In this document: in pieces, positions 1 through 64,000 of the stretch
How the letters are laid out: every line of letters starts with the position of its first letter
How positions within the stretch are numbered: the first letter of the stretch is position 1
Sequence record: PP526765
Length of the DNA stretch: 64,000 nucleotides
Direction: 5' to 3' (one strand)
Source: Escherichia phage HK3
Program-made: the position numbers and the translations under genes
The notes under the pieces: model-generated
Seen by the model: the letters and a program-made list of their open reading frames with translations, nothing else
What the model was told of the DNA's origin: nothing
The model's database searches: none

Positions 1-128
1 ATGGTATGGGGTTTTTCAGACCCACAATGGAGTTTCGCATATCATGGTCAGATGGATTTATGGTCATGCTTCAAACCATTTTTAGGGTTAGCTATAGCAT
101 TCAGTGCATTACCAACTAAGGTGAAATT

Positions 129-524
129 ATGATTAAGTTGAACAAAAAACAGCTAGAGTGGATTAAAGATTACGCCTCAGAGTGTGGCTCTTGCGAAAAG
201 AATCACGTAAGATACTCAACATTCCACACGGTCTTCGCATTGTACATAGGCGACAACGTTCTGAGTGATTCCGTAGAAGATGGTGTAGCGTTGCCTAATG
301 AGTTACTTGATAAACTAGCTGTAGTCACTGGAACTTGGTCTGAAGAAGATGGTCATGAATTATCTGACAATGTTGTCTTCTACACCATTGAAAACATTAT
401 GAACCCAGAGTATATTGCACTCATGACTTGTGCACAAGACTGCGTGCTCTTACAAGACTTCATTAAAGAGCACTGTGAAGAGTTTATTACTAAACAGGTT
501 CCTTGTCAGGTAGTGTTTGAATGA
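129..524 (+). CDS. hypothetical protein (131 aa); start overlaps the stop of a short upstream ORF fragment (ATGA at 129-132)
   Basis: ORF track; tight packing ahead of the nrdG-like gene; no motif recognised. Confidence 0.5.
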   Translation: MIKLNKKQLEWIKDYASECGSCEKNHVRYSTFHTVFALYIGDNVLSDSVEDGVALPNELLDKLAVVTGTWSEEDGHELSDNVVFYTIENIMNPEYIALMTCAQDCVLLQDFIKEHCEEFITKQVPCQVVFE

Positions 525-559
525 GTAAAACAATTAAATAATATTGGTGAGGTAACTAG

Positions 560-1045
560 ATGAATTACATGGAGATTCGACCATTTGACACAGCTAATGG
601 TGAAGGGGTTCGTGTAAGCCTCTTCGTAGCTGGTTGTAAGCATCACTGTGAAGGCTGCTTTAATAGGGAGTCTTGGAAGTTTAATGCTGGTAAAGAGTTT
701 ACTTATGCAAACCTCTACGGCATCATTAAGTTAATGGATGATAATGCCATCAGTGGGTTATCAATACTTGGTGGGGAGCCTCTGGATGATAGAAACATTC
801 AAGAGGTTACCAACATATGCAAGCGTATTAAAACTGTTTATCCAGAAAAGTCTATATGGCTTTGGACAGGTTTTCAACTGCACGAAAAAATTCACCTAGA
901 TGTGATGAAATATGTTGACGTGGTGATTGATGGTAAGTATGATTCTTCTAAACCAACAGTTAAACCATATCGCGGTTCTGATAACCAAAACCTCTGGAGA
1001 AAAGAGTATGGGTGGCAAGGCGATTGTCAATGGCGAGCAGAGTAG
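560..1045 (+). CDS. nrdG: anaerobic ribonucleotide reductase activating protein (radical SAM, NrdG-like)
   Basis: N-terminal CxxxCxxC cluster (GCKHHCEGCF) typical of radical-SAM activases; size ~160 aa; GGTGAGG Shine-Dalgarno upstream of ATG. Confidence 0.75.
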   Translation: MNYMEIRPFDTANGEGVRVSLFVAGCKHHCEGCFNRESWKFNAGKEFTYANLYGIIKLMDDNAISGLSILGGEPLDDRNIQEVTNICKRIKTVYPEKSIWLWTGFQLHEKIHLDVMKYVDVVIDGKYDSSKPTVKPYRGSDNQNLWRKEYGWQGDCQWRAE

Positions 1046-1288
1046 TATAGCAGGACTATACACATACAACAGTGAGTTATTAGATGAGTGGACTAAGTTT
1101 ACATATGATAACCACGGGAAGGATGGTTTAGCATCTCTTGCTTGTATAGTTGGAGCAGGTGTATTCCTAGTCTTAGATGAAAAGTTTGGAGAGTACTACA
1201 AAACAAACCTCTTTTGTGGAATGTGGAGAGTCGGTATTACTCCAGAAGAGTTAATCAAGTTCTGTATAAAAGTTTGAGAGATAGTGAA

Positions 1289-1546
1289 ATGGGAATCTGG
1301 AATAGTTTTAAATCAAAAGTAAAAGCAGCATTGGCATCATTAGGTATGCTCACTGGTGTCGATGTGACCCATCTTATGCAAAACTTCAAGATGGATGAAA
1401 AGTTGGCTAATGAGATTATGAAAAGCATCTATGTAGGTCGTGGCAAAGGTGGTAAAAAACAAGCACATCGTCCAACTGGTGCAGCAGCAATTAAACGTGC
1501 AGCTAAGAAAGCTCGCAACCGTAAACGTAACAAGAAGGCTAAATAA
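1289..1546 (+). CDS. small protein with very basic C-terminus (KKARNRKRNKKAK)
   Basis: ORF track lists 1214..1546 from a TTG; first in-frame ATG at 1289 with GAGAG upstream. Confidence 0.4.
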   Translation: MGIWNSFKSKVKAALASLGMLTGVDVTHLMQNFKMDEKLANEIMKSIYVGRGKGGKKQAHRPTGAAAIKRAAKKARNRKRNKKAK

Positions 1547-1548
1547 TC

Positions 1549-1869
1549 ATGAGCAAAGTTTATAACACTCGTAAATTACAGATTTTCGTACTGTGCCAAT
1601 TTATGGCTAAAGAGTATAACTACTACTACTGCGGTACAGGGTTCATTAGCGATGATGACGGCTCATATCTACCATTCAAAGAGGCTGTAAAACTCTTCAA
1701 TGAAGAGGAAAATTCTAAGAAAGATATTGAAAAGGTTAAGCTAACCTACAGCAAGAAAGATAAGAAGATTATCTGCCTAGATAACTTTGTAAAAGTTACT
1801 GGAGAAGCAAAAGAGTTTATGGATGAGAGTGAGATTTCATTCACAAGCATCTTGAAAGTAGCTCAGTAA
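1549..1869 (+). CDS. hypothetical protein (106 aa)
   Basis: ORF track; starts 3 nt after previous stop. Confidence 0.45.
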   Translation: MSKVYNTRKLQIFVLCQFMAKEYNYYYCGTGFISDDDGSYLPFKEAVKLFNEEENSKKDIEKVKLTYSKKDKKIICLDNFVKVTGEAKEFMDESEISFTSILKVAQ

Positions 1870-1920
1870 ACAGATACTATAAGGGGACTGTAAAGGTTCC
1901 CTTTTTATTTTGGAGATGAA

Positions 1921-2454
1921 ATGTATCTGTCAAATCTAAAACGTTCGGCTGCAATGTCAGTTCTAAGACTCAGCTTTGAAGAACGTCAAGAGTTCATTGA
2001 CTCTCACCAATATGACCCTTCTAACTCTAATCACATGATTCTCTGGAATCGTGACAGCACTCGTGAAAGAGCACTATTTCGCTATTACCCACATTACACC
2101 ATAGATAATCTGTATGAATGTTTTGTTGTGAAGAACACCATTGCAGTGCTCAATAAGCTTTGTAGATACACAGGTAATCAAGCCTTCACATTAGGTCACC
2201 ACAAGCCTGTTACAAAAGGTGGTGAGCATCACTGTACAAACTGGTTTATCCAAACTAAAGCTGATAATCAGAAGCAAGGAGATAACCTCCTAAGTACTCC
2301 TAAGATGACCTATGAAGAGCAAGAGAAATATATCAAAAATAATATGCCAGATGTGCTTGACAACAACTATACAGATTTGGCAATATCTCTCCTGTTGAAG
2401 TTCGAGACAGTTTATAGGGCAACTTACAATGGCAGTAACAAACGTAACTTTTGA
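1921..2454 (+). CDS. putative HNH-type homing endonuclease
   Basis: motif LGHHKPVTKGGEHHCTNW resembles the HNH core (HH..KGG...N); inserted between nrdG and the Prs-like gene. Confidence 0.45.
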   Translation: MYLSNLKRSAAMSVLRLSFEERQEFIDSHQYDPSNSNHMILWNRDSTRERALFRYYPHYTIDNLYECFVVKNTIAVLNKLCRYTGNQAFTLGHHKPVTKGGEHHCTNWFIQTKADNQKQGDNLLSTPKMTYEEQEKYIKNNMPDVLDNNYTDLAISLLLKFETVYRATYNGSNKRNF

Positions 2455-2469
2455 TTGAGAGAGAAAACT

Positions 2470-3351
2470 ATGAAAACTATTATTGAAGCCGTTGTCACCG
2501 CACAAGAGAAATTCTTCCACACAGAAAAATTTAATATCATCCAATTCCCATCTGGAGAAATTGGTGGAAACTTCTCTGAAGATTTTGTTAAGTTTACTGA
2601 GTGTAATGCTGGTAAGATTGACAATGTTATACTTACTGTGCAGGGATATGATAAAGATACACTGTTTGCATTAGCTTTGGCTAAGGATGCCATTGACAGT
2701 CTTGTTCCATATAAATCAGCGATGAAAACCGTTGTTTTCGGGTTCTTACCGAATGCTCGATATGACCGCCATATGTTCAAAGGCGATTCAGCAGCACTGA
2801 AAGCTTTTGCCAACCTCGTTAATGCAATGGGTTTTGATGCAGTATGTACTCTTGACCCTCACAGCAATGTTGCAGAAAACTTATTTAAGTGCTTCCAGAG
2901 CATGAAGCAAAAAGATGTGGCAGTACACTTTGCAAGTGACCCACGCATTGATTTATTGGTAGCTCCAGATGCAGGTGCAGCTAAGAAGACTGAAGAGGCT
3001 GCTAAAGAGGTGGATAAACCATACATCACAATGTCTAAAGTACGCAACCTTAAGACTGGTGAAATTACTGGTATGCGAATCCTTGATGCTGTTGATTTGA
3101 CAGATAAAACTGTCATGATTCTCGATGATATCTGTGATGGTGGTCGAACCTTCATAGAAGCAGCTAAACATCTTCGTGAAGCAGGTGCAAAACGTGTGGA
3201 ACTCTATGTAACTCATGGCATTTTCTCTAAAGGTGTTGAAAACTTACTTGACAATGGTATTGACCATATCTACACTACAAACTCTTTAGGGGAAGCTAAA
3301 GACCGTGGCTTAACACATTATGCCCAAGTTACTGTAATTACCATTGATTGA
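2470..3351 (+). CDS. ribose-phosphate pyrophosphokinase-like protein (Prs family; possibly ADPR-PP synthetase type)
   Basis: PRPP-binding motif ILDDICDGGRTF near C-terminus; ORF track starts at a TTG (2455), first ATG at 2470. Confidence 0.7.
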   Translation: MKTIIEAVVTAQEKFFHTEKFNIIQFPSGEIGGNFSEDFVKFTECNAGKIDNVILTVQGYDKDTLFALALAKDAIDSLVPYKSAMKTVVFGFLPNARYDRHMFKGDSAALKAFANLVNAMGFDAVCTLDPHSNVAENLFKCFQSMKQKDVAVHFASDPRIDLLVAPDAGAAKKTEEAAKEVDKPYITMSKVRNLKTGEITGMRILDAVDLTDKTVMILDDICDGGRTFIEAAKHLREAGAKRVELYVTHGIFSKGVENLLDNGIDHIYTTNSLGEAKDRGLTHYAQVTVITID

Positions 3352-3360
3352 AACTTTATA

Positions 3361-3381
3361 GGGGCTTCAAAGCCCCATTTT
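3361..3381 (+). terminator. hairpin GGGGCTTCAAAGCCCC followed by ATTTTG
   Basis: perfect 6-bp GC stem directly after the Prs-like stop. Confidence 0.5.
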
Positions 3382-3397
3382 GAGAGAGATTAAAAAG

Positions 3398-5179
3398 ATG
3401 ACTAAATCACTTTATGCAGTACCAGCAGGTTTAAACGCGGATGCTTACAAGTCTGGCCATATTTATCAGTATCCTAGTGCAACAGAGTACCTAATGTTCA
3501 ACCTGACACCACGTAGTGATAAATGGTTTAACAGCCCTTTAGCAATTGACGGTGTAGTTGCTTTTGGTATTCAACGTTTTGTTAAAGATTACTTGATAGA
3601 CCACTGGAACACCACCTTCTTTGAACGTGACAAAAAAGAAGCAATTGATGAAATCTTAGAAGTCATGAACGGTGTTCTGGGTAAAGATGCTATTGGTCGA
3701 GAACATTGGGAAGCACTTCACGACTTAGGCTATCTACCAGTTGAAGTATACGCTGTAGAAGAAGGCACAGTTGTTCCTATGCGTGTACCAATGATTGTCT
3801 TCCAGAACACTGTTTCAGGTTTCCATTGGGTAGCGGGGTATCTGGAAGATGCTTTCTCTGCTGAGATTTGGAAGGCTTGCACCATTGCAACTATTGCATT
3901 GCACTACAAACGTATCTGTAAGAAGTGGGCTGACCTTACTTGTGACAATGACTTGCATTTGCCTTATCAGTGCCATGACTTTGCTATGCGTGGTATGTCT
4001 GGCTTTACTGATGACGCATTTAACGCTGTAGGCCACTTAACCAGCTTTAAAGGTACTGACAGTTTCCCTACTGTGTATACGGCTAAACGAATCTATGGAC
4101 AGTCCTACCCAATCTCTGATATTGGCAGCTCTGTACCAGCCACTGAACACTCTGTAATGTGTGCAAACATTGCTTGGGAAGGTGGTAATGAGTTGATTGA
4201 AGAAGAAAGACGCTTTAAAGGTGAGTTACAAACCTTCCGTCGTTTCTTAACAGAAACTTACCCAACTGGTATTGCAAGTGTTGTTTCAGACACTTATAAT
4301 TTCTGGAGAACTGTATCAGAAATCTTACCAGCACTTCGCAAAGAGATTATGGAACGTGATGGAAAACTGGTAATTCGTCCTGACTCTGGCGACCCTGTAC
4401 ATATTGTCACAGGCTATAAAGCAATCCACTTAGAGTGCGCTAAAAAAGCTTATTACGAACACCTAAGCAAGCTGGAAGCAAGCGACACAATGTTGAATGC
4501 TGTTCTGAACATGAAGCTTGAAAACATCAGTTATGGTATTGCTGGATGGCTACTGTCAGAAGGCTACGAGATGGTTGTTGACAGAGAAGACTTTGAAGTT
4601 GCTGATACAGTGATGTTGAAAAATGCTTATATGGTTGGCTCTGCAAACGTTGTAACACGTCCTGTAGCAGAGATTGATGGGGCTATTAAGACCCTGTATA
4701 ACATCTTTGGAGGGACTATCAACTCTAAAGGTTTTAAGGTACTAGATGAACACATTGGCCTTATCTATGGCGACTCTATCACGTTGGAACGTGCAAACGA
4801 AATCTTGAAGCGTTTGTATGAAATGGGTTTTGCAAGCTCTAACGTAGTGTTTGGTGTAGGTTCTTACACTTACCAGTACATGACTCGTGACACTTTTGCA
4901 TTTGCTGTCAAAGCAACTCTTGCAAGCATTGGCGGTAAAGAGATTATGCTTGCAAAAGACCCTAAAACAGATAGTGGTGTTAAGAAGTCTGCTTTTGGTG
5001 GTGTAGCGCCTATGTGGGATGGTGATAAGCTGAAAGCTGTAGATGGCTATGGATTCCAGAGCTTTGCAGATGCACTTGAACATCCAGCTTGTGCTTTACG
5101 TTTAGTCTTTAGCGACTCTGAGCAGTTCGGTTACACAACTCTTGGTGATATTCGAAACAATATTGACAAGCAGCTTTAA
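3398..5179 (+). CDS. nadV: nicotinamide phosphoribosyltransferase-like protein (NAMPT/NadV family; possibly Namat type)
   Basis: NAMPT signature stretches SVPATEHS, VVSDTYNFW, IRPDSGDP; track ORF starts at TTG 3380, first ATG at 3398. Confidence 0.85.
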   Translation: MTKSLYAVPAGLNADAYKSGHIYQYPSATEYLMFNLTPRSDKWFNSPLAIDGVVAFGIQRFVKDYLIDHWNTTFFERDKKEAIDEILEVMNGVLGKDAIGREHWEALHDLGYLPVEVYAVEEGTVVPMRVPMIVFQNTVSGFHWVAGYLEDAFSAEIWKACTIATIALHYKRICKKWADLTCDNDLHLPYQCHDFAMRGMSGFTDDAFNAVGHLTSFKGTDSFPTVYTAKRIYGQSYPISDIGSSVPATEHSVMCANIAWEGGNELIEEERRFKGELQTFRRFLTETYPTGIASVVSDTYNFWRTVSEILPALRKEIMERDGKLVIRPDSGDPVHIVTGYKAIHLECAKKAYYEHLSKLEASDTMLNAVLNMKLENISYGIAGWLLSEGYEMVVDREDFEVADTVMLKNAYMVGSANVVTRPVAEIDGAIKTLYNIFGGTINSKGFKVLDEHIGLIYGDSITLERANEILKRLYEMGFASSNVVFGVGSYTYQYMTRDTFAFAVKATLASIGGKEIMLAKDPKTDSGVKKSAFGGVAPMWDGDKLKAVDGYGFQSFADALEHPACALRLVFSDSEQFGYTTLGDIRNNIDKQL

Positions 5180-5194
5180 AAGTATATGATAAGA

Positions 5195-5216
5195 GGCTCC
5201 TACGGGAGCCTTTTTA
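5195..5216 (+). terminator. rho-independent terminator
   Basis: GGCTCC-TACG-GGAGCC hairpin plus TTTTT immediately after the NAMPT-like stop. Confidence 0.7.
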
Positions 5217-5232
5217 ATTTCTGGAGAATGCT

Positions 5233-5577
5233 ATGGACAACCTTTCCATATGGTTTAACAAGAAACCTGTACAACCGAAATACTTGCAAGTTGCCTATAC
5301 AGATATCCTTGAAGTTCTCGGTAAAGAAAAGTTTGAAAAGTTTTGTGAAGGCATCTACAATCATCACTGCCAATTTGCTACAAAAGAAGGTATGTTTGTC
5401 ATAGAACAGTTCTTTGGCAGAGACCCAGATGACTACGAAGAGATTAGCTTTGTAATGAAATATATGATAGAGTATATTGAAAATCGTGGATTCGAAGTTA
5501 ATCCTGAATTTTATGAGCACGAGGGTGTACCTTTAGCAAAAGGTTTTGATGGAATACTTGTTAGCTGGACTTGGTGA
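5233..5577 (+). CDS. hypothetical protein (114 aa)
   Basis: ORF track. Confidence 0.5.
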   Translation: MDNLSIWFNKKPVQPKYLQVAYTDILEVLGKEKFEKFCEGIYNHHCQFATKEGMFVIEQFFGRDPDDYEEISFVMKYMIEYIENRGFEVNPEFYEHEGVPLAKGFDGILVSWTW

Positions 5578-5918
5578 AAATTATGAAAATCAAAGAAATG
5601 AACATCAATATTGTCTTAGAAGAACGATGGGAGAACATCAAGAAGCCTGAAAATGGTCATAAGTTCCTCAACAAAATCTTAGTAGCAGCTAAAGAAGAAC
5701 TGACTGGCAAGGTTGCAGCAGCAATCACAATAAAGGTCTGTGTAAAAGGTCTTCCAGACAATCACCAATTTGCACTTGACGAGTTTAAAGAAAGCTTCTA
5801 CAATCCAAACAAACAGATGCTTGAAAGTAACTTTGCAGTATCTACAAGCATCGTTCATGACAGAAGCTTTATCCTTTACAAGAATATGAGAGGTGAGTCA
5901 TGCAAGCATATTGGATAG
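5571..5918 (+). CDS. hypothetical protein (115 aa)
   Basis: ORF track; overlaps previous stop (coupled). Confidence 0.5.
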   Translation: MVKIMKIKEMNINIVLEERWENIKKPENGHKFLNKILVAAKEELTGKVAAAITIKVCVKGLPDNHQFALDEFKESFYNPNKQMLESNFAVSTSIVHDRSFILYKNMRGESCKHIG

Positions 5919-6076
5919 AAATTTTACTGTCACTTGGTAGTATAGCAGTATTTGTTTACCTTCTTTGTAAGTACTATGCAGAACACAAAAAATGTGACTT
6001 CTGTAATGGAGAAGGCTATACAAGAGCAGGTTGTTGCCCTATGTGTGGCGGTTCTGGTAAAATGTTTAATAAGTAA
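5900..6076 (+). CDS. small (58 aa) membrane protein with C-terminal CxxC..CxxC zinc ribbon
   Basis: ATG at 5900 after GAGAGGTGAG; hydrophobic N-terminus; CDFCNG...CCPMCGG; below the 60-aa track cutoff. Confidence 0.35.
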   Translation: MQAYWIEILLSLGSIAVFVYLLCKYYAEHKKCDFCNGEGYTRAGCCPMCGGSGKMFNK

Positions 6077-6104
6077 TTTAACAGTAAACTAAGAGGAAAG
6101 TATT

Positions 6105-8471
6105 ATGCGCATGGTAAACGACCACGCAGAAGTGATTAAGAGTTCAACTTCTTTAGAGACATCTCAAGCACAGATTACAATGACACCTGAAATGTTCAGC
6201 CTTCTGAGTTCTGGTGTATATACCTTTAAAGAGCGAGCAGTAATTCGTGAACTGTCATGTAACGCAGTAGATGCTCAGAAAGAAGCTGGAAAAGAGAACA
6301 TCCCGTTCCATGTGCATTTACCGACTCGTTTTGAGCCTTACTTTGAAGTTCGTGATTTTGGAACTGGATTGACTCATGATAAAGTTATGAGTTTGTATCT
6401 AAACTACGGGGCTTCTACAAAGAATGACTCTAATGACTACATTGGTGCAATGGGTATCGGCTCAAAATCCCCATTTGCAATTGCTCAGTCATTCACAGTG
6501 TCCAGTTATGTTGATGGTGTTGTTAATAAGTATTCTGTTTATCTTGAGAATGGTATTCCTCAAGTAACTAAGCTGACCACCAACCCAACAAAAGAGCCAA
6601 ATGGTTTAGCTGTACGTGTAGCAGTTGCTGACCATCGTATCTCAAAGTTCTTTGAAGAGGCTGGTCACGTATACTCATACTTTGCTGTAAAACCGGAAAG
6701 TAACATTGAGTATGACGATGTATTAGCAGATATGAATGTCATTGCCCGTGAAGAAGGTGTTTATGATGCCATGATTCATAAGCAAAGCTGGCGTTCTAGT
6801 GGTAACAGGACAGAGTTTAATGTAGTGATGGGTAACATTGCCTACCCTGTTAACATGGAAGCACTACTTGGTGATGATTTCTTTAAAGTCTTGCCAGAGT
6901 TTTTCCGTAGGAGCGTAGACCTTGTAAACATCTATATGCCTATTGGTTCAGTTGCTATTGCAGCTTCTCGTGAAGCATTGCAGATGAATGATACAACAAA
7001 AAATGTTATCATTGAGGCTACTAAAAAGATAACTGAAGCAATTACAAAGGATGTTATCAAGAAAGTTAACAGTCAACCCACACTCATGGATGCTGCACAG
7101 GCTTATGCTGAGTTACGTTTGAACTCACGAGAGATGTTTAATGCTGTGTGTCCAAAGCTAGAGTGGGGAGGTGTTAAGCTTGATTCTCTGGAAGAAGAAT
7201 TACTAAATATTCGTCGTGGAATTATCTATGCAGAAGACGGCTCAGTTATCTATGAACGTGATGGTAAAGGTAATATTAAGGTTGACAGGAACGGAAACAA
7301 CATCCCTAAAGTAGATTATCTTTATGACCCAGTTGCTTATGTCAAGTTCAACTCTTTAGAAAGTAAGATTCGTGCAACAGCACTTTCCTACACTCAAGAG
7401 GCAAGTATGTTCAATATCTTTGGCGCAATGCGTAAAAGCCAAATTGAACAGTTCTTGTTTGTTATCAATGACCGTCGCAATAAAAACGGTACTGAGAAGA
7501 CTGTAGGACGCAATCAAATCTTGCGTGGCGCATGTCGAGACTATGCCAGTGAGTCAAGTCTGTTTCACAGATACAATGGTATCGTCTTTGTATTCTCGAC
7601 TGAAAAAGAGTTAGACGACCTAATCAATCTGCACAAACTTGATAAAAGCTTGTTAAAGATTGTGAAGATGTCTGATAAGGAACATCATTATCAGCGTAAA
7701 GAAGCTGTAAGAGGTGTTGTAAAACTCTGGAAAGCTGTTCCAGCAGAAGGTGTAGCTTCCTATAAAGAGGTGTCAGAAGACTTAGACACAATTGAAGAGC
7801 CTCAACTTTATATCAAGGCGGTAGGTGATACTGTTGATGGTGAATGTTTTTGCTCGTCTCCAGAAGATGTAGCTAAGTCAGTTGCCAATGTCATTGAAAA
7901 GACAGTCTATGTTTTCCGAAAAGCAAATTGGAAAAAGATACCAGAAGACTGGATTGAAGTAGATGAGAAGCTCTTGAACGACAGCTTAACTGATGTTCAC
8001 TGGATTAATCATAACAGGTATATGACACGTATCTATATGAATGGTGTCCTAGACCTTACAAGCAGTTGGATTATTGCCAGAAACTTTACGTTCAATAACA
8101 GGAAGATTTCTCGTGGTTATTGTTATTCACGAGACACAAACAAAACTATCTTCTTAGAAGGTAATGAAGATGCTGTTGAGGCAATGTTTGGTAAAATCCA
8201 ATACGTTGCTGCACCGTTTGCATACACTTACACTATTAGTCGTTTGCAAACTTTGAAAGAGTGCCTTGACAATGATACAAAGCTGTACAAGAAAATTAAG
8301 AAAGCTGGTGACCGTATGGTCATTAAGGTGACAAACTATCTTTCAAAAAGAAAACAAGAAAACTTCTTGCTTTCTCATTTAGATTGGAATAAAGTGTCAC
8401 CCATCGAAGTGAGTAAGTTCTTAGGCTTTGATGTGAAGTGTGTTCCAGAAGGGACTACAATTTACGATTAA
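6105..8471 (+). CDS. rIIA: rIIA-like protein (GHKL-type ATPase fold)
   Basis: N-terminal region reads like T4 rIIA (..RAVIRELSCNAVDA.., RDFGTGL.., GIGSKSPF); 788 aa; AAGAGGAAAG Shine-Dalgarno. Confidence 0.75.
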   Translation: MRMVNDHAEVIKSSTSLETSQAQITMTPEMFSLLSSGVYTFKERAVIRELSCNAVDAQKEAGKENIPFHVHLPTRFEPYFEVRDFGTGLTHDKVMSLYLNYGASTKNDSNDYIGAMGIGSKSPFAIAQSFTVSSYVDGVVNKYSVYLENGIPQVTKLTTNPTKEPNGLAVRVAVADHRISKFFEEAGHVYSYFAVKPESNIEYDDVLADMNVIAREEGVYDAMIHKQSWRSSGNRTEFNVVMGNIAYPVNMEALLGDDFFKVLPEFFRRSVDLVNIYMPIGSVAIAASREALQMNDTTKNVIIEATKKITEAITKDVIKKVNSQPTLMDAAQAYAELRLNSREMFNAVCPKLEWGGVKLDSLEEELLNIRRGIIYAEDGSVIYERDGKGNIKVDRNGNNIPKVDYLYDPVAYVKFNSLESKIRATALSYTQEASMFNIFGAMRKSQIEQFLFVINDRRNKNGTEKTVGRNQILRGACRDYASESSLFHRYNGIVFVFSTEKELDDLINLHKLDKSLLKIVKMSDKEHHYQRKEAVRGVVKLWKAVPAEGVASYKEVSEDLDTIEEPQLYIKAVGDTVDGECFCSSPEDVAKSVANVIEKTVYVFRKANWKKIPEDWIEVDEKLLNDSLTDVHWINHNRYMTRIYMNGVLDLTSSWIIARNFTFNNRKISRGYCYSRDTNKTIFLEGNEDAVEAMFGKIQYVAAPFAYTYTISRLQTLKECLDNDTKLYKKIKKAGDRMVIKVTNYLSKRKQENFLLSHLDWNKVSPIEVSKFLGFDVKCVPEGTTIYD

Positions 8472-8475
8472 AGTG

Positions 8476-8509
8476 TTTGACAAGGGGCTTCAAAGCCCCT
8501 TAGAATAGC
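8476..8509 (+). promoter_or_regulatory. TTGACA -35 box with hairpin AGGGGCTTCAAAGCCCCT in the spacer and TAGAAT -10 (promoter-hairpin cassette)
   Basis: same hairpin motif recurs in the small-ORF array cassettes. Confidence 0.45.
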
Positions 8510-8550
8510 CTTACAAAATGATTTATTAACTAACAAGAGAGAGTAATAAG

Positions 8551-9657
8551 ATGACTACTAAAACTAAAGCACAGATTGACGCAGAAATCTACAAACTGGT
8601 TAAAGAAGGCAAGCTGACTAAAACAGCTATTGCACAGAAGTTCAATACTTCAACCCGTTCAGTTGGTCGTGCTGTAGAGCGTCATGAAGCAACCTTAAAA
8701 GGTAAGAAAAAGGTAGCTTCGACACCAGCTAAGAAGACTTTGAAGCAAGTTGCTAAGACCTTTAAAAAGAAAGCTGACAAACCAGTTGAAAAGGTCGTTA
8801 AAGAGTCTGTACAGAAAGCTCCAGTAAATAAACTGCATGAAGCTATGCAGAAAGATGACAAGATTGAGTACATGATTACTGGCGACTCTGTAATTATGAC
8901 TTACGGTTCAGAATCTGAAATTGTTGAGTCTACTCATCCGAACTATCAAGAGATTGTAGTTCATGTTGTGAAAGGTGAGTTCAAGAAAGCCTTTGAACTG
9001 ATGAACATTCGTAAGTCTATCGAAAACTTCACTCAGGGTGCTATCACAATCAAAGGCGACAAGTTATTCTACGGTGCTGTTGAGATGCGTTCCACTCTGG
9101 TTGACCGTATCCTTCATATGATGAAGACTGGTGATAAAGGTTTTGAACGACTTGTAATGTTCTTCGAAAAACTGATGGAAAATCCATCTAAAGGTTCTGT
9201 AGAACAACTGTGGGGATTCATATCTCACCTTGATGTTGAAATTGATGAAGAGGGTTACATTATCGGTTGGAAAAAGGTACAAAGTAAAGCTGATGGCTCT
9301 CTGGTAGATAGCCACACTCATAAAGTACCTAATGACTTGGGTAACCTAGTTGAGATGCCTCGTTGGATGGTTGATAGTGACCCTAACCGCACTTGCTCTC
9401 AGGGTTTACATGTTGGTGCATGGGAATACGTATCATGTTTTGGAGGTGATACCATCCTGAAAGTTCGTGTCCATCCACGAGATGTTGTATCTGTTCCGGT
9501 TGATTACAACGATATGAAGATGCGTGTATCAGCTTATGAATCTTTTGCGATTGTTGACAGCAACCGTAAAGTTATCAAGACTCACTCTGGCTCTGGTGGG
9601 CATCGTGTAGTGATTGGTTCTCACGGTGAGCTAATCTCCAAAACACCACGCGTTTAA
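8551..9657 (+). CDS. rIIB: rIIB-like protein
   Basis: immediately downstream of rIIA; size and N-terminal pattern compatible with rIIB. Confidence 0.55.
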   Translation: MTTKTKAQIDAEIYKLVKEGKLTKTAIAQKFNTSTRSVGRAVERHEATLKGKKKVASTPAKKTLKQVAKTFKKKADKPVEKVVKESVQKAPVNKLHEAMQKDDKIEYMITGDSVIMTYGSESEIVESTHPNYQEIVVHVVKGEFKKAFELMNIRKSIENFTQGAITIKGDKLFYGAVEMRSTLVDRILHMMKTGDKGFERLVMFFEKLMENPSKGSVEQLWGFISHLDVEIDEEGYIIGWKKVQSKADGSLVDSHTHKVPNDLGNLVEMPRWMVDSDPNRTCSQGLHVGAWEYVSCFGGDTILKVRVHPRDVVSVPVDYNDMKMRVSAYESFAIVDSNRKVIKTHSGSGGHRVVIGSHGELISKTPRV

Positions 9658-9669
9658 TAGTTTACAATA

Positions 9670-9692
9670 GGCTGCTTCGGCGGCCTTTTTTA
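9670..9692 (+). terminator. rho-independent terminator
   Basis: GGCTGC-TTCG-GCGGCC hairpin (tetraloop) then TTTTTT. Confidence 0.7.
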
Positions 9693-9721
9693 TTTGTATT
9701 TTGTGCAGAGTGCTGTATAAT
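9693..9721 (+). promoter_or_regulatory. sigma70-like promoter TTTGTA-N17-TATAAT
   Basis: consensus -10 TATAAT at 9716-9721; spacer contains TGTGCAG, the core of the 14.2 kb direct repeats. Confidence 0.5.
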
Positions 9722-9752
9722 TGTTGTCACGATAAACTAAACAGGAGAACCA

Positions 9753-10301
9753 ATGAAGAAGTTGATTCTAGGTTTGTGCTTAATGTTTACAGCACACTTA
9801 TCTTATGCAGTTGACTGCCCAGAGCTATCAATTAGCCAAAAAGTAAACATGTTAAAAGCTTACCAGTATGGTGAGAATAATATGGGTAAAGGTTGGGGTA
9901 TCACTCTAGCTGCTATAGCCTTACAAGAGTCAGAGTTAGGTCTGAAGGTAGAGAATAAAAAGACCCATGACTATGGTATCTTCCAGAATCACTTGAAGAC
10001 TGTTGTAAAGCGTAACAAAATCAGTCCTAATGTGGCTAAAAAGAAACTCTTAAAAGATTTTGACTATGCTGCAAAGGAAACACACAAAGAGCTTGAATTT
10101 TGGACTAAGGTACACGGTCAACCAAAGTCAAAGAAGACTTTACAAAAAGTTTTAGCATCATATAATGCTGGGTATTCGTACAAAATTCCTAAAGCTAAGA
10201 AATACTCTCAAGATGTCTATAACAATATGAAAGTCATCGCTCAATGTGAATTTGCAACAAACATTTCTAAGGTAAATCATGAAAAAATTAAGAAAGTCTG
10301 A
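9753..10301 (+). CDS. secreted lytic-transglycosylase-like protein
   Basis: N-terminal signal peptide (MKKLILGLCLMFTAHLSYA); ..ALQESELG...DYGIFQN resembles the SLT-domain catalytic E-S plus GLMQ-like motif. Confidence 0.45.
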   Translation: MKKLILGLCLMFTAHLSYAVDCPELSISQKVNMLKAYQYGENNMGKGWGITLAAIALQESELGLKVENKKTHDYGIFQNHLKTVVKRNKISPNVAKKKLLKDFDYAAKETHKELEFWTKVHGQPKSKKTLQKVLASYNAGYSYKIPKAKKYSQDVYNNMKVIAQCEFATNISKVNHEKIKKV

Positions 10302-10974
10302 TGAAGTGCTGTGTCATGCTTACGACTTGCATCCTCATGAGTTAGGTCTTGATTCCTGTATATGGACTCCAGAACAGTGCAGGGATTTTGAAGACACTGC
10401 AAGAGAGGTTGTATGTTCACTTGAAGAGTTCCACACATCAGAACCAATTGTGAACGTTGTGGACAAAGAGACTGGACAATCTCTAGGTGTAAGACGTGAC
10501 AGTTTAGTCATAGTCAATAAAGACCTTGTAGAAAAAGGTAACCTCATCTTAGCAGATATTGATGGTGTTCTTACAAATTTTAATCACGAAGATTGCTCAA
10601 CGGAATTGACTGATGGGTCATTCTCACAGTACACTAATCTTCTTGACTCTGTAAGAGCAAAACCAACGTATGTTTTTAGTATTATTGATGCAATTGCTAA
10701 TCATGCTGCCATTGGACTCTTGACAGCGAGAGGTGAATCTCAGAGAATACCTACTGAGATGTTTTTAAGGCATAACATAGAGCACGATTACATGCTTTTT
10801 ATGCGTGGTTTTGGAACTAACTCTATAAATGCAGAAAGTTTGAAAGTTAGGATGATTCAGTCTTGCATTCTTCCTTACTTTGATATAGTATGTTTTATAG
10901 AAGATACAGAGAAGAATGTTCAGAAGGTAAACAGAATCCTTCCGCACATTAAAACTATGTTAGTAAAACATTGA
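10279..10974 (+). CDS. HAD-superfamily hydrolase, 5'(3')-deoxyribonucleotidase-like
   Basis: HAD motif I DIDGVL (ILADIDGVLTNF) and downstream T/D motifs; true start may be internal. Confidence 0.4.
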   Translation: MKKLRKSDEVLCHAYDLHPHELGLDSCIWTPEQCRDFEDTAREVVCSLEEFHTSEPIVNVVDKETGQSLGVRRDSLVIVNKDLVEKGNLILADIDGVLTNFNHEDCSTELTDGSFSQYTNLLDSVRAKPTYVFSIIDAIANHAAIGLLTARGESQRIPTEMFLRHNIEHDYMLFMRGFGTNSINAESLKVRMIQSCILPYFDIVCFIEDTEKNVQKVNRILPHIKTMLVKH

Positions 10975-10984
10975 GAGAAAACTT

Positions 10985-11449
10985 ATGAACAATATCATTA
11001 CGGTAGCACTGGACGTTACGGCAAACAAATCTGAAGTAGTTCGTAACATTATCAAAAGCAACTTTGAGGGTAAAATCTTCCGTGCTGTCAATGTAAAAGC
11101 AGATGGTAACATCCGAGAATACCGTGCTCTTCTGAATGTTAAGAAACACGTCAAAGGTGCTGGTTCAACGACTGCACACAAAGAAAACCTGATGACTATC
11201 TATGATATGGGTATGGCTTCAGAGTTAGGTGCTGAAGGTATCGTTAAAGAAGGTGCTCCGTATCGCTCTTTCAATCTGGAAACTGCTCTTATGCTTTCCT
11301 TTACAAGTGGTTCTAAAACAACTACTTATCTCTTTACTGATGCTGCAACGGTATCTGCTATCAAGGATAGCACCGTCAAAGCTGGGGTAGCTGCTGCTGC
11401 AAAAGCTTCTTCGATGGCTGCAAATGTCCTTGCTAAAGTCCTCGGTTAA
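10985..11449 (+). CDS. hypothetical protein (154 aa)
   Basis: ORF track; followed by a strong terminator. Confidence 0.5.
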   Translation: MNNIITVALDVTANKSEVVRNIIKSNFEGKIFRAVNVKADGNIREYRALLNVKKHVKGAGSTTAHKENLMTIYDMGMASELGAEGIVKEGAPYRSFNLETALMLSFTSGSKTTTYLFTDAATVSAIKDSTVKAGVAAAAKASSMAANVLAKVLG

Positions 11450-11471
11450 GGTTAAGATACAGGCTCCTTCG

Positions 11472-11493
11472 GGAGCCTTTTTCATTTCAGGAG
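11472..11493 (+). terminator. rho-independent terminator
   Basis: GGCTCC-TTCG-GGAGCC hairpin plus TTTTT. Confidence 0.7.
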
Positions 11494-11501
11494 ATTGTTA
11501 A

Positions 11502-11849
11502 ATGACATTTAAAGAGTTCTGCCAAGCTACTTTCATAATTATTTTCTTAGTTGGGGCGGGTGTCTGGGGAGGATACTCTTACAGAGACTACCAAGTTGCT
11601 GAAGCTGAGCTAAATAATGAGAAACTAATAAGTGTTGCCAAAGATGCTTATCAGGAAGGTTTAGCCACACTCAGCACCAATTACAAAAATGATTTGAAAG
11701 ATGTGCTTGCTAAGAATAAGCACACAAAAGAGGTAATAACATATGAAAAGACTAAGCCAGAGTTTTATAATGTTTGTGTTACTGATAATTATGTCAGGGT
11801 GTTCAACGAACAAAGTGAACAGTACATTCAAAAACTCCCAAGTAAGTAA
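11502..11849 (+). CDS. putative inner-membrane spanin (Rz-like)
   Basis: N-terminal TM helix (FIIIFLVGAGVWGGY) followed by a charged, helix-prone periplasmic region. Confidence 0.45.
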   Translation: MTFKEFCQATFIIIFLVGAGVWGGYSYRDYQVAEAELNNEKLISVAKDAYQEGLATLSTNYKNDLKDVLAKNKHTKEVITYEKTKPEFYNVCVTDNYVRVFNEQSEQYIQKLPSK

Positions 11850-12012
11850 GAGTGACAAGTACACTCAAGAAGAGTCAAGATTCACTGTCAAAGGTAATAC
11901 TGGTAGTGATGTGGCAGCAGCCCTTGAGTTTTATCGTGATGGTTTTTACCAGTGCACAATCAAAGCTAATAACCTTATTGATATGATTTTATTAGGGAAC
12001 AAACAGCAATGA
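11743..12012 (+). CDS. putative outer-membrane lipoprotein spanin (Rz1-like), starting inside the previous gene in another frame
   Basis: lipoprotein signal with lipobox IMSG-C (MKRLSQSFIMFVLLIIMSGCS); overlapped architecture typical of Rz/Rz1. Confidence 0.45.
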   Translation: MKRLSQSFIMFVLLIIMSGCSTNKVNSTFKNSQVSKSDKYTQEESRFTVKGNTGSDVAAALEFYRDGFYQCTIKANNLIDMILLGNKQQ

Positions 12013-12278
12013 CAGAGAATGAAGACACTTTCTATGTAGAAGGGTACTTACTACTACCACGACCAAAAGAAACTTATATGCGAATTGATTTCTCACCGAC
12101 CATTATGGATAACGTGATGTGTCATATTTTTATGCAAGGCATCACAGCACAACTGAAGCATGTTGGTAAAGAGTGCAAAATAAAGGTTGACACTCATCCA
12201 GAAATCAAAGAGAATCACTACACATGGTTCTTACCAGACTCTAAAGAAATCTTAGCAGTTCTTAAAACGAGGAAATGA
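12009..12278 (+). CDS. hypothetical protein (89 aa)
   Basis: ORF track; overlapping stop/start. Confidence 0.45.
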   Translation: MTENEDTFYVEGYLLLPRPKETYMRIDFSPTIMDNVMCHIFMQGITAQLKHVGKECKIKVDTHPEIKENHYTWFLPDSKEILAVLKTRK

Positions 12279-12589
12279 TTATGCAATTCCAGCCAACAAA
12301 TCGTGGATTTTCTTATGCAGAATTTAAAGATGCTAAAGGAGAGATTTGTACTTTACAAGAAAGTTCATCATATGAACCATGTATCTGGTTAGGTGCTAAA
12401 GAGGTCTCTATTCAGTACCTAGATGGTGGCTGGAAAACACTTGATATCCCATCGTTAGTAGGCAAAGACTTTGTAGGTAACCAAAGAATGAAGCTCAATC
12501 AAGAACAGGTAAAAGAGCTATTGCCGTACCTTCAATACTTTGCTGAAAATGGTGAATTACCAACAGAGGAACTTACAAATGCAGATTAA
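12275..12589 (+). CDS. hypothetical protein (104 aa)
   Basis: ORF track. Confidence 0.45.
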   Translation: MIMQFQPTNRGFSYAEFKDAKGEICTLQESSSYEPCIWLGAKEVSIQYLDGGWKTLDIPSLVGKDFVGNQRMKLNQEQVKELLPYLQYFAENGELPTEELTNAD

Positions 12590-12905
12590 CGGAAGAGATT
12601 TTGTAGCCGTTTACTACGAGAAAGATAAAGAAGTTGGCGTAGCACAAGTATCTTATGGTAATGGTAAGTGGTTGTATGGGACAATCGCAGTAGTCGGAAC
12701 AAGAAGTGATACAAAAACTTTTAAAGACTGTGTTGACCTTCTTGAAGAATCCATCCATAATCATTGGTGTCTGATATGGATGACTGACAACGAAGTGATA
12801 GAACGCTTCAAAAAGATTGGTATCAACATTGATAGCATTGAGCATGTTGACTTGTATGAGCTAACTGAGAAGGTAAACTATGAAAGTAATACTAGCCAGA
12901 GATAA
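12540..12905 (+). CDS. hypothetical protein (start may be ATG at 12579)
   Basis: ORF track. Confidence 0.4.
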   Translation: MLKMVNYQQRNLQMQINGRDFVAVYYEKDKEVGVAQVSYGNGKWLYGTIAVVGTRSDTKTFKDCVDLLEESIHNHWCLIWMTDNEVIERFKKIGINIDSIEHVDLYELTEKVNYESNTSQR

Positions 12906-13099
12906 AAAGACCCGCAAGATTGTACGTTCAGCAGTATTTATTGGAAGAAATGAAGTGATTCCTTTTACAGCAAATGATGTGATAGCCTACAGGAAAAAAT
13001 TAGCATTCAGTTATTGCTTACGTGGCTTTATCTCCCAGCCATTGGAAGACTTTAAAAGTCGTTGTGGTAAAGGTATCATCATTCAAGAGGCAATTATCA

Positions 13100-13300
13100 A
13101 TGGCTGACTTCTGCAAAGACTGTTCTATCGAAATGTTTGGACGTGATACAGGTGACTTAAAAGGTCTTATCACTGAAGACGACTTTAAAGCTGGTTATGC
13201 AATGCCAGTAATCTGTGAAGGTTGTGGGTGTATCTGGGTAGACCACGAAGGGCAACGTGTAAAACCTTCAGAGGATAAAGAATCTTGGGAGAGATGCTAA
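13100..13300 (+). CDS. small Cys-rich protein (CxxC...CxGC, 66 aa)
   Basis: ATG at 13100 (MADFCKDCS...ICEGCGC); stop overlaps next start (TAAATG). Confidence 0.35.
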   Translation: MADFCKDCSIEMFGRDTGDLKGLITEDDFKAGYAMPVICEGCGCIWVDHEGQRVKPSEDKESWERC

Positions 13301-14086
13301 ATGGGTATTGTAAAAATCATCAATGGGGATATCTTCTCCGCATTTGATAAAGGTAAGTTTGATATCATTGGTCACGGTTGTAACTGTATGAACTTAATGG
13401 GTGCGGGTATCGCTGACAAGATTTCTAAACTTTACCCAAAAGCATATGAGACCGATACAGAAGTTTATCTGTATGCAGGCGGTATAGGCCACAAACCCTG
13501 TGAAAATTTACTAGGCAACTTCTCTGTAGCACGTTTAGAACAAGGCCGTATAGCTAACCTTTACACTCAGCTTAAGACTGGTAAAGATGCCCGATACAGT
13601 GCTTTAGAGTCATCTTTGAAACAACTTAACAGATACTGTGAAGTTAATCAGTTGAAGAAAGTTGGTTTACCTATGATTAGTGCAGGTATCGGTGGACTTG
13701 ACCCTCAAGCCGTCACCGTTATCATTAATCAGGTGATGAAGAGTGTAGATGTCTATCTATATGTCTACGAAGGAGAGATGTACCACAAGTTACGCTCAGG
13801 TTGGAAGAACTACTGTGAACCAGAATACTTTGCAGGTGTAGTAGTGTTCACTGACGATGCAGTTACCCTCTTCAGACGAAGAAAAGGTAAGGTACATCAA
13901 AGTAACCCTCCGGTTGAAAAGATGTCTCTAAGTAACGCTCTAGTTACCCACCTGTCGAAGAGCAATCACAGAATTGCAGTAACATTTGGCAGTGATGCAG
14001 ATACATATATCTATGCAAGAACTGATGAGGATGTTGAGGGAATTTTCTCTTCACCGGAAGTTACCTTCTTAGACGCAAAGAACTAA
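13301..14086 (+). CDS. macro-domain protein, TARG1/OARD1-like ADP-ribose hydrolase fold, with C-terminal extension
   Basis: GDIF...DIIGHGCNCMNLMGAGIA and LPMISAGIGGLD match the TARG1-type macro motifs (GDLF...HCISEDCRMGAGIA...MPRIGCGLD) as recalled. Confidence 0.55.
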   Translation: MGIVKIINGDIFSAFDKGKFDIIGHGCNCMNLMGAGIADKISKLYPKAYETDTEVYLYAGGIGHKPCENLLGNFSVARLEQGRIANLYTQLKTGKDARYSALESSLKQLNRYCEVNQLKKVGLPMISAGIGGLDPQAVTVIINQVMKSVDVYLYVYEGEMYHKLRSGWKNYCEPEYFAGVVVFTDDAVTLFRRRKGKVHQSNPPVEKMSLSNALVTHLSKSNHRIAVTFGSDADTYIYARTDEDVEGIFSSPEVTFLDAKN

Positions 14087-14161
14087 GAAACTCTGTAGAA
14101 TATTCACAATAGACTAAGCCTTTCTTATCTGGTAAATTTTCAGGTAAGGAGGGCTTTTTCA

Positions 14162-14352
14162 TTTTAGAATTGTGCAGGTAGAGTTCTGGACAGAAATCTG
14201 TAGAGAGAATTTTGAACTCCAAAGAGAAAATTCATTTTCAAACTGTGCAGGTAATCTCCAAAGAGCTTTTTCATTTTCAAAATGTGCAGAGAAAAATCAG
14301 GTCGGGCAAGAAAAATCATTTTCGAATTGTGCAGGTAGGTGGGTGCAGGTGG
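14162..14352. repeat. four direct repeats, consensus TTTTCATTTTCRAAWTGTGCAGGTA (iteron-like)
   Basis: copies near 14162, 14236, 14272, 14318; no credible coding capacity. Confidence 0.7.
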
Positions 14353-14513
14353 GGATGTCGCCATTTCTCACAAGGCTACCACATCCGAAAAGAAAAGTCA
14401 ACAGAAAAATTTGTAGCGGATTGAAAAATAATTCTTGATTTGTGTTCTGTTTTGTGGTATTCGCGCGCACCCGTTTCATTACATTTTTGCCAAAAATATT
14501 TTTAAAATTTTTA

Positions 14514-14542
14514 TTGACTCATCGAACGGGTTTTTATAGTAT
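14514..14542 (+). promoter_or_regulatory. strong sigma70-like promoter TTGACT-N17-TAGTAT with A/T-rich UP-like tract
   Basis: read directly; flanked by inverted 7-mers ACCCGTT (14470) and AACGGGT (14525); heads the small-ORF array. Confidence 0.6.
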
Positions 14543-14595
14543 CTGCATCAGACGGGGCGACAAGCCCGATAGCCTTAAACTAGGAGATTCAAAAA

Positions 14596-14802
14596 ATGAT
14601 TTACAGCCGTGAATTGATGGTCACAACTAACGTTAACACAAAGGTAAAACGTTTTTATATGCAAGTATGCGGCGCATGGCGTAGAATATCAGAATCTGAC
14701 TATTGCAACTATGTAGAAACGGCTATTAATTCTAATTGCTATCTTACAAAGAATACAAAGCGACATATAAAACAGACAGCGGTTTACTATTACGATATAT
14801 AA
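14596..14802 (+). CDS. array small ORF 1 (68 aa)
   Basis: ATG 8 nt after TAGGAGA in conserved cassette. Confidence 0.5.
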   Translation: MIYSRELMVTTNVNTKVKRFYMQVCGAWRRISESDYCNYVETAINSNCYLTKNTKRHIKQTAVYYYDI

Positions 14803-14892
14803 AAAGTACTTTACAGGGGGCTTAAAAGCTGATATCTTAAGCCCCAGATAAAGAACTTTACCACATTAACCTTAAACTAGGAGATTCAAAAA

Positions 14893-15273
14893 ATGGCATA
14901 TCGTGCACCTAAATTCATCAATAAAGACAACTTCCGCAACGCACTGGAAAAATCACTTGATGAGAATTTTACAGGTCAGATTATTGTTGTTCACGCATTC
15001 AATTTTAAGTATGATATTAACGGGAACAGAATCAACCATTACACGGCAACCATGTTAGATGGTACACTATCAAGTGAAAAAGCTGTACTGAATGCACTTG
15101 CAGGACGTGGCAAAAACCTGATAAAATGCAATAAGAGACGTTATCAGGGCGGCGCATATGGTTATGATGACGCTGTTTACCATCTTGAAAATATGGGCTA
15201 TCAGGTGGAAAAAGCTGGGGTCTCTCAAATAATCGGCAGTGACGGCTATGTGACAATTTTCAAAATTAACTAA
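14893..15273 (+). CDS. array small ORF 2 (126 aa)
   Basis: conserved cassette upstream. Confidence 0.55.
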   Translation: MAYRAPKFINKDNFRNALEKSLDENFTGQIIVVHAFNFKYDINGNRINHYTATMLDGTLSSEKAVLNALAGRGKNLIKCNKRRYQGGAYGYDDAVYHLENMGYQVEKAGVSQIIGSDGYVTIFKIN

Positions 15274-15363
15274 TAAAGTACTTTACAAGGGGCTTATAGT
15301 TCGATAAAGTAAGCCCCAGATAAAGAACTTTACCACATTAACCTTAAACTAGGAGATTCAAAA

Positions 15364-15621
15364 ATGGCTATTATCAAAAACGTTACAATCCCTGCAAAAA
15401 CTCGTGATGACGCTCGCGTTATGGCTAAAAAGTTATGCGGAAAAGTGGTTGACAACGGAAAAAAATCTGCTGTAAGATGGGGTGTAAAGGTTGATAAATG
15501 TTTAACCTTAAAACGTAATTCAAACAACCTTTTTAAAGGTGTAAAATCACTCGGTAAAGTGAACGTTTTTACCAAAAAAGGCTATAAAATGCACTTATCA
15601 TTAACTTGCAATTTAATCTGA
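15364..15621 (+). CDS. array small ORF 3 (85 aa, basic)
   Basis: conserved cassette upstream. Confidence 0.5.
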   Translation: MAIIKNVTIPAKTRDDARVMAKKLCGKVVDNGKKSAVRWGVKVDKCLTLKRNSNNLFKGVKSLGKVNVFTKKGYKMHLSLTCNLI

Positions 15622-15711
15622 TAAAGTACTTTACATGGGGCTTAAAAGCTGATATCTTAAGCCCCAGATAAAGAACTTTACCACTAAATCCTTAAACTAG
15701 GAGATTCTAAA

Positions 15712-16008
15712 ATGAAATTATCGAATAACGTTCGTGAAAATCTAAGCAAATTACTCAATAAAATCGATTTTATTGAGACCTCAAGAAATACTCATGCGGT
15801 TATGGAATGGATACACGGCAAAATAAAAGGCCGTCGTGTGGTGATTTGCTTATGGAATAGTTGCAGGGAGTATAAAAAACCTGTATTACAAATTAATGTT
15901 TATGATAATACTTTTAAAAGCCCTGTAAAGTCTAAAAGTGACTTATTAGAATCTTATGAGATAACTTTAAATGGTAAGGTATCACGTAAAGAGGAAACAC
16001 CATGTTAA
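15712..16008 (+). CDS. array small ORF 4 (98 aa)
   Basis: conserved cassette upstream. Confidence 0.5.
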   Translation: MKLSNNVRENLSKLLNKIDFIETSRNTHAVMEWIHGKIKGRRVVICLWNSCREYKKPVLQINVYDNTFKSPVKSKSDLLESYEITLNGKVSRKEETPC

Positions 16009-16334
16009 TGATGGGGACAACTGCAATCATCGCCATTATAGCCCTTTATAAGGCTTACAGCGCCTACAATCTGGCAAGTAAGGCAATCACGCAGCAGGTT
16101 AATAATAACCTTGTAGAAAGCTTTCTAGGGCGTTTAAGCGATGAGCAAATAAAGCGGCTAGAAATGAGTTTCAGATTTCAATCAAAAACTTATCAAATCA
16201 GCGACATTTTCAAAGAGGATTTTCAGCTTGTCGATGATTATAACGCACTGATAAATGCTTTAAATATCAGTGACTTAAAAGATTATTACGCTGTAATTGT
16301 CCAAGAATTGAACAAACGAAAAAATTCCTCTTGA
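16002..16334 (+). CDS. array small ORF 5 (110 aa, N-terminal TM helix), coupled to ORF 4
   Basis: ATG overlaps previous stop; hydrophobic N-terminus. Confidence 0.5.
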   Translation: MLMMGTTAIIAIIALYKAYSAYNLASKAITQQVNNNLVESFLGRLSDEQIKRLEMSFRFQSKTYQISDIFKEDFQLVDDYNALINALNISDLKDYYAVIVQELNKRKNSS

Positions 16335-16423
16335 TTTTGGTTTTAAAAGCAAGTAAATTACTAATCAACGGGGAGGGAATGACCTTCCCCACTAAGTAAA
16401 ACCCTTAAACTAGGAGATTCAAA

Positions 16424-16696
16424 ATGTATACTACTAACAACGGTCGAACCTTAAACGTAACACTGCGCCACTATGTAAACGGTGTAATGCACTTCGAAGA
16501 TTTACAAGCTGAACAACATATTTTGGATTGGCAACTTGCAGGATTCCAAAAAACTGCTACCGGATACGGGAAAAAGATTCCAACTAGTTGGAAAGTATAC
16601 TACGAAGGCCGTTTGCGCAGAATTTATCAGGATGTTTACAGCAATAGCGCAAAAAGTTACATCATGGTAAAAGGTAAAAAATTACACTTAGTGTAA
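16424..16696 (+). CDS. array small ORF 6 (90 aa)
   Basis: type B cassette upstream. Confidence 0.5.
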   Translation: MYTTNNGRTLNVTLRHYVNGVMHFEDLQAEQHILDWQLAGFQKTATGYGKKIPTSWKVYYEGRLRRIYQDVYSNSAKSYIMVKGKKLHLV

Positions 16697-16783
16697 AGTA
16701 CTTTACAAGGGGCTTATAGTTCGATAAAGTAAGCCCCAGATAAAGGGCTTTACCGCATTAACCTTAAACTAGGAGATTCAAAA

Positions 16784-17188
16784 ATGGCTATCAATAAACG
16801 CGAATTATCAATTTTAAAAGCACGTTTGACCGTCAACCGGATTAATGTTATCACGTCATCAGCGCCAGACGAAACACTGCAAAACATTATCGGGAAGATT
16901 CAAAGTGTTATCTTAGACGTTGAAAGCGTAAAAAACTCACTGATTGACGTTGCAGCGGGTATCACGCTAGACGGCGCACAATATGAAATGGCTGACATGT
17001 TAGGCAAATCTAAGGTAATGAATAGAGAGCTGGATTTGAAAATGTTTCGTTTTGCTGTTAAAGTATGGCTAGCCATCGAATATGGCGCGAATTTTGCAAT
17101 CGCTGACTTTTTCGCCACCTGGTTACAACGTAATTTAACAAATCACGATTTTCGTGATATCTGCGACGTAATTTACGCAGAACTTTGA
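16784..17188 (+). CDS. array small ORF 7 (134 aa)
   Basis: type A cassette upstream. Confidence 0.55.
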   Translation: MAINKRELSILKARLTVNRINVITSSAPDETLQNIIGKIQSVILDVESVKNSLIDVAAGITLDGAQYEMADMLGKSKVMNRELDLKMFRFAVKVWLAIEYGANFAIADFFATWLQRNLTNHDFRDICDVIYAEL

Positions 17189-17292
17189 AAAATTTCTCTT
17201 GATTTTGGTTTTAAAAGCAAGTAAATTACTAATCAACGGGGAGGGAATGACCTTCCCCACTAAGTAAAACCCTTAAACTAGGAGATTCTAAA

Positions 17293-17496
17293 ATGGCTAC
17301 TATCAACGGTTTAAACATTGAAACTACTCACATCAAAGATATTAAAGTCGGTGATACAGTCCTTTTTCACGGCGTAGAAAAAACCGTTACGGCGAAAGAC
17401 ATCAAAGAGGATTCTTTCATGGGTCGGTCTCTCTTCGGTGATTCGTATTGCTTAGGTTACCGTGCAGTTTTAAAAGTTGTAAAAAATAATAAATAA
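17293..17496 (+). CDS. array small ORF 8 (67 aa)
   Basis: type B cassette upstream. Confidence 0.5.
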   Translation: MATINGLNIETTHIKDIKVGDTVLFHGVEKTVTAKDIKEDSFMGRSLFGDSYCLGYRAVLKVVKNNK

Positions 17497-17583
17497 AGTA
17501 CTTTACAAGGGGCTTATAGTTCGATAAAGTAAGCCCCAGATAAAGAGCTTTACCACTAAATCCTTAAACTAGGAGATTCAAAA

Positions 17584-18126
17584 ATGAAATGCTTTCACGG
17601 TACTACTCAAGAAAATTTTGTCAACCTGATTAATAACGGTGATAAGCCATCAGGCGCATGGAATTGTTCGGATATGGATGGGAATTTTTACGTTTATCCA
17701 GAAAATAAAATCTATGGTGACGATGAGGAAGAAATAGTCTCTGAAGGTATCCAGCAAGCTCTGGGCAATGCCGCTATCACCGCAGCTTTCCAGATGAAAA
17801 CTCAAAACATTGTTATCTTGGAACTTGATATTCCAGAAGATGAGTTAAATGATGATTATTCTTGCGATAATATGTCTGGCGTGGCAAGTTTTACAGAATA
17901 TTTCGATTTAAACTGGATTAAAAAGGTTTACACCACTGAATTCAATGCCATGTTTTCGCCATTTTGTCTTCCTTCACTGGATAACCCGAATTTAAACTAT
18001 ATTGATGAGTCTCTGGAACTTCTCGCTAAAAGTGTTCAGCAATCAGACAGTATTCAGGTTTTTTGTGACATCATGGACACACTGACGGGAAACATCGCAG
18101 AAAGAGATTTAAAGGGCTTTTTCTAA
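17584..18126 (+). CDS. array small ORF 9 (180 aa, acidic)
   Basis: type A cassette upstream. Confidence 0.55.
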   Translation: MKCFHGTTQENFVNLINNGDKPSGAWNCSDMDGNFYVYPENKIYGDDEEEIVSEGIQQALGNAAITAAFQMKTQNIVILELDIPEDELNDDYSCDNMSGVASFTEYFDLNWIKKVYTTEFNAMFSPFCLPSLDNPNLNYIDESLELLAKSVQQSDSIQVFCDIMDTLTGNIAERDLKGFF

Positions 18127-18192
18127 TAACCTATACAATCACCTTATAAACACTGATTAGCCCCTTCTAGGGGCTTTTAGGAGGCTTAAATC

Positions 18193-18426
18193 ATGCTTAC
18201 AACCGTTTACCTCATCCTTTCCATTTGTAACGGTCATTCATGCGATTTTAAAGGGCTTGAAGAATTTACAGGGAGTAAAGAAAATGCTATTCAGGTTTGC
18301 CAGATAGCAAGACAAGACTACCCCACCAGTGATGATATACAATGCTATTTTAAGACAGAAGACAGCGACGGCGTTTATTTTGACAGCGTTGATGGTCAAT
18401 ATGAAATTATCATAGAAAAAGACTAG
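18193..18426 (+). CDS. array small ORF 10 (77 aa)
   Basis: preceded by hairpin AGCCCCTTCTAGGGGCT and AGGAGG Shine-Dalgarno. Confidence 0.5.
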   Translation: MLTTVYLILSICNGHSCDFKGLEEFTGSKENAIQVCQIARQDYPTSDDIQCYFKTEDSDGVYFDSVDGQYEIIIEKD

Positions 18427-18516
18427 ACAAGCCTGATAGAAATCTGTAAATTGTCAATCAACGGGAGGTAATGACCTCCCAACGAAGTAAAACCCTTAAA
18501 CTAGGAGATTCAAAAA

Positions 18517-18858
18517 ATGGCTTATGTAACTGTAATTACCAATAAACCGGATTCATCTTGGTCAACTCAAGTAAGTGATAAGATGACACCTATGCAGTGC
18601 CTAAAATACTTTGAGCAATGGAATAAAGGCGAGGATATCAGCCCCTTTCAAGTGATGCAGATTATCCATACAGACAACGAAGGGATTAAAACGGTTTTAA
18701 ATAGTGAGTACTATGTAACCAGATTTGAAACGAGATGTAAAACGATGAAACTATTACGCGAATCCGGTTATCCTCATATTGCCGCGCTAATCTGGGATGA
18801 TTTGCTAAAAAATCAGCGTATCAGCTACGTAAAACCTGAAAAAATATTCATCAGTTAA
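18517..18858 (+). CDS. array small ORF 11 (113 aa)
   Basis: type B cassette upstream. Confidence 0.55.
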   Translation: MAYVTVITNKPDSSWSTQVSDKMTPMQCLKYFEQWNKGEDISPFQVMQIIHTDNEGIKTVLNSEYYVTRFETRCKTMKLLRESGYPHIAALIWDDLLKNQRISYVKPEKIFIS

Positions 18859-19080
18859 TCAATAACTTACAAAAAACTTTCAAAAAAGTATTGACAACAC
18901 CCCTTGACATTGGTAACTTTGTTCGAGGGGGTTTATCTTAAAGGGATTCACTTAAAAGATTTCTTTAAAGATAAGCTTAAAAAATTGCTTGCAATCAGAT
19001 ATCAAAACAAGTAAATTACTAATCAACGGGAGGGATAACCCCCCCCACTAAGTAAAACCCTTAAACTAGGAGATTCTAAA

Positions 19081-19611
19081 ATGAACAAATTTCAAGCTAT
19101 CAACTATATTCGTTCCGTCAATGTCATGTCAAAACCTGTAAAAGATACGTATGAATTTCGTTGCAATGGTGTGCATTTTGCGACCATCACCAAATCAGAA
19201 AACGGGGCTTATTACGTTCATCGCCGTAATGTTGCAACCGTTGTAGTCTCTCATTTTATGCAAGCTGTCGCGGAACTTCTCCCGATGTTTTTGGGTCTTT
19301 ACTTGGATGAGTGTAAGCACATTCACAATCACGTTAAAAACCTTTTAAACAGTTATAAAATGGCTTACGAGCGTTCAATCAAGTACTTAAACAAGTTTTA
19401 CAACGCACCTGAAAATACTGTATCAATGGCCTATGCTGAAAATGGTGAGTTAGTGAGTCTCTTCGAAGTGGAAGAAATCAAGCTGTACGATTTACTCCCT
19501 AGCGGTTACACTAAGACACTGGGAGAAGGTTTGTCTTTCAATATCAAGAATTTAGAAAAAACTTTAAAAGATATTGAAAAAGATATTGACGAGACAATCA
19601 AAAATCTGTAA
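19081..19611 (+). CDS. array small ORF 12 (176 aa)
   Basis: type B cassette plus extra TTGACA promoters at 18890-18920. Confidence 0.55.
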   Translation: MNKFQAINYIRSVNVMSKPVKDTYEFRCNGVHFATITKSENGAYYVHRRNVATVVVSHFMQAVAELLPMFLGLYLDECKHIHNHVKNLLNSYKMAYERSIKYLNKFYNAPENTVSMAYAENGELVSLFEVEEIKLYDLLPSGYTKTLGEGLSFNIKNLEKTLKDIEKDIDETIKNL

Positions 19612-19679
19612 ATTGTCAATCAACGGGGAGGGAATGACCTTCCCCACTAAGTAAAATCCTTAAACTAGGAGTTATCAAG

Positions 19680-19943
19680 ATGGAAAACGTAGAATTAACC
19701 ACACTTTTACAAATCGCAACCGACAAAGAAAACGTAGCATTATTACACCGCATTGAAAGCGATTTGTTCAATGGTGAAATCATCAAAGAGTCTTACGAAG
19801 TTGTCGGATTCAAAGATGGTAAAACATTTGGATTCTTTGACCTCGACAAATGCAACGCTGTTACAAATTACGATGTTTTATCTTGTGAGATTCTTACAAA
19901 ATACAACGAAAAAAGGCTTGCAACATACGCCAACATGCAGTAA
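19680..19943 (+). CDS. array small ORF 13 (87 aa)
   Basis: type B cassette upstream. Confidence 0.5.
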   Translation: MENVELTTLLQIATDKENVALLHRIESDLFNGEIIKESYEVVGFKDGKTFGFFDLDKCNAVTNYDVLSCEILTKYNEKRLATYANMQ

Positions 19944-20008
19944 ATTACTAATCAACGGGAGGGATGACCTCCCTACTAAATAAAGTCCTTAAACTAGGAG
20001 ACTCTAAA

Positions 20009-20257
20009 ATGGCAACTATCCGCGCAACTGTTAACGAATTTGGCTTCTACTCTCTGGATGTTAAATTCGACCTTGTGGGTACTGATAACGCCTTTGAAAT
20101 GGTGAAAGTTCTTATCAGTCAGACCATCAAAGACTATAATCCTTCAGATGAGTTCTGGAAAGAAACAAAACAGGAAGTTCTCAAAGAGGGCTATTCATAT
20201 CACCATTGGGGTGAAAAAATCGTCTCCCTGTACTACGACAAAGAAGGCACTAACTAA
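20009..20257 (+). CDS. array small ORF 14 (about 82 aa)
   Basis: type B cassette; ATG at 20009 (track ORF 19964 starts inside the cassette). Confidence 0.5.
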   Translation: MATIRATVNEFGFYSLDVKFDLVGTDNAFEMVKVLISQTIKDYNPSDEFWKETKQEVLKEGYSYHHWGEKIVSLYYDKEGTN

Positions 20258-20296
20258 TCGACGCAGCGGGGCTAAAATAGCCCCAGATACCTTTAC

Positions 20297-20323
20297 AGCC
20301 CCTTTCCAATAGGGGCTTTTTTA
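20297..20323 (+). terminator. rho-independent terminator closing the array
   Basis: AGCCCCT-TTCCAAT-AGGGGCT hairpin plus TTTTTT; a second GGGGCT...AGCCCC hairpin just upstream. Confidence 0.65.
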
Positions 20324-20329
20324 CGTCTC

Positions 20330-21890
20330 ATCAAATCCCTTTCCTTTCCCTTTCCAGAATCTATCTCATACCTTAAAAAGCAATAACTCTATAGCTTACT
20401 CTATAGCCTTTTATTAAATCAACTTAAATATAAGCCCATAACCCGAAAGGGAAGGGCAACCGTTTAAACGCTCTATAAAGCCCTATAACGGCCTTATTAA
20501 CATAACTTAAGGGATTGCATTACCTAACCCTTAAAAGCCCTTTATAAAGCTTTCTAGGGGCTTAAAAGAGCCTTAAAAGAATCTTATAAGGGTGTAAGCT
20601 TTATCATCTCGTTAGTTATCTTGTGAACTACTAAAAAGGGCTTGTCAGTGTCTTAAAAGTATGTTATAGGGGCTATAAAGTTGCTTAAAAGTTGCTTAAA
20701 AGTTACGTAAATGCTAGCCCCCTTAACATTTTCTTAACAATTTCTTAACAAACCCTACATAGTTATGCTTTCAAGACACTTGTTAGTAACTTGTTAGCCC
20801 CTTGTTAAATCTCTGTTAAGACCACGTAAAAGCTTTGTAAGAGCCTTTGACATAGCCTTTAAAGCTCCTGTAAAGCCCTATAAAGAGCTTTCTACATAGT
20901 TGGGGTGGAATTACTAGAAAGAGACTAAAAAGAGCTTATAAGGAGCTATAGAGAGCTTTTAAAAGGGCTGTTTAAAAGGTCACTAAGAAAGGAAAGGGAA
21001 CGATAAGACCAGAGATAGTGACCATGTTAATAGATTGTTAAAAAGGTTAAACACTTGTTAGGAACTTGTTAATTATCTTAACAAAATAACTCTTTAAAAT
21101 TAACTATTTAGCCCTTGTTAGTCATCTGTTAATCCTCTGTAAAGACTATGTATCAACTGTTAAGAAACTGTTACCCTCTTGTTAAAACTGTTAAGAATCT
21201 GTTAAGTCCTCTGAAGAGATGTTAAAAGGTTGTAGCAACTGTTAAGAGATTGTTAATGATATTTTAAAATTTTGCAAAGGGGGTGTTAAGGAGCTGTTAA
21301 GGGCTACCAAGCAGATATACATCCTAGACAGATATTTTTGAGTTCCTTCAAAGACCCTAAAAAATGACTTGATAGTCCTATTTTATAAAAATTTTAAAAT
21401 TCTGAATAATTACCTAGACAGTCTTTTAAAAATACAGGCATAAACAGGCTTATAAGATACCTTGTTAATACCGTGTTAGACCTTGTGAGATAAGGTCTGT
21501 AAAGATATTCCTGTTAAGTTTGTTAAAACAGCCTATATAGAGGCTTAGTAATACCTAGTGAACACCTATAGAGGGTAACATAGTTGACCTAATGGGTTAC
21601 TGTTAAGTAACACAGGTAACCTAGAGATTAAGAGGTGTATAGGGGCTTCTAAGAGGGTGTAGAGGTATGGTTAAGGTGATTGTATAGGTTGTTAAGAAGG
21701 CTTGTTAGAGGGCTGTTTAGAAGGGCTATACAGATGGCTATTAAGACCACTAGATAGATACTAAGATACTATATAGTACTATATAACTATATAGAGAGTA
21801 AGCTTAAGAAGGTTGTTAAGAAGGGTAGATATTTTATTCACATATGCTGGTGACCCAGAGGTTGGGACAACCGATGAAATTTTATAAAAA
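20330..21890. repeat. 1.6 kb ORF-free field dense in degenerate 8-mers (CTGTTAAG, CTTGTTAR, CTTAAAAG, CTATAAAG) with AT-rich palindromes
   Basis: no ORF of 60 aa or more on either strand; CTGTTAAG-type units recur about every 11 bp in 21150-21270; ACTATATAGTACTATATA palindromes at 21760-21800. Confidence 0.75.
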
Positions 21891-21892
21891 TT

Positions 21893-21925
21893 AAAAAGCC
21901 CCCAATTAAGGAGGCTCTTAAGATA
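21893..21925 (-). terminator. terminator for the minus-strand block
   Basis: minus-strand reading gives AGCCTCC...GGGGGCT hairpin followed by a T-run. Confidence 0.45.
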
Positions 21926-21927
21926 TT

Positions 21928-22521
21928 TTAAACCAGTGTTTCCAGAACTGTCTTCAGTGATGACTTGGTTGTCTGATAAAAATGAGTAAATCCATTGTTA
22001 TTATCAAATACCTGCATCATGATATCATCTCCCTTGATTGGGTACACTCGGATATCATAGTGAAACCCATTAAAGACAGCAGAACCATTACAGAATGCAC
22101 TAAAGTCATCCACTGAAATGTACTCTTCATGACCTGTGATTTTTATACAAACACCTTTACTTGGTCTCTTAGGGTTAATATCTTCCATCACAGACATACT
22201 CTGACCACCAAGAGATACCATAGTGACTACTTTACGGTTCTTCTGTCTAAAGTACATCTTAACTTTCTGTAAAGTGTCTTCATAGAACGGATAAGACCTT
22301 TCTACAAAGACTCCTTCAAGTGGCTCTTTACCATTTTCAACTTCTCTGTTATGCCGTACTGCAAAGATAATTTGTTGGAACCAGTCAAGATTTTCTTCGG
22401 AGAGTGCTTCCCGAATATCAGCCCAATCAAGTACTAGGTAGTTGCCTTCAACTTCTTTTAAGTTATCTTTTTCCATATCTATCACACCATTATCGTAAAA
22501 CTTGGTAATCTGGTACTGCAA
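21928..22521 (-). CDS. hypothetical protein (197 aa)
   Basis: ORF track; co-directional tightly packed block. Confidence 0.5.
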   Translation of the reverse strand: MQYQITKFYDNGVIDMEKDNLKEVEGNYLVLDWADIREALSEENLDWFQQIIFAVRHNREVENGKEPLEGVFVERSYPFYEDTLQKVKMYFRQKNRKVVTMVSLGGQSMSVMEDINPKRPSKGVCIKITGHEEYISVDDFSAFCNGSAVFNGFHYDIRVYPIKGDDIMMQVFDNNNGFTHFYQTTKSSLKTVLETLV

Positions 22522-22954
22522 ACTTATTGTTGTTGTTCTTAATGAGGTCTTCTTCTGTTACTAAAAATGTAAGACCACACAAGTGTGTATATCTGCTATC
22601 ATACTCAAATATTTTAAGTAAGTATTTACCATCATGGTAAACAGATTCTACTACACCTTTTGCAACAATCTTTCCAGTCTTGAAGTCTTTAAGGCGGTAT
22701 ACATTACCGGCTTTAGGAACTGTTTTCATCTCAGGTTCTTTTAGTTTCTCACCAACTTCTACATCACCTAGTAAGTGAGAACTTTCAAAAGCTACATATT
22801 GCATATAAGCTTCTGAGCATTCCCAGATAAAGCAATGTACAAGAGCCTTAGCAGCATGTCTTGAACAATTCAACTTGTCACAAATCTCTTTGTACATTTC
22901 ATCTTTAGTTGAGTTGTCAAGCATTGCTTTTTGAACAACTTCTTTAATTTTCAT
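22490..22954 (-). CDS. hypothetical protein (154 aa)
   Basis: ORF track. Confidence 0.5.
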   Translation of the reverse strand: MKIKEVVQKAMLDNSTKDEMYKEICDKLNCSRHAAKALVHCFIWECSEAYMQYVAFESSHLLGDVEVGEKLKEPEMKTVPKAGNVYRLKDFKTGKIVAKGVVESVYHDGKYLLKIFEYDSRYTHLCGLTFLVTEEDLIKNNNNKFAVPDYQVLR

Positions 22955-23007
22955 TTCGCTACCTTCTAAGTTTCTACAAAGGGGCTATCAAGTAACCCCT
23001 CAAGTTA

Positions 23008-23232
23008 TTACTCAGACTTTTCAGTCTTCTTGTCGGACTTCTTACTAGCCTTCTTCTCAGCTTTCTGCTCAGGTTCCTTCTCAGAAGTTTCCTTGATAAT
23101 CATATCAAGAAGCTCTGACAGGTCACTCTTCAGCAGAGTAACAGGCTGCTCATTGTAGAAGTTTTTGTCAAGATAATCTTTGAACTCTTCAATAGATGGA
23201 AATCCAAAAATTGGTACAGGTGTCTTAATCAT
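23008..23232 (-). CDS. small protein with Lys-rich C-terminus (74 aa)
   Basis: ORF track. Confidence 0.4.
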   Translation of the reverse strand: MIKTPVPIFGFPSIEEFKDYLDKNFYNEQPVTLLKSDLSELLDMIIKETSEKEPEQKAEKKASKKSDKKTEKSE

Positions 23233-23308
23233 TACTTAGTTTCTCCATAGGCATCTTTTAAGATTGCCTTGTTAATCATTTCAGCGATTGCAAAACGAAC
23301 ACATACAG

Positions 23309-23842
23309 CTATAATTGTAGGTTGCATTCTTTACTTACCTCTTCAAGTTTAACCTCAGAATCCTTAAGTCGTTTCTTATGAACTCTGAATCTTAGTAGTG
23401 AGATGATGATACCAGCTAAAGGAACAACATACAAGTACCAAACATCATATGCCTTTGCAGTAATCTGTGTAATGGTCAAGTCTTGAGCTATGGAACTGAT
23501 TGCTGATACTGCCAGTATCGTTGCTAAGAAGAATGCCAGTACCATAATAATACTCAGGCATCCTCTGGCATGGTGTTCATGCTTAATGCACTTATTCTTT
23601 TCGTCAACAACCCTGTTGTAGTCATTTGTAAAGTCTCTGTAGAAAGCTTTCAAGTATTCTTGACTGTAGCCTTCAAAGCAACCTGTACCGTACCAATAAT
23701 CACCACCAAAGTGTGCTATGATACCGGTATCTCCATTTGGTTTGGTTACTCTTAAAGAGACGTGATGACCAGTCTTCTGGTAGTCTATTTTATATCTTTC
23801 TTCGTAAATCATTTCCCAACCCCTCTCAATCGTTTGTTCCAC
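23309..23842 (-). CDS. membrane protein (177 aa; two hydrophobic segments)
   Basis: ORF track; hydrophobic stretches LSIIMVLAFFLATILAV and YLYVVPLAGIIISLL. Confidence 0.5.
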   Translation of the reverse strand: MEQTIERGWEMIYEERYKIDYQKTGHHVSLRVTKPNGDTGIIAHFGGDYWYGTGCFEGYSQEYLKAFYRDFTNDYNRVVDEKNKCIKHEHHARGCLSIIMVLAFFLATILAVSAISSIAQDLTITQITAKAYDVWYLYVVPLAGIIISLLRFRVHKKRLKDSEVKLEEVSKECNLQL

Positions 23843-24042
23843 TCAAGGTCAACAAGTCTTTGCAGGACTTTCCCTCTAGGTGTTACACCTTTTAAATCTG
23901 CATCGTAGCAACGGTAAAAGTCACCTTCAGCGTGTTTACCATAGCATTTTCTGATATTCTGACTTCTACGATATTGTTCTAATAGAGATAGTCTGTAGTA
24001 ATCTTCAACTGTAGTTAGTTTTTTCATTCTTTCACCACGCAT
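23809..24042 (-). CDS. hypothetical protein (77 aa)
   Basis: ORF track. Confidence 0.4.
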   Translation of the reverse strand: MRGERMKKLTTVEDYYRLSLLEQYRRSQNIRKCYGKHAEGDFYRCYDADLKGVTPRGKVLQRLVDLEWNKRLRGVGK

Positions 24043-24110
24043 CTTCTTAAGAAACTAAAAAGGGAACTACCTCTCGATAGCTCCCATCATAGTTAACATT
24101 GTATATTCGG

Positions 24111-24692
24111 TCAAGAGTATTTTTTAGGCAGTAATGCGCTACGTTTGTTACTCTCTTCACTCAACAGTGCGATGAAGTCATCCCCTTTGCCTTTCCACGG
24201 GCTGAATGAAGGGATATGTTCACGAATAGCCTCAATAACCGTCTTAAGTGCTGTATTTTTCATCCACCAATCGGAATCTGCTGATGCCACTACGTAGTAT
24301 CCACCATCATCAGTAATGATTGGCTCTGAGATACATGGTGAAATAAGAGTGGTGATGATTGAGCCATTGTTCATGTAGTATGTGCGCTTCATAACCTTTT
24401 CAAGAAGCTTGTGAAGGTCACCAAACAGTGTTACAAGCTCTTTATGGTCAATGTCTTTTTCGAGATTTGCTCGATACTTCAAAAGTGCAGCATCAACTTC
24501 TCTGTCATTAAACTTGAAGTACTGGACTTCCTCAACAAGACAAACACTGATGTTGTTGACATTCATAGTCAACTTGCAGACTTTTGCAGGAGAATTAATA
24601 CTTGGTTGAAAAAGTGCAACACACCCTTCAATGTTCCCAAAATGTTGGACTAGTGTTACTTGTGGGGTAATATTCTGTTGCTCTTCGGACAT
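24111..24692 (-). CDS. hypothetical protein (193 aa)
   Basis: ORF track. Confidence 0.5.
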   Translation of the reverse strand: MSEEQQNITPQVTLVQHFGNIEGCVALFQPSINSPAKVCKLTMNVNNISVCLVEEVQYFKFNDREVDAALLKYRANLEKDIDHKELVTLFGDLHKLLEKVMKRTYYMNNGSIITTLISPCISEPIITDDGGYYVVASADSDWWMKNTALKTVIEAIREHIPSFSPWKGKGDDFIALLSEESNKRSALLPKKYS

Positions 24693-25036
24693 TACAGTTT
24701 CCTCATTAAATACTTTTTAAGTTGTGTGTTAGGTTTCTCAAAAACTTCTATAGAAGATATCTTGACAGATTCACCACGCATACCTGTATGTTTGAATATA
24801 TAGTACTCTAACATACCTATATACTTTGCTGGTAAGTCATGTTTGATATACACCGTTACAGAATCTTCAAATTCAACAACCTTCGTACCATCTTTGTAGT
24901 TAAACTCTTTAGGATGGTTGTAGTTGTCTATATCATACATTAAAAAGAGTCTTTTACGTTGTAGGTCAAGCTTATTTGTTAAAGACTCTTTAATGTCTGA
25001 GAAGTTTTTGTACACTGTGACATGGAGCTTACTCAT
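24692..25036 (-). CDS. hypothetical protein (114 aa)
   Basis: ORF track. Confidence 0.5.
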   Translation of the reverse strand: MSKLHVTVYKNFSDIKESLTNKLDLQRKRLFLMYDIDNYNHPKEFNYKDGTKVVEFEDSVTVYIKHDLPAKYIGMLEYYIFKHTGMRGESVKISSIEVFEKPNTQLKKYLMRKL

Positions 25037-25322
25037 CGTTAAACTCTCTGACGAAGAAATAGTTGACTTTGTTATTACCTACCATAAGGTCAAAGCAGGT
25101 ATTTTCAAAAGGTTTGTTGTAGGCATCATATGAAACATATGGGTCAGCTACTTGCTTAGTGCTTAACTTCTTACTTGATGGTTTTAAGAGGCCACCATAC
25201 AGTTTCTTGATAGCCTCTTCTACAACAGACCAGATAATCTCGTCAGTAATTTCTTCGTACAGGTCAAGTTCACGCTCTAGTGAGAAGTCACAAATAGGGA
25301 AAATAACCTGCACTTTACTCAT
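25029..25322 (-). CDS. hypothetical protein (97 aa)
   Basis: ORF track. Confidence 0.45.
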   Translation of the reverse strand: MSKVQVIFPICDFSLERELDLYEEITDEIIWSVVEEAIKKLYGGLLKPSSKKLSTKQVADPYVSYDAYNKPFENTCFDLMVGNNKVNYFFVREFNDE

Positions 25323-25723
25323 TAGCGAATGACCTGTGTTACCTGAATAGCTTCAGTTACTGACAAATCACCAACCGTTTCTTCTTTGACGAAGGTGAAG
25401 GTCAGTTCAACAGGCTCTTGCTCTTCTTCTTCTTGCTCAACTGGAACACCATTAAGCTCATCAAAGATTGATTGAGTTGTCCAGTCTTCTCCACCATCTG
25501 GGTAGTGGATTGCATAAAGAGGGAACTCTAAATTATACCAAGCAAAAACAGGGCAACCATCTACATCATCTCGGCATCTGTGGAGATATGTGTTTGTACC
25601 TTCAAAATGCAAATGGAGATTACCATTCTCCTCAAAGATGAGAGCATCTTGCAGGTCTAGTTCCTCATTTTCGCTGTAACGGCTGACATCAACTTTAACG
25701 TGAATATGACTATTATTATTCAT
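25322..25723 (-). CDS. hypothetical acidic protein (133 aa)
   Basis: ORF track. Confidence 0.5.
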   Translation of the reverse strand: MNNNSHIHVKVDVSRYSENEELDLQDALIFEENGNLHLHFEGTNTYLHRCRDDVDGCPVFAWYNLEFPLYAIHYPDGGEDWTTQSIFDELNGVPVEQEEEEQEPVELTFTFVKEETVGDLSVTEAIQVTQVIR

Positions 25724-26114
25724 AAAAACCTCTCTCTGCTTGTTCGATTTTCGCTTTTAGAACTTCACACCGCTCTATGTGATATCTGGCTTCATGTTCA
25801 TGTGTCGCCAAAGTTCTTTCAAGAATGGTTTTATAGTAACCTGCAAGTTGCTCTCTTGTCAATGGGTTCTCTGAAATAATATCAAGACCACTTTCACCTA
25901 GAGTATTAAACTGGCCATGTTCATTTACATGGTAAGTCTCAAATTTGAATAAACCGTTATTAGCAGCCTCAATAGGTGAGAGTTCAACCAACTCAACAGT
26001 GAACATTGTATGCACCCTATCACCAACTGTAACAATGTTACTTCCAATGATGCGTACAAGCGAACCATTACGAGTGTACTTAAAAGTCCCAAAGTCACTA
26101 GCCCAAAGTTTCAT
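25716..26114 (-). CDS. hypothetical protein (132 aa)
   Basis: ORF track. Confidence 0.5.
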   Translation of the reverse strand: MKLWASDFGTFKYTRNGSLVRIIGSNIVTVGDRVHTMFTVELVELSPIEAANNGLFKFETYHVNEHGQFNTLGESGLDIISENPLTREQLAGYYKTILERTLATHEHEARYHIERCEVLKAKIEQAERGFYE

Positions 26115-26127
26115 AGTTTTCTCCTTA

Positions 26128-26155
26128 GAAAATAAAAAAGGCTCCCGAAGGAGCC
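26128..26155 (-). terminator. rho-independent terminator downstream of the lysozyme gene
   Basis: GGCTCC-CGAA-GGAGCC hairpin with a T-run on the minus strand. Confidence 0.6.
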
Positions 26156-26165
26156 TATGAAGATA

Positions 26166-26630
26166 TTACTTTGGGTATACACTGTCAAGATAAATGTCAG
26201 CTTCCATTCTACGTCTGTTTTTCAGACCGTTTGAAGTGACCTTCTTACCTTTGACCGTAACCTTGTTCCACCACTGCATAGCTTCTGCACAACCGCCCTT
26301 ATTACCAGCGTTGTGGCGCTTGATAAATGTGGAGTCCTGCATAGCTGTGATGCCGATGTTGTATGTTTCACTTACAAGTGCATCGAACTCATTCTGAGAA
26401 GTTGGAACCTTGATAGCTTTATTCACTGCTGCAACGAACTTCTCAACATCTGCGAGAAGATACTGTTCAGCTTGTTCAGCAGTAATTTTCATACCCATCT
26501 TAACAGGTTTTCCGTCCATACGGATTGTACCATACCCGATTGTCGGGATTCCGGCAGAATCTTCGTAAGCCTCTAACTTCAGACCTTCAAAGAACTTAAT
26601 AGCTTCTAAACCTTTTCTTGAGAGTTGCAT
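26166..26630 (-). CDS. endolysin, T4-lysozyme-like (GH24)
   Basis: FEGLKLEAYEDSAGIPTIGYGT reproduces the T4 lysozyme catalytic E-(8)-D-(5)-T spacing. Confidence 0.8.
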   Translation of the reverse strand: MQLSRKGLEAIKFFEGLKLEAYEDSAGIPTIGYGTIRMDGKPVKMGMKITAEQAEQYLLADVEKFVAAVNKAIKVPTSQNEFDALVSETYNIGITAMQDSTFIKRHNAGNKGGCAEAMQWWNKVTVKGKKVTSNGLKNRRRMEADIYLDSVYPK

Positions 26631-27262
26631 TATTCCTCCCCTGCTGGGTTAACTGTAACTGTTGCTGCATTAGATGTCACAGAGCCACCTGCACCAGTAA
26701 CTACACAGGTGTAGCTTCCTGCATCAGCAGCAGTTGCACCTTCTTTGGTATAAGTTGCAGCAGTTGCTTCTGGGATAACTTCCTCACCCTTCTTCCACTG
26801 ATAGCCTGTTGCATCAGTAGCAACAACACTTAGTGTCAAGGTGTCACCTTCAGTGATTTCTTGATTGGTTGGCTGCTGAGTGATTGATGGTGGTTTGACA
26901 GCACCTTTCAACTTAGCATTCAGCATTGAGAATGGTTTAACTCTTGCCAGCCATTCACAGTAAATTGTGTCAACATCTTTACCATTGATGATTGCATATT
27001 GTAAGTCCATGAAGAAGTCAGAAGTTCTCATTTGAGCACCGATGCTGTAAAGCAACTCATCACTAAATGGGACTTTATAGGCTGGTTTGTAGTCAAACTT
27101 CTTAACTTCTGCAATATCAGCTTCAGGCCAATACGAACTATATGTAAGCGGTAAAATAGCCTCTTGATATGTTCTAAAATCATATCTCTTACCAGCCTTT
27201 ACATTTGCAACGAAGCCCTTCACAAACTCTTTGAAGTCTGGGTAAGTCTTTGCTTTAATCAT
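26630..27262 (-). CDS. protein with N-terminal domain paralogous to the next gene and a C-terminal Ig-like domain
   Basis: C-terminus GDTLTLSV..GYQW..DAGSYTCVV..VTV has an I-set Ig signature; N-terminus aligns by eye with ORF 27259..27630. Confidence 0.55.
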   Translation of the reverse strand: MIKAKTYPDFKEFVKGFVANVKAGKRYDFRTYQEAILPLTYSSYWPEADIAEVKKFDYKPAYKVPFSDELLYSIGAQMRTSDFFMDLQYAIINGKDVDTIYCEWLARVKPFSMLNAKLKGAVKPPSITQQPTNQEITEGDTLTLSVVATDATGYQWKKGEEVIPEATAATYTKEGATAADAGSYTCVVTGAGGSVTSNAATVTVNPAGEE

Positions 27263-27630
27263 TTCTTTTTAGCCTCTAAATGTGCGTTTAGTCTAAAATA
27301 ACCTTTGTGATGCGGAGATACATCACCAACAACAATACCCTTAACCTTATAACCTTTACCAATTACATACTGGATATCCATAAGGAATCTTCCAAGTCCA
27401 ACAATATGGAACATTGGATATAACAGTTTCTCAGAATCTGGAATATTGATTTCAGGTTTGTAGGTGCGTTGTTCGCTTGTTGGTGTAATATCTTCTTCAG
27501 GCCATTTACTGAGTCTCCATGTCAAAGGTGTTGGGATAACATCATTAAGGTTGTACCTTTCACCATTTTGCACGGAATTGATATAGGATTGTAGGAAGCA
27601 ATAAAAGTCTTTTGCACTCTTAGCTTTCAT
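27259..27630 (-). CDS. paralog of the N-terminal domain of the previous protein (123 aa)
   Basis: shared pattern KAK..DF...RY...PLT...WPE.DI...YKP...SE.LLY...FMD.QY.I..GK. Confidence 0.5.
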   Translation of the reverse strand: MKAKSAKDFYCFLQSYINSVQNGERYNLNDVIPTPLTWRLSKWPEEDITPTSEQRTYKPEINIPDSEKLLYPMFHIVGLGRFLMDIQYVIGKGYKVKGIVVGDVSPHHKGYFRLNAHLEAKKK

Positions 27631-27677
27631 TAAATATCCTTATAAATAGTTAAAGGGGCTGATGCCCCTATCCACAC

Positions 27678-28268
27678 TTAAGCTTTGGTCTTAAGTAGGT
27701 TCTTAAGTTTTTTAAGATTCATACTCTCATCAAACTTAAAACCAAATCCATTGACATAATCAATGAACTCGGATTTCTTACTGAGTGACAATGCGTAACT
27801 CATATCAAAGTTCTTACTTGTTTCTGCGTCTGGACTAGAGTTCACATCAAATGAAATTTCTGTCGGCTCTTGCTTACTTTTTCTAATATTATCAACCAAC
27901 AAACATGTATAGTTTGCTGGATAGAAATTTACACTACCATCAACGTAGCTGTACTTATTATTATGGATAAGGTTGGAAAAGACCTTAAGGAATGTTTCTG
28001 AGTCGTGGCAAACAAGCTTGAATTGGCTGCTCTCTCCAAGCGCAACTAATGAGTACGGACTTTCACTATCGAAGTCATAGTTTGGATTCGATGTCGTAAC
28101 TGTTACACGCATCAAGTTATTAGCAATAGTCTTCTGTTTAAAAGAATTTGGAACATAGTGAAGACCTCTATCGCACTGATTAACTAATTCTTTCAATAGG
28201 TCATTTGCATATGGTGAATTAATTGATACAGAGCCATCACTATTATAATTAAAACTTACTGTTAACAT
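27678..28268 (-). CDS. hypothetical protein (196 aa)
   Basis: ORF track. Confidence 0.5.
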   Translation of the reverse strand: MLTVSFNYNSDGSVSINSPYANDLLKELVNQCDRGLHYVPNSFKQKTIANNLMRVTVTTSNPNYDFDSESPYSLVALGESSQFKLVCHDSETFLKVFSNLIHNNKYSYVDGSVNFYPANYTCLLVDNIRKSKQEPTEISFDVNSSPDAETSKNFDMSYALSLSKKSEFIDYVNGFGFKFDESMNLKKLKNLLKTKA

Positions 28269-28495
28269 TTTTCAGTTCTCCTGCGATTTATGATTTTGCT
28301 GCAATAGAGAAACGAAGTAAACTCACTGGAAGAAACCATTAAGTGTTGTTCACTAGATTGAGCCATTGCCCTGAAATACATTCCAGTCAAAGCATCGTAG
28401 TGACTATTCTTTCCAATTGAGGTTATATAGCCATGACTCTTTGCAGTTTTATATAAATCTATAATATCTGCGATTTCTAATTGGGAACTACACAT
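28262..28495 (-). CDS. hypothetical protein (77 aa)
   Basis: ORF track. Confidence 0.4.
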   Translation of the reverse strand: MCSSQLEIADIIDLYKTAKSHGYITSIGKNSHYDALTGMYFRAMAQSSEQHLMVSSSEFTSFLYCSKIINRRRTEKC

Positions 28496-28887
28496 AGATA
28501 ATCCTCTTGTCTTCTGTAATTTTGAAAGAACAGGTACAGACCAATTTCAGAGGATGAATAGTAGAGCAACTCTACCCTTTTTGATTCCTTACAGTGATTG
28601 GTATTTTTACCTTTCTTCGGGTTGTTTGATTTTCTCATTAAGTCTCCTTTGTAGAACAAGGCAGACCTACAGCTTTAAGTAAGATGGTACAGTAATCCAT
28701 ACAACAAGTCAAGAACTATTGCAAGTTAAAAAAGTTGTTGACAAAGTACTTGACAAGGTGTAGGCTTATAAATACTTAGAAGATAACTTAAAAGGTTCCT
28801 CTAAAAAGGCTATTTAAACAGATATCTTTCTGGATATCTATCTTTTATCTTAAAAGCCTTTTAAGAGGTCTTATAAGAGGCATACCA

Positions 28888-29259
28888 ATGAAAAACAGAA
28901 CAAACAAAGGCCAGTTTAAAAAAGGCCAGTCTGGAAACCCATCTGGAAGACCAAAAGGCTCTCGTAACAAAAGCTCACTTGTAAAAGCTCAACTGACCAT
29001 TGATAATTCTGCTGAGTTCGCTGCAAAGCTGTTTGAGGCGATTGTTACAAGGGACGCGGCTAAGCTTGCAGAGTTCGGTTTGACGACTGACGATGTAAAC
29101 CTGAAGTCAATGATGGAAGCTGGTAAAACTATCATGACCCACTCAGCAGGTGAGATGAAAGCCATTGCAGCAGACACTAAGAAGACTCCTGATAATGGTG
29201 GTCAACAACAGACAGATAACAAACCAACGTTCTCTGCTGTAGCGACTCTCAAAAAATAA
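28888..29259 (+). CDS. hypothetical protein with N-terminal basic motif KKGQSGNPSGRPKGSRN
   Basis: ORF track; function not assigned. Confidence 0.5.
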   Translation: MKNRTNKGQFKKGQSGNPSGRPKGSRNKSSLVKAQLTIDNSAEFAAKLFEAIVTRDAAKLAEFGLTTDDVNLKSMMEAGKTIMTHSAGEMKAIAADTKKTPDNGGQQQTDNKPTFSAVATLKK

Positions 29260-29272
29260 TTTTAAAAGGTGT

Positions 29273-29302
29273 TGACAGACTCTACAAAGTTGCTCTAAAG
29301 TC
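29273..29302 (+). promoter_or_regulatory. promoter TTGACA-N18-TAAAGT bracketed by inverted repeat GACAGACT / AGTCTGTC (candidate operator)
   Basis: read directly upstream of the vWA-domain gene. Confidence 0.45.
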
Positions 29303-29338
29303 TGTCACATCAAACAAAATGAGAGAAGAGAGTAAAAT

Positions 29339-30754
29339 ATGAGCAAGTTATTTAAACATGCGCACCTTCATGCAGGTCGAACTGAAAATGGTGCTGTAAA
29401 CCATACTTCATCAATGTCTGCTCTGGTAGACTTCTACAAAGCCGCTGGTTCAAGCCGTAGCAATGTAGAAATCTTACCAGACCTGTTCTACAAAGCTTTG
29501 CGTGAGGATGTTGATGTTGCAGTTCGTATTTTACTGCATATGCGAGATGTACGAGAAGGTATGGGCGAGCGTAAAGCTTTCCGAACTGTTTTGCTTCAAG
29601 CGATTGAAGATAAGGTTTTAGAACCTACACAGGTTCTTCGCATTATGGATAAGATTGCAGAACTTGGTCGTTTTGATGACTTCAAAATCTTTGTAGGTAC
29701 TCGTTTTGAGACAGACGCCTTCAAACATTTAGAAGCAGCATTACTAGACCCTGCAACAGCAGGTTTAGCAGCTAAGTGGTTGCCACGAGTAAAACCACGC
29801 CACAAACAGTTTGTAAAACGTTTCTGCAAGTTTGCAAACTTAAGTGAGAAGGAGTATCGCACACTGTTGTCTGCACTATCTGATACGGTTGAGCAAAAAA
29901 TCTCTGCTAATGAGTTTGGTAAGATTGACTACAGCAAGATTCCTTCACTAGCTGCTGCACGTTACCAAAAACTCTTTAACCGTAAAGATGGTGAACGTTA
30001 CAAAGCTTACATCGAGTCGCTCTCAAAGGGTGAGGCTAAGATTAATGCTGGTGCTGTTTACCCATACGATGTGATTAAATCTATTAAGTATGGTAATGCA
30101 GATGTTGCTAATGAGCAGTGGAAAGCACTTCCAAACTGGATGGCAGAAGGTGAAAACATCTTGTGTATGACTGATGTTTCAAGCTCAATGTCTTGGGTGA
30201 ATCTTGGTTCAATCACTGCCCTTGATATTGGTGTATCACTTGCTTTGTATGTAGCAGAACGCAATACTGGTTGCTTTAAAGATGAGTTAATGGTTTACTC
30301 AACAAACCCTCACTTCATTGAACTGAGTGGTGATTTACGAAACCGTCATCGTCAGGTGATGCGTCACGTTGAATATGGCTCAACTAACTTACAAGCAGCT
30401 TTTGACCGTATTCTTGAAATAGGTAAGAGAAACAACTTGACTCAGAAAGATATGCCAAGTAAGCTTATTATCTTCTCTGATATGGAGTTTAATCAGGTTG
30501 ATGGTGCAAATGGTCATACAAACTTTGAAGCAATTCAGAGTAAGTACAAAAAAGCCGGATACGAAATGCCACAACTAGTATTCTGGTACTTAGCAAACCG
30601 TAATGGTACTTGCGAAGTATCTGTTAAGGATAATGGTGTAGCAATGGTATCAGGGTTCTCTCCAGCCACTTTAAAAGCTCTACTTGGTGGTGAGAAGTTT
30701 GACCCAATCAGCGTAATGCTCAAAGCAGTAATGATTGACCGTTATATCTGGTAA
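29339..30754 (+). CDS. vWA-domain protein with MIDAS motif; candidate Ro60/TROVE-like (Rsr-like) RNA-binding protein
   Basis: C-terminal vWA signature ILCMTDVSSSMS (DxSxS); about 470 aa with helical N-terminal region; sits directly upstream of the tRNA/ncRNA cluster; TROVE assignment is inference. Confidence 0.4.
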   Translation: MSKLFKHAHLHAGRTENGAVNHTSSMSALVDFYKAAGSSRSNVEILPDLFYKALREDVDVAVRILLHMRDVREGMGERKAFRTVLLQAIEDKVLEPTQVLRIMDKIAELGRFDDFKIFVGTRFETDAFKHLEAALLDPATAGLAAKWLPRVKPRHKQFVKRFCKFANLSEKEYRTLLSALSDTVEQKISANEFGKIDYSKIPSLAAARYQKLFNRKDGERYKAYIESLSKGEAKINAGAVYPYDVIKSIKYGNADVANEQWKALPNWMAEGENILCMTDVSSSMSWVNLGSITALDIGVSLALYVAERNTGCFKDELMVYSTNPHFIELSGDLRNRHRQVMRHVEYGSTNLQAAFDRILEIGKRNNLTQKDMPSKLIIFSDMEFNQVDGANGHTNFEAIQSKYKKAGYEMPQLVFWYLANRNGTCEVSVKDNGVAMVSGFSPATLKALLGGEKFDPISVMLKAVMIDRYIW

Positions 30755-30772
30755 AAAGTTTTAAAAAGGGTA

Positions 30773-30801
30773 TTGACAATGTGTTTGATACCCTTTAATA
30801 T
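30773..30801 (+). promoter_or_regulatory. promoter TTGACA-N17-TAATAT with flanking inverted repeat GGGTAT / ATACCC
   Basis: read directly. Confidence 0.5.
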
Positions 30802-30863
30802 GTTCTACATAGAAACGAGATGAGAGCTTTTCTAAGATACTGAAAAATATTTTAAAAAAGTTC

Positions 30864-30893
30864 TTGACAACCACTAAAAAATAATGTTAAAGT
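30864..30893 (+). promoter_or_regulatory. promoter TTGACA-N18-TAAAGT for the tRNA cluster
   Basis: about 25 nt upstream of the first tRNA; flanking inverted repeat ACCACT / AGTGGT. Confidence 0.45.
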
Positions 30894-30919
30894 GGTTACA
30901 TAGAGTTTGAAAAGTTTAT

Positions 30920-30996
30920 CTCTGTTTAGCTCAGCTTGGTAGAGCGTTCCGTTTGGGGCGGTAAGGCCGGAGGTTCAAGTCCTCCAACAGAGACCA
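30920..30996 (+). tRNA. tRNA-Pro (anticodon UGG)
   Basis: 7-bp acceptor CTCTGTT/AACAGAG, D-stem GCTC/GAGC, T-arm GGAGG-TTCAAGT-CCTCC, encoded CCA. Confidence 0.6.
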
Positions 30997-31003
30997 AATT
31001 AAT

Positions 31004-31081
31004 GTTCCAGTAGACAAAATGGTATAGTCACCACTCTTTCAAAGTGGATATTTGAGGGTTCAAATCCCTTCTGGAACGCCA
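31004..31081 (+). tRNA. tRNA-Glu (anticodon UUC)
   Basis: perfect acceptor GTTCCAG/CTGGAAC, anticodon stem CCACT/AGTGG, loop CTTTCAA, T-loop TTCAAAT, CCA. Confidence 0.6.
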
Positions 31082-31087
31082 GTTTTG

Positions 31088-31162
31088 ACAGAAGACCAAT
31101 TACAGCAAACTTAATCTTATTCATCTGAAGGTAAATCGGACAAAGAAGAGATTTGGTCTGGT
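31088..31162 (+). ncRNA. structured spacer element a (conserved 5' CAGAAGACCAATTACAGCAA, 3' TTGGTCTGG)
   Basis: 7-bp long-range stem AGACCAA/TTGGTCT; one of four sibling elements. Confidence 0.45.
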
Positions 31163-31172
31163 CATTAAGAAT

Positions 31173-31249
31173 TGCGGGTATAGAGAAAGGGCGTCTCACA
31201 TGTCTCATTAGCATGGTATCGGCAGGTTCGACTCCTGCACCCGCCTCCA
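31173..31249 (+). tRNA. tRNA with CAU anticodon (elongator Met or Ile-lysidine type)
   Basis: loop CTCATTA, D-stem GAGA/TCTC, T-arm GCAGG-TTCGACT-CCTGC, CCA; mismatch at acceptor pair 1:72. Confidence 0.5.
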
Positions 31250-31255
31250 AATTTA

Positions 31256-31320
31256 CAGAAGACCGTTTACAGCAATATTTATTAAATTTTTAGCGGAAAA
31301 ATTGAAAGATACGGTCTGGT
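31256..31320 (+). ncRNA. structured spacer element b (5' CAGAAGACCGTTTACAGCAA, 3' ACGGTCTGG)
   Basis: stem AGACCGT/ACGGTCT; GT/AC replaces the AA/TT of elements a and c. Confidence 0.45.
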
Positions 31321-31333
31321 AATACTAAACATG

Positions 31334-31410
31334 GTTAGGAAGCACATAAGGTATGTGCGGTCGCCTGTTAAGCGAATGGCACAGGGTTCGAATCCCTGAC
31401 TAACCGCCAA
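31334..31410 (+). tRNA. tRNA-Asn (anticodon GUU)
   Basis: D-stem GCAC/GTGC, loop CTGTTAA, T-arm CAGGG-TTCGAAT-CCCTG, CCA. Confidence 0.55.
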
Positions 31411-31481
31411 ATTTAGGAGAGAAGCGATTGCTCACCGATTTGTAAGGTGCAAGTCCTTAGCCTGAATAGAATAATAAAATG

Positions 31482-31569
31482 TGTCGTTATCCCGTAGATG
31501 GTAGCGGTGGGGACTGTAAATCCCTTGTCATTGAGACTCGGTAGGTTCGACTCCTACACGGCACACCAA
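31482..31569 (+). tRNA. tRNA-Tyr (anticodon GUA), long variable arm
   Basis: acceptor GTGTCGT/ACGGCAC, anticodon stem GGGGA/TCCCT, loop CTGTAAA, 88 nt, T-loop TTCGACT, CCA. Confidence 0.6.
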
Positions 31570-31630
31570 TTTTGAGAGGGCTATTTAGCCCCTCCCTTAA
31601 AGAGTTCTTACGAGTACCCTTTAAAGGAGC

Positions 31631-31704
31631 AGAAGACCAAATACAGCAAGTTACTTAAAATTTCAAGCCAATTCAATTTTGAAAAATTTAAAACTTGGTC
31701 TGGC
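31631..31704 (+). ncRNA. structured spacer element c (5' CAGAAGACCAAATACAGCAA, 3' TTGGTCTGG)
   Basis: stem AGACCAA/TTGGTCT. Confidence 0.45.
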
Positions 31705-31717
31705 TCAACAAATTTAC

Positions 31718-31848
31718 AGAAGACCGTTTACAGCAAAACTTAAACAATCTATTTCTCGGTAAAGAAAAGGTGAAGGTTCGATTCCTTCACTCGGCAGATG
31801 TCGAGTTGGTGTAATGGTAGCACTTAAGATGATAAACAACGGTCTGGT
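31718..31848 (+). ncRNA. structured element d with circularly permuted tRNA-like module (candidate YrlA-like Y RNA)
   Basis: order: 5' stem strand AGACCGT (31722) - T-arm GAAGG-TTCGATT-CCTTC (31773-31789) - acceptor-like hairpin ACTCGGC-AGAT-GTCGAGT (31790-31807) - D-arm GTGT-AATGGTA-GCAC (31810-31824) - 3' stem strand ACGGTCT (31840-31846). Confidence 0.5.
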
Positions 31849-31849
31849 A

Positions 31850-31985
31850 ATTATCTTTGCAGTAGCTTATGTGGCTAATTATATCGTCCCATGAGTGCCG
31901 ATGAATTTCCTTAGCATGATTCTAGATTAGCTTAATAGGAAATGACTCTACAGACCCTTTAGCAAGGTCTGCGTAGGTTACTGCA
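31850..31985 (+). ncRNA. element enclosed by a perfect 16-bp inverted repeat (AATTATCTTTGCAGTA ... TACTGCAAAGATAATT) around 104 nt
   Basis: arms at 31850-31865 and 31970-31985; interior has further hairpins (AGACC...GGTCT); no ORF. Confidence 0.5.
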
Positions 31986-31999
31986 AAGATAATTTAATA

Positions 32000-32075
32000 G
32001 AAGTGTAGCAGAATGGTGATGCGGCAGACTTTTAATCTGATAGGTGATGGGTTCGAATCCCTCCACTTCTACCAA
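32000..32075 (+). tRNA. tRNA-Lys (anticodon UUU)
   Basis: perfect acceptor AGAAGTG/CACTTCT, loop CTTTTAA, T-loop TTCGAAT, CCA; T-stem only 3 clean pairs. Confidence 0.5.
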
Positions 32076-32079
32076 TATG

Positions 32080-32156
32080 GTTCAGTCGCAGATAAGGTAA
32101 TGCAGGGGTCTCATAAGCCCTATGAATGTGGGTTCGATTCCCATCTGAGCCTCCAA
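32080..32156 (+). tRNA. initiator-like tRNA-fMet (anticodon CAU)
   Basis: anticodon stem-loop GGGCTCATAACCC with three G:C pairs closing the loop; T-arm GTGGG-TTCGATT-CCCAT; CCA. Confidence 0.55.
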
Positions 32157-32158
32157 TG

Positions 32159-32234
32159 CTGTGAAAGCACATATGGATGTGCATTCGGCTGATAACCGAA
32201 AGGAAGAAGGTTCGAATCCTTCTCACAGTACCAA
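32159..32234 (+). tRNA. tRNA-Ile (anticodon GAU)
   Basis: D-stem GCAC/GTGC, anticodon stem TTCGG/CCGAA, loop CTGATAA, T-arm GAAGG-TTCGAAT-CCTTC, CCA. Confidence 0.65.
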
Positions 32235-32249
32235 TTTCAATAAAGTTGT

Positions 32250-32278
32250 TGACATTGAGATGTGACCACTTTATAGTA
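32250..32278 (+). promoter_or_regulatory. internal promoter TTGACA-N17-TATAGT inside the tRNA cluster
   Basis: read directly. Confidence 0.55.
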
Positions 32279-32481
32279 ACCTTAGTTTTCGTTGCGTAGC
32301 GTCTATTTTGCAAATTTAAAATAAATGCAAACGACAATGTTTTTCTGGCAGTAGCTTGATAGGCTAAACACCAGTGAGGTCTTCCAATCCCTCATCAAAG
32401 AATTTGGCGTACTAGCCCACGGTATGATTAATAAGGTGGGCATCTTTAAGGGTTTTTTAAGAGAGTCTTTAAAGATTAATG

Positions 32482-32558
32482 CACCCTTAGTTCAACTGGA
32501 CAGAACAAATGACTTCTAATCATTAGGTTACAGGTTCGAATCCTGTAGGGTGTGCCAA
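32482..32558 (+). tRNA. tRNA-Arg (anticodon UCU)
   Basis: D-stem GTTC/GAAC, anticodon stem AATGA/TCATT, loop CTTCTAA, T-arm ACAGG-TTCGAAT-CCTGT, CCA. Confidence 0.65.
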
Positions 32559-32700
32559 ATAGTTAGCAGATTGCTTAGACGACCTTATCGGGTCTCCGTG
32601 TAGGGAGGTGGTCTGTATCTCATGTTTTCCAGAACATGTAAATAATCTGAGAAGGGGCTTTACAGTGTTGAGATAATACGGTAAGCTTCGAATTATAGTA

Positions 32701-32783
32701 TGGGACGATGTTAAGACTCTAAGGCATGAGCAACGGCTTCCAACACCGTTTCAAAGGGATTCAACTCCTCCGTCCCATGCCAA
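32701..32783 (+). tRNA. atypical tRNA-like gene (possible anticodon CCA, Trp); irregular D and T arms
   Basis: perfect 7-bp acceptor ATGGGAC/GTCCCAT plus G-CCA, but T-stem has only 3 clean pairs and the D-region is 26 nt. Confidence 0.35.
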
Positions 32784-32796
32784 AGTCTTATTAGGG

Positions 32797-32886
32797 GTAG
32801 GTAGCGGCTAATGGTAGCCAAACTGTCTTGAAAACAGTTGCCACTGTAGAGATACGGTGAGGGTTCGACTCCTTTACTTACCGCCT
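32797..32886 (+). tRNA. tRNA-Ser (anticodon UGA), long variable arm
   Basis: anticodon stem ACTGT/ACAGT, loop CTTGAAA, 20-nt variable arm, T-loop TTCGACT; CCA not fully encoded. Confidence 0.55.
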
Positions 32887-33040
32887 AATAAGATTTAAAG
32901 CCAAGCTTCATTCGGATGTTGCTTTGGTATCCCTCGTGTATTGTCGTACACACTGATAAAGCACCTAGTAGGTGTCACGGAGAAGAGATAATATCAAGCT
33001 CTCCAAAGGTTCTAGTCACCGGATTAAACAAGACTATGCA

Positions 33041-33063
33041 AAGACCTGTTTAGGTCTTTTTAG
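33041..33063 (+). terminator. short hairpin AAGACC-TGTTTA-GGTCTT followed by TTTTT inside the tRNA cluster
   Basis: read directly; may instead be a processing signal. Confidence 0.35.
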
Positions 33064-33141
33064 AGGGCTTCTAAGGTTATTACAGCTTGTTGTGGAACCT
33101 TGTTGCTTAGGTTCTTAGAAGTTCTCTAAAAAGATTTAATG

Positions 33142-33218
33142 CACCTATAGCCCAACTGGTAGAGGCAGCAGACTTAGAATCTGCTCAGTGTGAGTTCGAA
33201 TCTCTCTAGGTGTACCAA
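33142..33218 (+). tRNA. tRNA with anticodon UAG (Leu by anticodon; short variable arm)
   Basis: 6-bp anticodon stem AGCAGA/TCTGCT, loop CTTAGAA, T-loop TTCGAAT, CCA; 77 nt. Confidence 0.45.
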
Positions 33219-33225
33219 ATTAATG

Positions 33226-33301
33226 CAGGTGTAGCAAAATGGTTATGCGGCTGACTCTTAATCAGTAAGACGATGGTTTCAATTCCCTCCACCTGTACCA
33301 G
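33226..33301 (+). tRNA. tRNA-Lys (anticodon CUU)
   Basis: loop CTCTTAA; T-arm paralogous to the Lys-UUU gene; CCA. Confidence 0.45.
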
Positions 33302-33307
33302 ACATTG

Positions 33308-33383
33308 GGGATGTAGTTTACATGGTTAAAACATAAGTTTTGCAAACTTAAGTACAGGGTTCAATTCCCTGCTTCTCCACCAA
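33308..33383 (+). tRNA. tRNA-Ala (anticodon UGC)
   Basis: G3:U70 pair in acceptor stem (Ala identity), D-stem GTTT/AAAC, anticodon stem TAAGT/ACTTA, loop TTTGCAA, CCA. Confidence 0.7.
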
Positions 33384-33389
33384 TTAGTG

Positions 33390-33464
33390 CATCCATAGTT
33401 TAAACGGGAAAATTACAGTCTTCCAAACTGAGGTTGAGGGTTCGATTCCCTCTGGATGCTCCAA
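33390..33464 (+). tRNA. tRNA-Gly (anticodon UCC)
   Basis: perfect acceptor GCATCCA/TGGATGC, loop CTTCCAA, T-arm GAGGG-TTCGATT-CCCTC, CCA. Confidence 0.65.
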
Positions 33465-33470
33465 ATAATG

Positions 33471-33547
33471 CTGCTTTCGTATAATTGGCTATTACACATC
33501 CCTTGTAAGGATGGAAATGCAGGTTCGAGTCCTGTGAGCAGCACCAA
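33471..33547 (+). tRNA. tRNA-Thr (anticodon UGU)
   Basis: anticodon stem CATCC/GGATG, loop CTTGTAA, T-loop TTCGAGT, CCA. Confidence 0.6.
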
Positions 33548-33551
33548 TTCA

Positions 33552-33637
33552 GAGGTCAAGTGAAAGACCGCTGGTGTCAACTGAAGACCGTAACAAATTC
33601 CACGGAGTTGAGTTAGCGGCACAACTTCAGACCTCTT
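33552..33637 (+). ncRNA. structured spacer element closed by AGAGGTC / GACCTCT stem, containing a GAAGACCGT motif
   Basis: 7-bp inverted termini; interior shares GAAGACCGT with elements a-d. Confidence 0.35.
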
Positions 33638-33642
33638 TCATA

Positions 33643-33717
33643 CTCGCTTAGTTTATATGGTAAAACACCACCCTTACAAGATGAAGAAAAAGGTTCAAGT
33701 CCTTTAGTGAGTACCAT
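33643..33717 (+). tRNA. tRNA-Val (anticodon UAC), weak anticodon stem
   Basis: D-stem GTTT/AAAC, loop CTTACAA, perfect T-arm AAAGG-TTCAAGT-CCTTT, CCA. Confidence 0.4.
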
Positions 33718-33718
33718 G

Positions 33719-33796
33719 TTCCAATATCCCAATTGGCAGAGGATGCAAGCTCAAACCTTGTACTAGTGACGGTTCGAATCCGTCTTGGAACACCAA
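33719..33796 (+). tRNA. tRNA with anticodon CAA (Leu by anticodon; short variable arm)
   Basis: perfect acceptor GTTCCAA/TTGGAAC, anticodon stem GCAAG/CTTGT, loop CTCAAAC, T-arm GACGG-TTCGAAT-CCGTC, CCA. Confidence 0.5.
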
Positions 33797-33910
33797 TTTT
33801 GGGAGAGCACTATGAGTGATAAGTCAATAGCAAAAAAGTTTAGAGCGTCATACCTAAACAGACGTAAAAACAAAGATTGTGAAAAACTGTATGGTGTTCT
33901 TGTAGGTAAG

Positions 33911-33986
33911 CAGGATTAGTTCAAATGGATAGAGCAGCAGTCTACGAAGCTGTTAATAGGGGTTCGAATCCCTTATCCTGCGCCAA
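33911..33986 (+). tRNA. tRNA-Arg (anticodon ACG)
   Basis: perfect acceptor GCAGGAT/ATCCTGC, loop CTACGAA, T-loop TTCGAAT, CCA. Confidence 0.65.
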
Positions 33987-34004
33987 TTTTAAGAGGCTAT
34001 TTAG

Positions 34005-34562
34005 ATGAGATATTTGAAGTATGCTTCATGGATTTTCCTAGCTTTGTTAGACCCATTGGCAGCAACCTTAGCAGTTATCTTAGCACCTTTTGTAGTTCCA
34101 TTCTACAGTGAGAAGAAAGGGCACTTACCTTTCGGCTTCAGATGGATGGAGACATATGACAACCCAATTGATGGTGATAAAGGTCATGTTGAACGATGGG
34201 CTAAGATTAGAAAGATTGGTAAGCTTGGTGTCTATATGCAGAGAGTCGGTTGGCTCTGGAGAAACAAAGCTTATAACTTCTCTTACCATGTGTTAGGAAG
34301 AGATGTAAAAGATGTTACTAAGTGGAAAGGTAATATCAACGTAAGCTCTGACCCTGAAGATAATCAGACAGGTTATCTCCTAATGTGGAACAGTAATGCT
34401 TGGGGATTATTCGCTTTTATCCCATCAATTAAAGTCTTTGGTAAACAATTCTACTGGAGAATTTATATTGGGTGGAAACTAAAAAGTGTTGTCCCAGAAG
34501 AAAGAGCATTCTCAAGGGAAAGAGTTATGTTGGCATTCTTTATTCATCCACTGAGAAAGTAA
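34005..34562 (+). CDS. hydrophobic protein encoded inside the tRNA cluster (185 aa)
   Basis: ORF track; AAGAGG Shine-Dalgarno 9 nt upstream; hydrophobic N-terminal helix. Confidence 0.55.
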   Translation: MRYLKYASWIFLALLDPLAATLAVILAPFVVPFYSEKKGHLPFGFRWMETYDNPIDGDKGHVERWAKIRKIGKLGVYMQRVGWLWRNKAYNFSYHVLGRDVKDVTKWKGNINVSSDPEDNQTGYLLMWNSNAWGLFAFIPSIKVFGKQFYWRIYIGWKLKSVVPEERAFSRERVMLAFFIHPLRK

Positions 34563-34570
34563 AGATTTAA

Positions 34571-34646
34571 AGGGGATTAGTTTACAAGGTTAAAACCTCG
34601 GTCTTTGAAATCGAAGAAGTTGGTTCAATTCCAACATCCCCCGCCA
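34571..34646 (+). tRNA. tRNA-Gln (anticodon UUG)
   Basis: D-stem GTTT/AAAC, anticodon stem TCGGT/ATCGA, loop CTTTGAA, perfect T-arm GTTGG-TTCAATT-CCAAC, CCA; A1:C72 mismatch. Confidence 0.6.
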
Positions 34647-34648
34647 AT

Positions 34649-34727
34649 GCTCCATTACTCCAATTGGCAGAGAGGCCAGACTTAAAATCTGTGTTATGTA
34701 TCGGTTCGAATCCGATATGGAGTACCA
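34649..34727 (+). tRNA. tRNA with anticodon UAA (Leu by anticodon; 7-nt variable region)
   Basis: acceptor GCTCCAT/ATGGAGT, loop CTTAAAA, T-arm ATCGG-TTCGAAT-CCGAT, CCA. Confidence 0.45.
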
Positions 34728-34732
34728 AATTT

Positions 34733-34808
34733 AGCGGTATAGCATAACTGGCAATGCAACAGTCTCTGAAGCTGTCTTATTAAGGTTCAAATCCTTATGC
34801 CGCTGCCA
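34733..34808 (+). tRNA. tRNA-Gln (anticodon CUG)
   Basis: D-stem GCAT/ATGC, anticodon stem ACAGT/GCTGT, loop CTCTGAA, T-arm TAAGG-TTCAAAT-CCTTA, CCA. Confidence 0.65.
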
Positions 34809-34839
34809 CTTCTAAGGATTCTTACGAGAGTCCTTAAAT

Positions 34840-34915
34840 GTGGCCTTATCATAAACGGTAATGACCCATGCTGTGAACATGGTCTATACGGGTTCAAATC
34901 CCGTAGGTCACCCCA
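34840..34915 (+). tRNA. tRNA-His (anticodon GUG)
   Basis: D-stem TCAT/ATGA, perfect anticodon stem CCATG/CATGG, loop CTGTGAA, T-arm ACGGG-TTCAAAT-CCCGT, C73, CCA. Confidence 0.65.
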
Positions 34916-34920
34916 ATTTA

Positions 34921-34997
34921 TAGTCCAAGTAGCTTATATGGTTAAAGCGCGTGTCTGAAAAACATGAGAAGAGGGTTCAAATCCCACTGGATTACCA
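34921..34997 (+). tRNA. tRNA-Phe (anticodon GAA)
   Basis: anticodon stem CGTGT/ACATG, loop CTGAAAA, T-loop TTCAAAT; acceptor register uncertain by 1 nt. Confidence 0.5.
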
Positions 34998-35013
34998 ATT
35001 TCAAAGGTGCTTA

Positions 35014-35748
35014 ATGAAAGAGATGACAGAACAAGGTAAGGAGATTTTTAATCTCTTAAAAACTGGTAAAGGGTTTTCTAACCCCCTTATTACTGGTGCA
35101 GCAGTTCTCGGTGGAACCGTAGCTGCCTCTACATCACTTGTAAGCTCTATTAGCTCTGTAACAGACCCTACAATAAAGGATAAACTTATTGCTGCTGGAC
35201 TTACAACAGTTCTGCTTAACAGCTTTACAACGAGTCTGACAAGCACTACAGCAACTACTAAGACCCTAACAGACTATGGTCAAAAATCTATTGATGAGTT
35301 TTCATCACGTATGCAGGTAGCAAAGGGATACTCCAATGTTATGGGTGCAGTAGGAGAACAAGTTGGTTGTACACCATTTAGTGGTATTATGGGTGTTGCT
35401 ACAGAGTATGGTCAAAAAGCTATGGATACAATTAACAGCACACTAGATGGCGTTAATGATGTATTAAGCGACTTACAGGATGCTATTGATAAAGGTCTTA
35501 ATACTATTTCTGATTTAGCTAACCAAGCTGTTAGTAAGATTAATGAAGGTATCTCAAAGATTACAGCTTATGCAGATGAAGTTGTGCAGATGATTGAAGA
35601 AGAAGCTGCCCTTATTGCAGAGTACCTTAAAACGAATATCAATGGGTTCTTAGCAGGTATCTTACCAGACTGGTTTGATGATGCTTGTAAAACTGGTGTG
35701 ATTGACACTATTGCAACACCAGAAATGAAGAACGCATTACAGAAATAA
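35014..35748 (+). CDS. Ser/Thr-rich hypothetical protein (about 244 aa)
   Basis: ATG at 35014 after AAAGGTG; track ORF 34951..35748 would overlap the tRNA-Phe gene. Confidence 0.5.
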   Translation: MKEMTEQGKEIFNLLKTGKGFSNPLITGAAVLGGTVAASTSLVSSISSVTDPTIKDKLIAAGLTTVLLNSFTTSLTSTTATTKTLTDYGQKSIDEFSSRMQVAKGYSNVMGAVGEQVGCTPFSGIMGVATEYGQKAMDTINSTLDGVNDVLSDLQDAIDKGLNTISDLANQAVSKINEGISKITAYADEVVQMIEEEAALIAEYLKTNINGFLAGILPDWFDDACKTGVIDTIATPEMKNALQK

Positions 35749-35749
35749 C

Positions 35750-35842
35750 GGAAGATTAACCCTAAAAGGTAAGGGAGCAGTTTGCTAAACTGCCAGTAGC
35801 TGAGAAATCGGTGTACCAGTTCAAGTCTGGTATCTTCCTCCA
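35750..35842 (+). tRNA. tRNA-Ser (anticodon GCU), long variable arm
   Basis: acceptor GGAAGAT/ATCTTCC, perfect anticodon stem GCAGT/ACTGC, loop TTGCTAA, 21-nt variable arm, T-arm ACCAG-TTCAAGT-CTGGT, CCA. Confidence 0.65.
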
Positions 35843-35846
35843 ATTT

Positions 35847-35922
35847 GAATCCGTGACAGAAATGGCTATGTACCTGTCTGCAAAACAGGTTTATAAGGGT
35901 TCGAGTCCCTTCGGATTCTCCA
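35847..35922 (+). tRNA. tRNA-Cys (anticodon GCA)
   Basis: perfect acceptor GAATCCG/CGGATTC, anticodon stem CCTGT/ACAGG, loop CTGCAAA, T-arm AAGGG-TTCGAGT-CCCTT, CCA. Confidence 0.7.
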
Positions 35923-35959
35923 AGTTATTTTACTCTCTCTCAATTAAAATAATAATAAT

Positions 35960-36019
35960 GCCCTGCTATAAGTATTCTTCCTTTCGCTACCGAAGAGTAT
36001 TTTTAGACAGGGCTTTTTT
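35960..36019 (+). terminator. long hairpin terminator after the tRNA cluster
   Basis: GCCCTG...CAGGGC stem with nested TATTCTTC/GAAGAGTA pairing, then TTTTTT. Confidence 0.6.
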
Positions 36020-36084
36020 ACAGAGTTATACTTTATAAGAAGACTTATACAGTATGTCTCTGACGTACATTGTGGTTTCTCCTT

Positions 36085-36109
36085 GACGGTCTCTGTACCG
36101 TCTTTTTTA
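36085..36109 (+). terminator. rho-independent terminator
   Basis: GACGGT-CTCTGT-ACCGTC hairpin plus TTTTTT. Confidence 0.6.
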
Positions 36110-36144
36110 AGGAGAAACATGGTTAATTATTTGGAGAAAACATA

Positions 36145-36345
36145 ATGAGCGAGACCGTTTATAAAGAACTTTATGAAGCCAATAAAAAGCTGGAATTTAT
36201 GCAGACTACTATTATGGCAATTGCAGACAGATTGTCTGTAGCAACAGGTATTGATATCAAAGAAGCCTCTATGGATGCACTTCTTGATGCTGTTGATGCA
36301 AAGTTCGAAGTTAAGAAAGAAGAGACTGCTACAGACTCTGAATAA
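36145..36345 (+). CDS. small acidic protein (66 aa)
   Basis: ORF track; immediately upstream of the large terminase. Confidence 0.45.
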   Translation: MSETVYKELYEANKKLEFMQTTIMAIADRLSVATGIDIKEASMDALLDAVDAKFEVKKEETATDSE

Positions 36346-36366
36346 TTCTATTTGCGGAGGTGCTTA

Positions 36367-37968
36367 ATGGACTTAAATGCTGTTAAGCAGAAGCGAGTGG
36401 AAGATGTTAGGAAAGTCCTAGCTGGAGAGTTGGGGCTTTCTGATGAAGTAAAAGAAATTATCAAATCATTCGGTAAAGACCCCTCTAAATTCCTTCCAAC
36501 TCAAATTCTGACTTTATTAAGATACACACCAGACCAAGTTAGACTTATCTTCAAATTGATGACTGATAAGAACTATGTAGCCCCTCAGCCGGGTTCTCAA
36601 GAGGTGTTTTTAAATACTAATGCTGACTTGGTTTTATATGGTGGTGCTGCTGGTGCTGGTAAAACTGCTGCATTGTTAATGGACTCTTTAAGGTTTATTG
36701 AAGACCCTAACTATAATGCTGTATATTTCCGTCGAAATACAACACAGTTACAAGGTGGTTTATGGCCTGCTGCAAAGAAACTATTTGGTAAGTTTGGTGG
36801 GGTTCCTCACGAGCAGAAGATGACTATCACATTCCCTTCTGGGGCAACTATCAAGTTCACCTACCTAGAACTTGAAAAGCACGCTGAAGGTCATCAGGGT
36901 ATTGAATACTCAGCTATTTACTTTGACGAAGGTACACACTTCTCTGCTTCACAGATTTCATACCTACAGACTCGTCTGCGTTCTGGTGCTGAAGGTGACT
37001 CATACATGAAGATTTCCATGAACCCAGATAGAGACCACTTCATTTATGATTGGGTAGAACCCTTCTTAGATGAAGAAGGTTACCCAGACCCTGAGAAGTG
37101 CGGTCGTATTCGTTGGTATGTTATGAATGATGGTGTGATGGTTTCTGATTGGGAAAGAGACAAGATTCTTGAAATGTTCCCTCTTGAGATTCCTCAGACA
37201 TACACCTTCATCTCTGGTACGATTGATGATAACCCAATTCTTGACTTCTTAGAACCTAAATATCGTGGTAAGTTGGAAAACAACACACCTGTAAACGTTG
37301 CAAGACTTCGTTTCGGTAACTGGAAGGCTCGTGCAGAAGGTTCAAACTATTGGCAAAGACAATGGTGTGAGATTGTTGATTCACTCCCAGAAGATGTGTT
37401 TGATGTCAGAGCATGGGACTTAGCAGCGACTTTACCATCTGAAATTAACCCTAACCCAGACTGGACAGCGGGTGTTAAGATGGGTAAATCTAAAAAAGAC
37501 GGTTGCTATTATATCATTGATGTAGTAAGATTTAGAGATAGACCCTCTGGAGTCGAAACACAAATTAATTTGACTGCTGAAAGTGACGGTAAGCGAACTG
37601 GTATTTTTATCCCTCAAGACCCAGGCGCTGCTGGTAAATCCTATGCAACATCCCTCATCAGGAAACTTGCCGAGAAAGGTTATCGCGCAAGAGCTAAACC
37701 AACAAATAAAGATAAAGTTACCCGCTTTGCGGGATTTTCTGCTGCTTCGGAAGCTGGACTTGTAAAAGTCTTGAGAGGCAGTTGGAACGAAGCTTACTTT
37801 CAAGAACTTGAAGGCTTTTGTGGTGATGGTAAAACGAAAGATGACCAAGTGGATGCTACCAGTGATGCTTTCAACAGTCTTAACGAAGTTAAATTATTCA
37901 AGCCACCATCAATGGGTGCTCACACAGATTTAGTGAGAGGAAACCCATATGAGGGGCTTAGACGTTGA
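36367..37968 (+). CDS. terL: terminase large subunit
   Basis: Walker A LYGGAAGAGKT; size about 530 aa; GCGGAGGTG Shine-Dalgarno before ATG 36367 (track ORF starts at TTG 36352). Confidence 0.8.
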   Translation: MDLNAVKQKRVEDVRKVLAGELGLSDEVKEIIKSFGKDPSKFLPTQILTLLRYTPDQVRLIFKLMTDKNYVAPQPGSQEVFLNTNADLVLYGGAAGAGKTAALLMDSLRFIEDPNYNAVYFRRNTTQLQGGLWPAAKKLFGKFGGVPHEQKMTITFPSGATIKFTYLELEKHAEGHQGIEYSAIYFDEGTHFSASQISYLQTRLRSGAEGDSYMKISMNPDRDHFIYDWVEPFLDEEGYPDPEKCGRIRWYVMNDGVMVSDWERDKILEMFPLEIPQTYTFISGTIDDNPILDFLEPKYRGKLENNTPVNVARLRFGNWKARAEGSNYWQRQWCEIVDSLPEDVFDVRAWDLAATLPSEINPNPDWTAGVKMGKSKKDGCYYIIDVVRFRDRPSGVETQINLTAESDGKRTGIFIPQDPGAAGKSYATSLIRKLAEKGYRARAKPTNKDKVTRFAGFSAASEAGLVKVLRGSWNEAYFQELEGFCGDGKTKDDQVDATSDAFNSLNEVKLFKPPSMGAHTDLVRGNPYEGLRR

Positions 37969-37984
37969 TAGCTAGGTGAGAAGA

Positions 37985-39451
37985 ATGGCAGATATTACAG
38001 AAACACAAGAAAGCTTACCACCATTTAGAATGGGTGAAGTAGGTTCTTTGGGTCTGAAGGTTAAGAATGGAAGAATCTATGAAGAACCTCGTCAGGCACT
38101 AAGGTTCCCCGAAAGTATTAAAACTTTCCAATTAATGATGCGTGACCCTGCTGTAGCAGCATCTGTAAATATTATTAAGATGTTTGTCAGAAAAGTCAAC
38201 TGGAGATTCGTACCTCCAAAGGGAAAAGAGCAAGACCCTAAAATGCTTGAAAGAGCAGACTTCTTTAATTCTTTAATGGATGACATGGAGCATGATTGGG
38301 CAGATTTTATTAACTCTGTAATGTCATTCTGCACTTATGGGTTCTGTGTTAATGAGAAGGTTTATAAGAAACGTCAGGGTAAGAAAGGAAAGTACCAGTC
38401 TAAGTTTGATGATGGTCTAATTGGATGGGCTAAGTTACCAATCAGAAACCAATCAACGCTTGATAAGTGGTACTTTGACGAAGACTTTAGAAAAGTTACT
38501 GGTGTTAGACAGAATCTGAGAAATGTTTCACATATTGCTGGAGCAATTAATCTTGGAGAAAGACCACTAACAAGAAAACTCCCACGAGCTAAATTCATGC
38601 TGTTTAAGTATGATGATGAGTATGGTAACCCAGAAGGTCGTTCACCATTACTTAACGCTTATGTACCGTGGAAGTATAAAGTACAGATTGAAGAGTATGA
38701 AGCTGTTGGTGTTTCAAGAGACTTAGTAGGTATGCCAAAGATTGGTTTACCACCAGATTATCTGGATGAAAATGCAGAACCTGAAAAGAAAGCTTTCGTA
38801 CAATACTGCAAAACTGTTGTTAATGATATGATTGCTAATGACAGAGCAGGTTTAATCTGGCCTAGATATATCGACCCAGATACTAAAGAGGATATCTTTG
38901 AGTTCTCATTAGTTTCTAGACAGGGTGCTAAAGCATATGACACAGGCTCTATTATTGACAGATATTCCAAGCAAATTATGATGGCATTTATGTCAGATGT
39001 TCTTGCTATGGGTCAGTCAAAATACGGTTCATTCTCTCTTGCAGATTCTAAGACAAGCTTATTAGCAATGTCAGTAGATATTCTGCTGAAGCAAATTAAG
39101 AACGTAATTAACCGTGATTTAGTTGCACAGACTTATGCTCTTAATATGTGGGACGATGAAGAACATGTACAAATCACATATGATGATATCGAAACTCCAG
39201 ACCTTGAAGTAATTGGTTCTTACATTCAGAAGACTGTTGCAGTAGGTGCTTTGGAAGTTGACAAAGAGCTATCTAATAAACTTAGAGAGCATATTGGTCT
39301 TCCTCCTGCTGATGAGTCTCAGCCAGTATCTGAAAAGCTTTCTCCAAATACCCAAAGCCGTTCAGGAGATGGCTATAAGACCGCTGGAGAAGGTACTGCA
39401 AAGACACCTTCAGCGAAAGACCCAAGCACAGCAAATAAGGCAAATAAATAA
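37985..39451 (+). CDS. portal protein (putative)
   Basis: about 490-aa ORF directly after terL; ATG 37985 with AGGTGAG upstream. Confidence 0.6.
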   Translation: MADITETQESLPPFRMGEVGSLGLKVKNGRIYEEPRQALRFPESIKTFQLMMRDPAVAASVNIIKMFVRKVNWRFVPPKGKEQDPKMLERADFFNSLMDDMEHDWADFINSVMSFCTYGFCVNEKVYKKRQGKKGKYQSKFDDGLIGWAKLPIRNQSTLDKWYFDEDFRKVTGVRQNLRNVSHIAGAINLGERPLTRKLPRAKFMLFKYDDEYGNPEGRSPLLNAYVPWKYKVQIEEYEAVGVSRDLVGMPKIGLPPDYLDENAEPEKKAFVQYCKTVVNDMIANDRAGLIWPRYIDPDTKEDIFEFSLVSRQGAKAYDTGSIIDRYSKQIMMAFMSDVLAMGQSKYGSFSLADSKTSLLAMSVDILLKQIKNVINRDLVAQTYALNMWDDEEHVQITYDDIETPDLEVIGSYIQKTVAVGALEVDKELSNKLREHIGLPPADESQPVSEKLSPNTQSRSGDGYKTAGEGTAKTPSAKDPSTANKANK

Positions 39452-39951
39452 TGGCTGAAGTTATCTCTATTTCAAATGCTACACGAGTGCATTCGTATAG
39501 AGGTGTTCTTATCATTACTGATAAGTTATCTGTAGAGGCTGGCTCAAGGGTCAGCCTTTCAGGTTATGTTGGTGATGGTGGAACCTCTGACGTTTTCACT
39601 ATTTGTAGGTTACTTGATGCACCAATGAGTGGAAAACCGTTTATTTCAGGAAATTGTAGTGAAATTGTTAAAATTCCATTTGACAGTTCATGCCTTTTGG
39701 GTGTAAAGTTATATAACTGCGAGAATAAACGTATCAATGTTAATAGCATTGAAGCCGCTTTCATTACCCTCGACACTGCATTTCAATCTCCAATGACAGT
39801 TAATAAAGAAACAAACAGACTTGAATACATTTTTTCACAAAATGATTACAAAGTACTTGTCAAAGGTAAAGTATATGATATGATTGTAAATGTGGTAGAT
39901 GAATCTGGTAACCATTCAACAGTCCTTAAACAAAAAGTAAGGTTTAATTAA
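39451..39951 (+). CDS. hypothetical head-module protein (166 aa)
   Basis: ORF track; coupled starts. Confidence 0.5.
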   Translation: MAEVISISNATRVHSYRGVLIITDKLSVEAGSRVSLSGYVGDGGTSDVFTICRLLDAPMSGKPFISGNCSEIVKIPFDSSCLLGVKLYNCENKRINVNSIEAAFITLDTAFQSPMTVNKETNRLEYIFSQNDYKVLVKGKVYDMIVNVVDESGNHSTVLKQKVRFN

Positions 39952-40283
39952 TGGGAACATTAACTATTGATGGTAAGAATAAAATCCTCGCCACGCTAAC
40001 CCCAACGACTATTATTTTACACAATGTAGACCCAACGGCAGACCCTACAGCAAATAAGGTTACTCAGCCAGTGGCTATTTATTTTTCTGAACCGGATAAT
40101 GGCTTGATTGCCTCAGAAGACACAGTTAATATTACTGTCCCAGCTTCTGCAACGGTCTCACACTATAGCTTGTGGGATGCTAACGATAAATGCGTGGCAA
40201 CTGGTGCTCTTAGCAAACCTCAATTCTTTGCTGAAGAAGGTATCTATGTTATCTCTTCAGTCTCTGTAGATTTAAACAAATAG
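39951..40283 (+). CDS. hypothetical head-module protein (110 aa)
   Basis: ORF track. Confidence 0.5.
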   Translation: MGTLTIDGKNKILATLTPTTIILHNVDPTADPTANKVTQPVAIYFSEPDNGLIASEDTVNITVPASATVSHYSLWDANDKCVATGALSKPQFFAEEGIYVISSVSVDLNK

Positions 40284-40294
40284 GGTGAGTAAAA

Positions 40295-41641
40295 ATGAGT
40301 TCGAATATCTTCAGACTTGCTGATAGATTGTTCAACCAACCTTTACTAGCCACTGAATCATTAGCTCACTCAGCAGCAACTTATGTGAATAACAGATTGC
40401 TGGGTGATGTCCAAGCAGCAGTAAACTTTGATAAACCCAAAGGTGAAGCAAGAAGTCTTTTAAAAGTAAAAGATGACATTGCTATTATTCCTATTATGGG
40501 TGGTTTAACTCATCGTATGACATTCATTGATGCAATGTGTACAGGTGGTTTAAGCTCTTATGAAGGTTTGCGTAGAGGCTTTGACGAAGCTTTAGCAGAT
40601 GAGTCAATTAAGACTATTGTTCTGCATATTGATTCTGGTGGTGGTGAAGCTTCAGGTTGCTTTGAATTAGCACGTCACATCATGGCTTCAAGAGGCCAAA
40701 AGAAAATTATTGCTTATGTAGATGAGTTCGCTTGTTCCGCTGCATATGCTCTTGCATCTTCTGCTGAAGAAATTATTGCATCACCAGATGCAGATGTTGG
40801 TTCTATTGGTGTAATCATGGTTCATCAGGAATTAACTAAGGCATTTGAAAAGAATGGCGTAACAATTAACGTCATCAAAGCTGGTGAGTTTAAAGGTATG
40901 GGTTCACCATTCCAAGCACTCTCAGAAGAAAGCAAAGAAAGACTTCAAAAGAGAATTAATGATACCTACGCAACCTTTACAGGTTTTGTAGCTGAATCTC
41001 GTAATCTCTCTGAAGAAGCTGTAAAGAATACTGAGGCGAATGTTTATTCTGCTCAGGAAGCTCTTGAACTTGGTTTAATTAACTCAATCATGTCTCAAGA
41101 TGATTTCTTAAATTACTTACAAGGTTCTGAAGAGGCTCCTGTAAGTTTAAACGTTAACAATTCAGGTGAAGAAATGACTGAACAAGAAAAGCAAGAACTA
41201 GAAGCTTTGCGTCTTCAGGTTGCTCAAATGAAAGCTAAAGAACAGGAAGCTGCTTTGTCAGATTTGACTAATAAGATTTCTGCTTCTGCTGAAGCTTTTG
41301 GATTTGATGCAAAAGAAGCTGCAACGACTATTTTAGGTGCTGGTCTTGATAACCCTCTGAGTGTTCTGTTTATGAATGCTATGGAAGGTGCTAACCAGAA
41401 ACTTAATGAAACTATCGCATCCCATGCTTCTGCAATGGAAGAAAAAGAATCAGAAATTACCAAGTTGAAAGAAACTGCTGGTGCTGTTCTTGAACATTCC
41501 AACGCTATGGAAGAAGTGGGTAATGACGGCGAAGCTGATTTGGTTGAAGAAGAAAAAGAACCAGCTAAGAATGCTTCCGAAGACACTGCTGAACAACGCA
41601 AACTGGCTCTCCAGAATGCTCTAAAATCTCTTATCAAATAA
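40295..41641 (+). CDS. prohead serine protease (SppA/ClpP-like) fused to a coiled-coil scaffold-like C-terminal region
   Basis: IVLHIDSGGGEASG...EFACSAAYALAS resembles the S49/ClpP fold; C-terminal third is helical and E/K/A-rich. Confidence 0.6.
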   Translation: MSSNIFRLADRLFNQPLLATESLAHSAATYVNNRLLGDVQAAVNFDKPKGEARSLLKVKDDIAIIPIMGGLTHRMTFIDAMCTGGLSSYEGLRRGFDEALADESIKTIVLHIDSGGGEASGCFELARHIMASRGQKKIIAYVDEFACSAAYALASSAEEIIASPDADVGSIGVIMVHQELTKAFEKNGVTINVIKAGEFKGMGSPFQALSEESKERLQKRINDTYATFTGFVAESRNLSEEAVKNTEANVYSAQEALELGLINSIMSQDDFLNYLQGSEEAPVSLNVNNSGEEMTEQEKQELEALRLQVAQMKAKEQEAALSDLTNKISASAEAFGFDAKEAATTILGAGLDNPLSVLFMNAMEGANQKLNETIASHASAMEEKESEITKLKETAGAVLEHSNAMEEVGNDGEADLVEEEKEPAKNASEDTAEQRKLALQNALKSLIK

Positions 41642-41652
41642 GGAACACAATA

Positions 41653-42030
41653 ATGGCATATCAAGGTTTTACTAAGTTAGGTAAAAGAGAACCTCTGAAT
41701 GATATCATTCTTTGGGAACAGGTTACCCCAACAGGCCACTCTCGTAAAGAGTATACTCCAAAAGCTTCTACAGAATACCGTGTAGGTGAAGTTCTGAAAG
41801 CAGATGGCTCTAAAGTTGCAGCAGGAGAAGAATCTCAGGCTGATTCTGTATGTATCGTTAACTTTTATGCAGACCTGCAACTGTCTTACCACGGTCAGTT
41901 GAAAGTTGTTGGTATCCACCGTGATGCAGAGCTAAAAGACCTGCTAATTCTTGAATCAAGCGTTGATGCTGCTGAAGTCAAGAAAGCTCTGGCTGCTAAA
42001 GGTATTGATTTCGTACCAACTGGCCTGTAA
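41653..42030 (+). CDS. hypothetical head protein (125 aa)
   Basis: ORF track; between protease and capsid genes. Confidence 0.45.
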   Translation: MAYQGFTKLGKREPLNDIILWEQVTPTGHSRKEYTPKASTEYRVGEVLKADGSKVAAGEESQADSVCIVNFYADLQLSYHGQLKVVGIHRDAELKDLLILESSVDAAEVKKALAAKGIDFVPTGL

Positions 42031-42063
42031 TAACAATAATAAGACATTCTGGAGAATTTTACA

Positions 42064-43170
42064 ATGTTGACTAATTCTGAAAAAAGCAGATTTTTCCTTG
42101 CTGACCTGACTGGTGAAGTCCAGTCTATCCCAAATACTTATGGGTATATTTCCAACTTAGGTCTGTTCCGTTCAGCACCAATCACCCAAACTACTTTCCT
42201 TATGGACTTGACTGATTGGGATGTTAGCTTGCTTGATGCGGTAGACCGTGATAGCCGTAAAGCAGAGACTAGCGCACCTGAGCGTGTTCGTCAAATCAGC
42301 TTCCCAATGATGTACTTCAAAGAAGTTGAAAGCATTACTCCTGATGAGATTCAGGGTGTACGTCAGCCGGGTACTGCAAACGAACTGACTACTGAAGCTG
42401 TAGTACGTGCTAAGAAGCTGATGAAGATTCGTACCAAGTTCGATATTACTCGTGAGTTCCTGTTTATGCAAGCTCTGAAGGGTAAAGTTGTTGATGCTCG
42501 TGGTACTCTGTACGCTGACCTGTACAAGCAGTTCGACGTTGAGAAGAAGACTGTTTACTTCGACCTTGCCAACCCTAATGCTGACATCGACGCTTCTATC
42601 GAAGAACTGCGTATGCACATGGAAGACGAAGCTAAGACTGGCACTGTAATCAACGGCGAAGAAATTCACGTAGTTGTTGACCGTGTATTCTTCAGCAAAC
42701 TGGTTAAGCATCCTAAGATTCGTGACGCTTATCTTGCACAGCAGACTCCGCTGGCTTGGCAACAGATTACTGGTTCTCTGAGAACTGGTGGTACTGACGG
42801 CGTTCAGGCTCATATGAACACCTTCTACTACGGTGGTGTTAAGTTTGTCCAGTACAACGGTAAGTTCAAAGACAAGCGTGGTAAGGTTCACACTCTGGTG
42901 GGCATTGATGATGTAGCAGCAACTGTTGGTGTTGGTCATGCCTTCCCTAACGTATCTATGCTGGGTGAAGCTAACAACATCTTCGAAGTGGCATATGGCC
43001 CATGTCCTAAGATGGGTTATGCAAATACACTTGGTCAGGAACTGTACGTATTTGAATACGAAAAAGACCGTGACGAAGGTATTGACTTCGAAGCTCACTC
43101 TTACATGCTGCCATACTGCACTCGTCCTCAGTTGCTAGTAGATGTTCGCGCTGACGCTCAAGGTGGCTGA
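42064..43170 (+). CDS. major capsid protein (putative)
   Basis: 368-aa ORF after protease/scaffold; AGGAG-like Shine-Dalgarno; position-based call. Confidence 0.55.
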   Translation: MLTNSEKSRFFLADLTGEVQSIPNTYGYISNLGLFRSAPITQTTFLMDLTDWDVSLLDAVDRDSRKAETSAPERVRQISFPMMYFKEVESITPDEIQGVRQPGTANELTTEAVVRAKKLMKIRTKFDITREFLFMQALKGKVVDARGTLYADLYKQFDVEKKTVYFDLANPNADIDASIEELRMHMEDEAKTGTVINGEEIHVVVDRVFFSKLVKHPKIRDAYLAQQTPLAWQQITGSLRTGGTDGVQAHMNTFYYGGVKFVQYNGKFKDKRGKVHTLVGIDDVAATVGVGHAFPNVSMLGEANNIFEVAYGPCPKMGYANTLGQELYVFEYEKDRDEGIDFEAHSYMLPYCTRPQLLVDVRADAQGG

Positions 43171-43190
43171 TAAACTTAGGAGGGTTATGA

Positions 43191-43640
43191 ATGTGTTATA
43201 CAGGCGACCCAGCCAATAACCCTCTTGATAGAGTAAGAATCCTCTGCACAGACACCAATAATGATGAGATTCTTATTGAGCAGTCTGTGCTAGAGTGGTT
43301 CTATCTAGAATCTGGAAAGGATGAAAAGAAAGCAGCCATCAAAGCTCTTAAATATTTACTCTTTCAAGTAGCCAAGATGGGAGATGAGAAGGTTGGTGGT
43401 GTTTATTTACGTAACTCTTCCAGATTCAAATCTCTGAAAGCTGTTTATGACGACCTTGTTAAAAGCTCTGTTTCAGGACTACCCTATGCAGGTGGTATTA
43501 GCCAGTGTGATATTGATATGCGTCGTCAGAATCCTTGCTCTGTCAAGAAATACACAGAATATGGTGATGCTGCCAGATACGAAGGCAGAGATTACTGCAA
43601 CCGTGTTAATGGCGTATTTATTATCGAGCGAGATGAATAA
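43191..43640 (+). CDS. head-tail connector/completion protein (putative)
   Basis: ORF track; position. Confidence 0.4.
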   Translation: MCYTGDPANNPLDRVRILCTDTNNDEILIEQSVLEWFYLESGKDEKKAAIKALKYLLFQVAKMGDEKVGGVYLRNSSRFKSLKAVYDDLVKSSVSGLPYAGGISQCDIDMRRQNPCSVKKYTEYGDAARYEGRDYCNRVNGVFIIERDE

Positions 43641-44122
43641 TGGTTAAAAGGGTTATTCACCCCGCTAGAGCAAAATTAGTCGGGGCTATGAAGAACTTGC
43701 AAACGGCTAATGCTCAAGTTGGGTATTTTCAAGAACAAGGTCAACATAGCTCTGGTTTTTCTTATCCTGCTTTAATGTATTTACAAGAAGTTATTGGGGT
43801 TCCTTCAGCTTCTGGTAAAGTATATCGTAGGTTGTTTGAAATCACTATGATGCTAAACAAACAGACCTTGTTAGAGCAGACTAAGAAGAATCTATATAAG
43901 CAACTTAGCAGTCTCAATACAGACCCTTCAAATACCTTAGAAGCATTTGCAAAGAATGCTCAGAAGGCAATTAAAAGAGGTTTTGGTAATTCTGCTATCC
44001 TCCCTCCTAACGCACCTTCCACAGTTAAGAAAAAAGGCTTTAATGCACCTCTTGTTGAGACAGGTGACTTAAGGGAGAACCTTGCTTATAAAATTTCTAC
44101 TAAGAAGGGTATTAAAAAATGA
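43640..44122 (+). CDS. head-tail joining protein (putative)
   Basis: ORF track; position. Confidence 0.4.
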   Translation: MVKRVIHPARAKLVGAMKNLQTANAQVGYFQEQGQHSSGFSYPALMYLQEVIGVPSASGKVYRRLFEITMMLNKQTLLEQTKKNLYKQLSSLNTDPSNTLEAFAKNAQKAIKRGFGNSAILPPNAPSTVKKKGFNAPLVETGDLRENLAYKISTKKGIKK

Positions 44123-44520
44123 GGCTCTTAAACAGACACAGCTTTATAGTAAAGCGTAAAGTCTCTGAAGACGGTTATTATAATGATGATGGTGATTGGG
44201 TAGCTTCACAAGATATTGTTGAGGTTAACTGTAAAGGCAATATCCAGCCATACATCAAAGGTTCTGTAAAGAACGGTACACAGATTGCTTTACCGGAAGG
44301 TATTAGACTCACCGATACAAGAATCCTGTATACTGCATATAAACTTAGAACTTCAGATGATGTGGAGTGGAATGAGTCTGACATTGTTATGATTGATGGT
44401 CATGAGTATGAAGTATTTATGACTATGGATTGGTCGCAACAATTAGCCCATACGTCCCATTACGAATATATCATTATTAGAAGGGATAAAATGAATGCAG
44501 TTAGAAACAGCAGAACTTGA
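44119..44520 (+). CDS. hypothetical structural protein (133 aa)
   Basis: ORF track. Confidence 0.4.
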   Translation: MRLLNRHSFIVKRKVSEDGYYNDDGDWVASQDIVEVNCKGNIQPYIKGSVKNGTQIALPEGIRLTDTRILYTAYKLRTSDDVEWNESDIVMIDGHEYEVFMTMDWSQQLAHTSHYEYIIIRRDKMNAVRNSRT

Positions 44521-45094
44521 AAAAGGTCTAGTTAGAACCTTAGTGGATGTTATTGGTCACAGACTAGCTCGTGATAAAAATAATAGGCCAAACGTAATTA
44601 GAGCTTACCCTTCTGATAACTCAAATGACAAAGGTTTAAAACCTGACCAACCATTTATCACCGTATACTGTCAAGATGCTGCAACACCTTATGGTTGGGT
44701 TCTTGATAAGTTTGTTGAGGATGATGTAGTTTGTTATAGAATTGCTTTTCAGATTCCTGTATTAATTACGGTAAATGGTAAAGGTGCTCATAGTATTATG
44801 CTTGAGCTTAAACAACGATTAGAGATGAGTTCAGTAAGAGATTTAATTCTTGAAGAAACAGGAGCTACAGTACTAGACACTGGAGCAATCCCAAATGATT
44901 ACACTTATCTCAATACAGATTTCGAAAATTCTGCACCTCTTGTTGTAACACTTGTAAAAAACTCAGTCCTGAAAGATGAACGTGGAAGTATTATTGAGCG
45001 TGTCATTACTGATGGTGAGTTGGTTTATGAAGAAGGACAAGAGCCACCAGAATATACTATCCATCTAGATGTAGACTCCAAAGGGGTAAAATAA
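44495..45094 (+). CDS. hypothetical structural protein (199 aa)
   Basis: ORF track. Confidence 0.4.
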   Translation: MQLETAELEKGLVRTLVDVIGHRLARDKNNRPNVIRAYPSDNSNDKGLKPDQPFITVYCQDAATPYGWVLDKFVEDDVVCYRIAFQIPVLITVNGKGAHSIMLELKQRLEMSSVRDLILEETGATVLDTGAIPNDYTYLNTDFENSAPLVVTLVKNSVLKDERGSIIERVITDGELVYEEGQEPPEYTIHLDVDSKGVK

Positions 45095-46447
45095 ATGTGG
45101 AATCCAATTGTTAATGTAGATATTACATTGAACACCGCAGGAACTACAAGAGAAGGTTTTGGTTTGCCACTATTCTTAGCTTCAACAGATAACTTTGAAG
45201 AAAGAGTTCGTGGTTACACTTCCTTAACTGAAGTTGCTGAAGATTTCGATGAGAAGTCTGCTGCATATAAGGCTGCTAAACAACTTTGGAGTCAAACTCC
45301 TAAAGTAACTCAGCTTTATATTGGTAGACGTGCTATGCAGTACACTGTGTCAATTCCTGACTCTGTTACTGAAAGTACCGATTATTCTTTAACTGTAGCT
45401 GTGGGCGGTGGAGTTTCTCAACCATACCAGTACACATCAAAAAGCTCAGACACTGCTGAGAAGGTGTTACAGCAGCTTAAAACACAGATTGAAGCTGACC
45501 CAGCAATTAAAGATAAAGTTTCTGTGAATGTAACTGGTAGCAATGCTTCTGCCACAATGATTATTACCAAAGCTGGTGATAATGACTTTGTGAAAGTAAC
45601 AACTACAGCGCATACTGTGTATGTTGCAAGCACAACTGCTGATACAGCATCAACTGCTCTGGCAGCCATCGAAGCTTATTCTACCGACTGGTATTTCATT
45701 GCAGCAGAAGATAGAACTCAACAGTTTGTCTTAGCAATGGCTTCTGAGATTCAGGCTCGTAAGAAAATATTCTTCACTGCTAACTCTGATGTAGCAGCAC
45801 TGCAAGGCACAGAATTAAACAGTGCAAATGATGTTCCAGCACAGCTTGCTAAGAGTATGTACACCCGCACAGTTTGCTTGTGGCATCACACAGCAGCAGA
45901 AGACTATCCAGAGATGGCATACATTGCTTATGGCGCTCCGTATGATGCAGGTTCAATTGCTTGGGGCAATGCTCAGTTGACTGGTGTAGCTGCTTCTCTA
46001 CAGCCAGCTAATAAGAGACCTCTGACAAGTATTCAGAAGTCAGCTTTAGATGCACGTCACTGTAACTTTATTGACCTTGATGGTGGTGTTCCAGTGGTTC
46101 GTAGAGGGATTACTTCTGGTGGGGAATGGATTGATATCATCCGTGGTGTTGACTGGTTAGAATCAGACCTGAAAACTTCTCTGAGAGACTTGCTAATTAA
46201 CCAGAAGGGTGGTAAGATTACTTATGATGATACTGGTATTACTCGTATTCGTCAAGTCATTGAAACCTCTCTACAAAGAGCAGTCAACAGAAACTTCCTG
46301 TCATCTTACACAGTTAATGTTCCTAAAGCCTCTCAAGTTGCTTTAGCAGACAAGAAAGCTCGTATCCTGAAAGACGTTACCTTCGCAGGTATCTTAGCAG
46401 GTGCTATCTTGGATGTTGACTTGAAAGGTACAGTGGCTTACGAATAA
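45095..46447 (+). CDS. tail sheath protein (putative)
   Basis: 450-aa ORF immediately before a ~150-aa tube-sized ORF. Confidence 0.5.
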   Translation: MWNPIVNVDITLNTAGTTREGFGLPLFLASTDNFEERVRGYTSLTEVAEDFDEKSAAYKAAKQLWSQTPKVTQLYIGRRAMQYTVSIPDSVTESTDYSLTVAVGGGVSQPYQYTSKSSDTAEKVLQQLKTQIEADPAIKDKVSVNVTGSNASATMIITKAGDNDFVKVTTTAHTVYVASTTADTASTALAAIEAYSTDWYFIAAEDRTQQFVLAMASEIQARKKIFFTANSDVAALQGTELNSANDVPAQLAKSMYTRTVCLWHHTAAEDYPEMAYIAYGAPYDAGSIAWGNAQLTGVAASLQPANKRPLTSIQKSALDARHCNFIDLDGGVPVVRRGITSGGEWIDIIRGVDWLESDLKTSLRDLLINQKGGKITYDDTGITRIRQVIETSLQRAVNRNFLSSYTVNVPKASQVALADKKARILKDVTFAGILAGAILDVDLKGTVAYE

Positions 46448-46462
46448 TAGAGGTAAATTGGA

Positions 46463-46909
46463 ATGGCTATGTATCAGCAATATTCCCCTAAAGACGTTGT
46501 ATGTAGCTGGAACGGCATTGCTATTGAAGGCTTTGCTCCAGATTCATTCTTGCGTCTACAGAGAACATCACCACTTATCACACCAGTTGTAGGTGCAGGT
46601 GGTCAAGTTGCTCTGACAAGAAATGCAGACAAGACAGGTACTATTGAGATTGAGCTAATGCAGACTTCTCTCTCTAATCAGATGCTTTCTGCAATTCAAG
46701 CTAAACAAGACAATATGGAACTTGAAGAAGATATCTCTTCTAACTTCGTAATCTACGACCCATCAGGCTCTGTTCTGGCAACTGGTATTAATGCTTGGTT
46801 GCAGGAACTACCACAGATTGAACTTGGTCGTGACCAGAACTCTAAAACTTGGATTTTTGGTTGTGAGAAGCTAGACTACACTTCTACAATTCCAGCGTCA
46901 AGTGTTTAA
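46463..46909 (+). CDS. tail tube protein (putative)
   Basis: 148-aa ORF after the sheath gene; followed by a terminator. Confidence 0.5.
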   Translation: MAMYQQYSPKDVVCSWNGIAIEGFAPDSFLRLQRTSPLITPVVGAGGQVALTRNADKTGTIEIELMQTSLSNQMLSAIQAKQDNMELEEDISSNFVIYDPSGSVLATGINAWLQELPQIELGRDQNSKTWIFGCEKLDYTSTIPASSV

Positions 46910-46919
46910 TAAATCCTAT

Positions 46920-46952
46920 AAGGGGGAGACTTTAAAAGGTCTTCCCCTTTTT
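46920..46952 (+). terminator. rho-independent terminator
   Basis: GGGGGAGAC-TTTAAAAG-GTCTTCCCC hairpin plus TTTTTT. Confidence 0.7.
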
Positions 46953-46982
46953 TGTTTCTTTTAAAAGTATTAAGGAATCACA

Positions 46983-47381
46983 ATGAAAACAGAATCTAGA
47001 GTAATTAATGGTAAGAAAGTAAATATCATTCTGCTTGGGGCAAGAGATGGTATTAAGATGTCTATGAAGTTGGGTAAAATTGTTGTTCCAACTTTTGCAC
47101 AGATGCTATCAAGTCTGACGGATAAAGATAAGAAAGAGGCTCCAATGGTTCCATTTAAAGAACTTGTTGAAGCTTGTTTTGACAGAATTGAGGAAATTAA
47201 CCTAGAAGAAATGGCTACCCTGCTATTTCAAGGGGCAACTGTTGATGACTTCCCACTTAATATTGATACATACTTCCAAGCAAACTATGGTGAATTTATT
47301 GATTACTTAGCATTTGCGCTGGAGGCAAACTTCGGAAGTTTTTTCGAAGCAAGCATTTTCAAAAGCCTAACTTCTCAGTAA
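46983..47381 (+). CDS. tail assembly chaperone (putative)
   Basis: position immediately upstream of the tape measure gene. Confidence 0.4.
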   Translation: MKTESRVINGKKVNIILLGARDGIKMSMKLGKIVVPTFAQMLSSLTDKDKKEAPMVPFKELVEACFDRIEEINLEEMATLLFQGATVDDFPLNIDTYFQANYGEFIDYLAFALEANFGSFFEASIFKSLTSQ

Positions 47382-47383
47382 AC

Positions 47384-47622
47384 ATGGGTAACACTCTACA
47401 GACACCACTGACTGATGCTGCTGTAGAGTCAACCTATGAAGAAGCAGACGAGATGAAATTTGTGCTTGCTATTTATGGTATGGAAGGGTGTAAAGAAACA
47501 CTTGACCAACTCTTTGCTATGACATTCTCTGATTTATTATCATTGAGACAATTTCTTGAAATTCAGAGGTCGTATAAAGAGGAAATTGCTTACAACGAAC
47601 TTAGAAGAGCAGGAAAAATGTA

Positions 47623-47623
<1 letters not shown>
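47384..47623 (+). CDS. small acidic protein (79 aa), possibly chaperone partner
   Basis: ORF track. Confidence 0.35.
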
Positions 47624-55654
<8,031 letters not shown>

Positions 55655-55656
55655 TA

Positions 55657-56826
55657 ATGGCAGTAGGTGAAATTCAAATTAGTGCCTTGCCTCAAGCAGC
55701 CTTACCGATTGACCTTAGTGATATCTTCCATCTTAAGCAGGGTATTGAGGATAAGAGATGTACTCTTGAGCAACTACTTGCTCCACACTCAAGCTTAAGA
55801 AATAACCCTCATGGTGTTACTAAAACACAAATTGGTTTAGATAATGTTATTAATGCTCTTCAGTTAGTTGCTGCAAATAACTTATCAGATATTGTTAATG
55901 TAGCTGAGGCAAGAAAAAATCTACAGATTATGTCTTCAGAAGAGGTTAATAGTCTTATTCAACAGCATATTAATGACAAGAGCAACCCACACAATACAAC
56001 TAAGGCACAGGTTGGTTTAAGTAATGTCCAGAACTGGACAACATCTAACCTTTATAATGAAGATGCAGATAAGTATGCTACAGCAAGAGCAGTAAATAAC
56101 TTGTACAAGGCTGTTCAGGCTTCTTATCCAGTAGGTACTATCCATCTCTCTATGAATCCTGCAAACCCTTCTACATATTTAATTTGTGGAGGTACTTGGG
56201 AGTTAGTCTCAAAAGGGAGAGCACTTGTAGGTTATGATAGTGATTCTAGGCCAGTTGGTAGTAACTTTGGCTCTAGCAGTGTTAGTTTGTCTAGCAACAA
56301 TTTACCATCACACAGCCATTCTATCTACCTAACAGGTGGGAATCATAGTCATGGTGCAAATGTCTCAGTTAGTGCGTTTGATTATGGTACTAAATCAACC
56401 TCATCATTTGATTACGGTACTAAGACTACAAACACTACGGGTGCTCATACACACTCTGTGAGTGGTTCAACAAATACAACAGGTGCTCACACGCATGGAT
56501 ATGTCACTGGTTACCAAGATACTGGTGCATCAGGTGATTGGGATAGGGATGGACACAGGAATACTGTTCAGACCGATAGTGCTGGTAACCACTCTCACTC
56601 CATCAGTGGTACTGCTGCATCCAATGGTAATCATAATCACACGGTGGCTATTGGTTCGCACTCACACACTGTTGCTATCGGAGCGCATTCACACAATGTA
56701 ACAGCTAGTGTTACTGGAGCCGGAGAACACACCCATTCAGGTACTACCGGTGCTACTGGTGCTGGTCAAGCATTTAGTGTTGAGCAACCATCTTTTGTAG
56801 TTTATGTATGGCAAAGAACAGCTTAA
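55657..56826 (+). CDS. short tail fiber / receptor-binding protein with His-x-His tip domain
   Basis: C-terminal 180 aa carries at least 9 HxH motifs (SHSHS, NHSHG, AHTHS, AHTHG, NHSHS, NHNHT, SHSHT, AHSHN, EHTHS) and ends ...AFSV...W.RTA. Confidence 0.65.
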
Positions 56827-56873
56827 AATTCTTTACAGGGGGCTGTATAGCCCTCTTTCTAGAGGACAAAATA

Positions 56874-59396
56874 ATGGCAGATTACAAATTGAGTCAATTG
56901 AACTCAATCGACACAATCCGTTCAGATGACCTTCTTCATGTCAGAGTTAAAAAGAGACCTGAAATGCTGGGTGATGAAGACCGTCGAATGACCTATCAAG
57001 ACTTCTTAGCGTCTTTTAAACTAGAAAGGTTTGTTCAGATTGCTGGTAGCACTATGACGGGTGACTTAGGAATTGTTAAGTTACTTTATGGTGGCAAGGT
57101 AGTCTTTGACCCTACAGGCTCTTCTGAGATTACTATGGGGGATGTTTTAAAGACTTTTAAAATTAATGCAAATGGTCTTAAACTAACTATTGCAGATGCT
57201 TCAAGGTCTGCAACCGTTTATCATACTCTGAATAAGCCAAGCCCTAATGAACTTGGGATGAGAACTAATGAAGAGAATGATGAAAGATATGCAAGACTTG
57301 CTGTTACAAACTCATTCCAAGCTAAACAGAGTGTCGTAGCAAATGGTGAGCAGTTGACACTGAAGACCCCTGCGGGTGCAAGTGAGGCATACTCCGCTAT
57401 TGTAGGTCGAAATGCCAATAATGATAAAACTTGGGCTGTTGGGAATCTAACTCAAGGAAGTCTTGATGTCCATCTCGAAAACAGCAGAGGTTCAAGAATC
57501 ACTCTAGGTGCAATTGTGTCTGTTAATAAGGCTCTCGCTATTACTGGACAGGTTCAACCTTCTGACTTCTCTAACTTAGATGCTAGATACTTTACTCAGA
57601 CAGTGGCTAATCAGAGATTTGCGCAGTTAGCTGCGAATAACACTTTTAGTGGTTTAAACACCTTCAGCAATTATGTTAGTGTTAGCTCTAATGCTGCCGC
57701 TATCATGCTAAAAAATAAAGCTGTTAATGAATCTTTGTTCATCCTAGCAAAAGATGTTGAAAACAATAACCTGTGGTATATTGGTAAAGGTGGTGCAAAT
57801 GATAATATCACATTTTATGATTACAAGGGTAACACCTCTCTTGTCTTCAACTCATCTGGTGCTGCATTTAACAAACCTGTAAAAATCACTGGTCAAGTTC
57901 AACCCTCTGATTGGTCTAACATTGACGCTAGATACATCCCAGCAGGAACATTAAGTACAATTGCCAGAACTAATGCAAGTAACACGTTCACTGCAAAGCA
58001 GGTTATTAACACTAATGGTGAAGCCCTTACGTTACAAGGAAAGACAACCGCAGCACTTTACATTAGAGGTAAGGATTATGATGGAACGAATAGGTGGTAT
58101 GTTGGTAATGACAGTGAGAGTGACACTCTTAGTGTATATAACTATAAAACTGGTAAAAGCCTAAGCATTGGTTCCGAAGTAGCAATTAATGCAACATTAG
58201 TAATTGATGGTCAAGTACAACCTAGCAACTGGTCTAACTTAGATGCTAGATACTTCACTCAAAGTTCTAGCGACGGCAGATACCTGATAATTAGAAGCGC
58301 AGGCTTTAATTTAGGAGACGGTGAAAAGTGGGCTAAAATTGCTACTGTTGTGATGCCGCAATCAGCATCAACGGCAGTTATTGAGGTTTTTGGTGGCGCA
58401 GGGTTTACTATCAATAAACCAAATCAAGCAGGGAAGTGTGAGATTGTTTTACGAACATCAAATAACAACCCAAAAGGTTTGAATGCTGTAGCTTGGAAAA
58501 CCGCTGAGAATAACATCATCACTGATATCGGTCATGTGAATACGTCTGGTGACACTTATGATATTTACTGTCGAGTTGGTCCGTACCAAAATGGTACAAC
58601 AGCAAGAGTTCAATCTTCTAGTAATGCAAGTGTACAGTTGTTTGAAGTCCCACAGACATTTAATGATGCACCACAAGGTATTGTGAAGGGTACAGTTGCA
58701 AAATACTACACTAGTTTGCAAAAACCAACCCCTTCAGAGATTGGTGCATACACTAAAACTGAAACTGACCAGAAGATTGCACAGGCAGTAAGTGATTCTA
58801 CAGACCTTAATAAAATCTATCCAGTGGGTATTGTGACATGGTTTAACAGTAATGTTGACCCTAATACAGCACTGCCTGGTCTAACTTGGACGTACCTCAA
58901 CAATGGCGTTGGTAGAACTATCAGAATTGCAGCGGCAAACGGTTCAGATGTTGCTACAACTGGTGGTTCAGACTCTGTGACGTTAGCTGTTGGGAACCTG
59001 CCTTCACACACTCACAGTTTTTCTGCTACCACTTCATCTTTTGACTACGGAACAAAAAACACTAACACGACTGGTGCTCACACTCACTCTGTGAGTGGTT
59101 CAACGAATACAACAGGTGCTCACACACATGGTTATACTACTGGTGCGCAACCAAGTGGTACAAGGGGTGATTGGGATTCTGACGGTAACAGGAATACCGT
59201 ACAAACGGGTAGTGCTGGGAATCACTCACACACTGTATCTGGTACTGCTGCATCAAATGGTAACCATGCTCACAGTGTTGGTATTGGTGCTCACAACCAC
59301 ACAGTTAGTGGTAACACTGGTGGTACAGGTTCTGGTTCAGCATTTAGTGTTACTAACCAGTTCTATAAGTTAATGGCTTGGGTGAGAACTGCTTAA
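56874..59396 (+). CDS. long tail fiber with three internal shaft repeats and a paralogous His-x-His tip
   Basis: GQVQPS(D/N)(F/W)SN(L/I)DARY repeated near 57540, 57895, 58210; C-terminus mirrors that of 55657..56826; ATG 56874 preferred over track start 56808. Confidence 0.65.
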
Positions 59397-59475
59397 TCCC
59401 TTATTGACTGATTGTTAAGATGGTGTTAATATTCTTTATGGGTATTCTCACCATCTTGGCTGATGAGGTGATTAA

Positions 59476-59673
59476 ATGCCTACAATCCTAGCAATTATTC
59501 TAAAAAATCTAGGTAGCTTCTTCTGGAAACTCATTTTATCCCTTCTAAGTGAATACATGATTGAGAAAGTGTTCTTTAGGCTTGCAAGATACCTTGCTAG
59601 TAAAACAGACACACCTATTGATGATGAGTTCGTAGATAACTTAGAAAAAGCTTTTAAGGGGGAGAATAAATGA
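59476..59673 (+). CDS. small membrane protein (65 aa; holin-like?)
   Basis: single hydrophobic helix then charged C-terminus. Confidence 0.35.
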   Translation: MPTILAIILKNLGSFFWKLILSLLSEYMIEKVFFRLARYLASKTDTPIDDEFVDNLEKAFKGENK

Positions 59674-60041
59674 AGTGGCTAGAGGAAGCTTTTAAAAATA
59701 ATATTGGTGCAATTGTAGTAGGTATTTTTAGTGTTATTGGGATGTATACCACAATGCAGGTTGCAAGTGGTAAACAAGAAGTGTCTATCACAACAAAGTT
59801 ACAGCAGCTAGATAATTATTCCAAAAGTAACTATTCAGCTATTCGTGATTTACAGTCTGACATGAGATTGCTTCAGCTAGGGATGGAGAACCAGAAAGTT
59901 CAGTTAGAGAATGTTAAGGGTGAGAACGCAAAACTTACTAAGACTCTTGATAAGTTCTCTGACAGTGTGAACAATCTGGCTCAATCAGTATCAGCCCTCC
60001 AAGCTATTACTGAAAAGAACACAAAGAGTACTGAAAAGTAA
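59670..60041 (+). CDS. N-terminal TM helix plus helical C-terminal region (123 aa)
   Basis: ORF track; coupled to previous ORF. Confidence 0.4.
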   Translation: MKWLEEAFKNNIGAIVVGIFSVIGMYTTMQVASGKQEVSITTKLQQLDNYSKSNYSAIRDLQSDMRLLQLGMENQKVQLENVKGENAKLTKTLDKFSDSVNNLAQSVSALQAITEKNTKSTEK

Positions 60042-60047
60042 AGTTTA

Positions 60048-60076
60048 AGGCTCCTTTTTACGGGAGCCTTTTTTGT
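60048..60076. terminator. hairpin terminator between convergent units (likely bidirectional)
   Basis: AGGCTCC-TTTTTACG-GGAGCCT hairpin with T-run on plus and A-run upstream. Confidence 0.65.
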
Positions 60077-60077
60077 T

Positions 60078-60977
60078 TTATTTACCTACTGACAAAGGTG
60101 CTTCAATCTTTCCTGCATGTTGGTAATTGCTAATACCACCAATAAAGTCACTTGCAGTCAGATGTTTCAGGTCACTTAAAGTATTAAGCTGTAAACCAAT
60201 CTCAAAAGTCGGTGCATGAAACTCTTCATTGTTCATCAGTTCATAGACCTGCTTCATATGATTCTGATAAATCTGAGTATCTCCAAAGACACCTATCAAG
60301 TACCGTGGAGTGTACCCAGTCATCTTGCAAAGAACTTCCAGAATAAAACCATAAGATGCAATATTAAACGGAAGTCCTAAAAAGGTGTCTACAGAACGCT
60401 GATACCATTGTAAGTCAACTTCACCTTCGTTAGTGATATAAATCTGAAACAGAACATGACAAGGTGCTAAAGCCATCGAGTTGGATGCAATATCTGCTGC
60501 ATTCCAAGCATTAACAAGCATGTAGCGGTCTGTAATATCACCCTTCATCTTCGTCACTAAGGTCTCTAACTGGTCTACAACACAACCGTTATGGCCTTCA
60601 AAGTTTCTCCACTGAACTCCGTAGATTCTTCCACCTGCATCCTCTAACCAATCCTGTTCAGAAGAATAATTAGAGCTTAACCAACGTTTAAAATCATCTG
60701 ACCAGATAGTCCAGCGTTCCCCATCATTTTCACCCCAAGTACGGTAACGGAGTTCACCCAGCTTATTCTCACCATTCAGGAACCATAAAGCTTCCCCGAT
60801 AACTTGCCGTGTAAACACCTGTTTAGATGTTAAGAGTGGGAAACCAGTTCGCATATCAAAACGAAACTGAGGTGGAGCAAATGCAGAGATAACATCTCCA
60901 GTTCGTGTAGTACGCAATTCACCAACGGATAAAACATGGTTCAGGATATTTTTGTAGCTTGAATCTGCTTGTGACAT
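60078..60977 (-). CDS. thyA: thymidylate synthase
   Basis: ThyA signatures ALAPCH, QRSVDTFLGLPFNIASY. Confidence 0.85.
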   Translation of the reverse strand: MSQADSSYKNILNHVLSVGELRTTRTGDVISAFAPPQFRFDMRTGFPLLTSKQVFTRQVIGEALWFLNGENKLGELRYRTWGENDGERWTIWSDDFKRWLSSNYSSEQDWLEDAGGRIYGVQWRNFEGHNGCVVDQLETLVTKMKGDITDRYMLVNAWNAADIASNSMALAPCHVLFQIYITNEGEVDLQWYQRSVDTFLGLPFNIASYGFILEVLCKMTGYTPRYLIGVFGDTQIYQNHMKQVYELMNNEEFHAPTFEIGLQLNTLSDLKHLTASDFIGGISNYQHAGKIEAPLSVGK

Positions 60978-60978
60978 A

Positions 60979-61524
60979 TCAAAAGTGTCCTTTTACTTGT
61001 GGAACATAAATCTCAAAAGTTGCTTTACCATCCTCTGATGGTTTTGACTGTACCTTTGTAAATACACGGTTATCATACAACTTCTCAAAGAAGTTTTCAA
61101 AAGGTAAATGCACAGTGGCCTCTTCAGTAACTTTATGGAAAACAGTATGGAACACCACACTAGCATACGGTAAAGCATTGACAAGGACACCTGCACCACC
61201 AATTACAAAGACATCTTCATCAATAGAGCTATCAAGATACTTCAAAAATGCTCCAAATGACTCTTTACTGGCTTTTGCATACATTACATCATCTTTGCCA
61301 AAGTCTATACCTAAGTATGGTACAGAATTTGTTAAGATGAGGTTTGCACGTTCTGGTAAAGGTTTACTACCCAGAGTCTTAAAAGTCTCATTACCCATGA
61401 CTACTAAGTTATTTTTAGTGAGTCTCTTAAACTCTTGCATATCCTGTTTATGTCGAGGCCACGGCATACCAGTTGGAGTACCAAACTCCCCATTTTCACC
61501 ACTTGCAAAGATTAATTTAATCAT
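60979..61524 (-). CDS. folA: dihydrofolate reductase
   Basis: DHFR-like N-terminus (IKLIFASGENGEFGTPTGMPWP) and size 181 aa; adjacent to thyA. Confidence 0.75.
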   Translation of the reverse strand: MIKLIFASGENGEFGTPTGMPWPRHKQDMQEFKRLTKNNLVVMGNETFKTLGSKPLPERANLILTNSVPYLGIDFGKDDVMYAKASKESFGAFLKYLDSSIDEDVFVIGGAGVLVNALPYASVVFHTVFHKVTEEATVHLPFENFFEKLYDNRVFTKVQSKPSEDGKATFEIYVPQVKGHF

Positions 61525-61781
61525 TTTGTAAATCCTTTCTTAATGAACCAGTTGATAACATTCTTCACAGCTTTATTGCTGTGATAGATTAAGTGTGGTG
61601 TAGGTTGGTATGAACCATAAGCCCAGAATGATAGATGCTCACCACAACCAACACATGTAGTACTTTCTTCAGCTATATGACCATTAACAATCACATGAAC
61701 TTCACCTTGTAAGTCTGTACACCCACAATGTGGACAACGGATAGGTGTTCCATCAGACTCATAGCAGTGTTCAATTTTCAT
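61521..61781 (-). CDS. small zinc-ribbon protein (CPHCGC...CVGCG)
   Basis: ORF track; two CxxC pairs. Confidence 0.45.
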   Translation of the reverse strand: MKIEHCYESDGTPIRCPHCGCTDLQGEVHVIVNGHIAEESTTCVGCGEHLSFWAYGSYQPTPHLIYHSNKAVKNVINWFIKKGFTK

Positions 61782-62297
61782 TTATTTAACCTCAAAAACT
61801 GGCTCAAGAACCAATATAAAGTCTACACAGTCATCTTCTTCATCCAGAATACCATCAAAGTTCTTAGGAACGAAGTCGAAGAGGCTCATAACAAAACAGT
61901 CAGAAGTGACCCTGATAGTTCCTCCAATGTTCTCTACAGTTAACACTGTACGACTTTCTTTTACCTCCCTCAGAAGATTACCCACAAAGTCATCTAAGAA
62001 GTACTTCATCAGTGACTTAAAACCTTTAGGGTAATCTGTACCAGAGTATGTTTCAATCTGAGGTACAAGCTTAACATTTATACTAGTCTTTGTTAAGAAT
62101 GTATTAGAGAACATACTATCAGGTAACTTACAAACAGTCTTTCCAGTACCTTCATGTTCAATCTCAACAAAACCAGCTTCATCGCCACACGTAACTATTT
62201 TAAAAGATGCTTCATTCTCATACTGTGAAGCCATAAACTTTTTAAGCATTTCTTTAAGGAAATCTGCATGAGCATCTTGTAAGTAGATATCAATCAT
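61782..62297 (-). CDS. hypothetical protein (171 aa)
   Basis: ORF track. Confidence 0.5.
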   Translation of the reverse strand: MIDIYLQDAHADFLKEMLKKFMASQYENEASFKIVTCGDEAGFVEIEHEGTGKTVCKLPDSMFSNTFLTKTSINVKLVPQIETYSGTDYPKGFKSLMKYFLDDFVGNLLREVKESRTVLTVENIGGTIRVTSDCFVMSLFDFVPKNFDGILDEEDDCVDFILVLEPVFEVK

Positions 62298-62310
62298 AAT
62301 TCATCACCTA

Positions 62311-62670
62311 TTATGGGAACAGACACTTAATGTCATCGTTTTTGAAAACGAAGCTTGTGTAGTTGTGACCGTCAACATCCAGCCAAACAGCCTGAACATC
62401 TACACCATCAAGATTGTGGTAAAGCTCTTTGATGAAGTGGTCTTTCACAATCTTGCTGCTAGTTGTTTCCAGCTTAATGTTTGAGATTGCTGAACCTACA
62501 GCCATATAACCCATGACACGTTTCTTCTCAGTATGCTTAATCTTACCATCTTTGTAAGCCATAATAAGATTGGAAAGAATCTTCACACCATAATACTTTT
62601 CAAGGTGAGTTGGTACACCATAAAAACCTAATGCGAAGTTTTCAGAGTGGATAATGTTTTCACGTTTCAT
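62311..62670 (-). CDS. hypothetical protein (119 aa)
   Basis: ORF track. Confidence 0.5.
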   Translation of the reverse strand: MKRENIIHSENFALGFYGVPTHLEKYYGVKILSNLIMAYKDGKIKHTEKKRVMGYMAVGSAISNIKLETTSSKIVKDHFIKELYHNLDGVDVQAVWLDVDGHNYTSFVFKNDDIKCLFP

Positions 62671-62671
62671 A

Positions 62672-63001
62672 TTAATCTGCCAACCTTAAATTAAAATTAA
62701 CACCAAATTTTTCGCATACTTCCAACATAAACTCAAGAGAGACATTACCAGTGAGATTGATTATGTTGGATACACGAGCCTGAGAGATACCACAAATTTT
62801 AGCAACTTGCTCTTGAGAAAGACCTCTGGATTTAATCTCTCTCTTAAAACGATGTGCAACGAAGTCTCTCATTTCGTCTACATCCATTGGACAAATATAA
62901 CTCTCCATTTCAGCCTCTCTGTCAGCCTCCCAATCATCTTGTGGAGCATAAGGGTCAAAAACCTCATTCATCTTTCTTCTTCCGTTTGCGTGAAGTGTCA
63001 A
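62672..63001 (-). CDS. XRE-type helix-turn-helix DNA-binding protein
   Basis: LSQEQVAKICGISQARVSNI matches the XRE-family HTH pattern. Confidence 0.55.
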   Translation of the reverse strand: MTLHANGRRKMNEVFDPYAPQDDWEADREAEMESYICPMDVDEMRDFVAHRFKREIKSRGLSQEQVAKICGISQARVSNIINLTGNVSLEFMLEVCEKFGVNFNLRLAD

Positions 63002-63176
63002 TCAATGAATCTATGTTTGTAGCCCTAACCTTTTCACGTTCATCGTTAAGATAATCATCAAGAGCCTTTTCAATCTGTGAATCATCTTGACAGATAACTG
63101 TAAAGACTGTAAAGCCGTCTGTATCATCAATTATCTTACCATAACCGCTTCTGGGATGTAACTTTTTAAGAGCCAT
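62964..63176 (-). CDS. hypothetical protein (70 aa)
   Basis: ORF track. Confidence 0.4.
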   Translation of the reverse strand: MALKKLHPRSGYGKIIDDTDGFTVFTVICQDDSQIEKALDDYLNDEREKVRATNIDSLIDTSRKRKKKDE

Positions 63177-63177
63177 A

Positions 63178-63561
63178 TCAAATACCTGTGCAGCTTCTGT
63201 TTTCTAAGAAATACTCAACACCATACATAGCTTTTTGCATCAAATCCTCTTTAAACTGGATGCGATGATTGAGCATAGTCTGTACATCAATATCCTCATG
63301 GTGCTTCTCTTTAATGTTTGCAGATTGCAGGAAATACTCTGCAAGAACACGATACTGATAGTCAGTCACCTTATCAGTCATCTCTGTTAAAGACTCTTCA
63401 GAGATTGGTTTAAGTAACTCACCATTAGCCAGAGCAACACCTTTAACAATCTGGCAAGTGTCTTCTGGAACACCTGATAAGTCCACATTGGGAAGTTCTG
63501 TTGCATTAGCTGGTAAATTCATTGCCATAACCATTGCAGCAGCTAATAAAATCTTTTTCAT
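63178..63561 (-). CDS. secreted/periplasmic protein (127 aa)
   Basis: N-terminal signal peptide MKKILLAAAMVMAMNLPANA. Confidence 0.5.
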   Translation of the reverse strand: MKKILLAAAMVMAMNLPANATELPNVDLSGVPEDTCQIVKGVALANGELLKPISEESLTEMTDKVTDYQYRVLAEYFLQSANIKEKHHEDIDVQTMLNHRIQFKEDLMQKAMYGVEYFLENRSCTGI

Positions 63562-63639
63562 AATGACCTCAAAGTTATATTAAATTTTGTATTACATTGA
63601 GTATAAAAATAAGCTATAACACCTGACTTGTCAACAGAT

Positions 63640-64000
63640 TTTATAGCTTATTTGGCAGATTTTTTATAAGGCTACTGCCATCCTTCCATACCAAACCCTA
63701 CCTTACCACACCATACCATACCAAACCCGACCAAACCCGACCGAGCATCGCTTAAAAATCCTCTTAGAAGACTCTTAAGTGATGTAATCGAATTTTAATG
63801 TAGCTCCGATTAACTACCCATACCTCACCTTACTTAACCGTACCGCACAGAACCACACCAAACCTAACACCACTTCTCATCACCTTATTAAAAACCATGT
63901 TTAAAGACCTTTTAAAAAGATGAGTCTCATTTTAATGTAGATGAGACTAACTACCCACACCAGACCTAGCCTTGCCTTACCATACCGAACAATACATCAC
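63640..64000. repeat. non-coding CA-rich repeat region with two copies of a unit built around ATTTTAATGTAG...TAACTACCCA
   Basis: copies near 63798 and 63938; CCATACC/ACCAAACCCGACC-type short repeats at 63670-63730. Confidence 0.6.

Follow-up and report, generated by a model that had tools for sequence, protein, structure and literature searches.

What does a field of about 1.6 kb do in the genome of Escherichia phage HK3 that carries no genes, is packed with short degenerate repeats and lies between two converging transcription units? We analyzed a window of 64,000 nucleotides (sequence record PP526765), which represents the genome of a Felixounavirus (Ounavirinae myovirus). The gap extends from 20321 to 21927 and contains no ORF longer than 33 aa, the sole one of at least 30 aa being found on the minus strand (21649..21750, 33 aa). 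The ORF-free character described in the initial annotation was confirmed for all of 20313-21927, and both of the convergent terminators proposed there are present (~20297-20317 on the plus and 21919-21894 on the minus strand). The last stop codon of the rightward (+) gene block is located at 20257. Flanking ORFs on both sides belong to no Pfam family and gave only PHROGs matches of unknown function. About 260 related genomes contain the region with 73-94% identity, hence it is neither hypervariable nor absent in relatives, and its overall conservation is similar to that of the neighboring genes. A search for known RNA families in the field (cmscan, E ≤ 1) gave just two sub-threshold chance matches, and a reading as structured non-coding RNA was discarded on this basis. 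A scan for sigma-70 promoters revealed 12 sites compared to 6.8 ± 2.6 expected, none of them convincing. Conservation falls to 0.54 at 21558-21607. Nowhere in the gap is conservation lower than in the patch that corresponds to the region of the Felix O1 'P41' promoter.

The records of related phages point towards the location of the genome ends. At least ten related GenBank records open or close exactly at window positions 20717 and 21308. In Pr103Blw (MW481326) each end of the record is annotated with the same 581-bp sequence as a 'short direct terminal repeat', and in E9 (PP886229) an exact 580-bp repeat is found at each end; both repeats map to 20717-21308 and both records open at 20717. 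The annotated 'DTR' (direct terminal repeat) of UAB_69 (OL656108, 618 bp) maps to 20715-21310. Records of D4, I14.1, H12, ZX4221, ECP2307, pEP20, GE_vB_7A and NJ12 begin or finish at the same DTR coordinates, where the contigs of SPT-1 break as well. Most of the ~260 related records are opened elsewhere, and few of those inspected annotate a DTR. For UAB_Phi87 the ends were mapped experimentally by Bal31 digestion and run-off sequencing, resulting in a DTR of 608 bp (PMC4837284), and for Pr103Blw a DTR of 581 bp was obtained with PhageTerm (PMC8303462). The DTRs of UAB_Phi87, Pr103Blw and UAB_69 match the HK3 locus in position, boundaries and size; the annotated ones align end to end with 20717-21308 and lie in the identical ORF-free gap between identical flanking genes.

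From the record ends, the DTR annotations and the mapping in UAB_Phi87 we conclude that the field is the concatemer junction, composed of right-end flank, DTR of 592 bp and left-end flank (Table 1). Homology to mapped or annotated relatives of ~90% identity predicts with confidence that virion DNA starts at about 20717 and finishes at about 21308, and the stretch between these positions would therefore be present at both ends of the virion DNA. Only a single copy occurs here because the window has concatemer or circular-assembly form. The homologue of 20321-20714 in Pr103Blw is located between the final gene of that phage and its right-hand DTR. Among the roles initially considered (replication origin, packaging or partition-like site, decoy binding array), the packaging site is supported, whereas the origin found no positive evidence; the DTR and both physical ends had been overlooked.

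Table 1. Coordinates of the terminal region of phage HK3 and of associated genes in the window.
Feature	Position	Strand	Basis or remark
Intrinsic terminator, end of rightward gene block	about 20297-20325	+	7-bp GC-rich stem and T run
Right-end unique non-coding flank	20321..20714	+	directly upstream of DTR in concatemer
Left DTR boundary element	20700..20760	.	putative left genome end 20715 or 20717
Direct terminal repeat, 592 bp	20717..21308 (20715-21310 per UAB_69)	+	annotated or exact repeats in relatives
Forward unit arrays within DTR	20779..21301	+	unit scan, repeat rows
Right DTR boundary element	21258..21325	.	GATATTTTAAAATTTTGCAAAGG...TGTTAAGGGCTACC/AAGCAGATATACA; putative right genome end 21308 or 21310
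Left-end unique non-coding flank	21309..21893	+	sequence, unit map, curvature, DnaA-box scan
Intrinsic terminator, end of leftward gene block	21894-21919	-	stop codon at 21928
Candidate reader, DUF5681 protein, 123 aa	gene 28888-29259 (with upstream units 28776..29259)	+	Pfam match
Large terminase TerL, Terminase_6N/6C	36352..37968	+	enzyme expected to cut at boundary elements

The repeats themselves are strongly enriched in the gap. Judged by the rest of the window, 0.3 copies of TGTTAAG would be expected, but eleven occur; CTGTTAAG occurs eight times (0.1 expected) and CTTAAAAG six times (0.2 expected). With 0.398 the lag-11 base autocorrelation of the gap is far above the 0.275 obtained when the sequence was shuffled 300 times with its dinucleotides preserved (z = 10.7), and harmonics at lags 21-22 and 31-33 as well as troughs at 5 and 16 are visible. 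The units spaced by ~11 bp that had first been noticed in 21150-21270 are thus highly significant against shuffled controls, but they are not confined to that segment, since essentially the entire gap is periodic. When non-overlapping 200-bp segments of the 64 kb are ranked by lag-11 signal, six of the first ten fall in the gap, with 20666-20865 and 21107-21306 in the first two places. With 7/8 matches to any of seven consensus octamers as threshold, 69 forward units of the CTNWWAAG type were counted in the gap, whereas Markov-1 random sequence contained 12.4 ± 3.2. Successive unit spacings of 10-12 bp were observed 34 times compared to 0.26 expected. Unit density in and around the DTR amounts to 41 per kb in comparison to ~7 per kb elsewhere, and TGTTAR shows a clear strand bias (27 forward, 5 reverse).

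Two types of units make up the arrays. The right-end flank contains period-11 tandem repeats; its B-type units (CTATAAAG, CTTAAAAG, CTTATAAG) point forward, follow each other at 10-12 bp and are densest at 20473-20702. Inside the DTR, B-type units (CTTTAAAG, CTGTAAAG, CTATAAAG, CTTATAAG) are found at 20857-20985 and A-type units (CTTGTTAG, CTGTTAAG) at 20779-20825, 21023-21075, 21114-21144, 21157-21256 and 21283-21301. Forward units of the left-end flank are located at 21449-21530, 21600, 21688-21745 and 21812. Intrinsic curvature was considered as an explanation of the 11-bp phasing and rejected: a wedge model with approximate parameters, calibrated on A-tract controls, predicts 10-20 degrees per 21 bp for the arrays, which is ordinary in view of a genome mean of 15 ± 2.7. 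In this model, clear curvature is predicted solely for the AT-rich segment of the left-end flank (about 21309-21445), with a peak of 25.7 at 21300-21400.

TGTTAAG and the 11-bp period (z 9-11) are common to Felixounavirus, Suspvirus, Mooglevirus and Kolesnikvirus, including Erwinia phage M7, with which the detectable nucleotide similarity comprises only 127 bp. The TGTTA core exhibits a conservation of 0.89-0.92 compared to 0.69-0.80 in adjacent spacer positions. Because the cores are better conserved than the spacers and the motif persists across genera, the protein array on one face of the DNA that was suggested at the outset can reasonably be inferred, with the binding protein itself being putative. 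In principle, the repeats could also be neutral products of slippage or unequal exchange in a recombination-prone non-coding terminus that is read by no sequence-specific protein. The degeneracy of the units, together with indels of multiples of 11 bp between relatives, such as the 11-nt insertions at the left flank in Pr103Blw, Felix O1 and Silverhawkium, would be in accordance with such an origin, as would the observation made for T7 that terminal repeats are recombination hot spots (bioRxiv 10.1101/2024.10.10.617714). The difference between core and spacer positions, the survival of core, strand bias and 11-bp period in four genera beyond recognizable similarity of the surroundings, and the gene-like conservation of the whole region make this explanation very improbable.

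The highest conservation of the gap is reached at the left DTR boundary (0.94), and the right one (0.91) likewise belongs to its most conserved segments. The left element holds TAGCCCCCTTAACA (20715-20728), which occurs in a single exact copy in the window, and three reverse-oriented TTAACA units with 11-bp spacing (20722-20752) after it; it is near-invariant across 11 genomes of three genera. At the right boundary TGTTAAGGGCTA represents an inverted copy of TAGCCC(CC)TTAACA of the left element. Here TGTTAAGGGCTACCAAGCAGATATACA is invariant in the 11 genomes, and the element is unique in the window. The record of Erwinia phage M7 shows a 443-bp DTR of the same layout with recognizable boundaries, the right one being homologous (GATTTTGCAAAGG...GGCCACTAAGTAGATATACA). 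Papers and records on Felixounavirus DTRs give coordinates and length; in their searchable text arrays, inverted boundary elements and cross-genus conservation are absent. No published description of the arrays was found in the literature searched. While the DTR terminus is already known, the arrays appear to be undescribed.

In end recognition and packaging, the field is likely to act as a platform with redundant protein-binding sites. We consider it probable that the terminase cuts the terminal region, or concatemer junction, at the boundaries and that the arrays are redundant sites of a junction-marking protein. The large terminase would cut the concatemer at the two conserved boundary elements with their inverted TAGCCC..TTAACA copies. 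As has been proposed for T7, staggered cuts on either side of the single junction copy, combined with fill-in synthesis, would provide each genome with a repeat again. The ~70 CTNWWAAG units, on the same strand and one helical turn apart, would offer redundant sites for an oligomerising DNA-binding protein. This protein would be an unrecognised small-terminase-like factor that marks the junction and its polarity and positions the terminase. The terminators seal off the converging transcription units from the terminal region.

TerL of HK3 is 99.6% identical to the TerL of UAB_Phi87, which has been placed in a Felix O1-type DTR cluster in a study that also identified the large terminase only (PMC4837284). 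A search for a small terminase beside TerL led to upstream ORFs of 66 and 75 aa without family match in Pfam, NCBIfam or functional PHROGs. The TerL-related Pseudomonas phage Ab03, likewise a DTR phage, has repeats scattered over its DTR, yet these are not phased at 11 bp. As this DTR lacks the periodicity, phased arrays are not required by the terminase clade, and a feature general to it was ruled out. The number of sites argues against the packaging model, since ~70 in 1.6 kb are far above known terminase recognition sites. PhageMaP data for Bas63 targeted genes only and excluded this intergenic region (bioRxiv 10.1101/2024.10.10.617714).

Some units occur apart from the genome ends. At 18890-18990 and 28740-28880, sigma-70-like promoters are immediately followed by phased B-type units, an arrangement that points towards a regulatory reader rather than, or besides, a packaging reader. 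The units might accordingly be bound by a regulator of transcription or of the nucleoid type, encoded by the phage or possibly by the host, instead of by packaging machinery. Reading tandem direct repeats, such a regulator would cover the terminal region along with a few sites near promoters, with silencing, insulation of the converging transcription units, protection of the entering DNA ends or timing of the early-to-late switch as possible functions. Winged-helix proteins of the OmpR/PhoB type use direct repeats with a period of 10-11 bp, B-type units also precede the DUF5681 gene of Erwinia phage M7, and short TGTTAAG arrays adjoin promoters in unrelated uncultivated phages. The overwhelming majority of the units, however, is located in and around the DTR and not at promoters, as the densities given above illustrate, and the reverse-then-forward layout follows the DTR in Felix-type phages as well as in M7. 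Further, the units match neither the PhoP nor the PhoB box exactly, and the regulator is hypothetical. Overall, we regard this explanation as rather unlikely.

Still less probable is a replication origin, whether the field forms it or contains it, in which the units would be initiator iterons and the AT-rich segment at 21330-21445 the unwinding element. Oriented short repeats do adjoin an AT-rich segment of predicted curvature, one DnaA-box-like 9-mer is present at 21834-21842, and in T7 secondary origins adjoin the terminal arrays. On the other hand, no initiator or replication gene is adjacent, as the flanking ORFs are without family matches, and the number of DnaA boxes in the window is at chance level. 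Typical iterons comprise 17-22 bp in 3-8 copies, in contrast to the ~70 8-bp units at 11 bp observed here. The GC-skew turn at the field coincides with the switch of transcription direction and adds no independent signal, and conservation is highest at the DTR cut sites. The TATAG palindromes noted at the outset do exist at 21765-21797, with CTATATAG at 21769 and 21787 and a further copy at 21533, and 21758-21807 is well conserved (0.93). Their assignment to a DNA-unwinding element is not supported; they are located ~460 bp inside the left-end flank and are highly conserved short palindromes. Judged from their sequence, they resemble dimer binding sites more than AT-rich 13-mers.

With packaging as the preferred function, a protein that reads the units has to be sought. 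A weak candidate is the DUF5681 protein, whose gene is immediately preceded by five or six phased B-type units (28776-28880) and whose orthologue in M7 has such units upstream as well. The gene position is shared with a DTR phage whose TerL is 40% identical. The protein exhibits an invariant, AT-hook-like N-terminal GNPxGRPKGSRNK followed by two long helices, and its best PDB sequence match is the HMG-I(Y) AT-hook, with E = 0.22 a weak and short one. The structure model shows a helical hairpin at low confidence (mean pLDDT 67), and a fold search with this model gave no match at E ≤ 0.001. All homologues in 296 phage records are named 'hypothetical', and a literature search on DUF5681 returned nothing informative.

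AT-hooks bind in AT-rich minor grooves and discriminate little between bases, in keeping with the W-rich degenerate cores of the units. The HMGA AT-hook PRGRPKGSKNK (PDB 2EZD) matches P-x-G-R-P-K-G-S-R-N-K of the DUF5681 protein in a short and statistically weak stretch; unlike HMGA, the protein is phage-encoded and carries a single motif followed by the helical hairpin. The AT-hook-like motif would read one AT-rich minor groove per turn, and this would account for the units being so degenerate. A more far-reaching and rather doubtful version holds that the arrays are the loading track of a new type of small terminase or end-recognition protein, in which oligomeric DUF5681 protein would occupy one AT-rich minor groove per turn and polymerise directionally over more than 1 kb. 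The track of reverse TTAACA followed by forward TGTTAA is also present in unrelated uncultivated phages. The IMG/VR contigs with TGTTAAG arrays showed no homology to the window by blastn or tblastx and no match among isolate phages. If the loading track existed, DTR phages would widely possess a terminal nucleoprotein structure that has so far gone undescribed, and the long-unexplained SRL and SRR arrays of T7 would be accounted for as well.

Little is understood of how the terminases of short-DTR phages locate and duplicate the genome ends. Felix O1-type phages are common and easy to grow, serve in the biocontrol of Salmonella and E. coli and are now genetically tractable (Bas63). The ends at 20717 and 21308 together with the critical boundaries could aid genome annotation, phage engineering and the design of packaging-competent vectors.

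Among known systems, terminase sites built from repeats are found in the R sites of lambda cosB, the pacL/pacR boxes of SPP1 and the pac hexamers of P1. Similar to those, short repeats flank the cut and a bent or AT-rich segment adjoins it (here 21300-21400), and the ring model of the small terminase with one DNA-binding domain per helical turn would suit the spacing of the units. The cosB and pac sites, however, comprise 3-7 repeats over 100-200 bp and lead to cohesive or headful ends, compared to ~70 units and exact DTR ends in HK3. Tandem direct repeats at exactly 11 bp are also known from parC of plasmid R1, where two blocks of five 11-bp iterons are bound cooperatively by ParR in a superhelical complex. 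This resemblance is architectural only. A partition centromere of the parC/parS type was rejected, as no partition ATPase or ParR-like gene occurs among the flanking ORFs; all relatives are annotated as lytic myoviruses, and a lytic phage does not have to segregate its genome.

Of the known systems T7 comes closest, with CCTAAAG arrays on the flanks of its terminal repeat. The T7 junction reportedly consists of a 160-bp terminal repeat with the short-repeat arrays SRL and SRR, which to our knowledge have been without assigned function since 1983. In and beside this repeat we counted 24 forward and no reverse CCTAAAG-type units. Both phages share a short exact DTR and non-coding arrays at the junction, with 7-8-bp units mostly on one strand, within the repeat and on both sides, and the unit sequences are similar (C-C/T-T-A-A-A-G). 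Differences are found in the period, which is 13 bp in T7 (lag-13 z = 9.1) and 11 bp, one helical turn, in HK3, and in the extent of the arrays (~24 units in 0.7 kb compared to ~69 in 1.6 kb). The HK3 units CTGTTAAG, CTTGTTAG, CTTAAAAG and CTATAAAG are distinct from CCTAAAG, and an Ounavirinae myovirus is compared to a member of the Autographiviridae. T7, a podovirus, encodes its own RNA polymerase and has a recognised small terminase, and its genes are read inward from the left end, whereas transcription in HK3 converges on the ends. Since unit, 11-bp spacing and lineage differ, we consider the HK3 field an analogue of the T7 arrays and not a member of the same group. In T7 insertions were tolerated at most terminal loci but not at the repeat boundary (bioRxiv 10.1101/2024.10.10.617714). 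Compared to T7, the Felix O1-type system is much larger and more regular, with ~70 units at exactly one helical turn, and it offers sharply conserved cut sites together with a testable candidate reader.

Comparison with related genomes, as proposed in the initial annotation, found the ORF-free field (~20321-21927) in 256 phage records (1.56-kb query, 60-94% identity), almost all from Felixounavirus and related phages of Escherichia, Salmonella, Shigella and Citrobacter. The window thus covers roughly three quarters of the genome (~87 kb, 39% G+C) of a Felix O1-type myovirus. Several close relatives have records whose start or end falls within the field, each time at one of two fixed positions. 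In MW481326 (Pr103Blw) a 'short direct terminal repeat region' is annotated at 1-581 and 87841-88421; the two copies are identical to each other and align with 20717-21308. The two record ends of PP886229 (E9) share an exact 580-bp repeat in the same place, and the annotated 618-bp 'DTR' (direct terminal repeat) of OL656108 (UAB_69) aligns with 20715-21310. The records of D4, I14.1, H12, ZX4221, ECP2307, pEP20, GE_vB_7A and NJ12 likewise have their start or their end at exactly these positions, and SPT-1 consists of two contigs with a break at 20712. For Pr103Blw, PhageTerm gave a DTR of 581 bp (PMC8303462). In UAB_Phi87, with a large terminase 99.6% identical to that of the window, the ends were found experimentally: time-limited Bal31 digestion and run-off sequencing resulted in a 608-bp DTR (PMC4837284). 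The original description of Felix O1 had already deduced short terminal repeats because its PFGE and sequence sizes differed (PMC3185647). It is almost certain that the field contains the physical genome ends with the DTR, an identity that is established and already known, as is the position of the DTR in the genus. For this particular phage the ends are predicted from relatives of ~90% identity. The initial annotation was partly right, in listing a packaging role among its candidates and in proposing a protein array, which is probable, but overlooked the genome terminus with its DTR.

Features of the field and of the genes related to packaging (window positions)
Feature	Position	Strand	Basis or remark
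Stop codon, last rightward gene	20257	+	ORF map
Terminator-like hairpin	20297-20317	+	hairpin scan; faces the 21919-21894 hairpin
Right-end unique flank	20321-20714		concatemer/circular-assembly form
DTR, single copy, 592 bp	20717-21308		record ends and annotated DTRs of relatives
Left-end unique flank	21309-21893		concatemer/circular-assembly form
Terminator-like hairpin	21919-21894	-	faces the 20297-20317 hairpin
Stop codon, first leftward gene	21928	-	ORF map
DUF5681 gene, 123 aa, first in rightward late operon	28888-29259	+	Pfam
Large terminase, Terminase_6-type	36352-37968		domain search

The described lack of ORFs and the convergent terminators were both confirmed: between the bordering stop codons the sole ORF of at least 30 aa has 33 aa, and the two hairpins confront each other. 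Short words are enriched 20-80-fold compared to the rest of the window, whose frequencies predict 0.3 copies of TGTTAAG (11 found), 0.1 of CTGTTAAG (8 found) and 0.2 of CTTAAAAG (6 found). With a value of 0.398 at lag 11 the base autocorrelation of the field significantly exceeds that of 300 dinucleotide-preserving shuffles (0.275, z = 10.7), and harmonics appear at lags 21-22 and 31-33. Six of the ten strongest lag-11 windows (200 bp, non-overlapping, whole 64 kb), the top two included, fall in the gap. The ~11-bp phasing initially noted at 21150-21270 is real; however, it spans nearly the entire field. A scan for 8-mers matching any of seven consensus units (CTGTTAAG, CTTGTTAA, CTTGTTAG, CTTAAAAG, CTATAAAG, CTGTAAAG, CTTATAAG) at 7 or more of 8 positions revealed 69 forward units, compared to 12.4 ± 3.2 in Markov-1 random sequence, and 34 successive spacings of 10-12 bp where 0.26 were expected. 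Nearly all units lie on one strand (TGTTAR: 27 forward, 5 reverse). They occur in two flavours with the common skeleton C-T-N-W-W-A-A/G-G; B-type units (CTTAAAAG, CTATAAAG, CTGTAAAG or CTTATAAG) prevail in the right-end flank and in the central part of the DTR, and A-type units ((C)TTGTTAG or CTGTTAAG) elsewhere in the field.

An intrinsic bend was rejected as the meaning of the phasing. A wedge model calibrated on A-tract controls predicts ordinary curvature over the arrays (10-20° per 21 bp; genome mean 15 ± 2.7°), and the sole clearly curved stretch (21300-21400, 25.7° per 21 bp) is located just outside the right cut site. Since no unusual curvature is predicted over the arrays, a protein register explains the phasing better than bent DNA does. 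No Rfam family matches in the field, which leaves a structured RNA without support. The replication origin considered in the initial annotation is a less likely alternative that found no positive support: the family search of flanking ORFs revealed no initiator gene nearby, DnaA-box-like 9-mers occur at chance frequency and the turn in GC skew coincides with the switch in transcription direction. A Chi-like site in the left-end flank (21846-21853, GCTGGTGA) agrees with the E. coli Chi octamer at 7/8 positions, in the wrong orientation for RecBCD entry from the nearby left end.

In a gap alignment covering 11 genomes from three genera (77-94% identical to the window), both DTR boundaries are among the most conserved 50-bp blocks (left, 20708-20757, 0.94; right, 21258-21357, 0.91; gap mean 0.83). 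At the left end ACGTAAA-G-TAGCCCCCTT-ACATT-TCTTAACAA is near-invariant, at the right end TGTTAAGGGCTACCAAGCAGATATACA is invariant in 11/11 genomes, and each boundary element is unique within the 64-kb window. TAGCCCCCTTAACA at the left boundary and TGTTAAGGGCTA at the right one are mutual inverted copies, so that the DTR is bracketed by a dyad, as expected if a single enzyme makes both cuts in opposite orientations. The DTR starts with three reverse TTAACA units at 11-bp spacing (20722-20752), followed by forward units over its remaining length. The putative Felix O1 promoter P41 (PMC3185647) is not conserved, since its place is approximately 21558-21607, where conservation within the field is lowest (0.54; mean 0.83). 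In JH2, 24 bp are inserted a few bases beyond the right boundary (aligned ~21328); just beyond the left one, insertions of 11 nt, equal to one repeat unit, occur in Pr103Blw, Felix O1 and Silverhawkium.

The repeats could also be regarded as neutral satellite DNA. This reading is contradicted by the boundary conservation, by the conserved TGTTA cores (0.89-0.92 per position vs 0.69-0.80 at surrounding positions in the 11-genome alignment) and by the persistence of the feature across four genera. ORF-free gaps of 1.6-1.9 kb with lag-11 z of 9-11 and TGTTAAG among the top words were found in Felixounavirus, Suspvirus (EP1), Mooglevirus (Sf14, Michonne, Silverhawkium) and Kolesnikvirus (Erwinia phage M7). 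The record of M7, with just 127 bp of detectable similarity to the query, has a 443-bp DTR in the same layout as the Felix-type: its upstream flank carries a different B-type unit, TTCTAAG, its left boundary shows reverse TTAACA and then forward TGTTAAG units, and its right boundary is recognisably homologous (GATTTTGCAAAGG...GGCCACTAA|GTAGATATACA). Because the cores are conserved and the feature outlives sequence similarity across genera, neutral slippage is disfavoured as the whole story.

Repeat arrays were also observed in viral contigs. An unrelated 165-kb contig of an uncultivated phage (IMGVR_UViG_3300021399_000107, L085) contains a ~1.8-kb ORF-free field (5765-7578) with reverse TTAACA at 6150-6750 and then ~40 forward GTTAAG/TGTTAAA at ~11 bp (6750-7330), the layout of the Felix O1-type DTR; it has neither nucleotide or protein similarity to the window nor matches among isolate phages. 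A further family of uncultivated phage contigs (L026, L064, L081, L083) has a ~600-bp non-coding stretch; in L026 (7200-7560) eight reverse TTAACA are followed by five forward TGTTAA and a terminal TGTTAAGGGCTGCCC (compare the Felix-type right boundary TGTTAAGGGCTACC). L026 additionally carries GGGGGCTAGC, which is reverse-complementary to the core of the Felix-type left boundary, and a TTGACA promoter and a gene come next. This may be a further genome terminus, or the resemblance may be coincidental. In the viral contig IMGVR_UViG_3300042863_002604 (81 kb; L033, L042, L054, L069) the 11-mer GAACTTGTTAA forms pure tandem arrays at no fewer than four separate genome sites.

The large-terminase clade was tied to short DTRs by the UAB_Phi87 authors (PMC4837284). 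In the packaging model, the terminase would cut the concatemer at the two boundary elements; the cuts would be staggered over ~592 bp and the repeat then filled in, as required by a junction that holds a single repeat copy. Staggered cutting with fill-in is the long-standing T7 model. The arrays would serve as a directional, cooperative protein-binding platform that marks the junction and orients the packaging complex. We base this reading on their strict polarity, helical-turn spacing, redundancy and clustering within and beside the DTR, and give it an even chance.

Family searches next to the large-terminase gene revealed no recognisable small terminase, as likewise reported for UAB_Phi87 (PMC4837284). 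The DUF5681 protein, conserved throughout the Ounavirinae (296 records) and annotated as hypothetical in all, has an N-terminal motif, FKKGQSGNPxGRPKGSRNK, that is invariant in 26 homologues. Among PDB sequences it best matches the HMG-I(Y) AT-hook (PRGRPKGSKNKG); the GNPxGRPKGSRNK part is nearly identical to this hook, but so short a match is statistically weak (E = 0.22). AT-hooks read AT-rich minor grooves with little base discrimination, and such a reader would suit units with degenerate W-rich cores but kept G/C edges and spacing. The predicted structure shows a disordered N-terminus and two long helices (mean pLDDT 67); a fold search with this model gave no informative match. In Pseudomonas phage Ab03 (Nankokuvirus) a DUF5681 gene occupies the same position (order DUF5681, tRNAs, TerL, portal), and the large terminase, TerL, is 40% identical to that of the window. 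As reader of the units, this putative AT-hook protein is a lead, though an improbable one.

Phased B-type units are also located just upstream of the DUF5681 gene, in the window (28776-28880) as well as in M7 (L091 ~1220-1260: CTTAAAAG, CTTTAAAG, CTGTAAAG). At 18890-18990 and 28740-28880, the latter set being the leader of this gene, CTTAAAG, CTTAAAAG, CTAAAAAG and CTTATAAG follow at 11-12 bp directly downstream of sigma-70-like promoters (TTGACA...). These positions at ~18.9 kb and 28.8 kb suggest a regulatory reader instead of a packaging one; the two roles are compatible. Early genes are preceded by a repeated intergenic module (14790-14900, 15610-15720, 17490-17590, 18420-18520, 19000-19085, 19610-19685) consisting of a hairpin (GGGGCTTAAAAG...CTTAAGCCCC), AGATAAAGARCTTTACCAC and the conserved leader CCTTAAACTAGGAGATTCnAAAATG; its copies correspond to direct repeats of 57 bp that were listed for the Felix O1 genome (PMC3185647). 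A Ro60/TROVE-like protein (DUF2828, DUF7788, VWA) is encoded at 29339-30754 (+), and the ~3 kb without long ORFs immediately downstream (~30800-34000) are presumably a tRNA cluster. The Bas63 study proposes that the Ro60/TROVE-like protein acts with tRNA-like or Y-like RNAs.

The searchable literature yielded no account of the phased arrays, of the inverted boundary elements or of their cross-genus conservation, and some GenBank records mark only short 'repeat_region' features. Phased arrays are not universal in the terminase clade, since the Ab03 DTR, annotated as 771 bp (NC_026587; L090 1-771), has dispersed ATTGTGTAAC repeats, with five forward CCATTGTGTAAC-like motifs in the first half and two reverse in the second, and neither periodicity nor helical phasing. 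The nearest parallel is found in the concatemer junction of T7 (NC_001604). There, 24 CCTAAAG-type units lie in the 160-bp terminal repeat and its two flanks, all of them forward (0 reverse). The two junctions share their architecture and have similar units (C-Y-T-A-A-A-G), whereas in T7 the dominant spacing is 13 bp (lag-13 z = 9.1) instead of 11 bp and the scale is one third of that seen here; the phage lineages are unrelated. We consider the field an analogue of the T7 short-repeat arrays SRL/SRR, not a member. In a T7 insertion screen most terminal loci were dispensable, while 142 and 162, at the repeat boundary, were essential (bioRxiv 10.1101/2024.10.10.617714), an outcome that would match redundant arrays and critical cut sites. 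The arrays are an unusually large and regular case of short-repeat arrays at DTR junctions, unsurprising in kind, yet a good experimental handle on an old question.

Follow-up and report, generated by a model that had tools for sequence, protein, structure and literature searches.

Next to the endolysin gene of Escherichia phage HK3 lie two adjacent genes whose products share a domain, the second of them continuing into an Ig-like domain that the first lacks. Which protein family does this pair belong to, how did the two copies arise, and what does the Ig-less copy (gene A) contribute beside its neighbour (gene B)? The DNA analysed, called the window below, comprises 64,000 nucleotides of sequence record PP526765. 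Its sequence assigns it to a Felix O1-like myovirus of the genus Felixounavirus, with 95% nucleotide identity to Escherichia phage adrianh; 245 phage records match the window, nearly all of them named Escherichia, Salmonella, Shigella or Citrobacter phages or Felixounavirus, and all relatives whose records were inspected are classified in Ounavirinae. We propose with good confidence that gene B encodes the capsid decoration protein Hex-Dec, that gene A descends from an old partial duplication confined to the capsid-binding domain (CapBD) of this protein, and that A, B and the endolysin gene form a coupled unit.

The gene pair and its surroundings

An earlier note, made from the letters of the window, had described two adjoining minus-strand genes, and both open reading frames were found with exactly the boundaries given in Table 1. 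The note had also described a shared domain of ~120 aa and suggested a pairwise alignment as a check. In this alignment all of A pairs with B residues 2-123 (BLASTP, 34% identity over 125 aa, E 8e-16 for this one comparison), and the two genes are true paralogs. Their position has to be corrected, however: the pair had been placed downstream of the endolysin gene, whereas the order on the coding strand is A, B, endolysin, so that the pair lies upstream of the endolysin gene and is translationally coupled to it. Gene B sits outside the structural module, between the g196 homolog with A on one side and the GH24 endolysin gene on the other, and ~15 kb from the gene for the major capsid protein (MCP), which is on the opposite strand. 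In phage Bas63 the Hex-Dec gene likewise lies ~15 kb from the MCP gene, before the structural module (PMC12609058).

Table 1. Features of the A-B-endolysin locus and the MCP gene in the HK3 window
Feature	Position	Strand	Description or basis
Gene A	27259..27630	minus	123 aa; paralog of the Hex-Dec CapBD, without Ig domain
Gene B	26630..27262	minus	210 aa; Hex-Dec, Hoc-like decoration protein, one-Ig form
B residues 1-123, capsid-binding domain (CapBD)	26894..27262	minus	
B residues 124-210, single I-set/Ig_3 domain	26633..26893	minus	
ATGA, overlap of A stop and B start	27259..27262	minus	sequence
TAATG, B stop and endolysin start, 1-base overlap	26628..26632	minus	sequence
Endolysin, GH24 phage lysozyme	26166..26630	minus	PF00959 E 6e-41; phrog_7 endolysin
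Intrinsic-terminator-like hairpin directly after the endolysin gene	26139..26156	minus	terminator scan
GGGGC-N4-GCCCC hairpin, 47-bp spacer upstream of A	27655..27668	minus	sequence
Major capsid protein (MCP), binding partner of Hex-Dec	42064..43170	plus	

Gene B encodes the decoration protein Hex-Dec

Gene B is almost certainly Hex-Dec, in its identity as well as in its mechanism. In phmmer searches of PDB sequences B matched the chains 9ncf_S (E 3e-212) and 9c2d_S (E 7e-149) over residues 1-207, i.e. over CapBD and Ig domain, and it also matched phrog_3995 (E 1e-116). An AF2 model of its CapBD resembled 9ncf_S in Foldseek (E 7.5e-15, TM 0.76), and 9ncf_S and 9c2d_S were the sole PDB matches among those listed; the AF2 models of the A and B CapBDs are of moderate confidence (pLDDT 69-71). 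The B ortholog is a monomeric Hoc-like decoration protein at the centre of the pentamer-proximal (edge) hexamers of a T=9 capsid, with one Hex-Dec monomer in each of the 60 pentamer-proximal hexamers, and this placement comes from cryo-EM and virion MS of two phages, Bas63 and Sf14 (PMC12609058; PMC11821841). Sf14 gp20, a monomer on pentamer-proximal hexamers that was detected by MS in virions, forms salt bridges from Arg79 and Arg107 to Asp221 of the MCP (PMC11821841). Both arginines are invariant across B orthologs, the CapBD of B is basic (pI 9.0), and the alignment shows that Asp221 is kept in the HK3 MCP, which matches the PDB chains 9ncf_A (E 1.5e-246) and 9c2d_A (E 1.7e-231). Judged by CapBD homology, the Ig domain, Arg79/Arg107 together with MCP Asp221, and the locus, B joins the Hex-Dec family. 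Orthology to Hex-Dec/gp20, which cryo-EM has resolved, makes B a virion-surface decoration protein, and the surface or decoration role considered in the earlier note holds true for this gene (PMC12609058; PMC11821841). HK3 Hex-Dec would be present as one monomer per edge hexamer centre, with the acidic Ig domain pointing outward.

Most GenBank records name B a tail protein, a reading to which we give practically no credence. Apart from the database names, PHROG 'major tail protein' families do match B, but they cover only residues ~117-209, i.e. the Ig domain, while the N-terminal domain matches solely the capsid-bound chains of 9NCF and 9C2D. A Pfam search found no tail family in B, and the Bas63 paper explicitly calls the tail annotation wrong (PMC12609058). 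The label originates from the first annotation of Felix O1, which read 'HK97 major tail subunit'. Both the wrong 'tail protein' label and the variable number of Ig domains (1-4) are already published.

The Ig domain and its copy number

Residues 124-204 of B scored above the Pfam cut-offs for Ig_3 (40.3 bits, cut-off 30), Ig_2 (37.4, cut-off 27) and I-set (31.8, cut-off 23.7), which bears out the C-terminal Ig-like domain that had been read from the motifs GDTLTLSV, GYQW, DAGSYTCVV and VTV, all of them found in B. By sequence the domain matches solved Ig domains of the phage decoration chain 5lxk_A (E 3.4e-10), obscurin, titin and Robo, and its assignment is based on these Pfam and PDB sequence matches. 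The Ig domain is acidic (pI 4.1). Adhesion to carbohydrates, which the earlier note had considered, may apply to it as a reasonable analogy to T4 Hoc, and in the structural papers it has the standing of a proposal.

The length of the protein increases from 210 aa in HK3 to 294 in Felix O1, 377 in LMP25 and 460 in Bas63. The HK3 Ig domain is 90-91% identical on the amino acid level to the third of three Ig domains in LMP25 and the second of two in fKMPT1, and 70% identical to Ig1; against Bas63 it scores 144 bits with Ig4 and 90-98 bits with Ig2 and Ig3. By these similarities the HK3 Ig is the ortholog of the terminal repeat in the forms with 2-4 Ig domains, which makes recombination between tandem Ig-coding repeats the most likely origin of the one-Ig form.

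Age and direction of the duplication

The earlier note took the duplication for a recent one with domain gain, and neither part of this history agrees with the relatives. The A clade and the B clade each contain the same three lineages, Felixounavirus, Mooglevirus and a diverged 87-kb metagenomic lineage, A and B have diverged to an identity of just 34%, and even between orthologs dS approaches or exceeds saturation; the duplication predates the split of Felixounavirus and Mooglevirus. As to domain gain, Kolesnikvirus and a more distant lineage lack A and have just one gene, of the CapBD+Ig-like type, in the syntenic slot. In Kolesnikvirus Fifi318 the g196 homolog is followed by the single CapBD-Ig gene and then by the lysin gene, and at locus L009 a g196 homolog is again followed by a single CapBD-Ig gene without A, the contig ending just after it. 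Since outgroups have a single CapBD+Ig gene in this slot, A is most simply explained as a partial copy without the Ig domain. In four of the five outgroup cases the B-type HMM beats the A-type HMM, and A branches are longer than B branches in an NJ tree, which was built on ~120 residues and does not place Kolesnikvirus firmly outside the A/B split. We consider it probable that A is a derived Ig-less duplicate of CapBD, which would have arisen in the common ancestor of Felixounavirus, Mooglevirus and the diverged metagenomic lineage. Alternatively, the duplication could be of greater age, and Kolesnikvirus would then have lost A.

When 1.84 billion representatives were searched by HMM for wider relatives, just 12 clusters matched, and in Foldseek searches of the PDB and BFVD all CapBD fold relatives were Ounavirinae-type proteins. 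The distribution of the CapBD fold is thus narrow, and no function could be transferred from other proteins. An internal duplication within CapBD was also considered and not retained: hhalign of one half of the A/B alignment against the other half, at four split points, aligned 9 columns with an E of ~0.2. As this is not significant, the pseudo-C2 lobes L1 and L2 of CapBD rest on the published structure (PMC12609058).

Translation and transcript signals

The ATGA in which the stop codon of A and the start codon of B overlap is conserved in Felixounavirus and Mooglevirus, and in the diverged L004 lineage a TAATG overlap takes its place. A GAGG Shine-Dalgarno sequence for B lies inside the 3' end of A, and the two signals together indicate translational coupling of A and B. 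Since stop/start overlaps join A, B and the endolysin gene and a terminator-like hairpin stands at the end, the three genes would constitute one translationally coupled, presumably late unit, the late timing being judged from gene content only. The terminator-like hairpin, AGGCUCC-UUCG-GGAGCCU followed by a U run, has a dG of -12.9 kcal/mol and a z of -3.35, and 0 of 200 shuffled sequences fold as well. For a second hairpin, upstream of A, the stems are conserved and the loop varies among relatives. As a terminator it is at most a possibility (folding not clearly better than that of shuffles, z -1.65; no U run; not called by the terminator scan), and it may represent a transcript boundary or a processing site. 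Sigma-70-like promoter matches in the region are not above chance, with 7 found and 10 expected from shuffled sequence.

Ig domains of phages are often appended by frameshifting. Gene A ends with GCT AAA AAG AAA TGA and B is in the -1 frame relative to A, so that -1 ribosomal frameshifting at AAAAAG before the A stop would yield an A-B fusion (CapBD-CapBD-Ig). We reject this fusion, which we regard as extremely improbable, because the heptamer is imperfect, being preceded by T instead of A, and because the site is not conserved (LMP25 has CTGAAAAG, Mooglevirus GCTAAGAA, and L004 a different end), while the ATG and Shine-Dalgarno sequence for independent initiation of B are conserved everywhere. 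B orthologs in solved capsids also begin at their own Met1.

Gene A: sequence, fold and conservation

Gene A belongs to phrog_4463 (E 5e-80), and its orthologs are Felix O1 ORF37, Bas63 bas63_0125 and Sf14 FDI99_gp021. No Pfam family was found in A, and the protein ends at residue 123, where the Ig domain of B would follow. Its sole matches among PDB sequences are the Hex-Dec chains 9ncf_S and 9c2d_S (E ~3e-11), and the same chains were the only significant Foldseek matches of its AF2 model (pLDDT 71; TM 0.62-0.64, best E 2.4e-5), the alignment for which included two B-type sequences, a bias in favour of the CapBD fold. A and B have about 30 invariant positions in common (among them K3, D9, E47, D49, D86, Q88 and N115), and A is basic as well (pI 9.3). 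At the position of Arg79 all seven A orthologs have Gly, and at that of Arg107 six of the seven have His or Gln. Arg79 of B thus corresponds to Gly78 of A, and another difference is Trp104 in B versus Asp105 in A. A would keep a CapBD-like fold and basic charge, but without the Arg contacts.

The dN/dS values are 0.08-0.20 for A, 0.05-0.15 for the CapBD of B and 0.04-0.17 for the lysin gene. Of 252 phage records, 232 contain an intact, full-length A, and in 19 A has decayed to a pseudogene, its start codon lost and ~220 bp deleted. A is under purifying selection, yet phages survive without it. In one phage, SP3_SHan-2021 (SP3; deposited as a complete genome), A is merged into B to form a natural A::B chimera, and in phage Z31 the B gene is split too. 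A role as holin or spanin, which the endolysin neighbour might suggest, was discarded, as neither A nor B contains a hydrophobic segment (A reaches a maximum KD19 of 1.1).

The A sequence itself corresponds to no PDB chain, although Bas63 and Sf14 both encode A. In both phages the true-3-fold hexamers are empty (PMC12609058; PMC11821841). Neither structural paper nor the Sf14 supplement mentions gp21, the A protein of Sf14, or any paralog. The MS table of Sf14 virions, whose data are deposited as MassIVE MSV000096931, lists only the proteins that the authors deemed structural, so that the lack of gp21 in it is not evidence of absence (PMC11821841). The searched literature gives no role for A, and no paper on virion proteomics or transcriptomes that covers A was found.

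Discussion

HK3 B resembles Hex-Dec of Bas63 (Escherichia phage JohannRWettstein; PDB 9NCF chain S), with which it shares the genus, the locus g196, A, Hex-Dec, endolysin, and Ig repeats of the I-set type. The CapBDs are about 94-96% identical and the MCPs about 99%, with Asp221 kept. Unlike Bas63 with four Ig domains (460 aa), HK3 has one (210 aa), and the retained one is the terminal repeat and not repeat 1. Gp20 of Shigella phage Sf14 (PDB 9C2D/9C3A chain S; map EMD-45155), from the sister genus Mooglevirus, is orthologous to B and has an A-type gene (FDI99_gp021) directly upstream, but it carries three Ig domains and its CapBD is about 85% identical to that of HK3 B. In Kolesnikvirus (Erwinia phage phiEa104 / Fifi318 gp116) a 'BIG2 / Ig-like domain' protein with a homologous CapBD (HMM E 2.6e-16, Foldseek E 2.4e-3) is encoded in the same slot as in HK3, between the g196 homolog and the lysin gene; it differs from HK3 B by a Big_2 domain (PF02368) in place of I-set, and there is no A paralog.

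T4 Hoc, likewise a monomer, decorates hexamer centres, is non-essential, and combines a small capsid-binding domain with a string of acidic Ig-like domains; roles in adhesion and aggregation were proposed (PMC12609058; PMC11821841). In contrast to B, the domain order is reversed and Hoc binds the capsid by its C-terminus; compared to Hoc, the CapBD of Hex-Dec is larger, topologically distinct and pseudo-C2-symmetric (PMC12609058). Sequence similarity between B and Hoc is limited to the Ig part (PHROG 'Hoc-like' matches residues 125-207), and no Hoc chain was among the best 50 Foldseek matches for the CapBD models of A or B. T5 pb10 (5lxk_A, 8zvi_a) has the same arrangement as B, with a capsid-binding domain at the N-terminus and one Ig-like domain at the C-terminus, and the Ig sequence of B matches that of pb10 (5lxk_A E 3.4e-10; 8zvi_a E 1.7e-10). 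No pb10 N-domain was found among the best 50 PDB Foldseek matches for either CapBD model.

For gene A, we tentatively suggest weak, transient or sub-stoichiometric binding to capsid hexamers, for instance at the procapsid stage or where A competes with B, and no fixed place in the mature shell, a possibility that we rate well below an even chance. Somewhat more speculatively, A could be a regulator of decoration, an Ig-less 'blank' anchor, made alongside Hex-Dec, that is present transiently or in sub-stoichiometric amounts at hexamer centres (of procapsids or at 3-fold hexamers). It is equally speculative that A as such a regulator would set the site and density of Ig-fibre display. It seems improbable that A is a second stable decoration protein, which caps the 20 empty true-3-fold hexamers or mixes with B on the 60 edge hexamers. 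The predicted fold and basic charge shared with CapBD, the co-expression with B by translational coupling and the purifying selection on A would favour such a role, and the A::B chimera suggests that the N-terminal ~48 residues of A can replace those of B. However, both cryo-EM studies report no density beyond the edge hexamers, though both phages encode A, and the edge density was modelled at about 3 Å with the B sequence; moreover, Arg79 is missing from every A ortholog and Arg107 from most, and 19 natural isolates do without A.

Loss of the MCP-contacting arginines could also mean that A has left the capsid and was exapted as a small basic late protein, for instance as a chaperone or partner of B or as a lysis-timing factor. 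The longer A branches, the worse scores of A against outgroup CapBDs, its lack in the capsid models and its place in one coupled unit with the endolysin gene are in agreement with this. We nevertheless consider exaptation unlikely: A has no transmembrane segments and is thus neither holin nor spanin, the ~30 positions invariant between A and B, several of them charged or polar, would fit a retained common surface, and no Pfam or PDB family points to another activity. That A is a functionless duplicate in the process of being lost is very unlikely, even though it has become a pseudogene in 19 of the 252 records, was merged into B in SP3, and has a split B beside it in Z31. Against such a decay stand the 232 intact copies, a dN/dS of 0.08-0.20 even out to lineages with saturated dS, and the conserved stop-start overlap and Shine-Dalgarno sequence.

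For B, our result is mainly a correction, since the widespread 'tail protein' label is wrong and in HK3 a decoration protein whose structure has been solved occurs in its smallest version, with one Ig domain. A simple mechanism for changes in Ig copy number also emerges from the comparison of relatives, tandem-repeat recombination that retains the terminal repeat. The same capsid anchor bears different display modules depending on the genus, either I-set, Big_2 or a Lys/Ser-rich tail, which is of use to those who engineer T=9 capsids for phage display. A is a conserved, co-translated, Ig-less anchor copy that is missing from both published capsid structures, and its role is cheap to test, as natural A-null phages (mio, fKMPT1, REP5-12) and one A::B chimera exist. 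If A should indeed act as a regulator of decoration, Ounavirinae would have a two-component decoration system that was missed by both cryo-EM studies.

Results

Genes A and B are the only two minus-strand ORFs in 26630-27630, and their common N-terminal domain, proposed in the earlier note, was confirmed by BLASTP with 34% identity across 125 residues (E = 8e-16), spanning A in full and B up to about residue 123. The Ig-like extension of the second gene also held, since residues 124-204 of B exceed the Pfam gathering scores for Ig_3, Ig_2 and I-set and resemble solved Ig domains in a sequence search (the phage decoration-protein chain 5lxk_A, obscurin, titin, Robo); gene A matched no Pfam family. 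The pair had been placed downstream of the endolysin gene, but the order on the coding strand is A, B, endolysin, and the pair therefore lies upstream (see table).

Nucleotide identity of the region is 95% with Escherichia phage adrianh and about 95% with Salmonella phage Felix O1. It has matches in 245 phage records, nearly all of them from phages named for Escherichia, Salmonella, Shigella or Citrobacter or called Felixounavirus; the relatives whose records were examined are all classified in the Ounavirinae. Felix O1 carries gene A as ORF37 ('hypothetical protein') and gene B as gp12/ORF36, first annotated 'HK97 major tail subunit' and now 'tail protein'. Gene B lies ~15 kb from the major capsid protein (MCP) gene; a 25-tRNA array, of a kind typical of Felix O1-like phages, separates the leftward A-B-endolysin cluster from the structural module. 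Just before this array, and divergent from the cluster, stand a DUF5681 gene and a DUF2828/DUF7788 gene, whose pairing persists as far as the distant locus L009. Upstream of A, a gene for 196 aa (g196) keeps its place beside the decoration gene in Felixounavirus and Mooglevirus and also in Kolesnikvirus and the distant L009 lineage (E about 1e-22), and may have a link in function to that gene or to the endolysin.

Features of the locus in the window and in related phages
Feature	Sequence	Position	Strand	Remark
133-aa ORF	window	25322-25723	-	adrianh homolog annotated 'D-alanyl-D-alanine carboxypeptidase'
Endolysin gene	window	26166..26630	-	PF00959, E 6e-41
Gene B	window	26630..27262	-	210 aa; ORF
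Ig domain of gene B	window	26633-26893	-	
Gene A	window	27259..27630	-	123 aa; ORF
GGGGC-N4-GCCCC hairpin	window	27655-27668	-	5' of gene A
g196	window	27678-28268	-	196 aa; phrog_4034, function unassigned
DUF5681 gene	window	28888-29259	+	
DUF2828/DUF7788 gene	window	29339-30754	+	471 aa; RefSeq 'RNA-binding protein', in another record 'vWFA protein'
25 tRNA genes	window	30920-35922	+	
MCP gene	window	42064..43170	opposite to gene B	
Gene replacing A + B	L011, Salmonella phage SP3_SHan-2021 (MW296865.1)	1801-2679		292 aa; natural A::B chimera
Gene A remnant	L013 (fKMPT1)	1606-1797		
Gene A remnant	L012 (Z31)	1606-1797		
Anchor with other C-terminal module	Fifi318	2501-3115		Big_2

The stop codon of A overlaps the start of B (ATGA), with a GAGG Shine-Dalgarno sequence inside A, and the stop of B overlaps the endolysin start (TAATG). 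The A/B overlap and its Shine-Dalgarno sequence are kept in Felixounavirus and Mooglevirus, and an equivalent overlap exists in L004, a diverged 87-kb metagenomic phage. Behind the endolysin gene stands a terminator-like hairpin (dG -12.9 kcal/mol, z -3.35); promoter-like matches in the region were not above chance. We infer a translationally coupled A-B-endolysin unit, which gene content suggests to be late; a fusion of A and B by frameshifting is scarcely credible. The hairpin 5' of A is conserved, but not statistically distinctive: its stems are invariant, and its 4-nt loop is ATCA in the window and TGAT or TAAT in relatives, ATCA and TGAT being mutual reverse complements.

Gene B matches chain S of 9NCF (Bas63 'Immunoglobulin-like domain protein', E 3e-212) and of 9C2D/9C3A (Sf14 'tail protein', E 7e-149). 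This protein, Hex-Dec in Bas63 and gp20 in Sf14, is a monomeric Hoc-like decoration protein that sits, with one copy per asymmetric unit, at the centre of those T=9 capsid hexamers that border the pentamers (facet-edge hexamers); its Ig domains are disordered in the maps, and the true-3-fold hexamers are empty (PMC12609058, 2025; PMC11821841, 2025). In Sf14, gp20 was found in virions by MS, and Arg79 and Arg107 form salt bridges with Asp221 of three MCP subunits (PMC11821841); in Bas63 the gene lies >10 kb outside the structural module (PMC12609058). Both arginines are kept in the window and are invariant among all B orthologs examined, and the window MCP is nearly identical to that of Bas63 and keeps Asp221. 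An AF2 model of the capsid-binding domain (CapBD) of B (pLDDT 69, pTM 0.72) matched, among the PDB structure matches listed, only 9ncf_S (E 7.5e-15, TM 0.76) and 9c2d_S. The basic CapBD (pI 9.0) and acidic Ig domain (pI 4.1) fit the two papers, in which the hexamer centre is lined with Asp and the fibre is negative (PMC12609058; PMC11821841). Identity and mechanism of B are therefore already known, and B is almost certainly the ortholog of this structurally and proteomically characterised decoration protein. A tail protein, as the annotation has it, is extremely improbable, since the PHROG 'tail' and 'Hoc-like' matches are restricted to the Ig region and the label thus comes from the promiscuous Ig domain.

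B comprises 210 aa in the window, adrianh and JH2, 294 aa in Felix O1, 377 aa in LMP25 and HY02, and 460 aa in Bas63, corresponding to one, two, three and four Ig repeats, a variation already reported (PMC12609058; PMC11821841). In Bas63, repeat 1 was described as the conserved one (PMC12609058). The single Ig of the window is, judged by its 90-91% identity to the last repeat of multi-Ig forms and about 70% to repeat 1, the ortholog of the terminal repeat and not of repeat 1; the short form is thus the CapBD joined to the terminal repeat. Recombination between tandem repeats inside the conserved P-x-ITQQPTNQ leader would yield this form.

In the PDB, A matches by sequence only the 9ncf_S and 9c2d_S CapBDs (E ~3e-11). 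The AF2 model of A (pLDDT 71, pTM 0.71) significantly matched the same two chains only (E 2.4e-5, TM 0.64), a supportive and not an independent result, as two B-type rows were in the underlying alignment; BFVD matches were A orthologs, B orthologs and the 'BIG2 domain' protein of Erwinia phage phiEa104. A matches the CapBD in basicity (pI 9.3), and no transmembrane segment was found in it. The Arg79 position is Gly in all seven A orthologs examined, and that of Arg107 is His or Gln in six of the seven.

Gene A evolves with dN/dS of 0.08-0.20, compared with 0.05-0.15 for the CapBD of B, 0.04-0.17 for the endolysin and 0.04-0.10 for g196, and 232 of 252 phage records have it at full length. A common pseudogene with a destroyed start codon and an internal deletion of about 220 bp marks a clade of Felixounaviruses with 19 records, including fKMPT1, fBSPA4, REP5-12, Tf, mio, SP116, Z31 and P54; Shigella phage Z31 has, in addition, its Hex-Dec gene broken into ORFs of 134 aa and 55 aa. 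Gene A is dispensable. In the SP3_SHan-2021 chimera, nt 1-144 are 94% identical to A and nt 150-366 are 90% identical to B, with the crossover inside TGGCCTGAAG..GATAT, a sequence common to both genes and coding for the conserved W-P-E-x-D-I motif. Provided that the chimera did not arise in assembly of the reads, A may be capable of supplying the first ~48 residues of a CapBD in place of B.

Discussion

Across 1.84 billion representative proteins, searched in full by HMM, the CapBD-type domain occurred in only 12 clusters. The earlier note read tandem duplication with domain gain as a sign of recent functional divergence; neither the recency nor the gain is upheld. In a distance tree the A clade and the B clade each hold Felixounavirus, Mooglevirus and L004, which has the same arrangement of A (122 aa), B (298 aa) and lysozyme, and orthologs compared with those of Mooglevirus and L004 have dS near or beyond saturation, which makes the duplication an old one. 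The direction also appears opposite, as the outgroups carry a single gene with CapBD and an Ig-like domain. In the Kolesnikvirus Erwinia phage Fifi318 the order is a g196 homolog (E 5e-23), one CapBD+Big_2 gene and the endolysin gene (44% identical), with no second CapBD ORF, and the more distant L009/L010 lineage has DUF5681, a g196 homolog and one CapBD-Ig gene without A on contigs that stop just past the CapBD-Ig gene. For four of five outgroup proteins the B-type HMM gave a better score than the A-type HMM. Most parsimoniously, an ancestral CapBD+Ig-like gene would have undergone a partial tandem duplication giving the Ig-less A; the short alignment would also be compatible with a duplication further back, after which A was lost.

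The same capsid anchor is joined to other C-terminal modules in homologous proteins (P0099, P0100, P0102, P0103), with Big_2 in Kolesnikvirus, a tail of low complexity rich in Lys, Ser and Glu in P0102 (153 aa) and, in P0103, a beta-rich tail of no assigned class. In one record, that of Enterobacter phage phi63_307, the Kolesnikvirus homolog is named 'kappa-carrageenase', presumably a mislabel through the Big_2 domain.

In both phages with solved capsids an intact A immediately precedes Hex-Dec (bas63_0125 in Bas63, FDI99_gp021 in Sf14), and both papers leave this gene unmentioned. Hexamers other than the decorated ones have no density (PMC12609058; PMC11821841), a sequence search of the PDB found no chain with the sequence of A, and the Sf14 MS table, restricted to proteins regarded as structural, neither shows nor excludes it. 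With its CapBD matches and basic charge set beside these empty hexamers, A is unlikely to be a stable second decoration protein. Exaptation to a non-capsid function, for which the replaced arginines would speak, is also unlikely, if slightly less so, and a decaying duplicate, for which the shared pseudogene would speak and the low dN/dS would not, is improbable. We consider A with good confidence a derived Ig-less duplicate of the anchor domain that is kept by selection, co-translated with B, non-essential and not stoichiometric in the mature capsids solved so far. The favoured, though tentative, reading of its role is that A would bind hexamer centres weakly, transiently or sub-stoichiometrically, for instance those of procapsids, or as a competitor of B.

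Publications of 2025 already cover the Ig-bearing gene, its varying number of Ig repeats and its wrong annotation; the A/B paralogy, the properties of A, the natural A-null clade and the A::B chimera, not found in the literature searched, are modest additions. Overall, the locus is a correctly observed known system with one unexplained accessory gene.

Follow-up and report, generated by a model that had tools for sequence, protein, structure and literature searches.

A Ro60-like protein gene and a family of handle RNAs in the tRNA array of Escherichia phage HK3 as a candidate phage ribonucleoprotein

The window analysed here is the whole 64,000-nucleotide stretch of Escherichia phage HK3 (PP526765), a phage of the FelixO1 type, in which a gene for a Ro60-like protein (29339..30754, + strand, ATG to TAA, 471 amino acids) lies upstream of an array of tRNA genes. 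It is preceded by a putative sigma-70-like promoter (29272..29301, + strand, TTGACA-18-TAAAGT; 10/12 in a consensus scan) which is overlapped by an inverted repeat (29274–29306, GACAGACT..AGTCTGTC). A pair of tandem sigma-70-like promoters on the same strand, which are consensus matches only (30773–30801, TTGACA-17-TAATAT, and 30864–30893, TTGACA-18-TAAAGT), heads the tRNA and small-RNA array, and a terminator-like hairpin (36085–36102) marks its end.

The protein consists of an N-terminal α-helical TROVE-like domain of ~270 amino acids and a C-terminal vWA domain, and the MIDAS residues of the latter (D279-x-S281-x-S283, T349 and D381) are invariant in an alignment of 63 homologues, confirming the open reading frame and vWA domain with MIDAS described in a sequence-only reading of this DNA. 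Judged by profile matches, it belongs to DUF2828 plus DUF7788 and falls outside TROVE: Pfam searches returned DUF7788 (2e-43, 148.6 bits against a cut-off of 27.1) and DUF2828 (102.6 bits against a cut-off of 29) with a weak match to VWA_2, and PHROG 850 (phrog_850, ‘RNA-binding protein’) matched over the full length (8e-184), with no TROVE match (PF05731) at E ≤ 1 for this protein or at E ≤ 10 for the 63 family members, 11 of which have weak matches to vWA_Ro60. Searches of PDB sequences with phmmer and hmmsearch gave no route to TROVE either, the best match of the profile being the phiLo Ro60 with an E-value of only 2. All of the sequence routes to TROVE failed, and it was the fold comparison alone that showed the Ro60 likeness. 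An AF2 model of the protein (pLDDT 90.3, pTM 0.89) was compared with the PDB using Foldseek, and ranks 1–10 were all Ro60 proteins (Xenopus, human, Thermus phage phiLo and D. radiodurans; TMq up to 0.67), with Ro60 the sole whole-length fold match and the order of an α-helical repeat ring followed by a vWA domain also found in the three-dimensional comparison. According to this model the protein has a Ro60-type fold, with a helical ring domain and a vWA/MIDAS domain, and of the Ro60/Rsr architecture suggested earlier the fold has stood, including in the structure prediction for the N-terminal ring that had been set beforehand as a check, and the TROVE assignment by profile has not. Members of the family are found in 709 GenBank phage records, and the commonest phage names or hosts in these include Escherichia, Salmonella, Vibrio, Listeria, Staphylococcus, Campylobacter, Enterococcus, Bacillus and Mycobacterium.

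Downstream of the gene, a 19-nucleotide pattern (AGAAGACCNNNTACAGCAA) has exactly four + strand occurrences (31090, 31257, 31631 and 31718), and when up to three mismatches are allowed there are five matches against 1.0 expected (0/100 shuffles reach five). A repeat search returned the same four copies as its family D8. They mark four elements, a–d, all located on the + strand between tRNA genes and starting 332–960 nt 3′ of the stop codon of the Ro60-like gene, in which the 5′ end pairs with a downstream ..GGTCTG; all four have a terminal helix of 7–8 bp (AGACC../..GGUCU) closed by invariant A-U and G-C pairs, with an unpaired G immediately 3′ of it and, three nucleotides past its 5′ strand, the single-stranded motif (W)U(W)CAGCAA, an arrangement that we refer to as the handle. 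Handle RNA a (31086..31164) lies between tRNA-Glu and tRNA-Met, with an inner helix formed by AGACCAA (31093–31099) and UUGGUCU (31153–31159), the unpaired G at 31160, CAGCAA at 31103–31108 and a variable hairpin within. Handle RNA b (31253..31322), between tRNA-Met and tRNA-Asn, has the inner helix AGACCGU (31260–31266) / ACGGUCU (31311–31317) and CAGCAA at 31270–31275, and in handle RNA c (31627..31706) these are AGACCAA (31634–31640) / UUGGUCU (31695–31701) and 31644–31649, respectively. An outer 4-bp helix is also present in each element and shows compensated differences between siblings, being UGAC/GUCA in a, UUAC/GUAA in b and GAGC/GCUC in c. Handle RNA d (31714..31850) has a handle helix of AGACCGUU (31721–31728) and AACGGUCU (31838–31845) with CAGCAA at 31731–31736, and contains a permuted tRNA-like module. 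A possible fifth member or related RNA of uncertain status (31853..31992, + strand, 140 nt) has a 19-bp terminal stem and a predicted fold of −47.9 kcal/mol (z −5.3; 0/200 shuffles equally stable), and within it the hairpin CAGACC-CUUUAGCAA-GGUCUG (31951–31971) shares the closing pairs of the handle and some of its loop motif; the 140-nt element was not called by the family model R1 described below. We note that this region is variable among Felixounaviruses.

The module in element d (fold of −35.3 kcal/mol, z −2.4) consists of a V-like hairpin (31748–31770), a T-arm (GAAGG-UUCGAUU-CCUUC, 31772–31788), a closed acceptor-like hairpin of 7 bp (31789–31806) and a D-arm with GG (31809–31823), with a 5-bp stem in the anticodon-stem position (CUUAA 31739–31743 / UUAAG 31824–31828). 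This order is that of the published YrlA layout, in which the tRNA-like domain runs V–T–AS–D and the acceptor is closed by a loop (Chen 2014, PMC4201824). As found, none of a–d was called a tRNA by ARAGORN or Rfam RF00005, for which the T-arm alone of element d gave 14.9 bits; when re-permuted, element d was called a tRNA by ARAGORN with two of three artificial anticodon loops. The acceptor hairpin is compensated in SUSP2/Sf14, and across 11 lineages compensatory changes are seen in 14 of the 17 consensus pairs. We found the V–T–AS–D order in 11 handle RNAs of seven sequence types from Ounavirinae, Stephanstirmvirinae, a cluster L mycobacteriophage and metagenomic phages.

Known Y RNA models did not recognise these elements. 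YrlA (Rfam RF02553, gathering threshold 69 bits) did not match a–d even at E ≤ 10, whether 5.5 kb or 296 nt were searched; 12 distant loci gave no match that reached the gathering threshold, and the Listeria and mycobacteriophage loci gave none at E ≤ 1. In searches at the gathering threshold and at E ≤ 10, Y_RNA (RF00019) matched nothing in the window, the 296-nt slice or 14 related loci, for which the Rfam output consisted of tRNAs, one group I intron and one ROOL RNA. Weak Dicty_Class_I matches on a and b (E 4–5) were taken as chance. The four siblings with conserved termini postulated in the sequence-only reading correspond to four exact pattern copies, placed there to within 1–3 nt, and its tRNA-like module with the anticodon arm replaced by a stem is found in d. 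Its YrlA-like layout is retained for the V–T–AS–D order in d and for same-strand proximity to the gene, and is not borne out for YrlA or Y_RNA membership, with no Rfam match in the covariance search it had proposed and no GNCGAA motif. Overall, both halves of this hedged Y-RNA-like reading are supported, and its further suggestion that host RNA quality control or tRNA repair is manipulated is speculation.

Further analysis indicates that the handle is part of a family that adjoins homologous genes in ~55 of 80 distant phage loci, with the consensus A/U-G-R-N4-WUW-CAGCAA ... N4-Y-C-U/A-G. For scanning we defined it as a 7-bp terminal helix closed by A-U/G-C, with an unpaired 3′ G and CAGCAA at positions 11–16 from the first helix base. 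A strict scan of the 80 viral loci (922 kb), using rules drawn from a part of these same data (a circularity mitigated, not removed, by the strand asymmetry, shuffles and a held-out model), found 96 handles on the gene strand, one on the opposite strand, and 0–4 in shuffles (n = 20; ~2), with 78 of the 96 no more than 1 kb from the gene and no copy within it. By sequence alone there are 103 copies of the 5′ motif on the gene strand and 15 on the opposite strand, and the 3′ partner is present for 87 of these 103 (mean of 3.8 when the downstream sequence was shuffled). Positions left free in the scan are nonetheless conserved (p3 R 96%, p5 Y 95%, p9 U 94% and p16 A 90%), double changes are seen in five of the seven helix pairs (145 cells), and further loci, as well as mycobacteriophage Rumpelstiltskin, have U-A in place of A-U as the first helix pair. 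The stems are compensated throughout, their sequences varying freely with pairing retained. There are up to seven handle RNAs per locus, with cargos of 15 to 230 nt, and the hosts of the phages include Vibrio, Klebsiella, Listeria and Mycobacterium. No handle was found within the flanks fetched for ~25–30% of viral loci and for most Clostridia-type genome contigs.

The held-out model, R1, was trained on 68 cores with Felixounavirus sequences excluded, and when run over both strands of the whole window its top three matches were b (29.2 bits, E 2.8e-4), a (27.4 bits, E 7e-4) and c (19.2 bits, E 0.048). Element d as a whole was not recovered because of its long insert (90 nt), and matches the handle pattern by scan. 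R1 also found members in Vibrio phage phi-pp2 (36.2 bits, E 4e-6); the strongest of these lies 7 kb away from the gene. Three handle RNAs are found 74–340 nt upstream of the gene, after a promoter, in the P100-like Listeria phage LMSP-25, which is of the same genus as phage CKA15_055 discussed below, and in P100-like phages the homologue is 29% identical. Several structural readings were considered and set aside. An outer helix of at least 4 bp occurs in 44 of 106 elements compared with 31.3 ± 4.2 in swapped controls, an enrichment too modest to make it a general family feature, and it was kept for Felixounavirus only; the idea that the 7-bp helix with its 3′ G imitates the acceptor stem and discriminator of a tRNA was dropped because the Felixounavirus copies run on into the outer helix; and in a K-turn reading of the internal loop (5′ AGA / 3′ G) the tandem G-A pairs are out of register.

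In 16 loci a minimal handle ends 11–18 nt before the start codon of the gene, abutting a GGAG or AAGGA Shine–Dalgarno sequence. Because the minimal handle adjoins the Shine–Dalgarno sequence in many other phages, this arrangement suggests that the protein also represses its own translation. No such operator is found upstream of the Ro60-like gene in this window; only the inverted repeat at the promoter is present there, which has similar closing pairs and no CAGCAA.

We consider it likely that the locus encodes both halves of a candidate phage ribonucleoprotein analogous to Ro60–Y RNA and, because the handle recurs beside the same protein in very different phages, that the pair is probably a widespread viral RNA–protein particle. 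In the working we propose, the array would be transcribed jointly with the tRNAs from the two strong promoters (30773 and 30864), and the spacer RNAs a–d would be released by the tRNA processing enzymes. The handle would then be bound by the protein, chiefly by way of its conserved 5′ strand and in the manner of Ro60 on Y RNA, leaving the variable inner modules to act as adaptors or decoys. The evidence for such binding is indirect, consisting of the co-location, the common strand and the operator-like copies. The YrlA-type tRNA mimic in d, which has no free CCA end, may recruit or titrate host factors that recognise tRNA (candidates include nucleases, modification enzymes and PNPase-type exonucleases), and the result would probably be that host defences are countered or that the pool of phage RNA is protected. 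More tentatively, the handle RNAs could be a phage-wide modular class of non-coding RNA, with adaptor and decoy cargos that counteract RNA- or tRNA-directed host defences and nucleases as early as the first minutes of infection, and a protein that represses its own mRNA through the minimal handle; this broader possibility is one we hold with some doubt. The cargo kinds it covers are short hairpins, YrlA-type tRNA mimics, whole tRNAs and structured RNAs of 150–250 nt.

The position of the elements between tRNA genes with spacers of 3–12 nt, seen in the window, in phi-pp2 and in three further loci (L006, L022 and L025), would also be expected if handles worked in cis, either as signals for the processing or stability of the tRNA operon or as leaders and trailers of adjacent genes; they would then have no particular tie to the Ro60-like protein, and the co-location would reflect only that both lie in phage ‘RNA regions’. 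A handle helix that surrounds a whole tRNA-Thr in a leader–trailer-like manner (L036) and the U-rich sequence after many copies fit this too. However, about half of the handle loci have no tRNA gene within 6 kb and their handle RNAs still flank the Ro60-like gene, most handles (78 of 96) stay within 1 kb of that gene, and in 16 loci copies abut its own Shine–Dalgarno sequence, so we regard cis-acting signals as unlikely. The conservation of a single-stranded motif from enterobacterial to mycobacterial phages points instead to one conserved trans-acting reader, and the Ro60-like protein is the sole neighbour that is conserved. It is similarly improbable that the RNAs are a genuine conserved family for which the protein is not the partner, with the vWA/MIDAS domain acting on a protein or DNA target (e.g. 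Ppl) and the RNAs bound by a host factor or acting by base-pairing, as Ro60 has the same vWA domain and binds RNA through its ring, Ro60 is the only whole-length fold match, the gene and RNAs are co-inherited across phyla, and mini-handles on the ribosome binding site of the gene are what is expected of autoregulation through a ligand mimic.

A decayed origin has some appeal, in that several GenBank records annotate ‘tRNA-OTHER’ or ‘tRNA-pseudo’ here, some relatives have HNH endonuclease genes inserted at this place, close relatives differ by indels in the region, and element d has tRNA arms; the elements would then be functionless, decayed or rearranged tRNA genes (pseudo-tRNAs), and the repeats a product of recombination or homing-endonuclease traffic. 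We disfavour this and consider it very improbable, as a–c have no tRNA features, compensatory changes maintain the helices both within the window (the outer helices) and between lineages, the strand asymmetry is 96 to 1, and the motif is kept in hosts as far apart as Listeria and Mycobacterium. Handle RNAs would explain conserved ‘spacer’ sequences in tRNA clusters that are now unannotated or mis-annotated as pseudo-tRNAs.

Ro60–Y RNA particles are found in animals, ~5% of bacteria and a few phages, and their function is poorly understood. The Ro60 likeness of the present protein is already published, and the RNA family is apparently new: we found no description of the handle motif in the literature on DUF2828, Ro-like proteins, Felixounavirus transcriptomes or phage Y RNAs. 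The PhageMaP preprint describes Bas63 gp130 as resembling Ro60 and countering the Ppl defence system (PMC11482910), and the protein of Listeria phage CKA15_055 is Rsr-like by HHpred, was found in virions, and has highly abundant unannotated RNAs ≤ 2 kb upstream of its gene (PMC12282133). Both are very probably of the same family as the 471-amino-acid protein, the link to gp130 being drawn from genus and gene position (Felixounavirus, with the gene directly upstream of tRNAs). These papers noted the similarity to Ro60/Rsr and guessed that nearby RNAs are Y RNAs, and neither identifies the RNAs or the motif (PMC11482910, PMC12282133). The Bas63 preprint considers that some annotated tRNA genes are perhaps Y RNAs (PMC11482910), whereas our candidates are spacer elements between tRNAs, and, of the abundant CKA15 RNAs, the single region with published coordinates (PMC12282133) probably corresponds to a ROOL RNA. 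The handle provides a simple candidate RNA ligand, and a concrete test sequence, for a protein linked to anti-defence (Ppl) by a genetic screen, and the autoregulation reading predicts a translational operator.

The closest comparison is with the bacterial Rsr–YrlA/YrlB systems of Salmonella, Mycobacterium and others (Chen et al. 2013, 2014), in which a Ro60-fold gene also has several small RNAs next to it in the same orientation, their ends pair as a stem with a conserved motif close to the 5′ end on the 5′ strand, and one RNA per genome has V, T, a closed acceptor-like hairpin and D, with no free CCA end. Elements a–d lie within 4 kb of the Ro60-like gene on the same strand, as YrlA RNAs do. 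In contrast to Rsr, the phage protein is DUF2828 plus DUF7788 rather than TROVE and is ~60 amino acids shorter; the position of the YrlA motif GNCGAAN0-1G (Chen 2014) is occupied by (W)U(W)CAGCAA in a–d and in the family consensus, where CAGCAA has a fixed spacing to the 7-bp helix closed by A-U/G-C; the GNCGAA/GGUCCGA Ro-binding motif is absent from a–d; and, unlike YrlA loci, the handle RNAs here sit inside a phage tRNA array. Compared with the metazoan Ro60–Y RNA complex (PDB 1YVP), protein identity is 12–14%, and the handle RNAs have neither the bulged-C helix GGUCCGA/UUGACC nor an evident requirement for a La-binding oligo-U. Among phages, the Ro60 of Thermus phage phiLo binds two phage-encoded Y-like RNAs, Yrl1 and Yrl2 (PMC12135203; PDB 9KOP, 9L5Y), but it is a recognisable TROVE protein with RNAs that have a CGAA motif (PMC12135203), and the present family is separate with its own handle. 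Similarly, TROVE-type Ro60 is found in cluster C mycobacteriophages (e.g. ET08; Chen 2014, PMC4201824), CcrColossus and Bacillus phage G, whereas the present, sequence-divergent Ro60-fold family is common and far more widespread in phages. The independent appearance of tRNA mimicry on a Ro60-type platform suggests that tethering tRNA-like modules to the ring is a recurrent solution.

The 471-aa protein encoded by the Ro60-like gene (29339–30754, + strand) matches the Pfam families DUF2828 (residues 172–264), DUF7788 (residues 275–455) and, weakly, VWA_2, and belongs to PHROG 850 'RNA-binding protein' (8e-184); sequence searches against PDB chains gave nothing useful. An AlphaFold2 model built from a 63-sequence alignment was confident (pLDDT 90.3, pTM 0.89), and when this was compared with the PDB using Foldseek the first ten ranks were all occupied by Ro60 (Xenopus 2i91/1yvp, human 9nfa/9nep, Thermus phage phiLo 9kop/9l5y and D. 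radiodurans 2nvo; E-values of 2e-8 to 5e-7 over 510–550 columns), followed by isolated vWA domains with E > 1e-3. The sequence-only reading had proposed the TROVE plus vWA architecture of Ro60, and because of these structural matches we regard this as correct at the level of the fold, but the Pfam search found no TROVE profile match to the protein. The MIDAS residues D279, S281, S283, T349 and D381 are invariant in the 63-sequence alignment, as is a basic N-terminal motif (R69-D70-x-R72-x-G74-x-G76-E77-R78). The family comprises > 2800 clusters and 709 GenBank phage records (Escherichia, Mycobacterium, Salmonella, Vibrio, Listeria, Staphylococcus, Campylobacter, Enterococcus, Bacillus and Aeromonas are the commonest phage names), and is already annotated as 'Ro-like RNA binding protein' in cluster L mycobacteriophage records.

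The region 29339–32000 matches 259 phage records by megablast, mostly with 95–99% identity, and these are FelixO1-like myoviruses of Escherichia, Salmonella, Shigella and Citrobacter (genus Felixounavirus). ARAGORN places 25 tRNA genes at 30920–35922, every one on the + strand, and Rfam at the gathering threshold returns nothing besides tRNAs for the window. Promoter-like sites precede the Ro60-like gene (29272) and the tRNA/small-RNA array (30773 and 30864), and a terminator-like hairpin is located at 36085. Within the array, two non-tRNA spacers (31411–31480 and 31569–31626, + strand) include one with a T-arm-like AAGGTGCAAGTCCTT and one with a GC-rich hairpin, GAGAGGGCTATTTAGCCCCTCCC, where relatives such as Sf14 have a tRNA-Asp, which ARAGORN does not find in the window. 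At 32249–32480 (+ strand), ~190 nt of structured non-coding sequence separate a strong promoter-like site (TTGACA-17-TATAGT) from tRNA-Arg, and this stretch contains tRNA-like fragments and weak tmRNA-type Rfam matches (E 0.01–0.09).

Four small-RNA candidates, elements a–d (31086–31164, 31253–31322, 31627–31706 and 31714–31850, + strand), occupy spacers among tRNA-Glu, tRNA-Met and tRNA-Asn as well as the sequence that follows tRNA-Tyr, leaving gaps of 3–12 nt. They had been proposed as siblings with conserved termini, and this was borne out: AGAAGACCNNNTACAGCAA has exact matches in the window at 31090, 31257, 31631 and 31718, five matches are found when three mismatches are allowed (1.0 expected, and five were reached by no shuffle), the ends of every element pair with each other on folding, and a repeat search groups the four as one family (D8). 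Their common inner helix, AGACC(A/G)(A/U)(U) paired with ..GGUCU, is followed immediately by an unpaired G, and CAGCAA begins at position 11 counted from the first helix base; we refer to this arrangement as the handle. An outer 4-bp helix (UGAC/GUCA in a, UUAC/GUAA in b and d, and GAGC/GCUC in c) is set off by a 5' AGA bulge, and the differences between siblings are compensated. Immediately downstream, a 140-nt segment (31853–31992, + strand) folds very stably (-47.9 kcal/mol, z -5.3); its ends form a 19-bp stem, its 5' part resembles a tRNA, and it includes a hairpin (CAGACC-CUUUAGCAA-GGUCUG, 31951–31971) with closing pairs as in elements a–d; this region is indel-prone among Felixounaviruses.

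The handle is also found in distant phages. Our comparison set consisted of 80 viral loci carrying a homologue of the Ro60-like gene, with L001–L005 from Felixounavirus, L006 48% identical and the remainder 39–45% identical. In many, a tRNA cluster lies directly up- or downstream of the gene and on its strand; roughly half lack any tRNA within 6 kb, and some have a tmRNA gene. Among the metagenomic phages, L023, L026, L028, L033 and L046 have tmRNA genes a few kb from the Ro60-like gene on the same strand, and L019 has a group I intron (11696–11922, 71.5 bits) a few kb downstream of it. L006 carries four elements of the a–d design, one with a T-arm, with other helix sequences (AGAGCAC/GUGCUCU, AGAGCAGU/ACUGCUCU and AGGACAC/GUGUCCU). 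Scanning all 80 loci for AG-N8-CAGCA together with a complementary 3' strand (≥ 6 bp) that ends in CU and is followed by G gave 96 matches on the gene strand, one on the opposite strand and 0–4 in shuffles; the matches were spread over 43 loci, with 78 of the 96 < 1 kb from the gene and none inside it. The 5' motif by sequence alone occurred 103 times on the gene strand versus 15 on the opposite strand, and a 3' partner was found for 87 of the 103 (3.8 with shuffled downstream sequence). Positions unconstrained by the scan were nonetheless conserved (R3, Y5, U9, W10 and A16, with A or U immediately before the helix); all four Watson–Crick types were seen at five of the seven helix pairs, although this count is descriptive only because the scan itself required pairing. 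Allowing a U-A first pair adds L008, L013, L018, L020, L039, L055, L056, L066 and L080, bringing the total to about 55 of the 80 loci. Mycobacteriophage Rumpelstiltskin has three copies of a variant (UGG..../....CCA-G) directly downstream of its 'Ro-like' gene; the middle one is a permuted tRNA mimic, and the set is followed by a terminator. In Listeria phage LMSP-25, three handle copies lie between a promoter and the Ro60-like gene. Among 80 bacterial/MAG contigs with a homologue (L088–L167), the handle was found in only 16 (23 forward and four reverse matches) and in most Clostridia-type loci the scan found none, so this branch may be accompanied by a different RNA variant or by no such RNA.

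We also searched the whole window, both strands and unfiltered, with R1, a covariance model of the handle trained on 68 cores from non-Felixounavirus phages only, with the variable interior replaced by 30 N. The top three matches were elements b, a and c, at 29.2, 27.4 and 19.2 bits (E 2.8e-4, 7e-4 and 0.048, respectively), element d being penalised for its long insert, and R1 made no call on 31853–31992. The fourth-best match (16 bits, E 0.25; 16625–16670, + strand) lies inside an ORF (16424–16696) and is probably due to chance; its sequence, AGGAUGU-UUA-CAGCAAU..ACAUCAU-G, has one mismatch. Elsewhere, R1 identified a 36.2-bit member within the tRNA array of Vibrio phage phi-pp2 and a weaker one over the start codon of its Ro60-like gene, as well as, in a Klebsiella-phage-like contig, members that lie downstream of the gene.

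Handle cargo ranges from 33 to 254 nt, and in element d it resembles a permuted tRNA. Folding gives, inside the handle and in this order, a 5-bp stem (CUUAA/UUAAG), a V-like hairpin, a T-arm (GAAGG-UUCGAUU-CCUUC), a 7-bp hairpin (ACUCGGC-AGAU-GUCGAGU) and a D-arm (GUGU-AAUGGUA-GCAC). In the bacterial Y RNA YrlA, a 5' motif precedes modules arranged V, T, AS (an acceptor-like hairpin) and D (Chen et al. 2014, PMC4201824), an order identical to that of element d. The tRNA-like module that had been noticed in one element is confirmed. The Rfam tRNA model matched the T-arm alone (14.9 bits), and ARAGORN called a tRNA in two of three trials in which the element was rearranged into canonical tRNA order and given an artificial anticodon loop. 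Handle RNAs with a T-arm, closed 7-bp acceptor hairpin and D-arm in sequence are found in Felixounavirus, Suspvirus, Mooglevirus, L006 and L022, and the same order is seen in L072 (two), Rumpelstiltskin, and Klebsiella phage FBKp34 and L084, the last two with a canonical D-arm, GCUCAGCCUGGUAGAGC; in L025 (8696) the T-arm is present and the acceptor and D parts were not clearly made out. The acceptor hairpin of SUSP2 and Sf14 is ACACGU-UACG-GCGUGU, which differs from that in the window, and RNAalifold recovered the handle and T-arm from 11 tRNA-mimic handle RNAs, with compensatory changes in 14 of 17 pairs. In L036 (5734–5834) a handle helix with CAGCAA surrounds a complete tRNA-Thr (5753–5824, ARAGORN), so a real tRNA is possible as cargo.

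In 16 loci a handle ends 11–18 nt upstream of the Ro60-like start codon, often in a minimal form of 33–41 nt, and its terminal G merges into GGAG or AAGGA. This is the layout expected if the protein represses its own translation via a ligand mimic. The gene leaders of L075, L080 and L098 have operator-like hairpins by the Shine–Dalgarno with CCGCAA in place of CAGCAA (AGGUUAA-GUU-CCGCAA..UUAACCUG), and the motif therefore tolerates variants missed by our scans. No start-proximal handle was found at the Ro60-like gene of the window, where an inverted repeat (GACAGACT..AGTCTGTC, 29274–29306, + strand) overlies the promoter-like site; it is closed by AGAC/GUCU-G as the handle is, contains no CAGCAA, and may represent either a DNA operator or a handle that has degenerated.

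We consider the locus finding real and the sequence-only reading essentially right, although membership of the described YrlA or Y_RNA families is not supported, as no Rfam 15 covariance model matched elements a–d or their relatives. The identity of the protein is already published at the level of structural resemblance: the PhageMaP preprint (PMC11482910) reports for this family that Bas63 gp130 resembles Ro60 and counters the Ppl defence, and raises the possibility that Y RNAs are among the genes annotated as tRNAs, and the study of Listeria phage CKA15 (PMC12282133) reported an Rsr-like protein by HHpred, present in virions and encoded downstream of three very abundant unannotated RNAs. Neither defined the RNAs, and we found no description of the handle in the literature searched; the candidate RNA partner family, which is defined by a conserved handle, spans a broad range of phages and includes tRNA mimics and operator-like copies, appears to be new. 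Cluster C mycobacteriophages, CcrColossus, phage G and Thermus phiLo (for phiLo, PMC12135203) are known to encode Ro60 proteins of the TROVE type together with Y-like RNAs that carry the CGAA motif. In Listeria phage LMSP-25 (L082; features at 2428–2979 and 6808–8019), a ROOL RNA that scores marginally below the gathering threshold (88.5 bits, E 6e-17) lies ~1 kb upstream of the Ro60-like gene, and downstream there is an RtcB-type 'tRNA splicing ligase', a layout which echoes the bacterial rsr–yrl–rtcBA operons; ROOL is probably also the most abundant RNA reported for CKA15. We infer expression of the handle RNAs, their binding by the protein and their function, and regard the family as a variant of the Ro60–Y RNA kind rather than a member of YrlA.

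Follow-up and report, generated by a model that had tools for sequence, protein, structure and literature searches.

What are the four similar elements that lie within the tRNA gene cluster of Escherichia phage HK3, a Felixounavirus (Felix O1-like phage)? The window analysed here, i.e. the whole 64,000-nucleotide (64 kb) stretch of sequence record PP526765, contains three short elements (a, b, and c) and a longer one (d), with the consensus CAGAAGACC-NN-(T/A)WACAGCAA ... NN-GGTCTGG and a 7-bp stem closing each element (Table 1). The 5′ block CAGAAGACCNNNWACAGCAA has exactly four sites in the whole window, each on the + strand (31089, 31256, 31630, and 31717), against 0.02 sites expected by chance at zero mismatches. 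An earlier note on this DNA had described the 5′ and 3′ blocks as common to all four elements, which holds for a, b, and d, but c reads AA-ATACAGCAA instead of TWACAGCAA. Its observation that the NN pairs covary (AA with TT in a and c, GT with AC in b and d) was borne out, and the 7-bp stem forms in all four elements. The interiors, put by the note at 45–55 nt, measure 44, 35, and 45 nt between the blocks of a, b, and c, respectively. The placement of each element between two tRNA genes is correct for a (tRNA-Glu and tRNA-Met) and b (tRNA-Met and tRNA-Asn), but not for c, which is preceded by tRNA-Tyr and then 58 nt of other hairpins, and followed by d; the latter falls beyond the range covered by the note (31088–31704).

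Table 1. Features of the tRNA/element locus, in positions of the window
Feature	Position	Strand	Outer helix	Inner stem	CAGCAA	Unpaired G	3′ block	Remarks
Ro60-like protein gene	29339..30754	+						471 aa; Pfam DUF2828 + DUF7788 + weak VWA_2; proposed partner of a–d
Two sigma-70-like promoters (predicted)	30773..30893	+						30773-30801, TTGACA-17-TAATAT; 30864-30893, TTGACA-18-TAAAGT
tRNA-Glu	31004..31081	+						ARAGORN + Rfam; 3′ end 4 nt ahead of a
Element a (short form)	31086..31164	+	31086-31089/31161-31164	31093-31099/31153-31159	31103-31108	31160	TTGGTCTGG, 31153-31161	Outer helix TGAC/GTCA
tRNA-Met	31173..31249	+						8 nt past a, 3 nt ahead of b
Element b (short form)	31253..31322	+	31253-31256/31319-31322	31260-31266/31311-31317	31270-31275	31318	ACGGTCTGG, 31311-31319	Outer helix TTAC/GTAA
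tRNA-Asn	31333..31409	+						10 nt past b
Element c (short form)	31627..31706	+	31627-31630/31703-31706	31634-31640/31695-31701	31644-31649	31702	TTGGTCTGG, 31695-31703	Outer helix GAGC/GCTC
Element d (long form)	31714..31850	+	31714-31717/31847-31850	31721-31727/31839-31845	31731-31736		ACGGTCTGG, 31839-31847	Outer helix TTAC/GTAA

The AGACCNN/NNGGTCT stem is present in the minimum-energy folds of all four elements. Beyond it lies a 4-bp outer helix, not described in the earlier note, with an AGA/G internal loop between the two helices. Three nucleotides past the stem, a–d carry the invariant hexamer CAGCAA, in the place of the canonical Ro-binding motif (GNCGAAN0-1G / CGAA), whose CGAA is absent from the conserved 5′ region of all four. 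An E-value scan of 29000–37000 with Rfam 15 gave no match to a–d, and a gathering-threshold scan of 11 loci with Rfam returned tRNA alone. Two interpretations of the flanks were rejected. The AGA/G loop is not a kink-turn, a motif with tandem sheared G–A pairs after a 3-nt bulge, since the 3′ strand GGTCTGG has no A and hence no G–A pairs can form, and the outer helix is not family-wide. Nor is the 5′ flank (TTGACA/TTTACA over the outer helix) a promoter: a single weak match (9/12, 31252–31279) was found, a −35 box is missing from c, and across lineages the conserved parts do not resemble promoters.

In a comparison of nine Felixounavirus genomes, in which variable alignment columns were counted, the terminal module is nearly fixed across the genus whereas the interiors of a–c drift. 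The variable columns amount to 2/37 in the module versus 27/44 in the interior of a, 6/37 versus 19/37 in b, and 3/37 versus 12/48 in c; the interior of d is nearly invariant (5/103). Relatives also show a compensatory change in the outer helix of b, from TTAC/GTAA to TTGC/GCAA, and the positions of the elements are orthologous and stable over the genus.

The elements are located 330–960 nt downstream of, and on the same strand as, a gene annotated in relatives as 'RNA-binding protein' or 'vWFA protein'. Pfam TROVE is absent from its product, for which DUF2828, DUF7788, and weak VWA_2 alone are reported, and no sequence-level similarity to Ro60 was detected among PDB sequences with either phmmer (single sequence) or a 32-sequence profile. 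The AlphaFold2 model (pLDDT, 85.5; pTM, 0.86), in contrast, gave top 10 Foldseek matches in the PDB that are all Ro60/TROVE proteins over the full length (E-value, ~1e-7; TM-score, 0.52–0.65; probability, 1.00; 508–562 aligned columns), including Ro60 of Xenopus, human, and Thermus phage phiLo (phiRo60). The protein is thus predicted to have a full-length Ro60 fold, consisting of a HEAT-repeat ring followed by a vWA domain, with a resemblance at the fold level only. The MIDAS (DxSxS) residues Asp279, Ser281, and Ser283 are invariant in 32 homologues. At least 709 phage genome records contain a DUF2828-type Ro60-like protein, as do assemblies assigned by binning to many different bacterial phyla. 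Our literature search found no functional paper on DUF2828; gp130 of Felixounavirus Bas63, encoded directly upstream of the tRNA genes, has been independently reported to be Ro60-like, and to counter the Ppl defence system. We take gp130 to be the equivalent of the present gene on the basis of genus membership and gene position. The one paper that we found to address the matter speculates that Y RNAs are among the annotated tRNAs of Bas63.

Two sets of 80 loci, one viral and the other from bacterial/archaeal assemblies, were fetched via the DUF2828-type protein family. The module recurring in them opens with the 5′ strand of a 7-bp stem (usually AG.../...CU); after 3 nt comes CAGCAA, then an interior that varies, and finally the complementary stem strand with a G behind it. 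On the gene strand of the 80 viral loci, the pattern AG-N8-CAGCAA has 105 sites, 78 of which are followed within 215 nt by a perfect 7-bp complement and G, as compared with 13 sites and no complement on the opposite strand; a random-downstream control yielded the 7-bp complement in 6.3%. The stem is 98.2% paired in one non-training set (covariation score, 0.726 versus 0.171 shuffled), and 99.2% paired in another, with double changes at 7/7 pairs (0.888 versus 0.224 shuffled). Pairing drops to 23–55% once the 3′ partner is slid, and G–U pairs occur in the stems. With the covariance model R2, 60 of the 76 viral loci gave 82 matches, and 36 of the 80 bacterial/archaeal assembly loci gave 52 matches, the latter all within ~1.3 kb of the gene. 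All 134 matches are on the strand of the protein gene, and are positioned either beside it or in tRNA-array spacers. Divergence, truncated contigs, or true absence may account for the 16/76 viral and 44/80 assembly loci that gave no R2 match. Element a matched a covariance model with an E-value of 5.8e-10.

The reverse search, made by the RNA pattern alone, found 32 elements in 31 contigs. The gene was present in the fetched stretch of 17 contigs, on the same strand for 18/18 elements; the other 14, with no gene in the fetched stretch (which is not the whole genome), are all located in tRNA-array spacers and on the tRNA strand. As a negative control, the 5′ pattern alone over viral contigs gave 120 matches that proved to be chance ones, with the complement in 8 (6.7%), which is the chance rate, and the gene in none. 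An outer helix with at least six contiguous pairs was found in 15% of 86 elements versus 6% in shuffles, and was rejected as a family-wide feature; it belongs to the genus and some other lineages. The arrangement of the elements varies among lineages. In the cluster-L mycobacteriophage Rumpelstiltskin, a short, a long, and a short form, followed by a terminator, come right after the gene for a 'Ro-like RNA binding protein'; in Listeria P100-like phages, two short forms and then a long form immediately precede the gene, downstream of which is an RtcB ligase. Highly abundant RNAs have been reported for a Listeria phage (CKA15) (PMC12282133); these appear to be other, larger promoter-driven regions, 1–2 kb upstream, and could not be mapped to the elements.

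The same RNA module, previously undescribed, is present beside the DUF2828-type family in many phage and bacterial lineages. The selection on a paired structure that the earlier note had postulated is hereby supported, since the relatives keep the stem (98–99% paired) with double compensatory changes at 5–7 of 7 positions. Both conservation and covariation, which the note had proposed to seek by alignment over relatives, are present in the nine Felixounavirus genomes as well as in distant phages and bacterial assemblies. One dinucleotide in two states within one genome would be thin evidence alone, and it is the relatives that provide the decisive support. The putative partner gene, the resemblance to Y RNAs, and the tRNA mimic within d go beyond what the note described.

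In d, the closing module encloses a tRNA-like domain (fold z = −2.56), arranged in the order of a V hairpin (31747–31771), a T arm (31772–31788) with the loop TTCGATT, a capped acceptor-like hairpin (31789–31806) with the closing loop AGAT, and a D arm (31809–31823) carrying GG. Although outside the training set, d was found by both covariance models (E-values, 6.6e-4 and 9.4e-5). In 15 long forms from other loci, compensatory changes were observed at 14 of 16 predicted pairs of the T, acceptor, and D stems. Neither ARAGORN nor the Rfam tRNA model called d; ARAGORN called an artificially un-permuted d with one of three inserted loops. A functional permuted tRNA gene was rejected, because d has no anticodon loop, its acceptor is capped, and where the anticodon would be, d opens into the closing module. 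As modelled, d is a tRNA mimic, with a loop that caps the acceptor stem and with the closing module in place of the anticodon arm.

Between the Ro60-like gene and element a are the two sigma-70-like promoters (for the tRNA genes, see Table 1), from which the tRNA/element transcription unit would be driven. The + strand has no further promoter until 32249, and no terminator-like site was found on it from 30900 to that position. In relatives, this tRNA region has insertions of HNH endonuclease genes; in the window, tRNA-Asp is precisely absent from it.

With the covarying RNA structure, the strand-specific linkage to the protein family, the predicted Ro60 fold, and the resemblance of d to a tRNA observed here, we consider it probable that a–d are Y-RNA-type small non-coding RNAs, partners of the divergent Ro60-like protein encoded at 29339–30754, and freed from the tRNA precursor by tRNA-processing enzymes; their binding, accumulation, and function are what we infer. 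The constant part would be the closing module, a 7-bp helix starting with A–U and G–C, with purine-A at its 5′ flank and an unpaired G at its 3′ flank, and with a 5′ strand that runs from the helix through 3 nt to the single-stranded hexamer CAGCAA. The variable part, or cargo, would be a short AU-rich hairpin in a–c (YrlB-like), and the tRNA mimic in d (YrlA-like). According to the layout of promoters and terminators, a–d may be transcribed in a polycistronic tRNA precursor from the promoters at 30773 and 30864. RNase P would then generate the 5′ end of the tRNA that follows, by a cut 8–10 nt downstream of a and b, and the 3′-end processing of the previous tRNA would cut 3–4 nt upstream of the element. 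RNAs of ~80–95 nt (a, b, and c) and ~140 nt (d) would thereby be released, with no need for promoters or terminators of their own. Maturation by these enzymes is implied by the repeated occurrence of the elements in tRNA-array spacers. In canonical Y RNAs, the terminal stem and a CGAA-containing loop dock Ro60; by analogy, and from the co-occurrence, the Ro60-like ring is assumed to dock on the closing module. The cargo may set the action of the RNP, for example to tether or gate a host nuclease such as PNPase, or to serve as a tRNA-shaped decoy.

An unlikely alternative is that a–d are cis-acting docking or processing sites in the polycistronic pre-tRNA that are subsequently destroyed, rather than RNAs in their own right; alone or together with the Ro60-like protein, the helices would organise cleavage, protect the precursor, or mark the spacers for degradation. 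This would suit the almost exact fit of a and b into their tRNA spacers (3–4 nt from the upstream CCA end and 8–10 nt to the next tRNA), the snug fit between tRNA genes, on the tRNA strand, of 14 of the 31 pattern-found elements elsewhere, and the fact that a–d have no flanking dedicated promoter or terminator, and the short forms could work solely within the precursor, never accumulating. At most loci, however, the elements lie beside the Ro60-like gene and no tRNA is near, as in L012, L014, L017, and L024, which have strong model matches and no tRNA in 13 kb. The three elements of Rumpelstiltskin end in their own terminator, the elaborate, covarying tRNA mimic of the long forms would be needless in a disposable spacer, and canonical Y RNAs are stable partners too. 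Even less credence can be given to a–d being autoregulatory cis elements in the mRNA of the Ro60-like gene, i.e. protein sites in its 5′ or 3′ UTR for translation or stability. In many loci, elements are indeed within ~30–800 nt of the gene, to either side and on its strand, but two promoters and two tRNA genes intervene between the gene and the first element in the window, elements also lie kilobases off, inside tRNA arrays, and each genome has 2–4 copies with differing cargos, including tRNA mimics.

That the elements are decayed or duplicated spacers or tRNA remnants, with a–c being eroded copies of d whose ends are alike by recent descent, is highly improbable. Phage tRNA arrays grow by duplication, b and d have common 34-nt flanks at 94% identity, and d contains tRNA-derived arms, but this origin is contradicted by the covariation across lineages: the same module, with unrelated stems, is found across hosts that include Mycobacterium, Listeria, and cyanobacteria, and compensatory changes affect as many as 7/7 stem positions, and within the genus the module stays fixed while the interiors drift. 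The elements are least of all expected to act as DNA, whether as inverted repeats of a miniature mobile element, as a recombination site for tRNA cassettes, or as a homing-endonuclease target. Terminal inverted repeats around a variable interior, the HNH endonuclease genes inserted nearby in relatives, and the precise loss of tRNA-Asp described above would all be compatible with such a role, which is nevertheless contradicted by the strand asymmetry, in that 134/134 model matches are on one strand relative to the gene, and 14/14 array-embedded elements are on the tRNA strand. Moreover, G–T pairs of the stem become A–C mismatches on the opposite strand, the conserved CAGCAA lacks symmetry, target-site duplications were not observed, and the element positions are stable over the genus. 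The tolerated G–U pairs and the tRNA-like folding of the long-form interiors, together with the gene-strand location of all model matches, favour RNA over DNA.

Returning to Y-RNA-type partners of the Ro60-like protein, we tentatively extend this assignment to a broader proposal, which we hold possible but do not yet favour: an unnamed, widespread class of Y-like RNAs (AG-stem / CAGCAA / CU-G) may be the obligatory RNA subunit of DUF2828-type Ro60-like proteins, matured from phage tRNA arrays by host tRNA-processing enzymes. These RNAs might be programmable scaffolds, the particle being directed by the cargo that they carry, either a short hairpin or a capped tRNA mimic, and in Felixounavirus the RNP, not the protein alone, might neutralise Ppl. 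Ro60–Y RNA particles are a classic RNA surveillance system with a murky function, and the Thermus phage phiLo pair is the only one with phage Ro60–Y RNA biochemistry in the literature that we found. Coordinates and a testable binding module can now be given for the putative RNA partners of the larger, sequence-divergent DUF2828 Ro60-like family, and the published guess that some annotated Bas63 tRNAs are Y RNAs can be replaced by four specific spacer RNAs. As the Bas63 protein is reported to counter Ppl, deletion or mutation of a–d makes the anti-defence mechanism directly testable. The covariance model could also label many unexplained "spacers" in phage tRNA clusters.

Stable small RNAs that are co-transcribed with tRNAs in a phage tRNA cluster are exemplified by 'species 1 and 2' of T4, and in tRNA-punctuated maturation, non-tRNA RNAs between tRNA genes are freed by RNase P and tRNA 3′-end processing. 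The likeness of the T4 RNAs to a–d is in biogenesis alone; they are not known to have a Ro60-like partner or a CAGCAA module. Metazoan Y RNAs and Ro60 (Xenopus Y3; PDB ID: 1YVP) likewise have paired termini, a conserved irregular helix bound by the Ro60 ring, and a variable loop module that recruits other factors, but differ in the helix (GGUCCGA with a bulged C), in transcription by polymerase III, and in having no tRNA-like domain. Also comparable are Yrl1/Yrl2 and phiRo60 of Thermus phage phiLo (PMC12135203; PDB IDs: 9KOP and 9L5Y), with a phage Ro60-fold protein, at least two adjacent small RNAs, and a 5′–3′ stem around a large loop in which a short motif is conserved. In that system, the motif is CGAA, the protein is a recognisable Ro60 homologue, and the RNAs are upstream of the gene and outside a tRNA array; experiments have shown the binding, the recruitment of PNPase, and the structure, whereas the a–d system is known from sequence and predicted structure.

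In YrlA/YrlB of Salmonella Typhimurium and relatives (Chen et al. 2013, 2014; PMC4201824), the partner is a TROVE protein and the motif is GNCGAAN0-1G, as opposed to the DUF2828/DUF7788 protein, kin of Ro60 at the fold level alone, and the module with CAGCAA, an AG-starting stem, and 3′ CU-G described here; a–d are, in addition, embedded in a tRNA operon. The 2014 survey of Y RNAs (Chen et al.; PMC4201824) was made on TROVE-annotated genomes only (254 bacteria and 22 phages). As with a–d, YrlA/YrlB adjoin a Ro60-type gene on the same strand, and their 5′ and 3′ ends form a closing stem that is followed by a conserved single-stranded motif on the 5′ side; in both systems, a tRNA-like domain is borne by one paralogue in each genome. 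An RtcB ligase is near the RNAs in the Salmonella rsr-yrlBA-rtcBA operon, as in the Listeria phage loci of the present module. YrlB is short and without a tRNA-like domain, as are a–c, and the order of the V hairpin, T arm, capped acceptor stem, and D arm in YrlA is the layout of d.

The window belongs to a Felix O1-like phage of the genus Felixounavirus, and 264 phage records match the 1.4 kb around elements a–d, mostly at 90–98% identity. Four copies of the 5′ block CAGAAGACCNNNWACAGCAA are present (0.02 expected by chance), each with NN-GGTCTGG downstream, and the resulting 7-bp stem AGACCNN/NNGGTCT was recovered in the RNA fold of every element. The repeated blocks closing a 7-bp stem, as claimed in the earlier note, are thus borne out, with small details of position and context corrected here (Table). 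RNA folding also gave all four elements an extra outer helix of 4 bp beyond an AGA/G internal loop, with compensatory differences between copies (TGAC/GTCA, TTAC/GTAA, and GAGC/GCTC). Covariance models run with filters off found exactly a, b, c, and d in positions 28000–38000 and nothing else, d being outside their training set. Nine Felixounavirus genomes carry each of a–d at the orthologous position, and the column variability among these genomes indicates purifying selection on the closing module (outer helix, 7-bp stem, 3 nt, and CAGCAA; complementary strands and unpaired G) of a–d, and on the tRNA-like cargo of d. Two of the six module changes in b constitute a compensatory outer-helix switch from TTAC/GTAA to TTGC/GCAA.

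Table. Features of the Ro60-like gene and tRNA region, with variable columns of a–d among nine Felixounavirus genomes
Feature	Position (strand)	Description	Variable, closing module	Variable, interior
Ro60-like ORF	29339–30754 (+)	471 aa; immediately upstream of tRNA array
Promoters	30773, 30864
tRNA array	30920–35922 (+)	25 tRNA genes (ARAGORN)
Element a	31086–31164 (+)	short form; 5′ block at 31089	2/37	27/44
Element b	31253–31322 (+)	short form; 5′ block at 31256	6/37	19/37
Spacer hairpin	31410–31480 (+)	AAGG-TGCAAGT-CCTT; tRNA-Asn/tRNA-Tyr spacer
tRNA-Asp junction	31568/31569	tRNA-Asp precisely absent
D2/D18 motifs	31569–31629; near 32455, 33795, 33987, 34820	TTTTGAGAGGGC / TTTTAAGAGAGTC / TCTTACGAGAGTC
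Element c	31627–31706 (+)	short form; 5′ block at 31630	3/37	12/48
Element d	31714–31850 (+)	long form, 137 nt; 5′ block at 31717	0/37	5/103
d, hairpin 1		variable-arm-like (RNA fold)
d, hairpin 2		T arm, GAAGG-TTCGATT-CCTTC
d, hairpin 3		acceptor-like, 7-bp stem, 4-nt loop, ACTCGGC-AGAT-GTCGAGT
d, hairpin 4		D arm, GTGT-AATGGTA-GCAC
Fifth structured RNA	31849–31996 (+)	closing stem ~23 bp, AATTATCTTTGCAGTAGCTTA.../...TAGGTTACTGCAAAGATAATT; three hairpins; z = -5.9
Next promoter	32249
D16 repeat region	32340–32480 (+)	GCAGTAGCTTGATAGGCTAA at 32348

The protein encoded upstream of the array has Pfam matches to DUF2828, DUF7788, and, weakly, VWA_2, and to none besides; no PDB chain was matched at the sequence level by either the single sequence or a 32-sequence profile. 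With an AlphaFold2 model built from 32 homologues (pLDDT, 85.5; pTM, 0.86), the ten best structural matches in the PDB are all Ro60/TROVE proteins aligned over the full length (E ~1e-7; TM, 0.52–0.65), comprising Xenopus Ro60, human Ro60, and Ro60 of Thermus phage phiLo, with isolated vWA domains ranking next. The vWA MIDAS residues D279, S281, and S283 are invariant across the protein family. As modeled, the gene product is a protein of the Ro60 fold. An independent preprint on Bas63, also a Felixounavirus, describes gp130 as structurally similar to Ro60 and as countering the Ppl defence system, places its gene directly upstream of the tRNA genes, and offers the guess that Y RNAs might be among the annotated tRNAs; we infer from the genus and the position of the gene that the gene in the window is the equivalent of gp130.

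The family was found by tblastn in 709 phage records, with hosts including Escherichia, Salmonella, Vibrio, Listeria, Staphylococcus, Campylobacter, Enterococcus, Bacillus, and Mycobacterium, and 80 viral loci encoding homologues at 39–99% identity were fetched. Locus L009, from a distant relative (48% identity, 22 tRNAs downstream), has the same design with different stems (AGAGCAC/GTGCTCT, AGAGCAGT/ACTGCTCT, and AGGACAC/GTGTCCT), each followed by TTTCAGCAA or ATTCAGCAA. When a mechanical scan for the 5′ motif AG-N8-CAGCAA sought the 7-bp complement plus G within 215 nt, 78 of 105 motif occurrences on the gene strand had it, as compared with 0 of 13 on the other strand and 133 of 2100 (6.3%) with the motif joined to random downstream DNA. 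A first covariance model, trained on 24 short forms, detected additional elements missed by the scan, including one group with U-A instead of A-U as the first pair. Among non-training elements of the viral loci, 98.2% of stem cells were paired (23–55% when the partner strand was slid), with a covariation score of 0.726 versus 0.171 ± 0.034 after shuffling. The second set consisted of 80 independent loci from bacterial and archaeal assemblies (33–43% protein identity), in which 36 non-training matches were 99.2% paired, scored 0.888 versus 0.224 shuffled, and showed double compensatory changes at all seven stem pairs. With the second-round model, 60 of 76 viral loci yielded 82 matches and 36 of 80 assembly loci yielded 52; the 134 matches share the gene's strand without exception, and those in the assembly set all lie within ~1.3 kb of the gene. 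Elements of the a–d type are a strand-specific covarying RNA structure, linked to the Ro60-fold family across very distant lineages.

In the reverse direction, the 5′ pattern alone had 120 matches in all viral contigs, which behave as chance (8 with the complement, 0 with the gene). A scan with one stem type of the whole element (AGGTTCC...CAGCAA...GGAACCTG) found 32 copies in 31 contigs. Seventeen contigs encode the protein within the fetched stretch, on the same strand for 18/18 elements and usually 23–820 nt away. The other 14 elements, with no gene in the fetched stretch, all lie within tRNA arrays and share the strand of the tRNAs, mostly in a spacer between two tRNA genes within tens of nucleotides of one; for one element, the gene is known from another part of the contig (L294 and L071), and the other 13 were judged on the fetched stretch. 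The element thus recurs in two settings, next to the Ro60-like gene and in the spacers of tRNA arrays, and this window combines the two. Complete elements also occur in tRNA arrays of four contigs labeled as giant-virus metagenome bins (GVMAG; L290, L297, L316, and L319), the label being taken as given.

Element d, a capped tRNA mimic, folds into four hairpins within the closing stem, in the order V, T, AS, and D as in YrlA, with the 5′/3′ closing stem replacing the anticodon arm. As a tRNA gene it was rejected, being uncalled by ARAGORN and the Rfam tRNA model; of three loops inserted into an artificial un-permuted construct, only one led to a tRNA call. Many genomes have 2–4 copies, typically short forms, with 50–70 nt from one stem end to the other, and one or more long forms. 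Long forms of unrelated loci share the layout of T arm, capped acceptor hairpin (loop often GTAA), and D arm (often TAGCTCAGTTGGTAGAGCA). The T, AS, and D stems, predicted from 15 long forms by unfitted MAFFT/RNAalifold, show double compensatory changes at 14 of 16 pairs. One paralogue per genome carries the tRNA-mimic cargo.

Mycobacteriophage Rumpelstiltskin has a short, a long, and a short form and a terminator directly after an annotated ‘Ro-like RNA binding protein’, and Listeria P100-like phages have short, short, and long forms just upstream of the gene, with a tRNA array upstream and an RtcB-type ligase downstream. In Listeria phage LMSP-25 (L168), two promoter-driven regions without convincing ORFs (1960–3030 and 6808–8019) precede the Ro60-like gene and three elements, and probably match the transcripts described as extremely abundant in phage CKA15; the downstream genes, for a phosphohydrolase and an RtcB ‘tRNA splicing ligase’, recall the Salmonella rsr-yrlBA-rtcBA operon. 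In the viral contig L064 (5734–5833), the module AGGTTAG...CAGCAA...CTAACCTG encloses not a permuted, capped mimic but a standard-order tRNA (Rfam, 52.9 bits at 5753–5824), so that a complete tRNA-like unit, anticodon arm included, can serve as cargo. Long forms of five large Vibrio-type phage contigs (L010, L011, L015, L025, and L038) share the conserved cargo GAACCTTTCTGGAGGGGAAAGCAAAAACTCGCCAAAA without a tRNA mimic, which suggests that one or more further classes of cargo exist.

Judging from the layout, with no + strand terminator between the two promoters upstream of the array and the next promoter, a–d would be co-transcribed with the tRNAs. Since a and b sit 3–4 nt after one tRNA and 8–10 nt before the next, RNase P together with 3′-end processing of the tRNAs would release the elements. 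The closing stem and CAGCAA are positioned like the canonical Ro60-bound terminal stem and CGAA loop, and may by analogy serve as the docking site of the Ro60-like ring. Candidate functions are to tether or gate a nuclease, PNPase or a different one, as happens in RYPER complexes and in phiLo, to present a tRNA-shaped decoy, or to exert anti-Ppl activity as reported for Bas63 gp130.

The main alternative, a purely cis role of the elements in pre-tRNA processing, is weakened by the many loci in which they lie beside the gene with no tRNAs near. Autoregulatory UTR sites of the gene are at odds with this window, in which promoters and tRNAs separate gene and elements, and neutral duplications or DNA-level repeats are contradicted by the cross-lineage covariation, strand asymmetry, and G-U pairs.

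The tRNA region holds further structures. The fifth structured RNA, directly after d, has no match in Rfam or with the covariance models; it includes the hairpin CAGACC-CTTTAGCAA-GGTCTG, which resembles the a–d module in miniature (AGACC stem, NNN-AGCAA, and GGTCT-G), and the strongly diverged Felix O1 allele has the same fold (z = -5.7) with compensatory changes along the long stem. The GCAGTAGCTTGATAGGCTAA site, in an unannotated 240-nt stretch between the 32249 promoter and tRNA-Arg, shares 80% identity with the start of this RNA (repeat family D16) and with the 5′ portion of tRNA-Phe, and may mark another tRNA-derived non-coding RNA. The T-arm-like spacer hairpin lies in a modest fold (z = -2.5), is conserved in both Felix O1 and adrianh, and may represent either the remains of a tRNA or a different small RNA. 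The D2/D18 motifs, just after or before several tRNA genes and often forming small hairpins, are perhaps processing or termination signals. The tRNA-Asp following tRNA-Tyr in Felix O1 and most relatives (L001, 974–1050; L003, 973–1049) is also absent from phage OPT-SAL01; the junction lies in the CCAAT ending both tRNAs, suggesting deletion by recombination between tRNA 3′ ends. Insertions also differ among relatives: in Felix O1 an HNH endonuclease gene lies at the place of the second tRNA-Met of this window (L003, 1652–2137), and OPT-SAL01 has ~500 extra bases from tRNA-Met to tRNA-Ile (L002, 1557–2051).

Rfam has no match to a–d, and the literature searched, with incomplete coverage, contained no identification of such RNAs for the DUF2828-type family or Felixounavirus. 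In the 2014 survey of bacterial Y RNAs, the search was confined to genomes with an annotated TROVE protein; the Ro60 resemblance of the protein is noted in three papers, of which those on Bas63 and a Listeria phage speculate on partner Y RNAs. Among known systems, bacterial YrlA/YrlB, phiLo Yrl1/Yrl2, and animal Y RNAs come closest. Elements a–d share with these the adjacency to the gene and its strand, the closing stem with a loop motif, and a tRNA-like paralogue, and the partner protein shares the predicted Ro60 fold and the MIDAS, whereas the canonical CGAA-type motif is absent from a–d and TROVE membership is not seen at the sequence level. By analogy, a–d are probably Y-RNA-like, but they have another recognition module, a partner from a divergent protein clade, and a proposed biogenesis within a tRNA operon.
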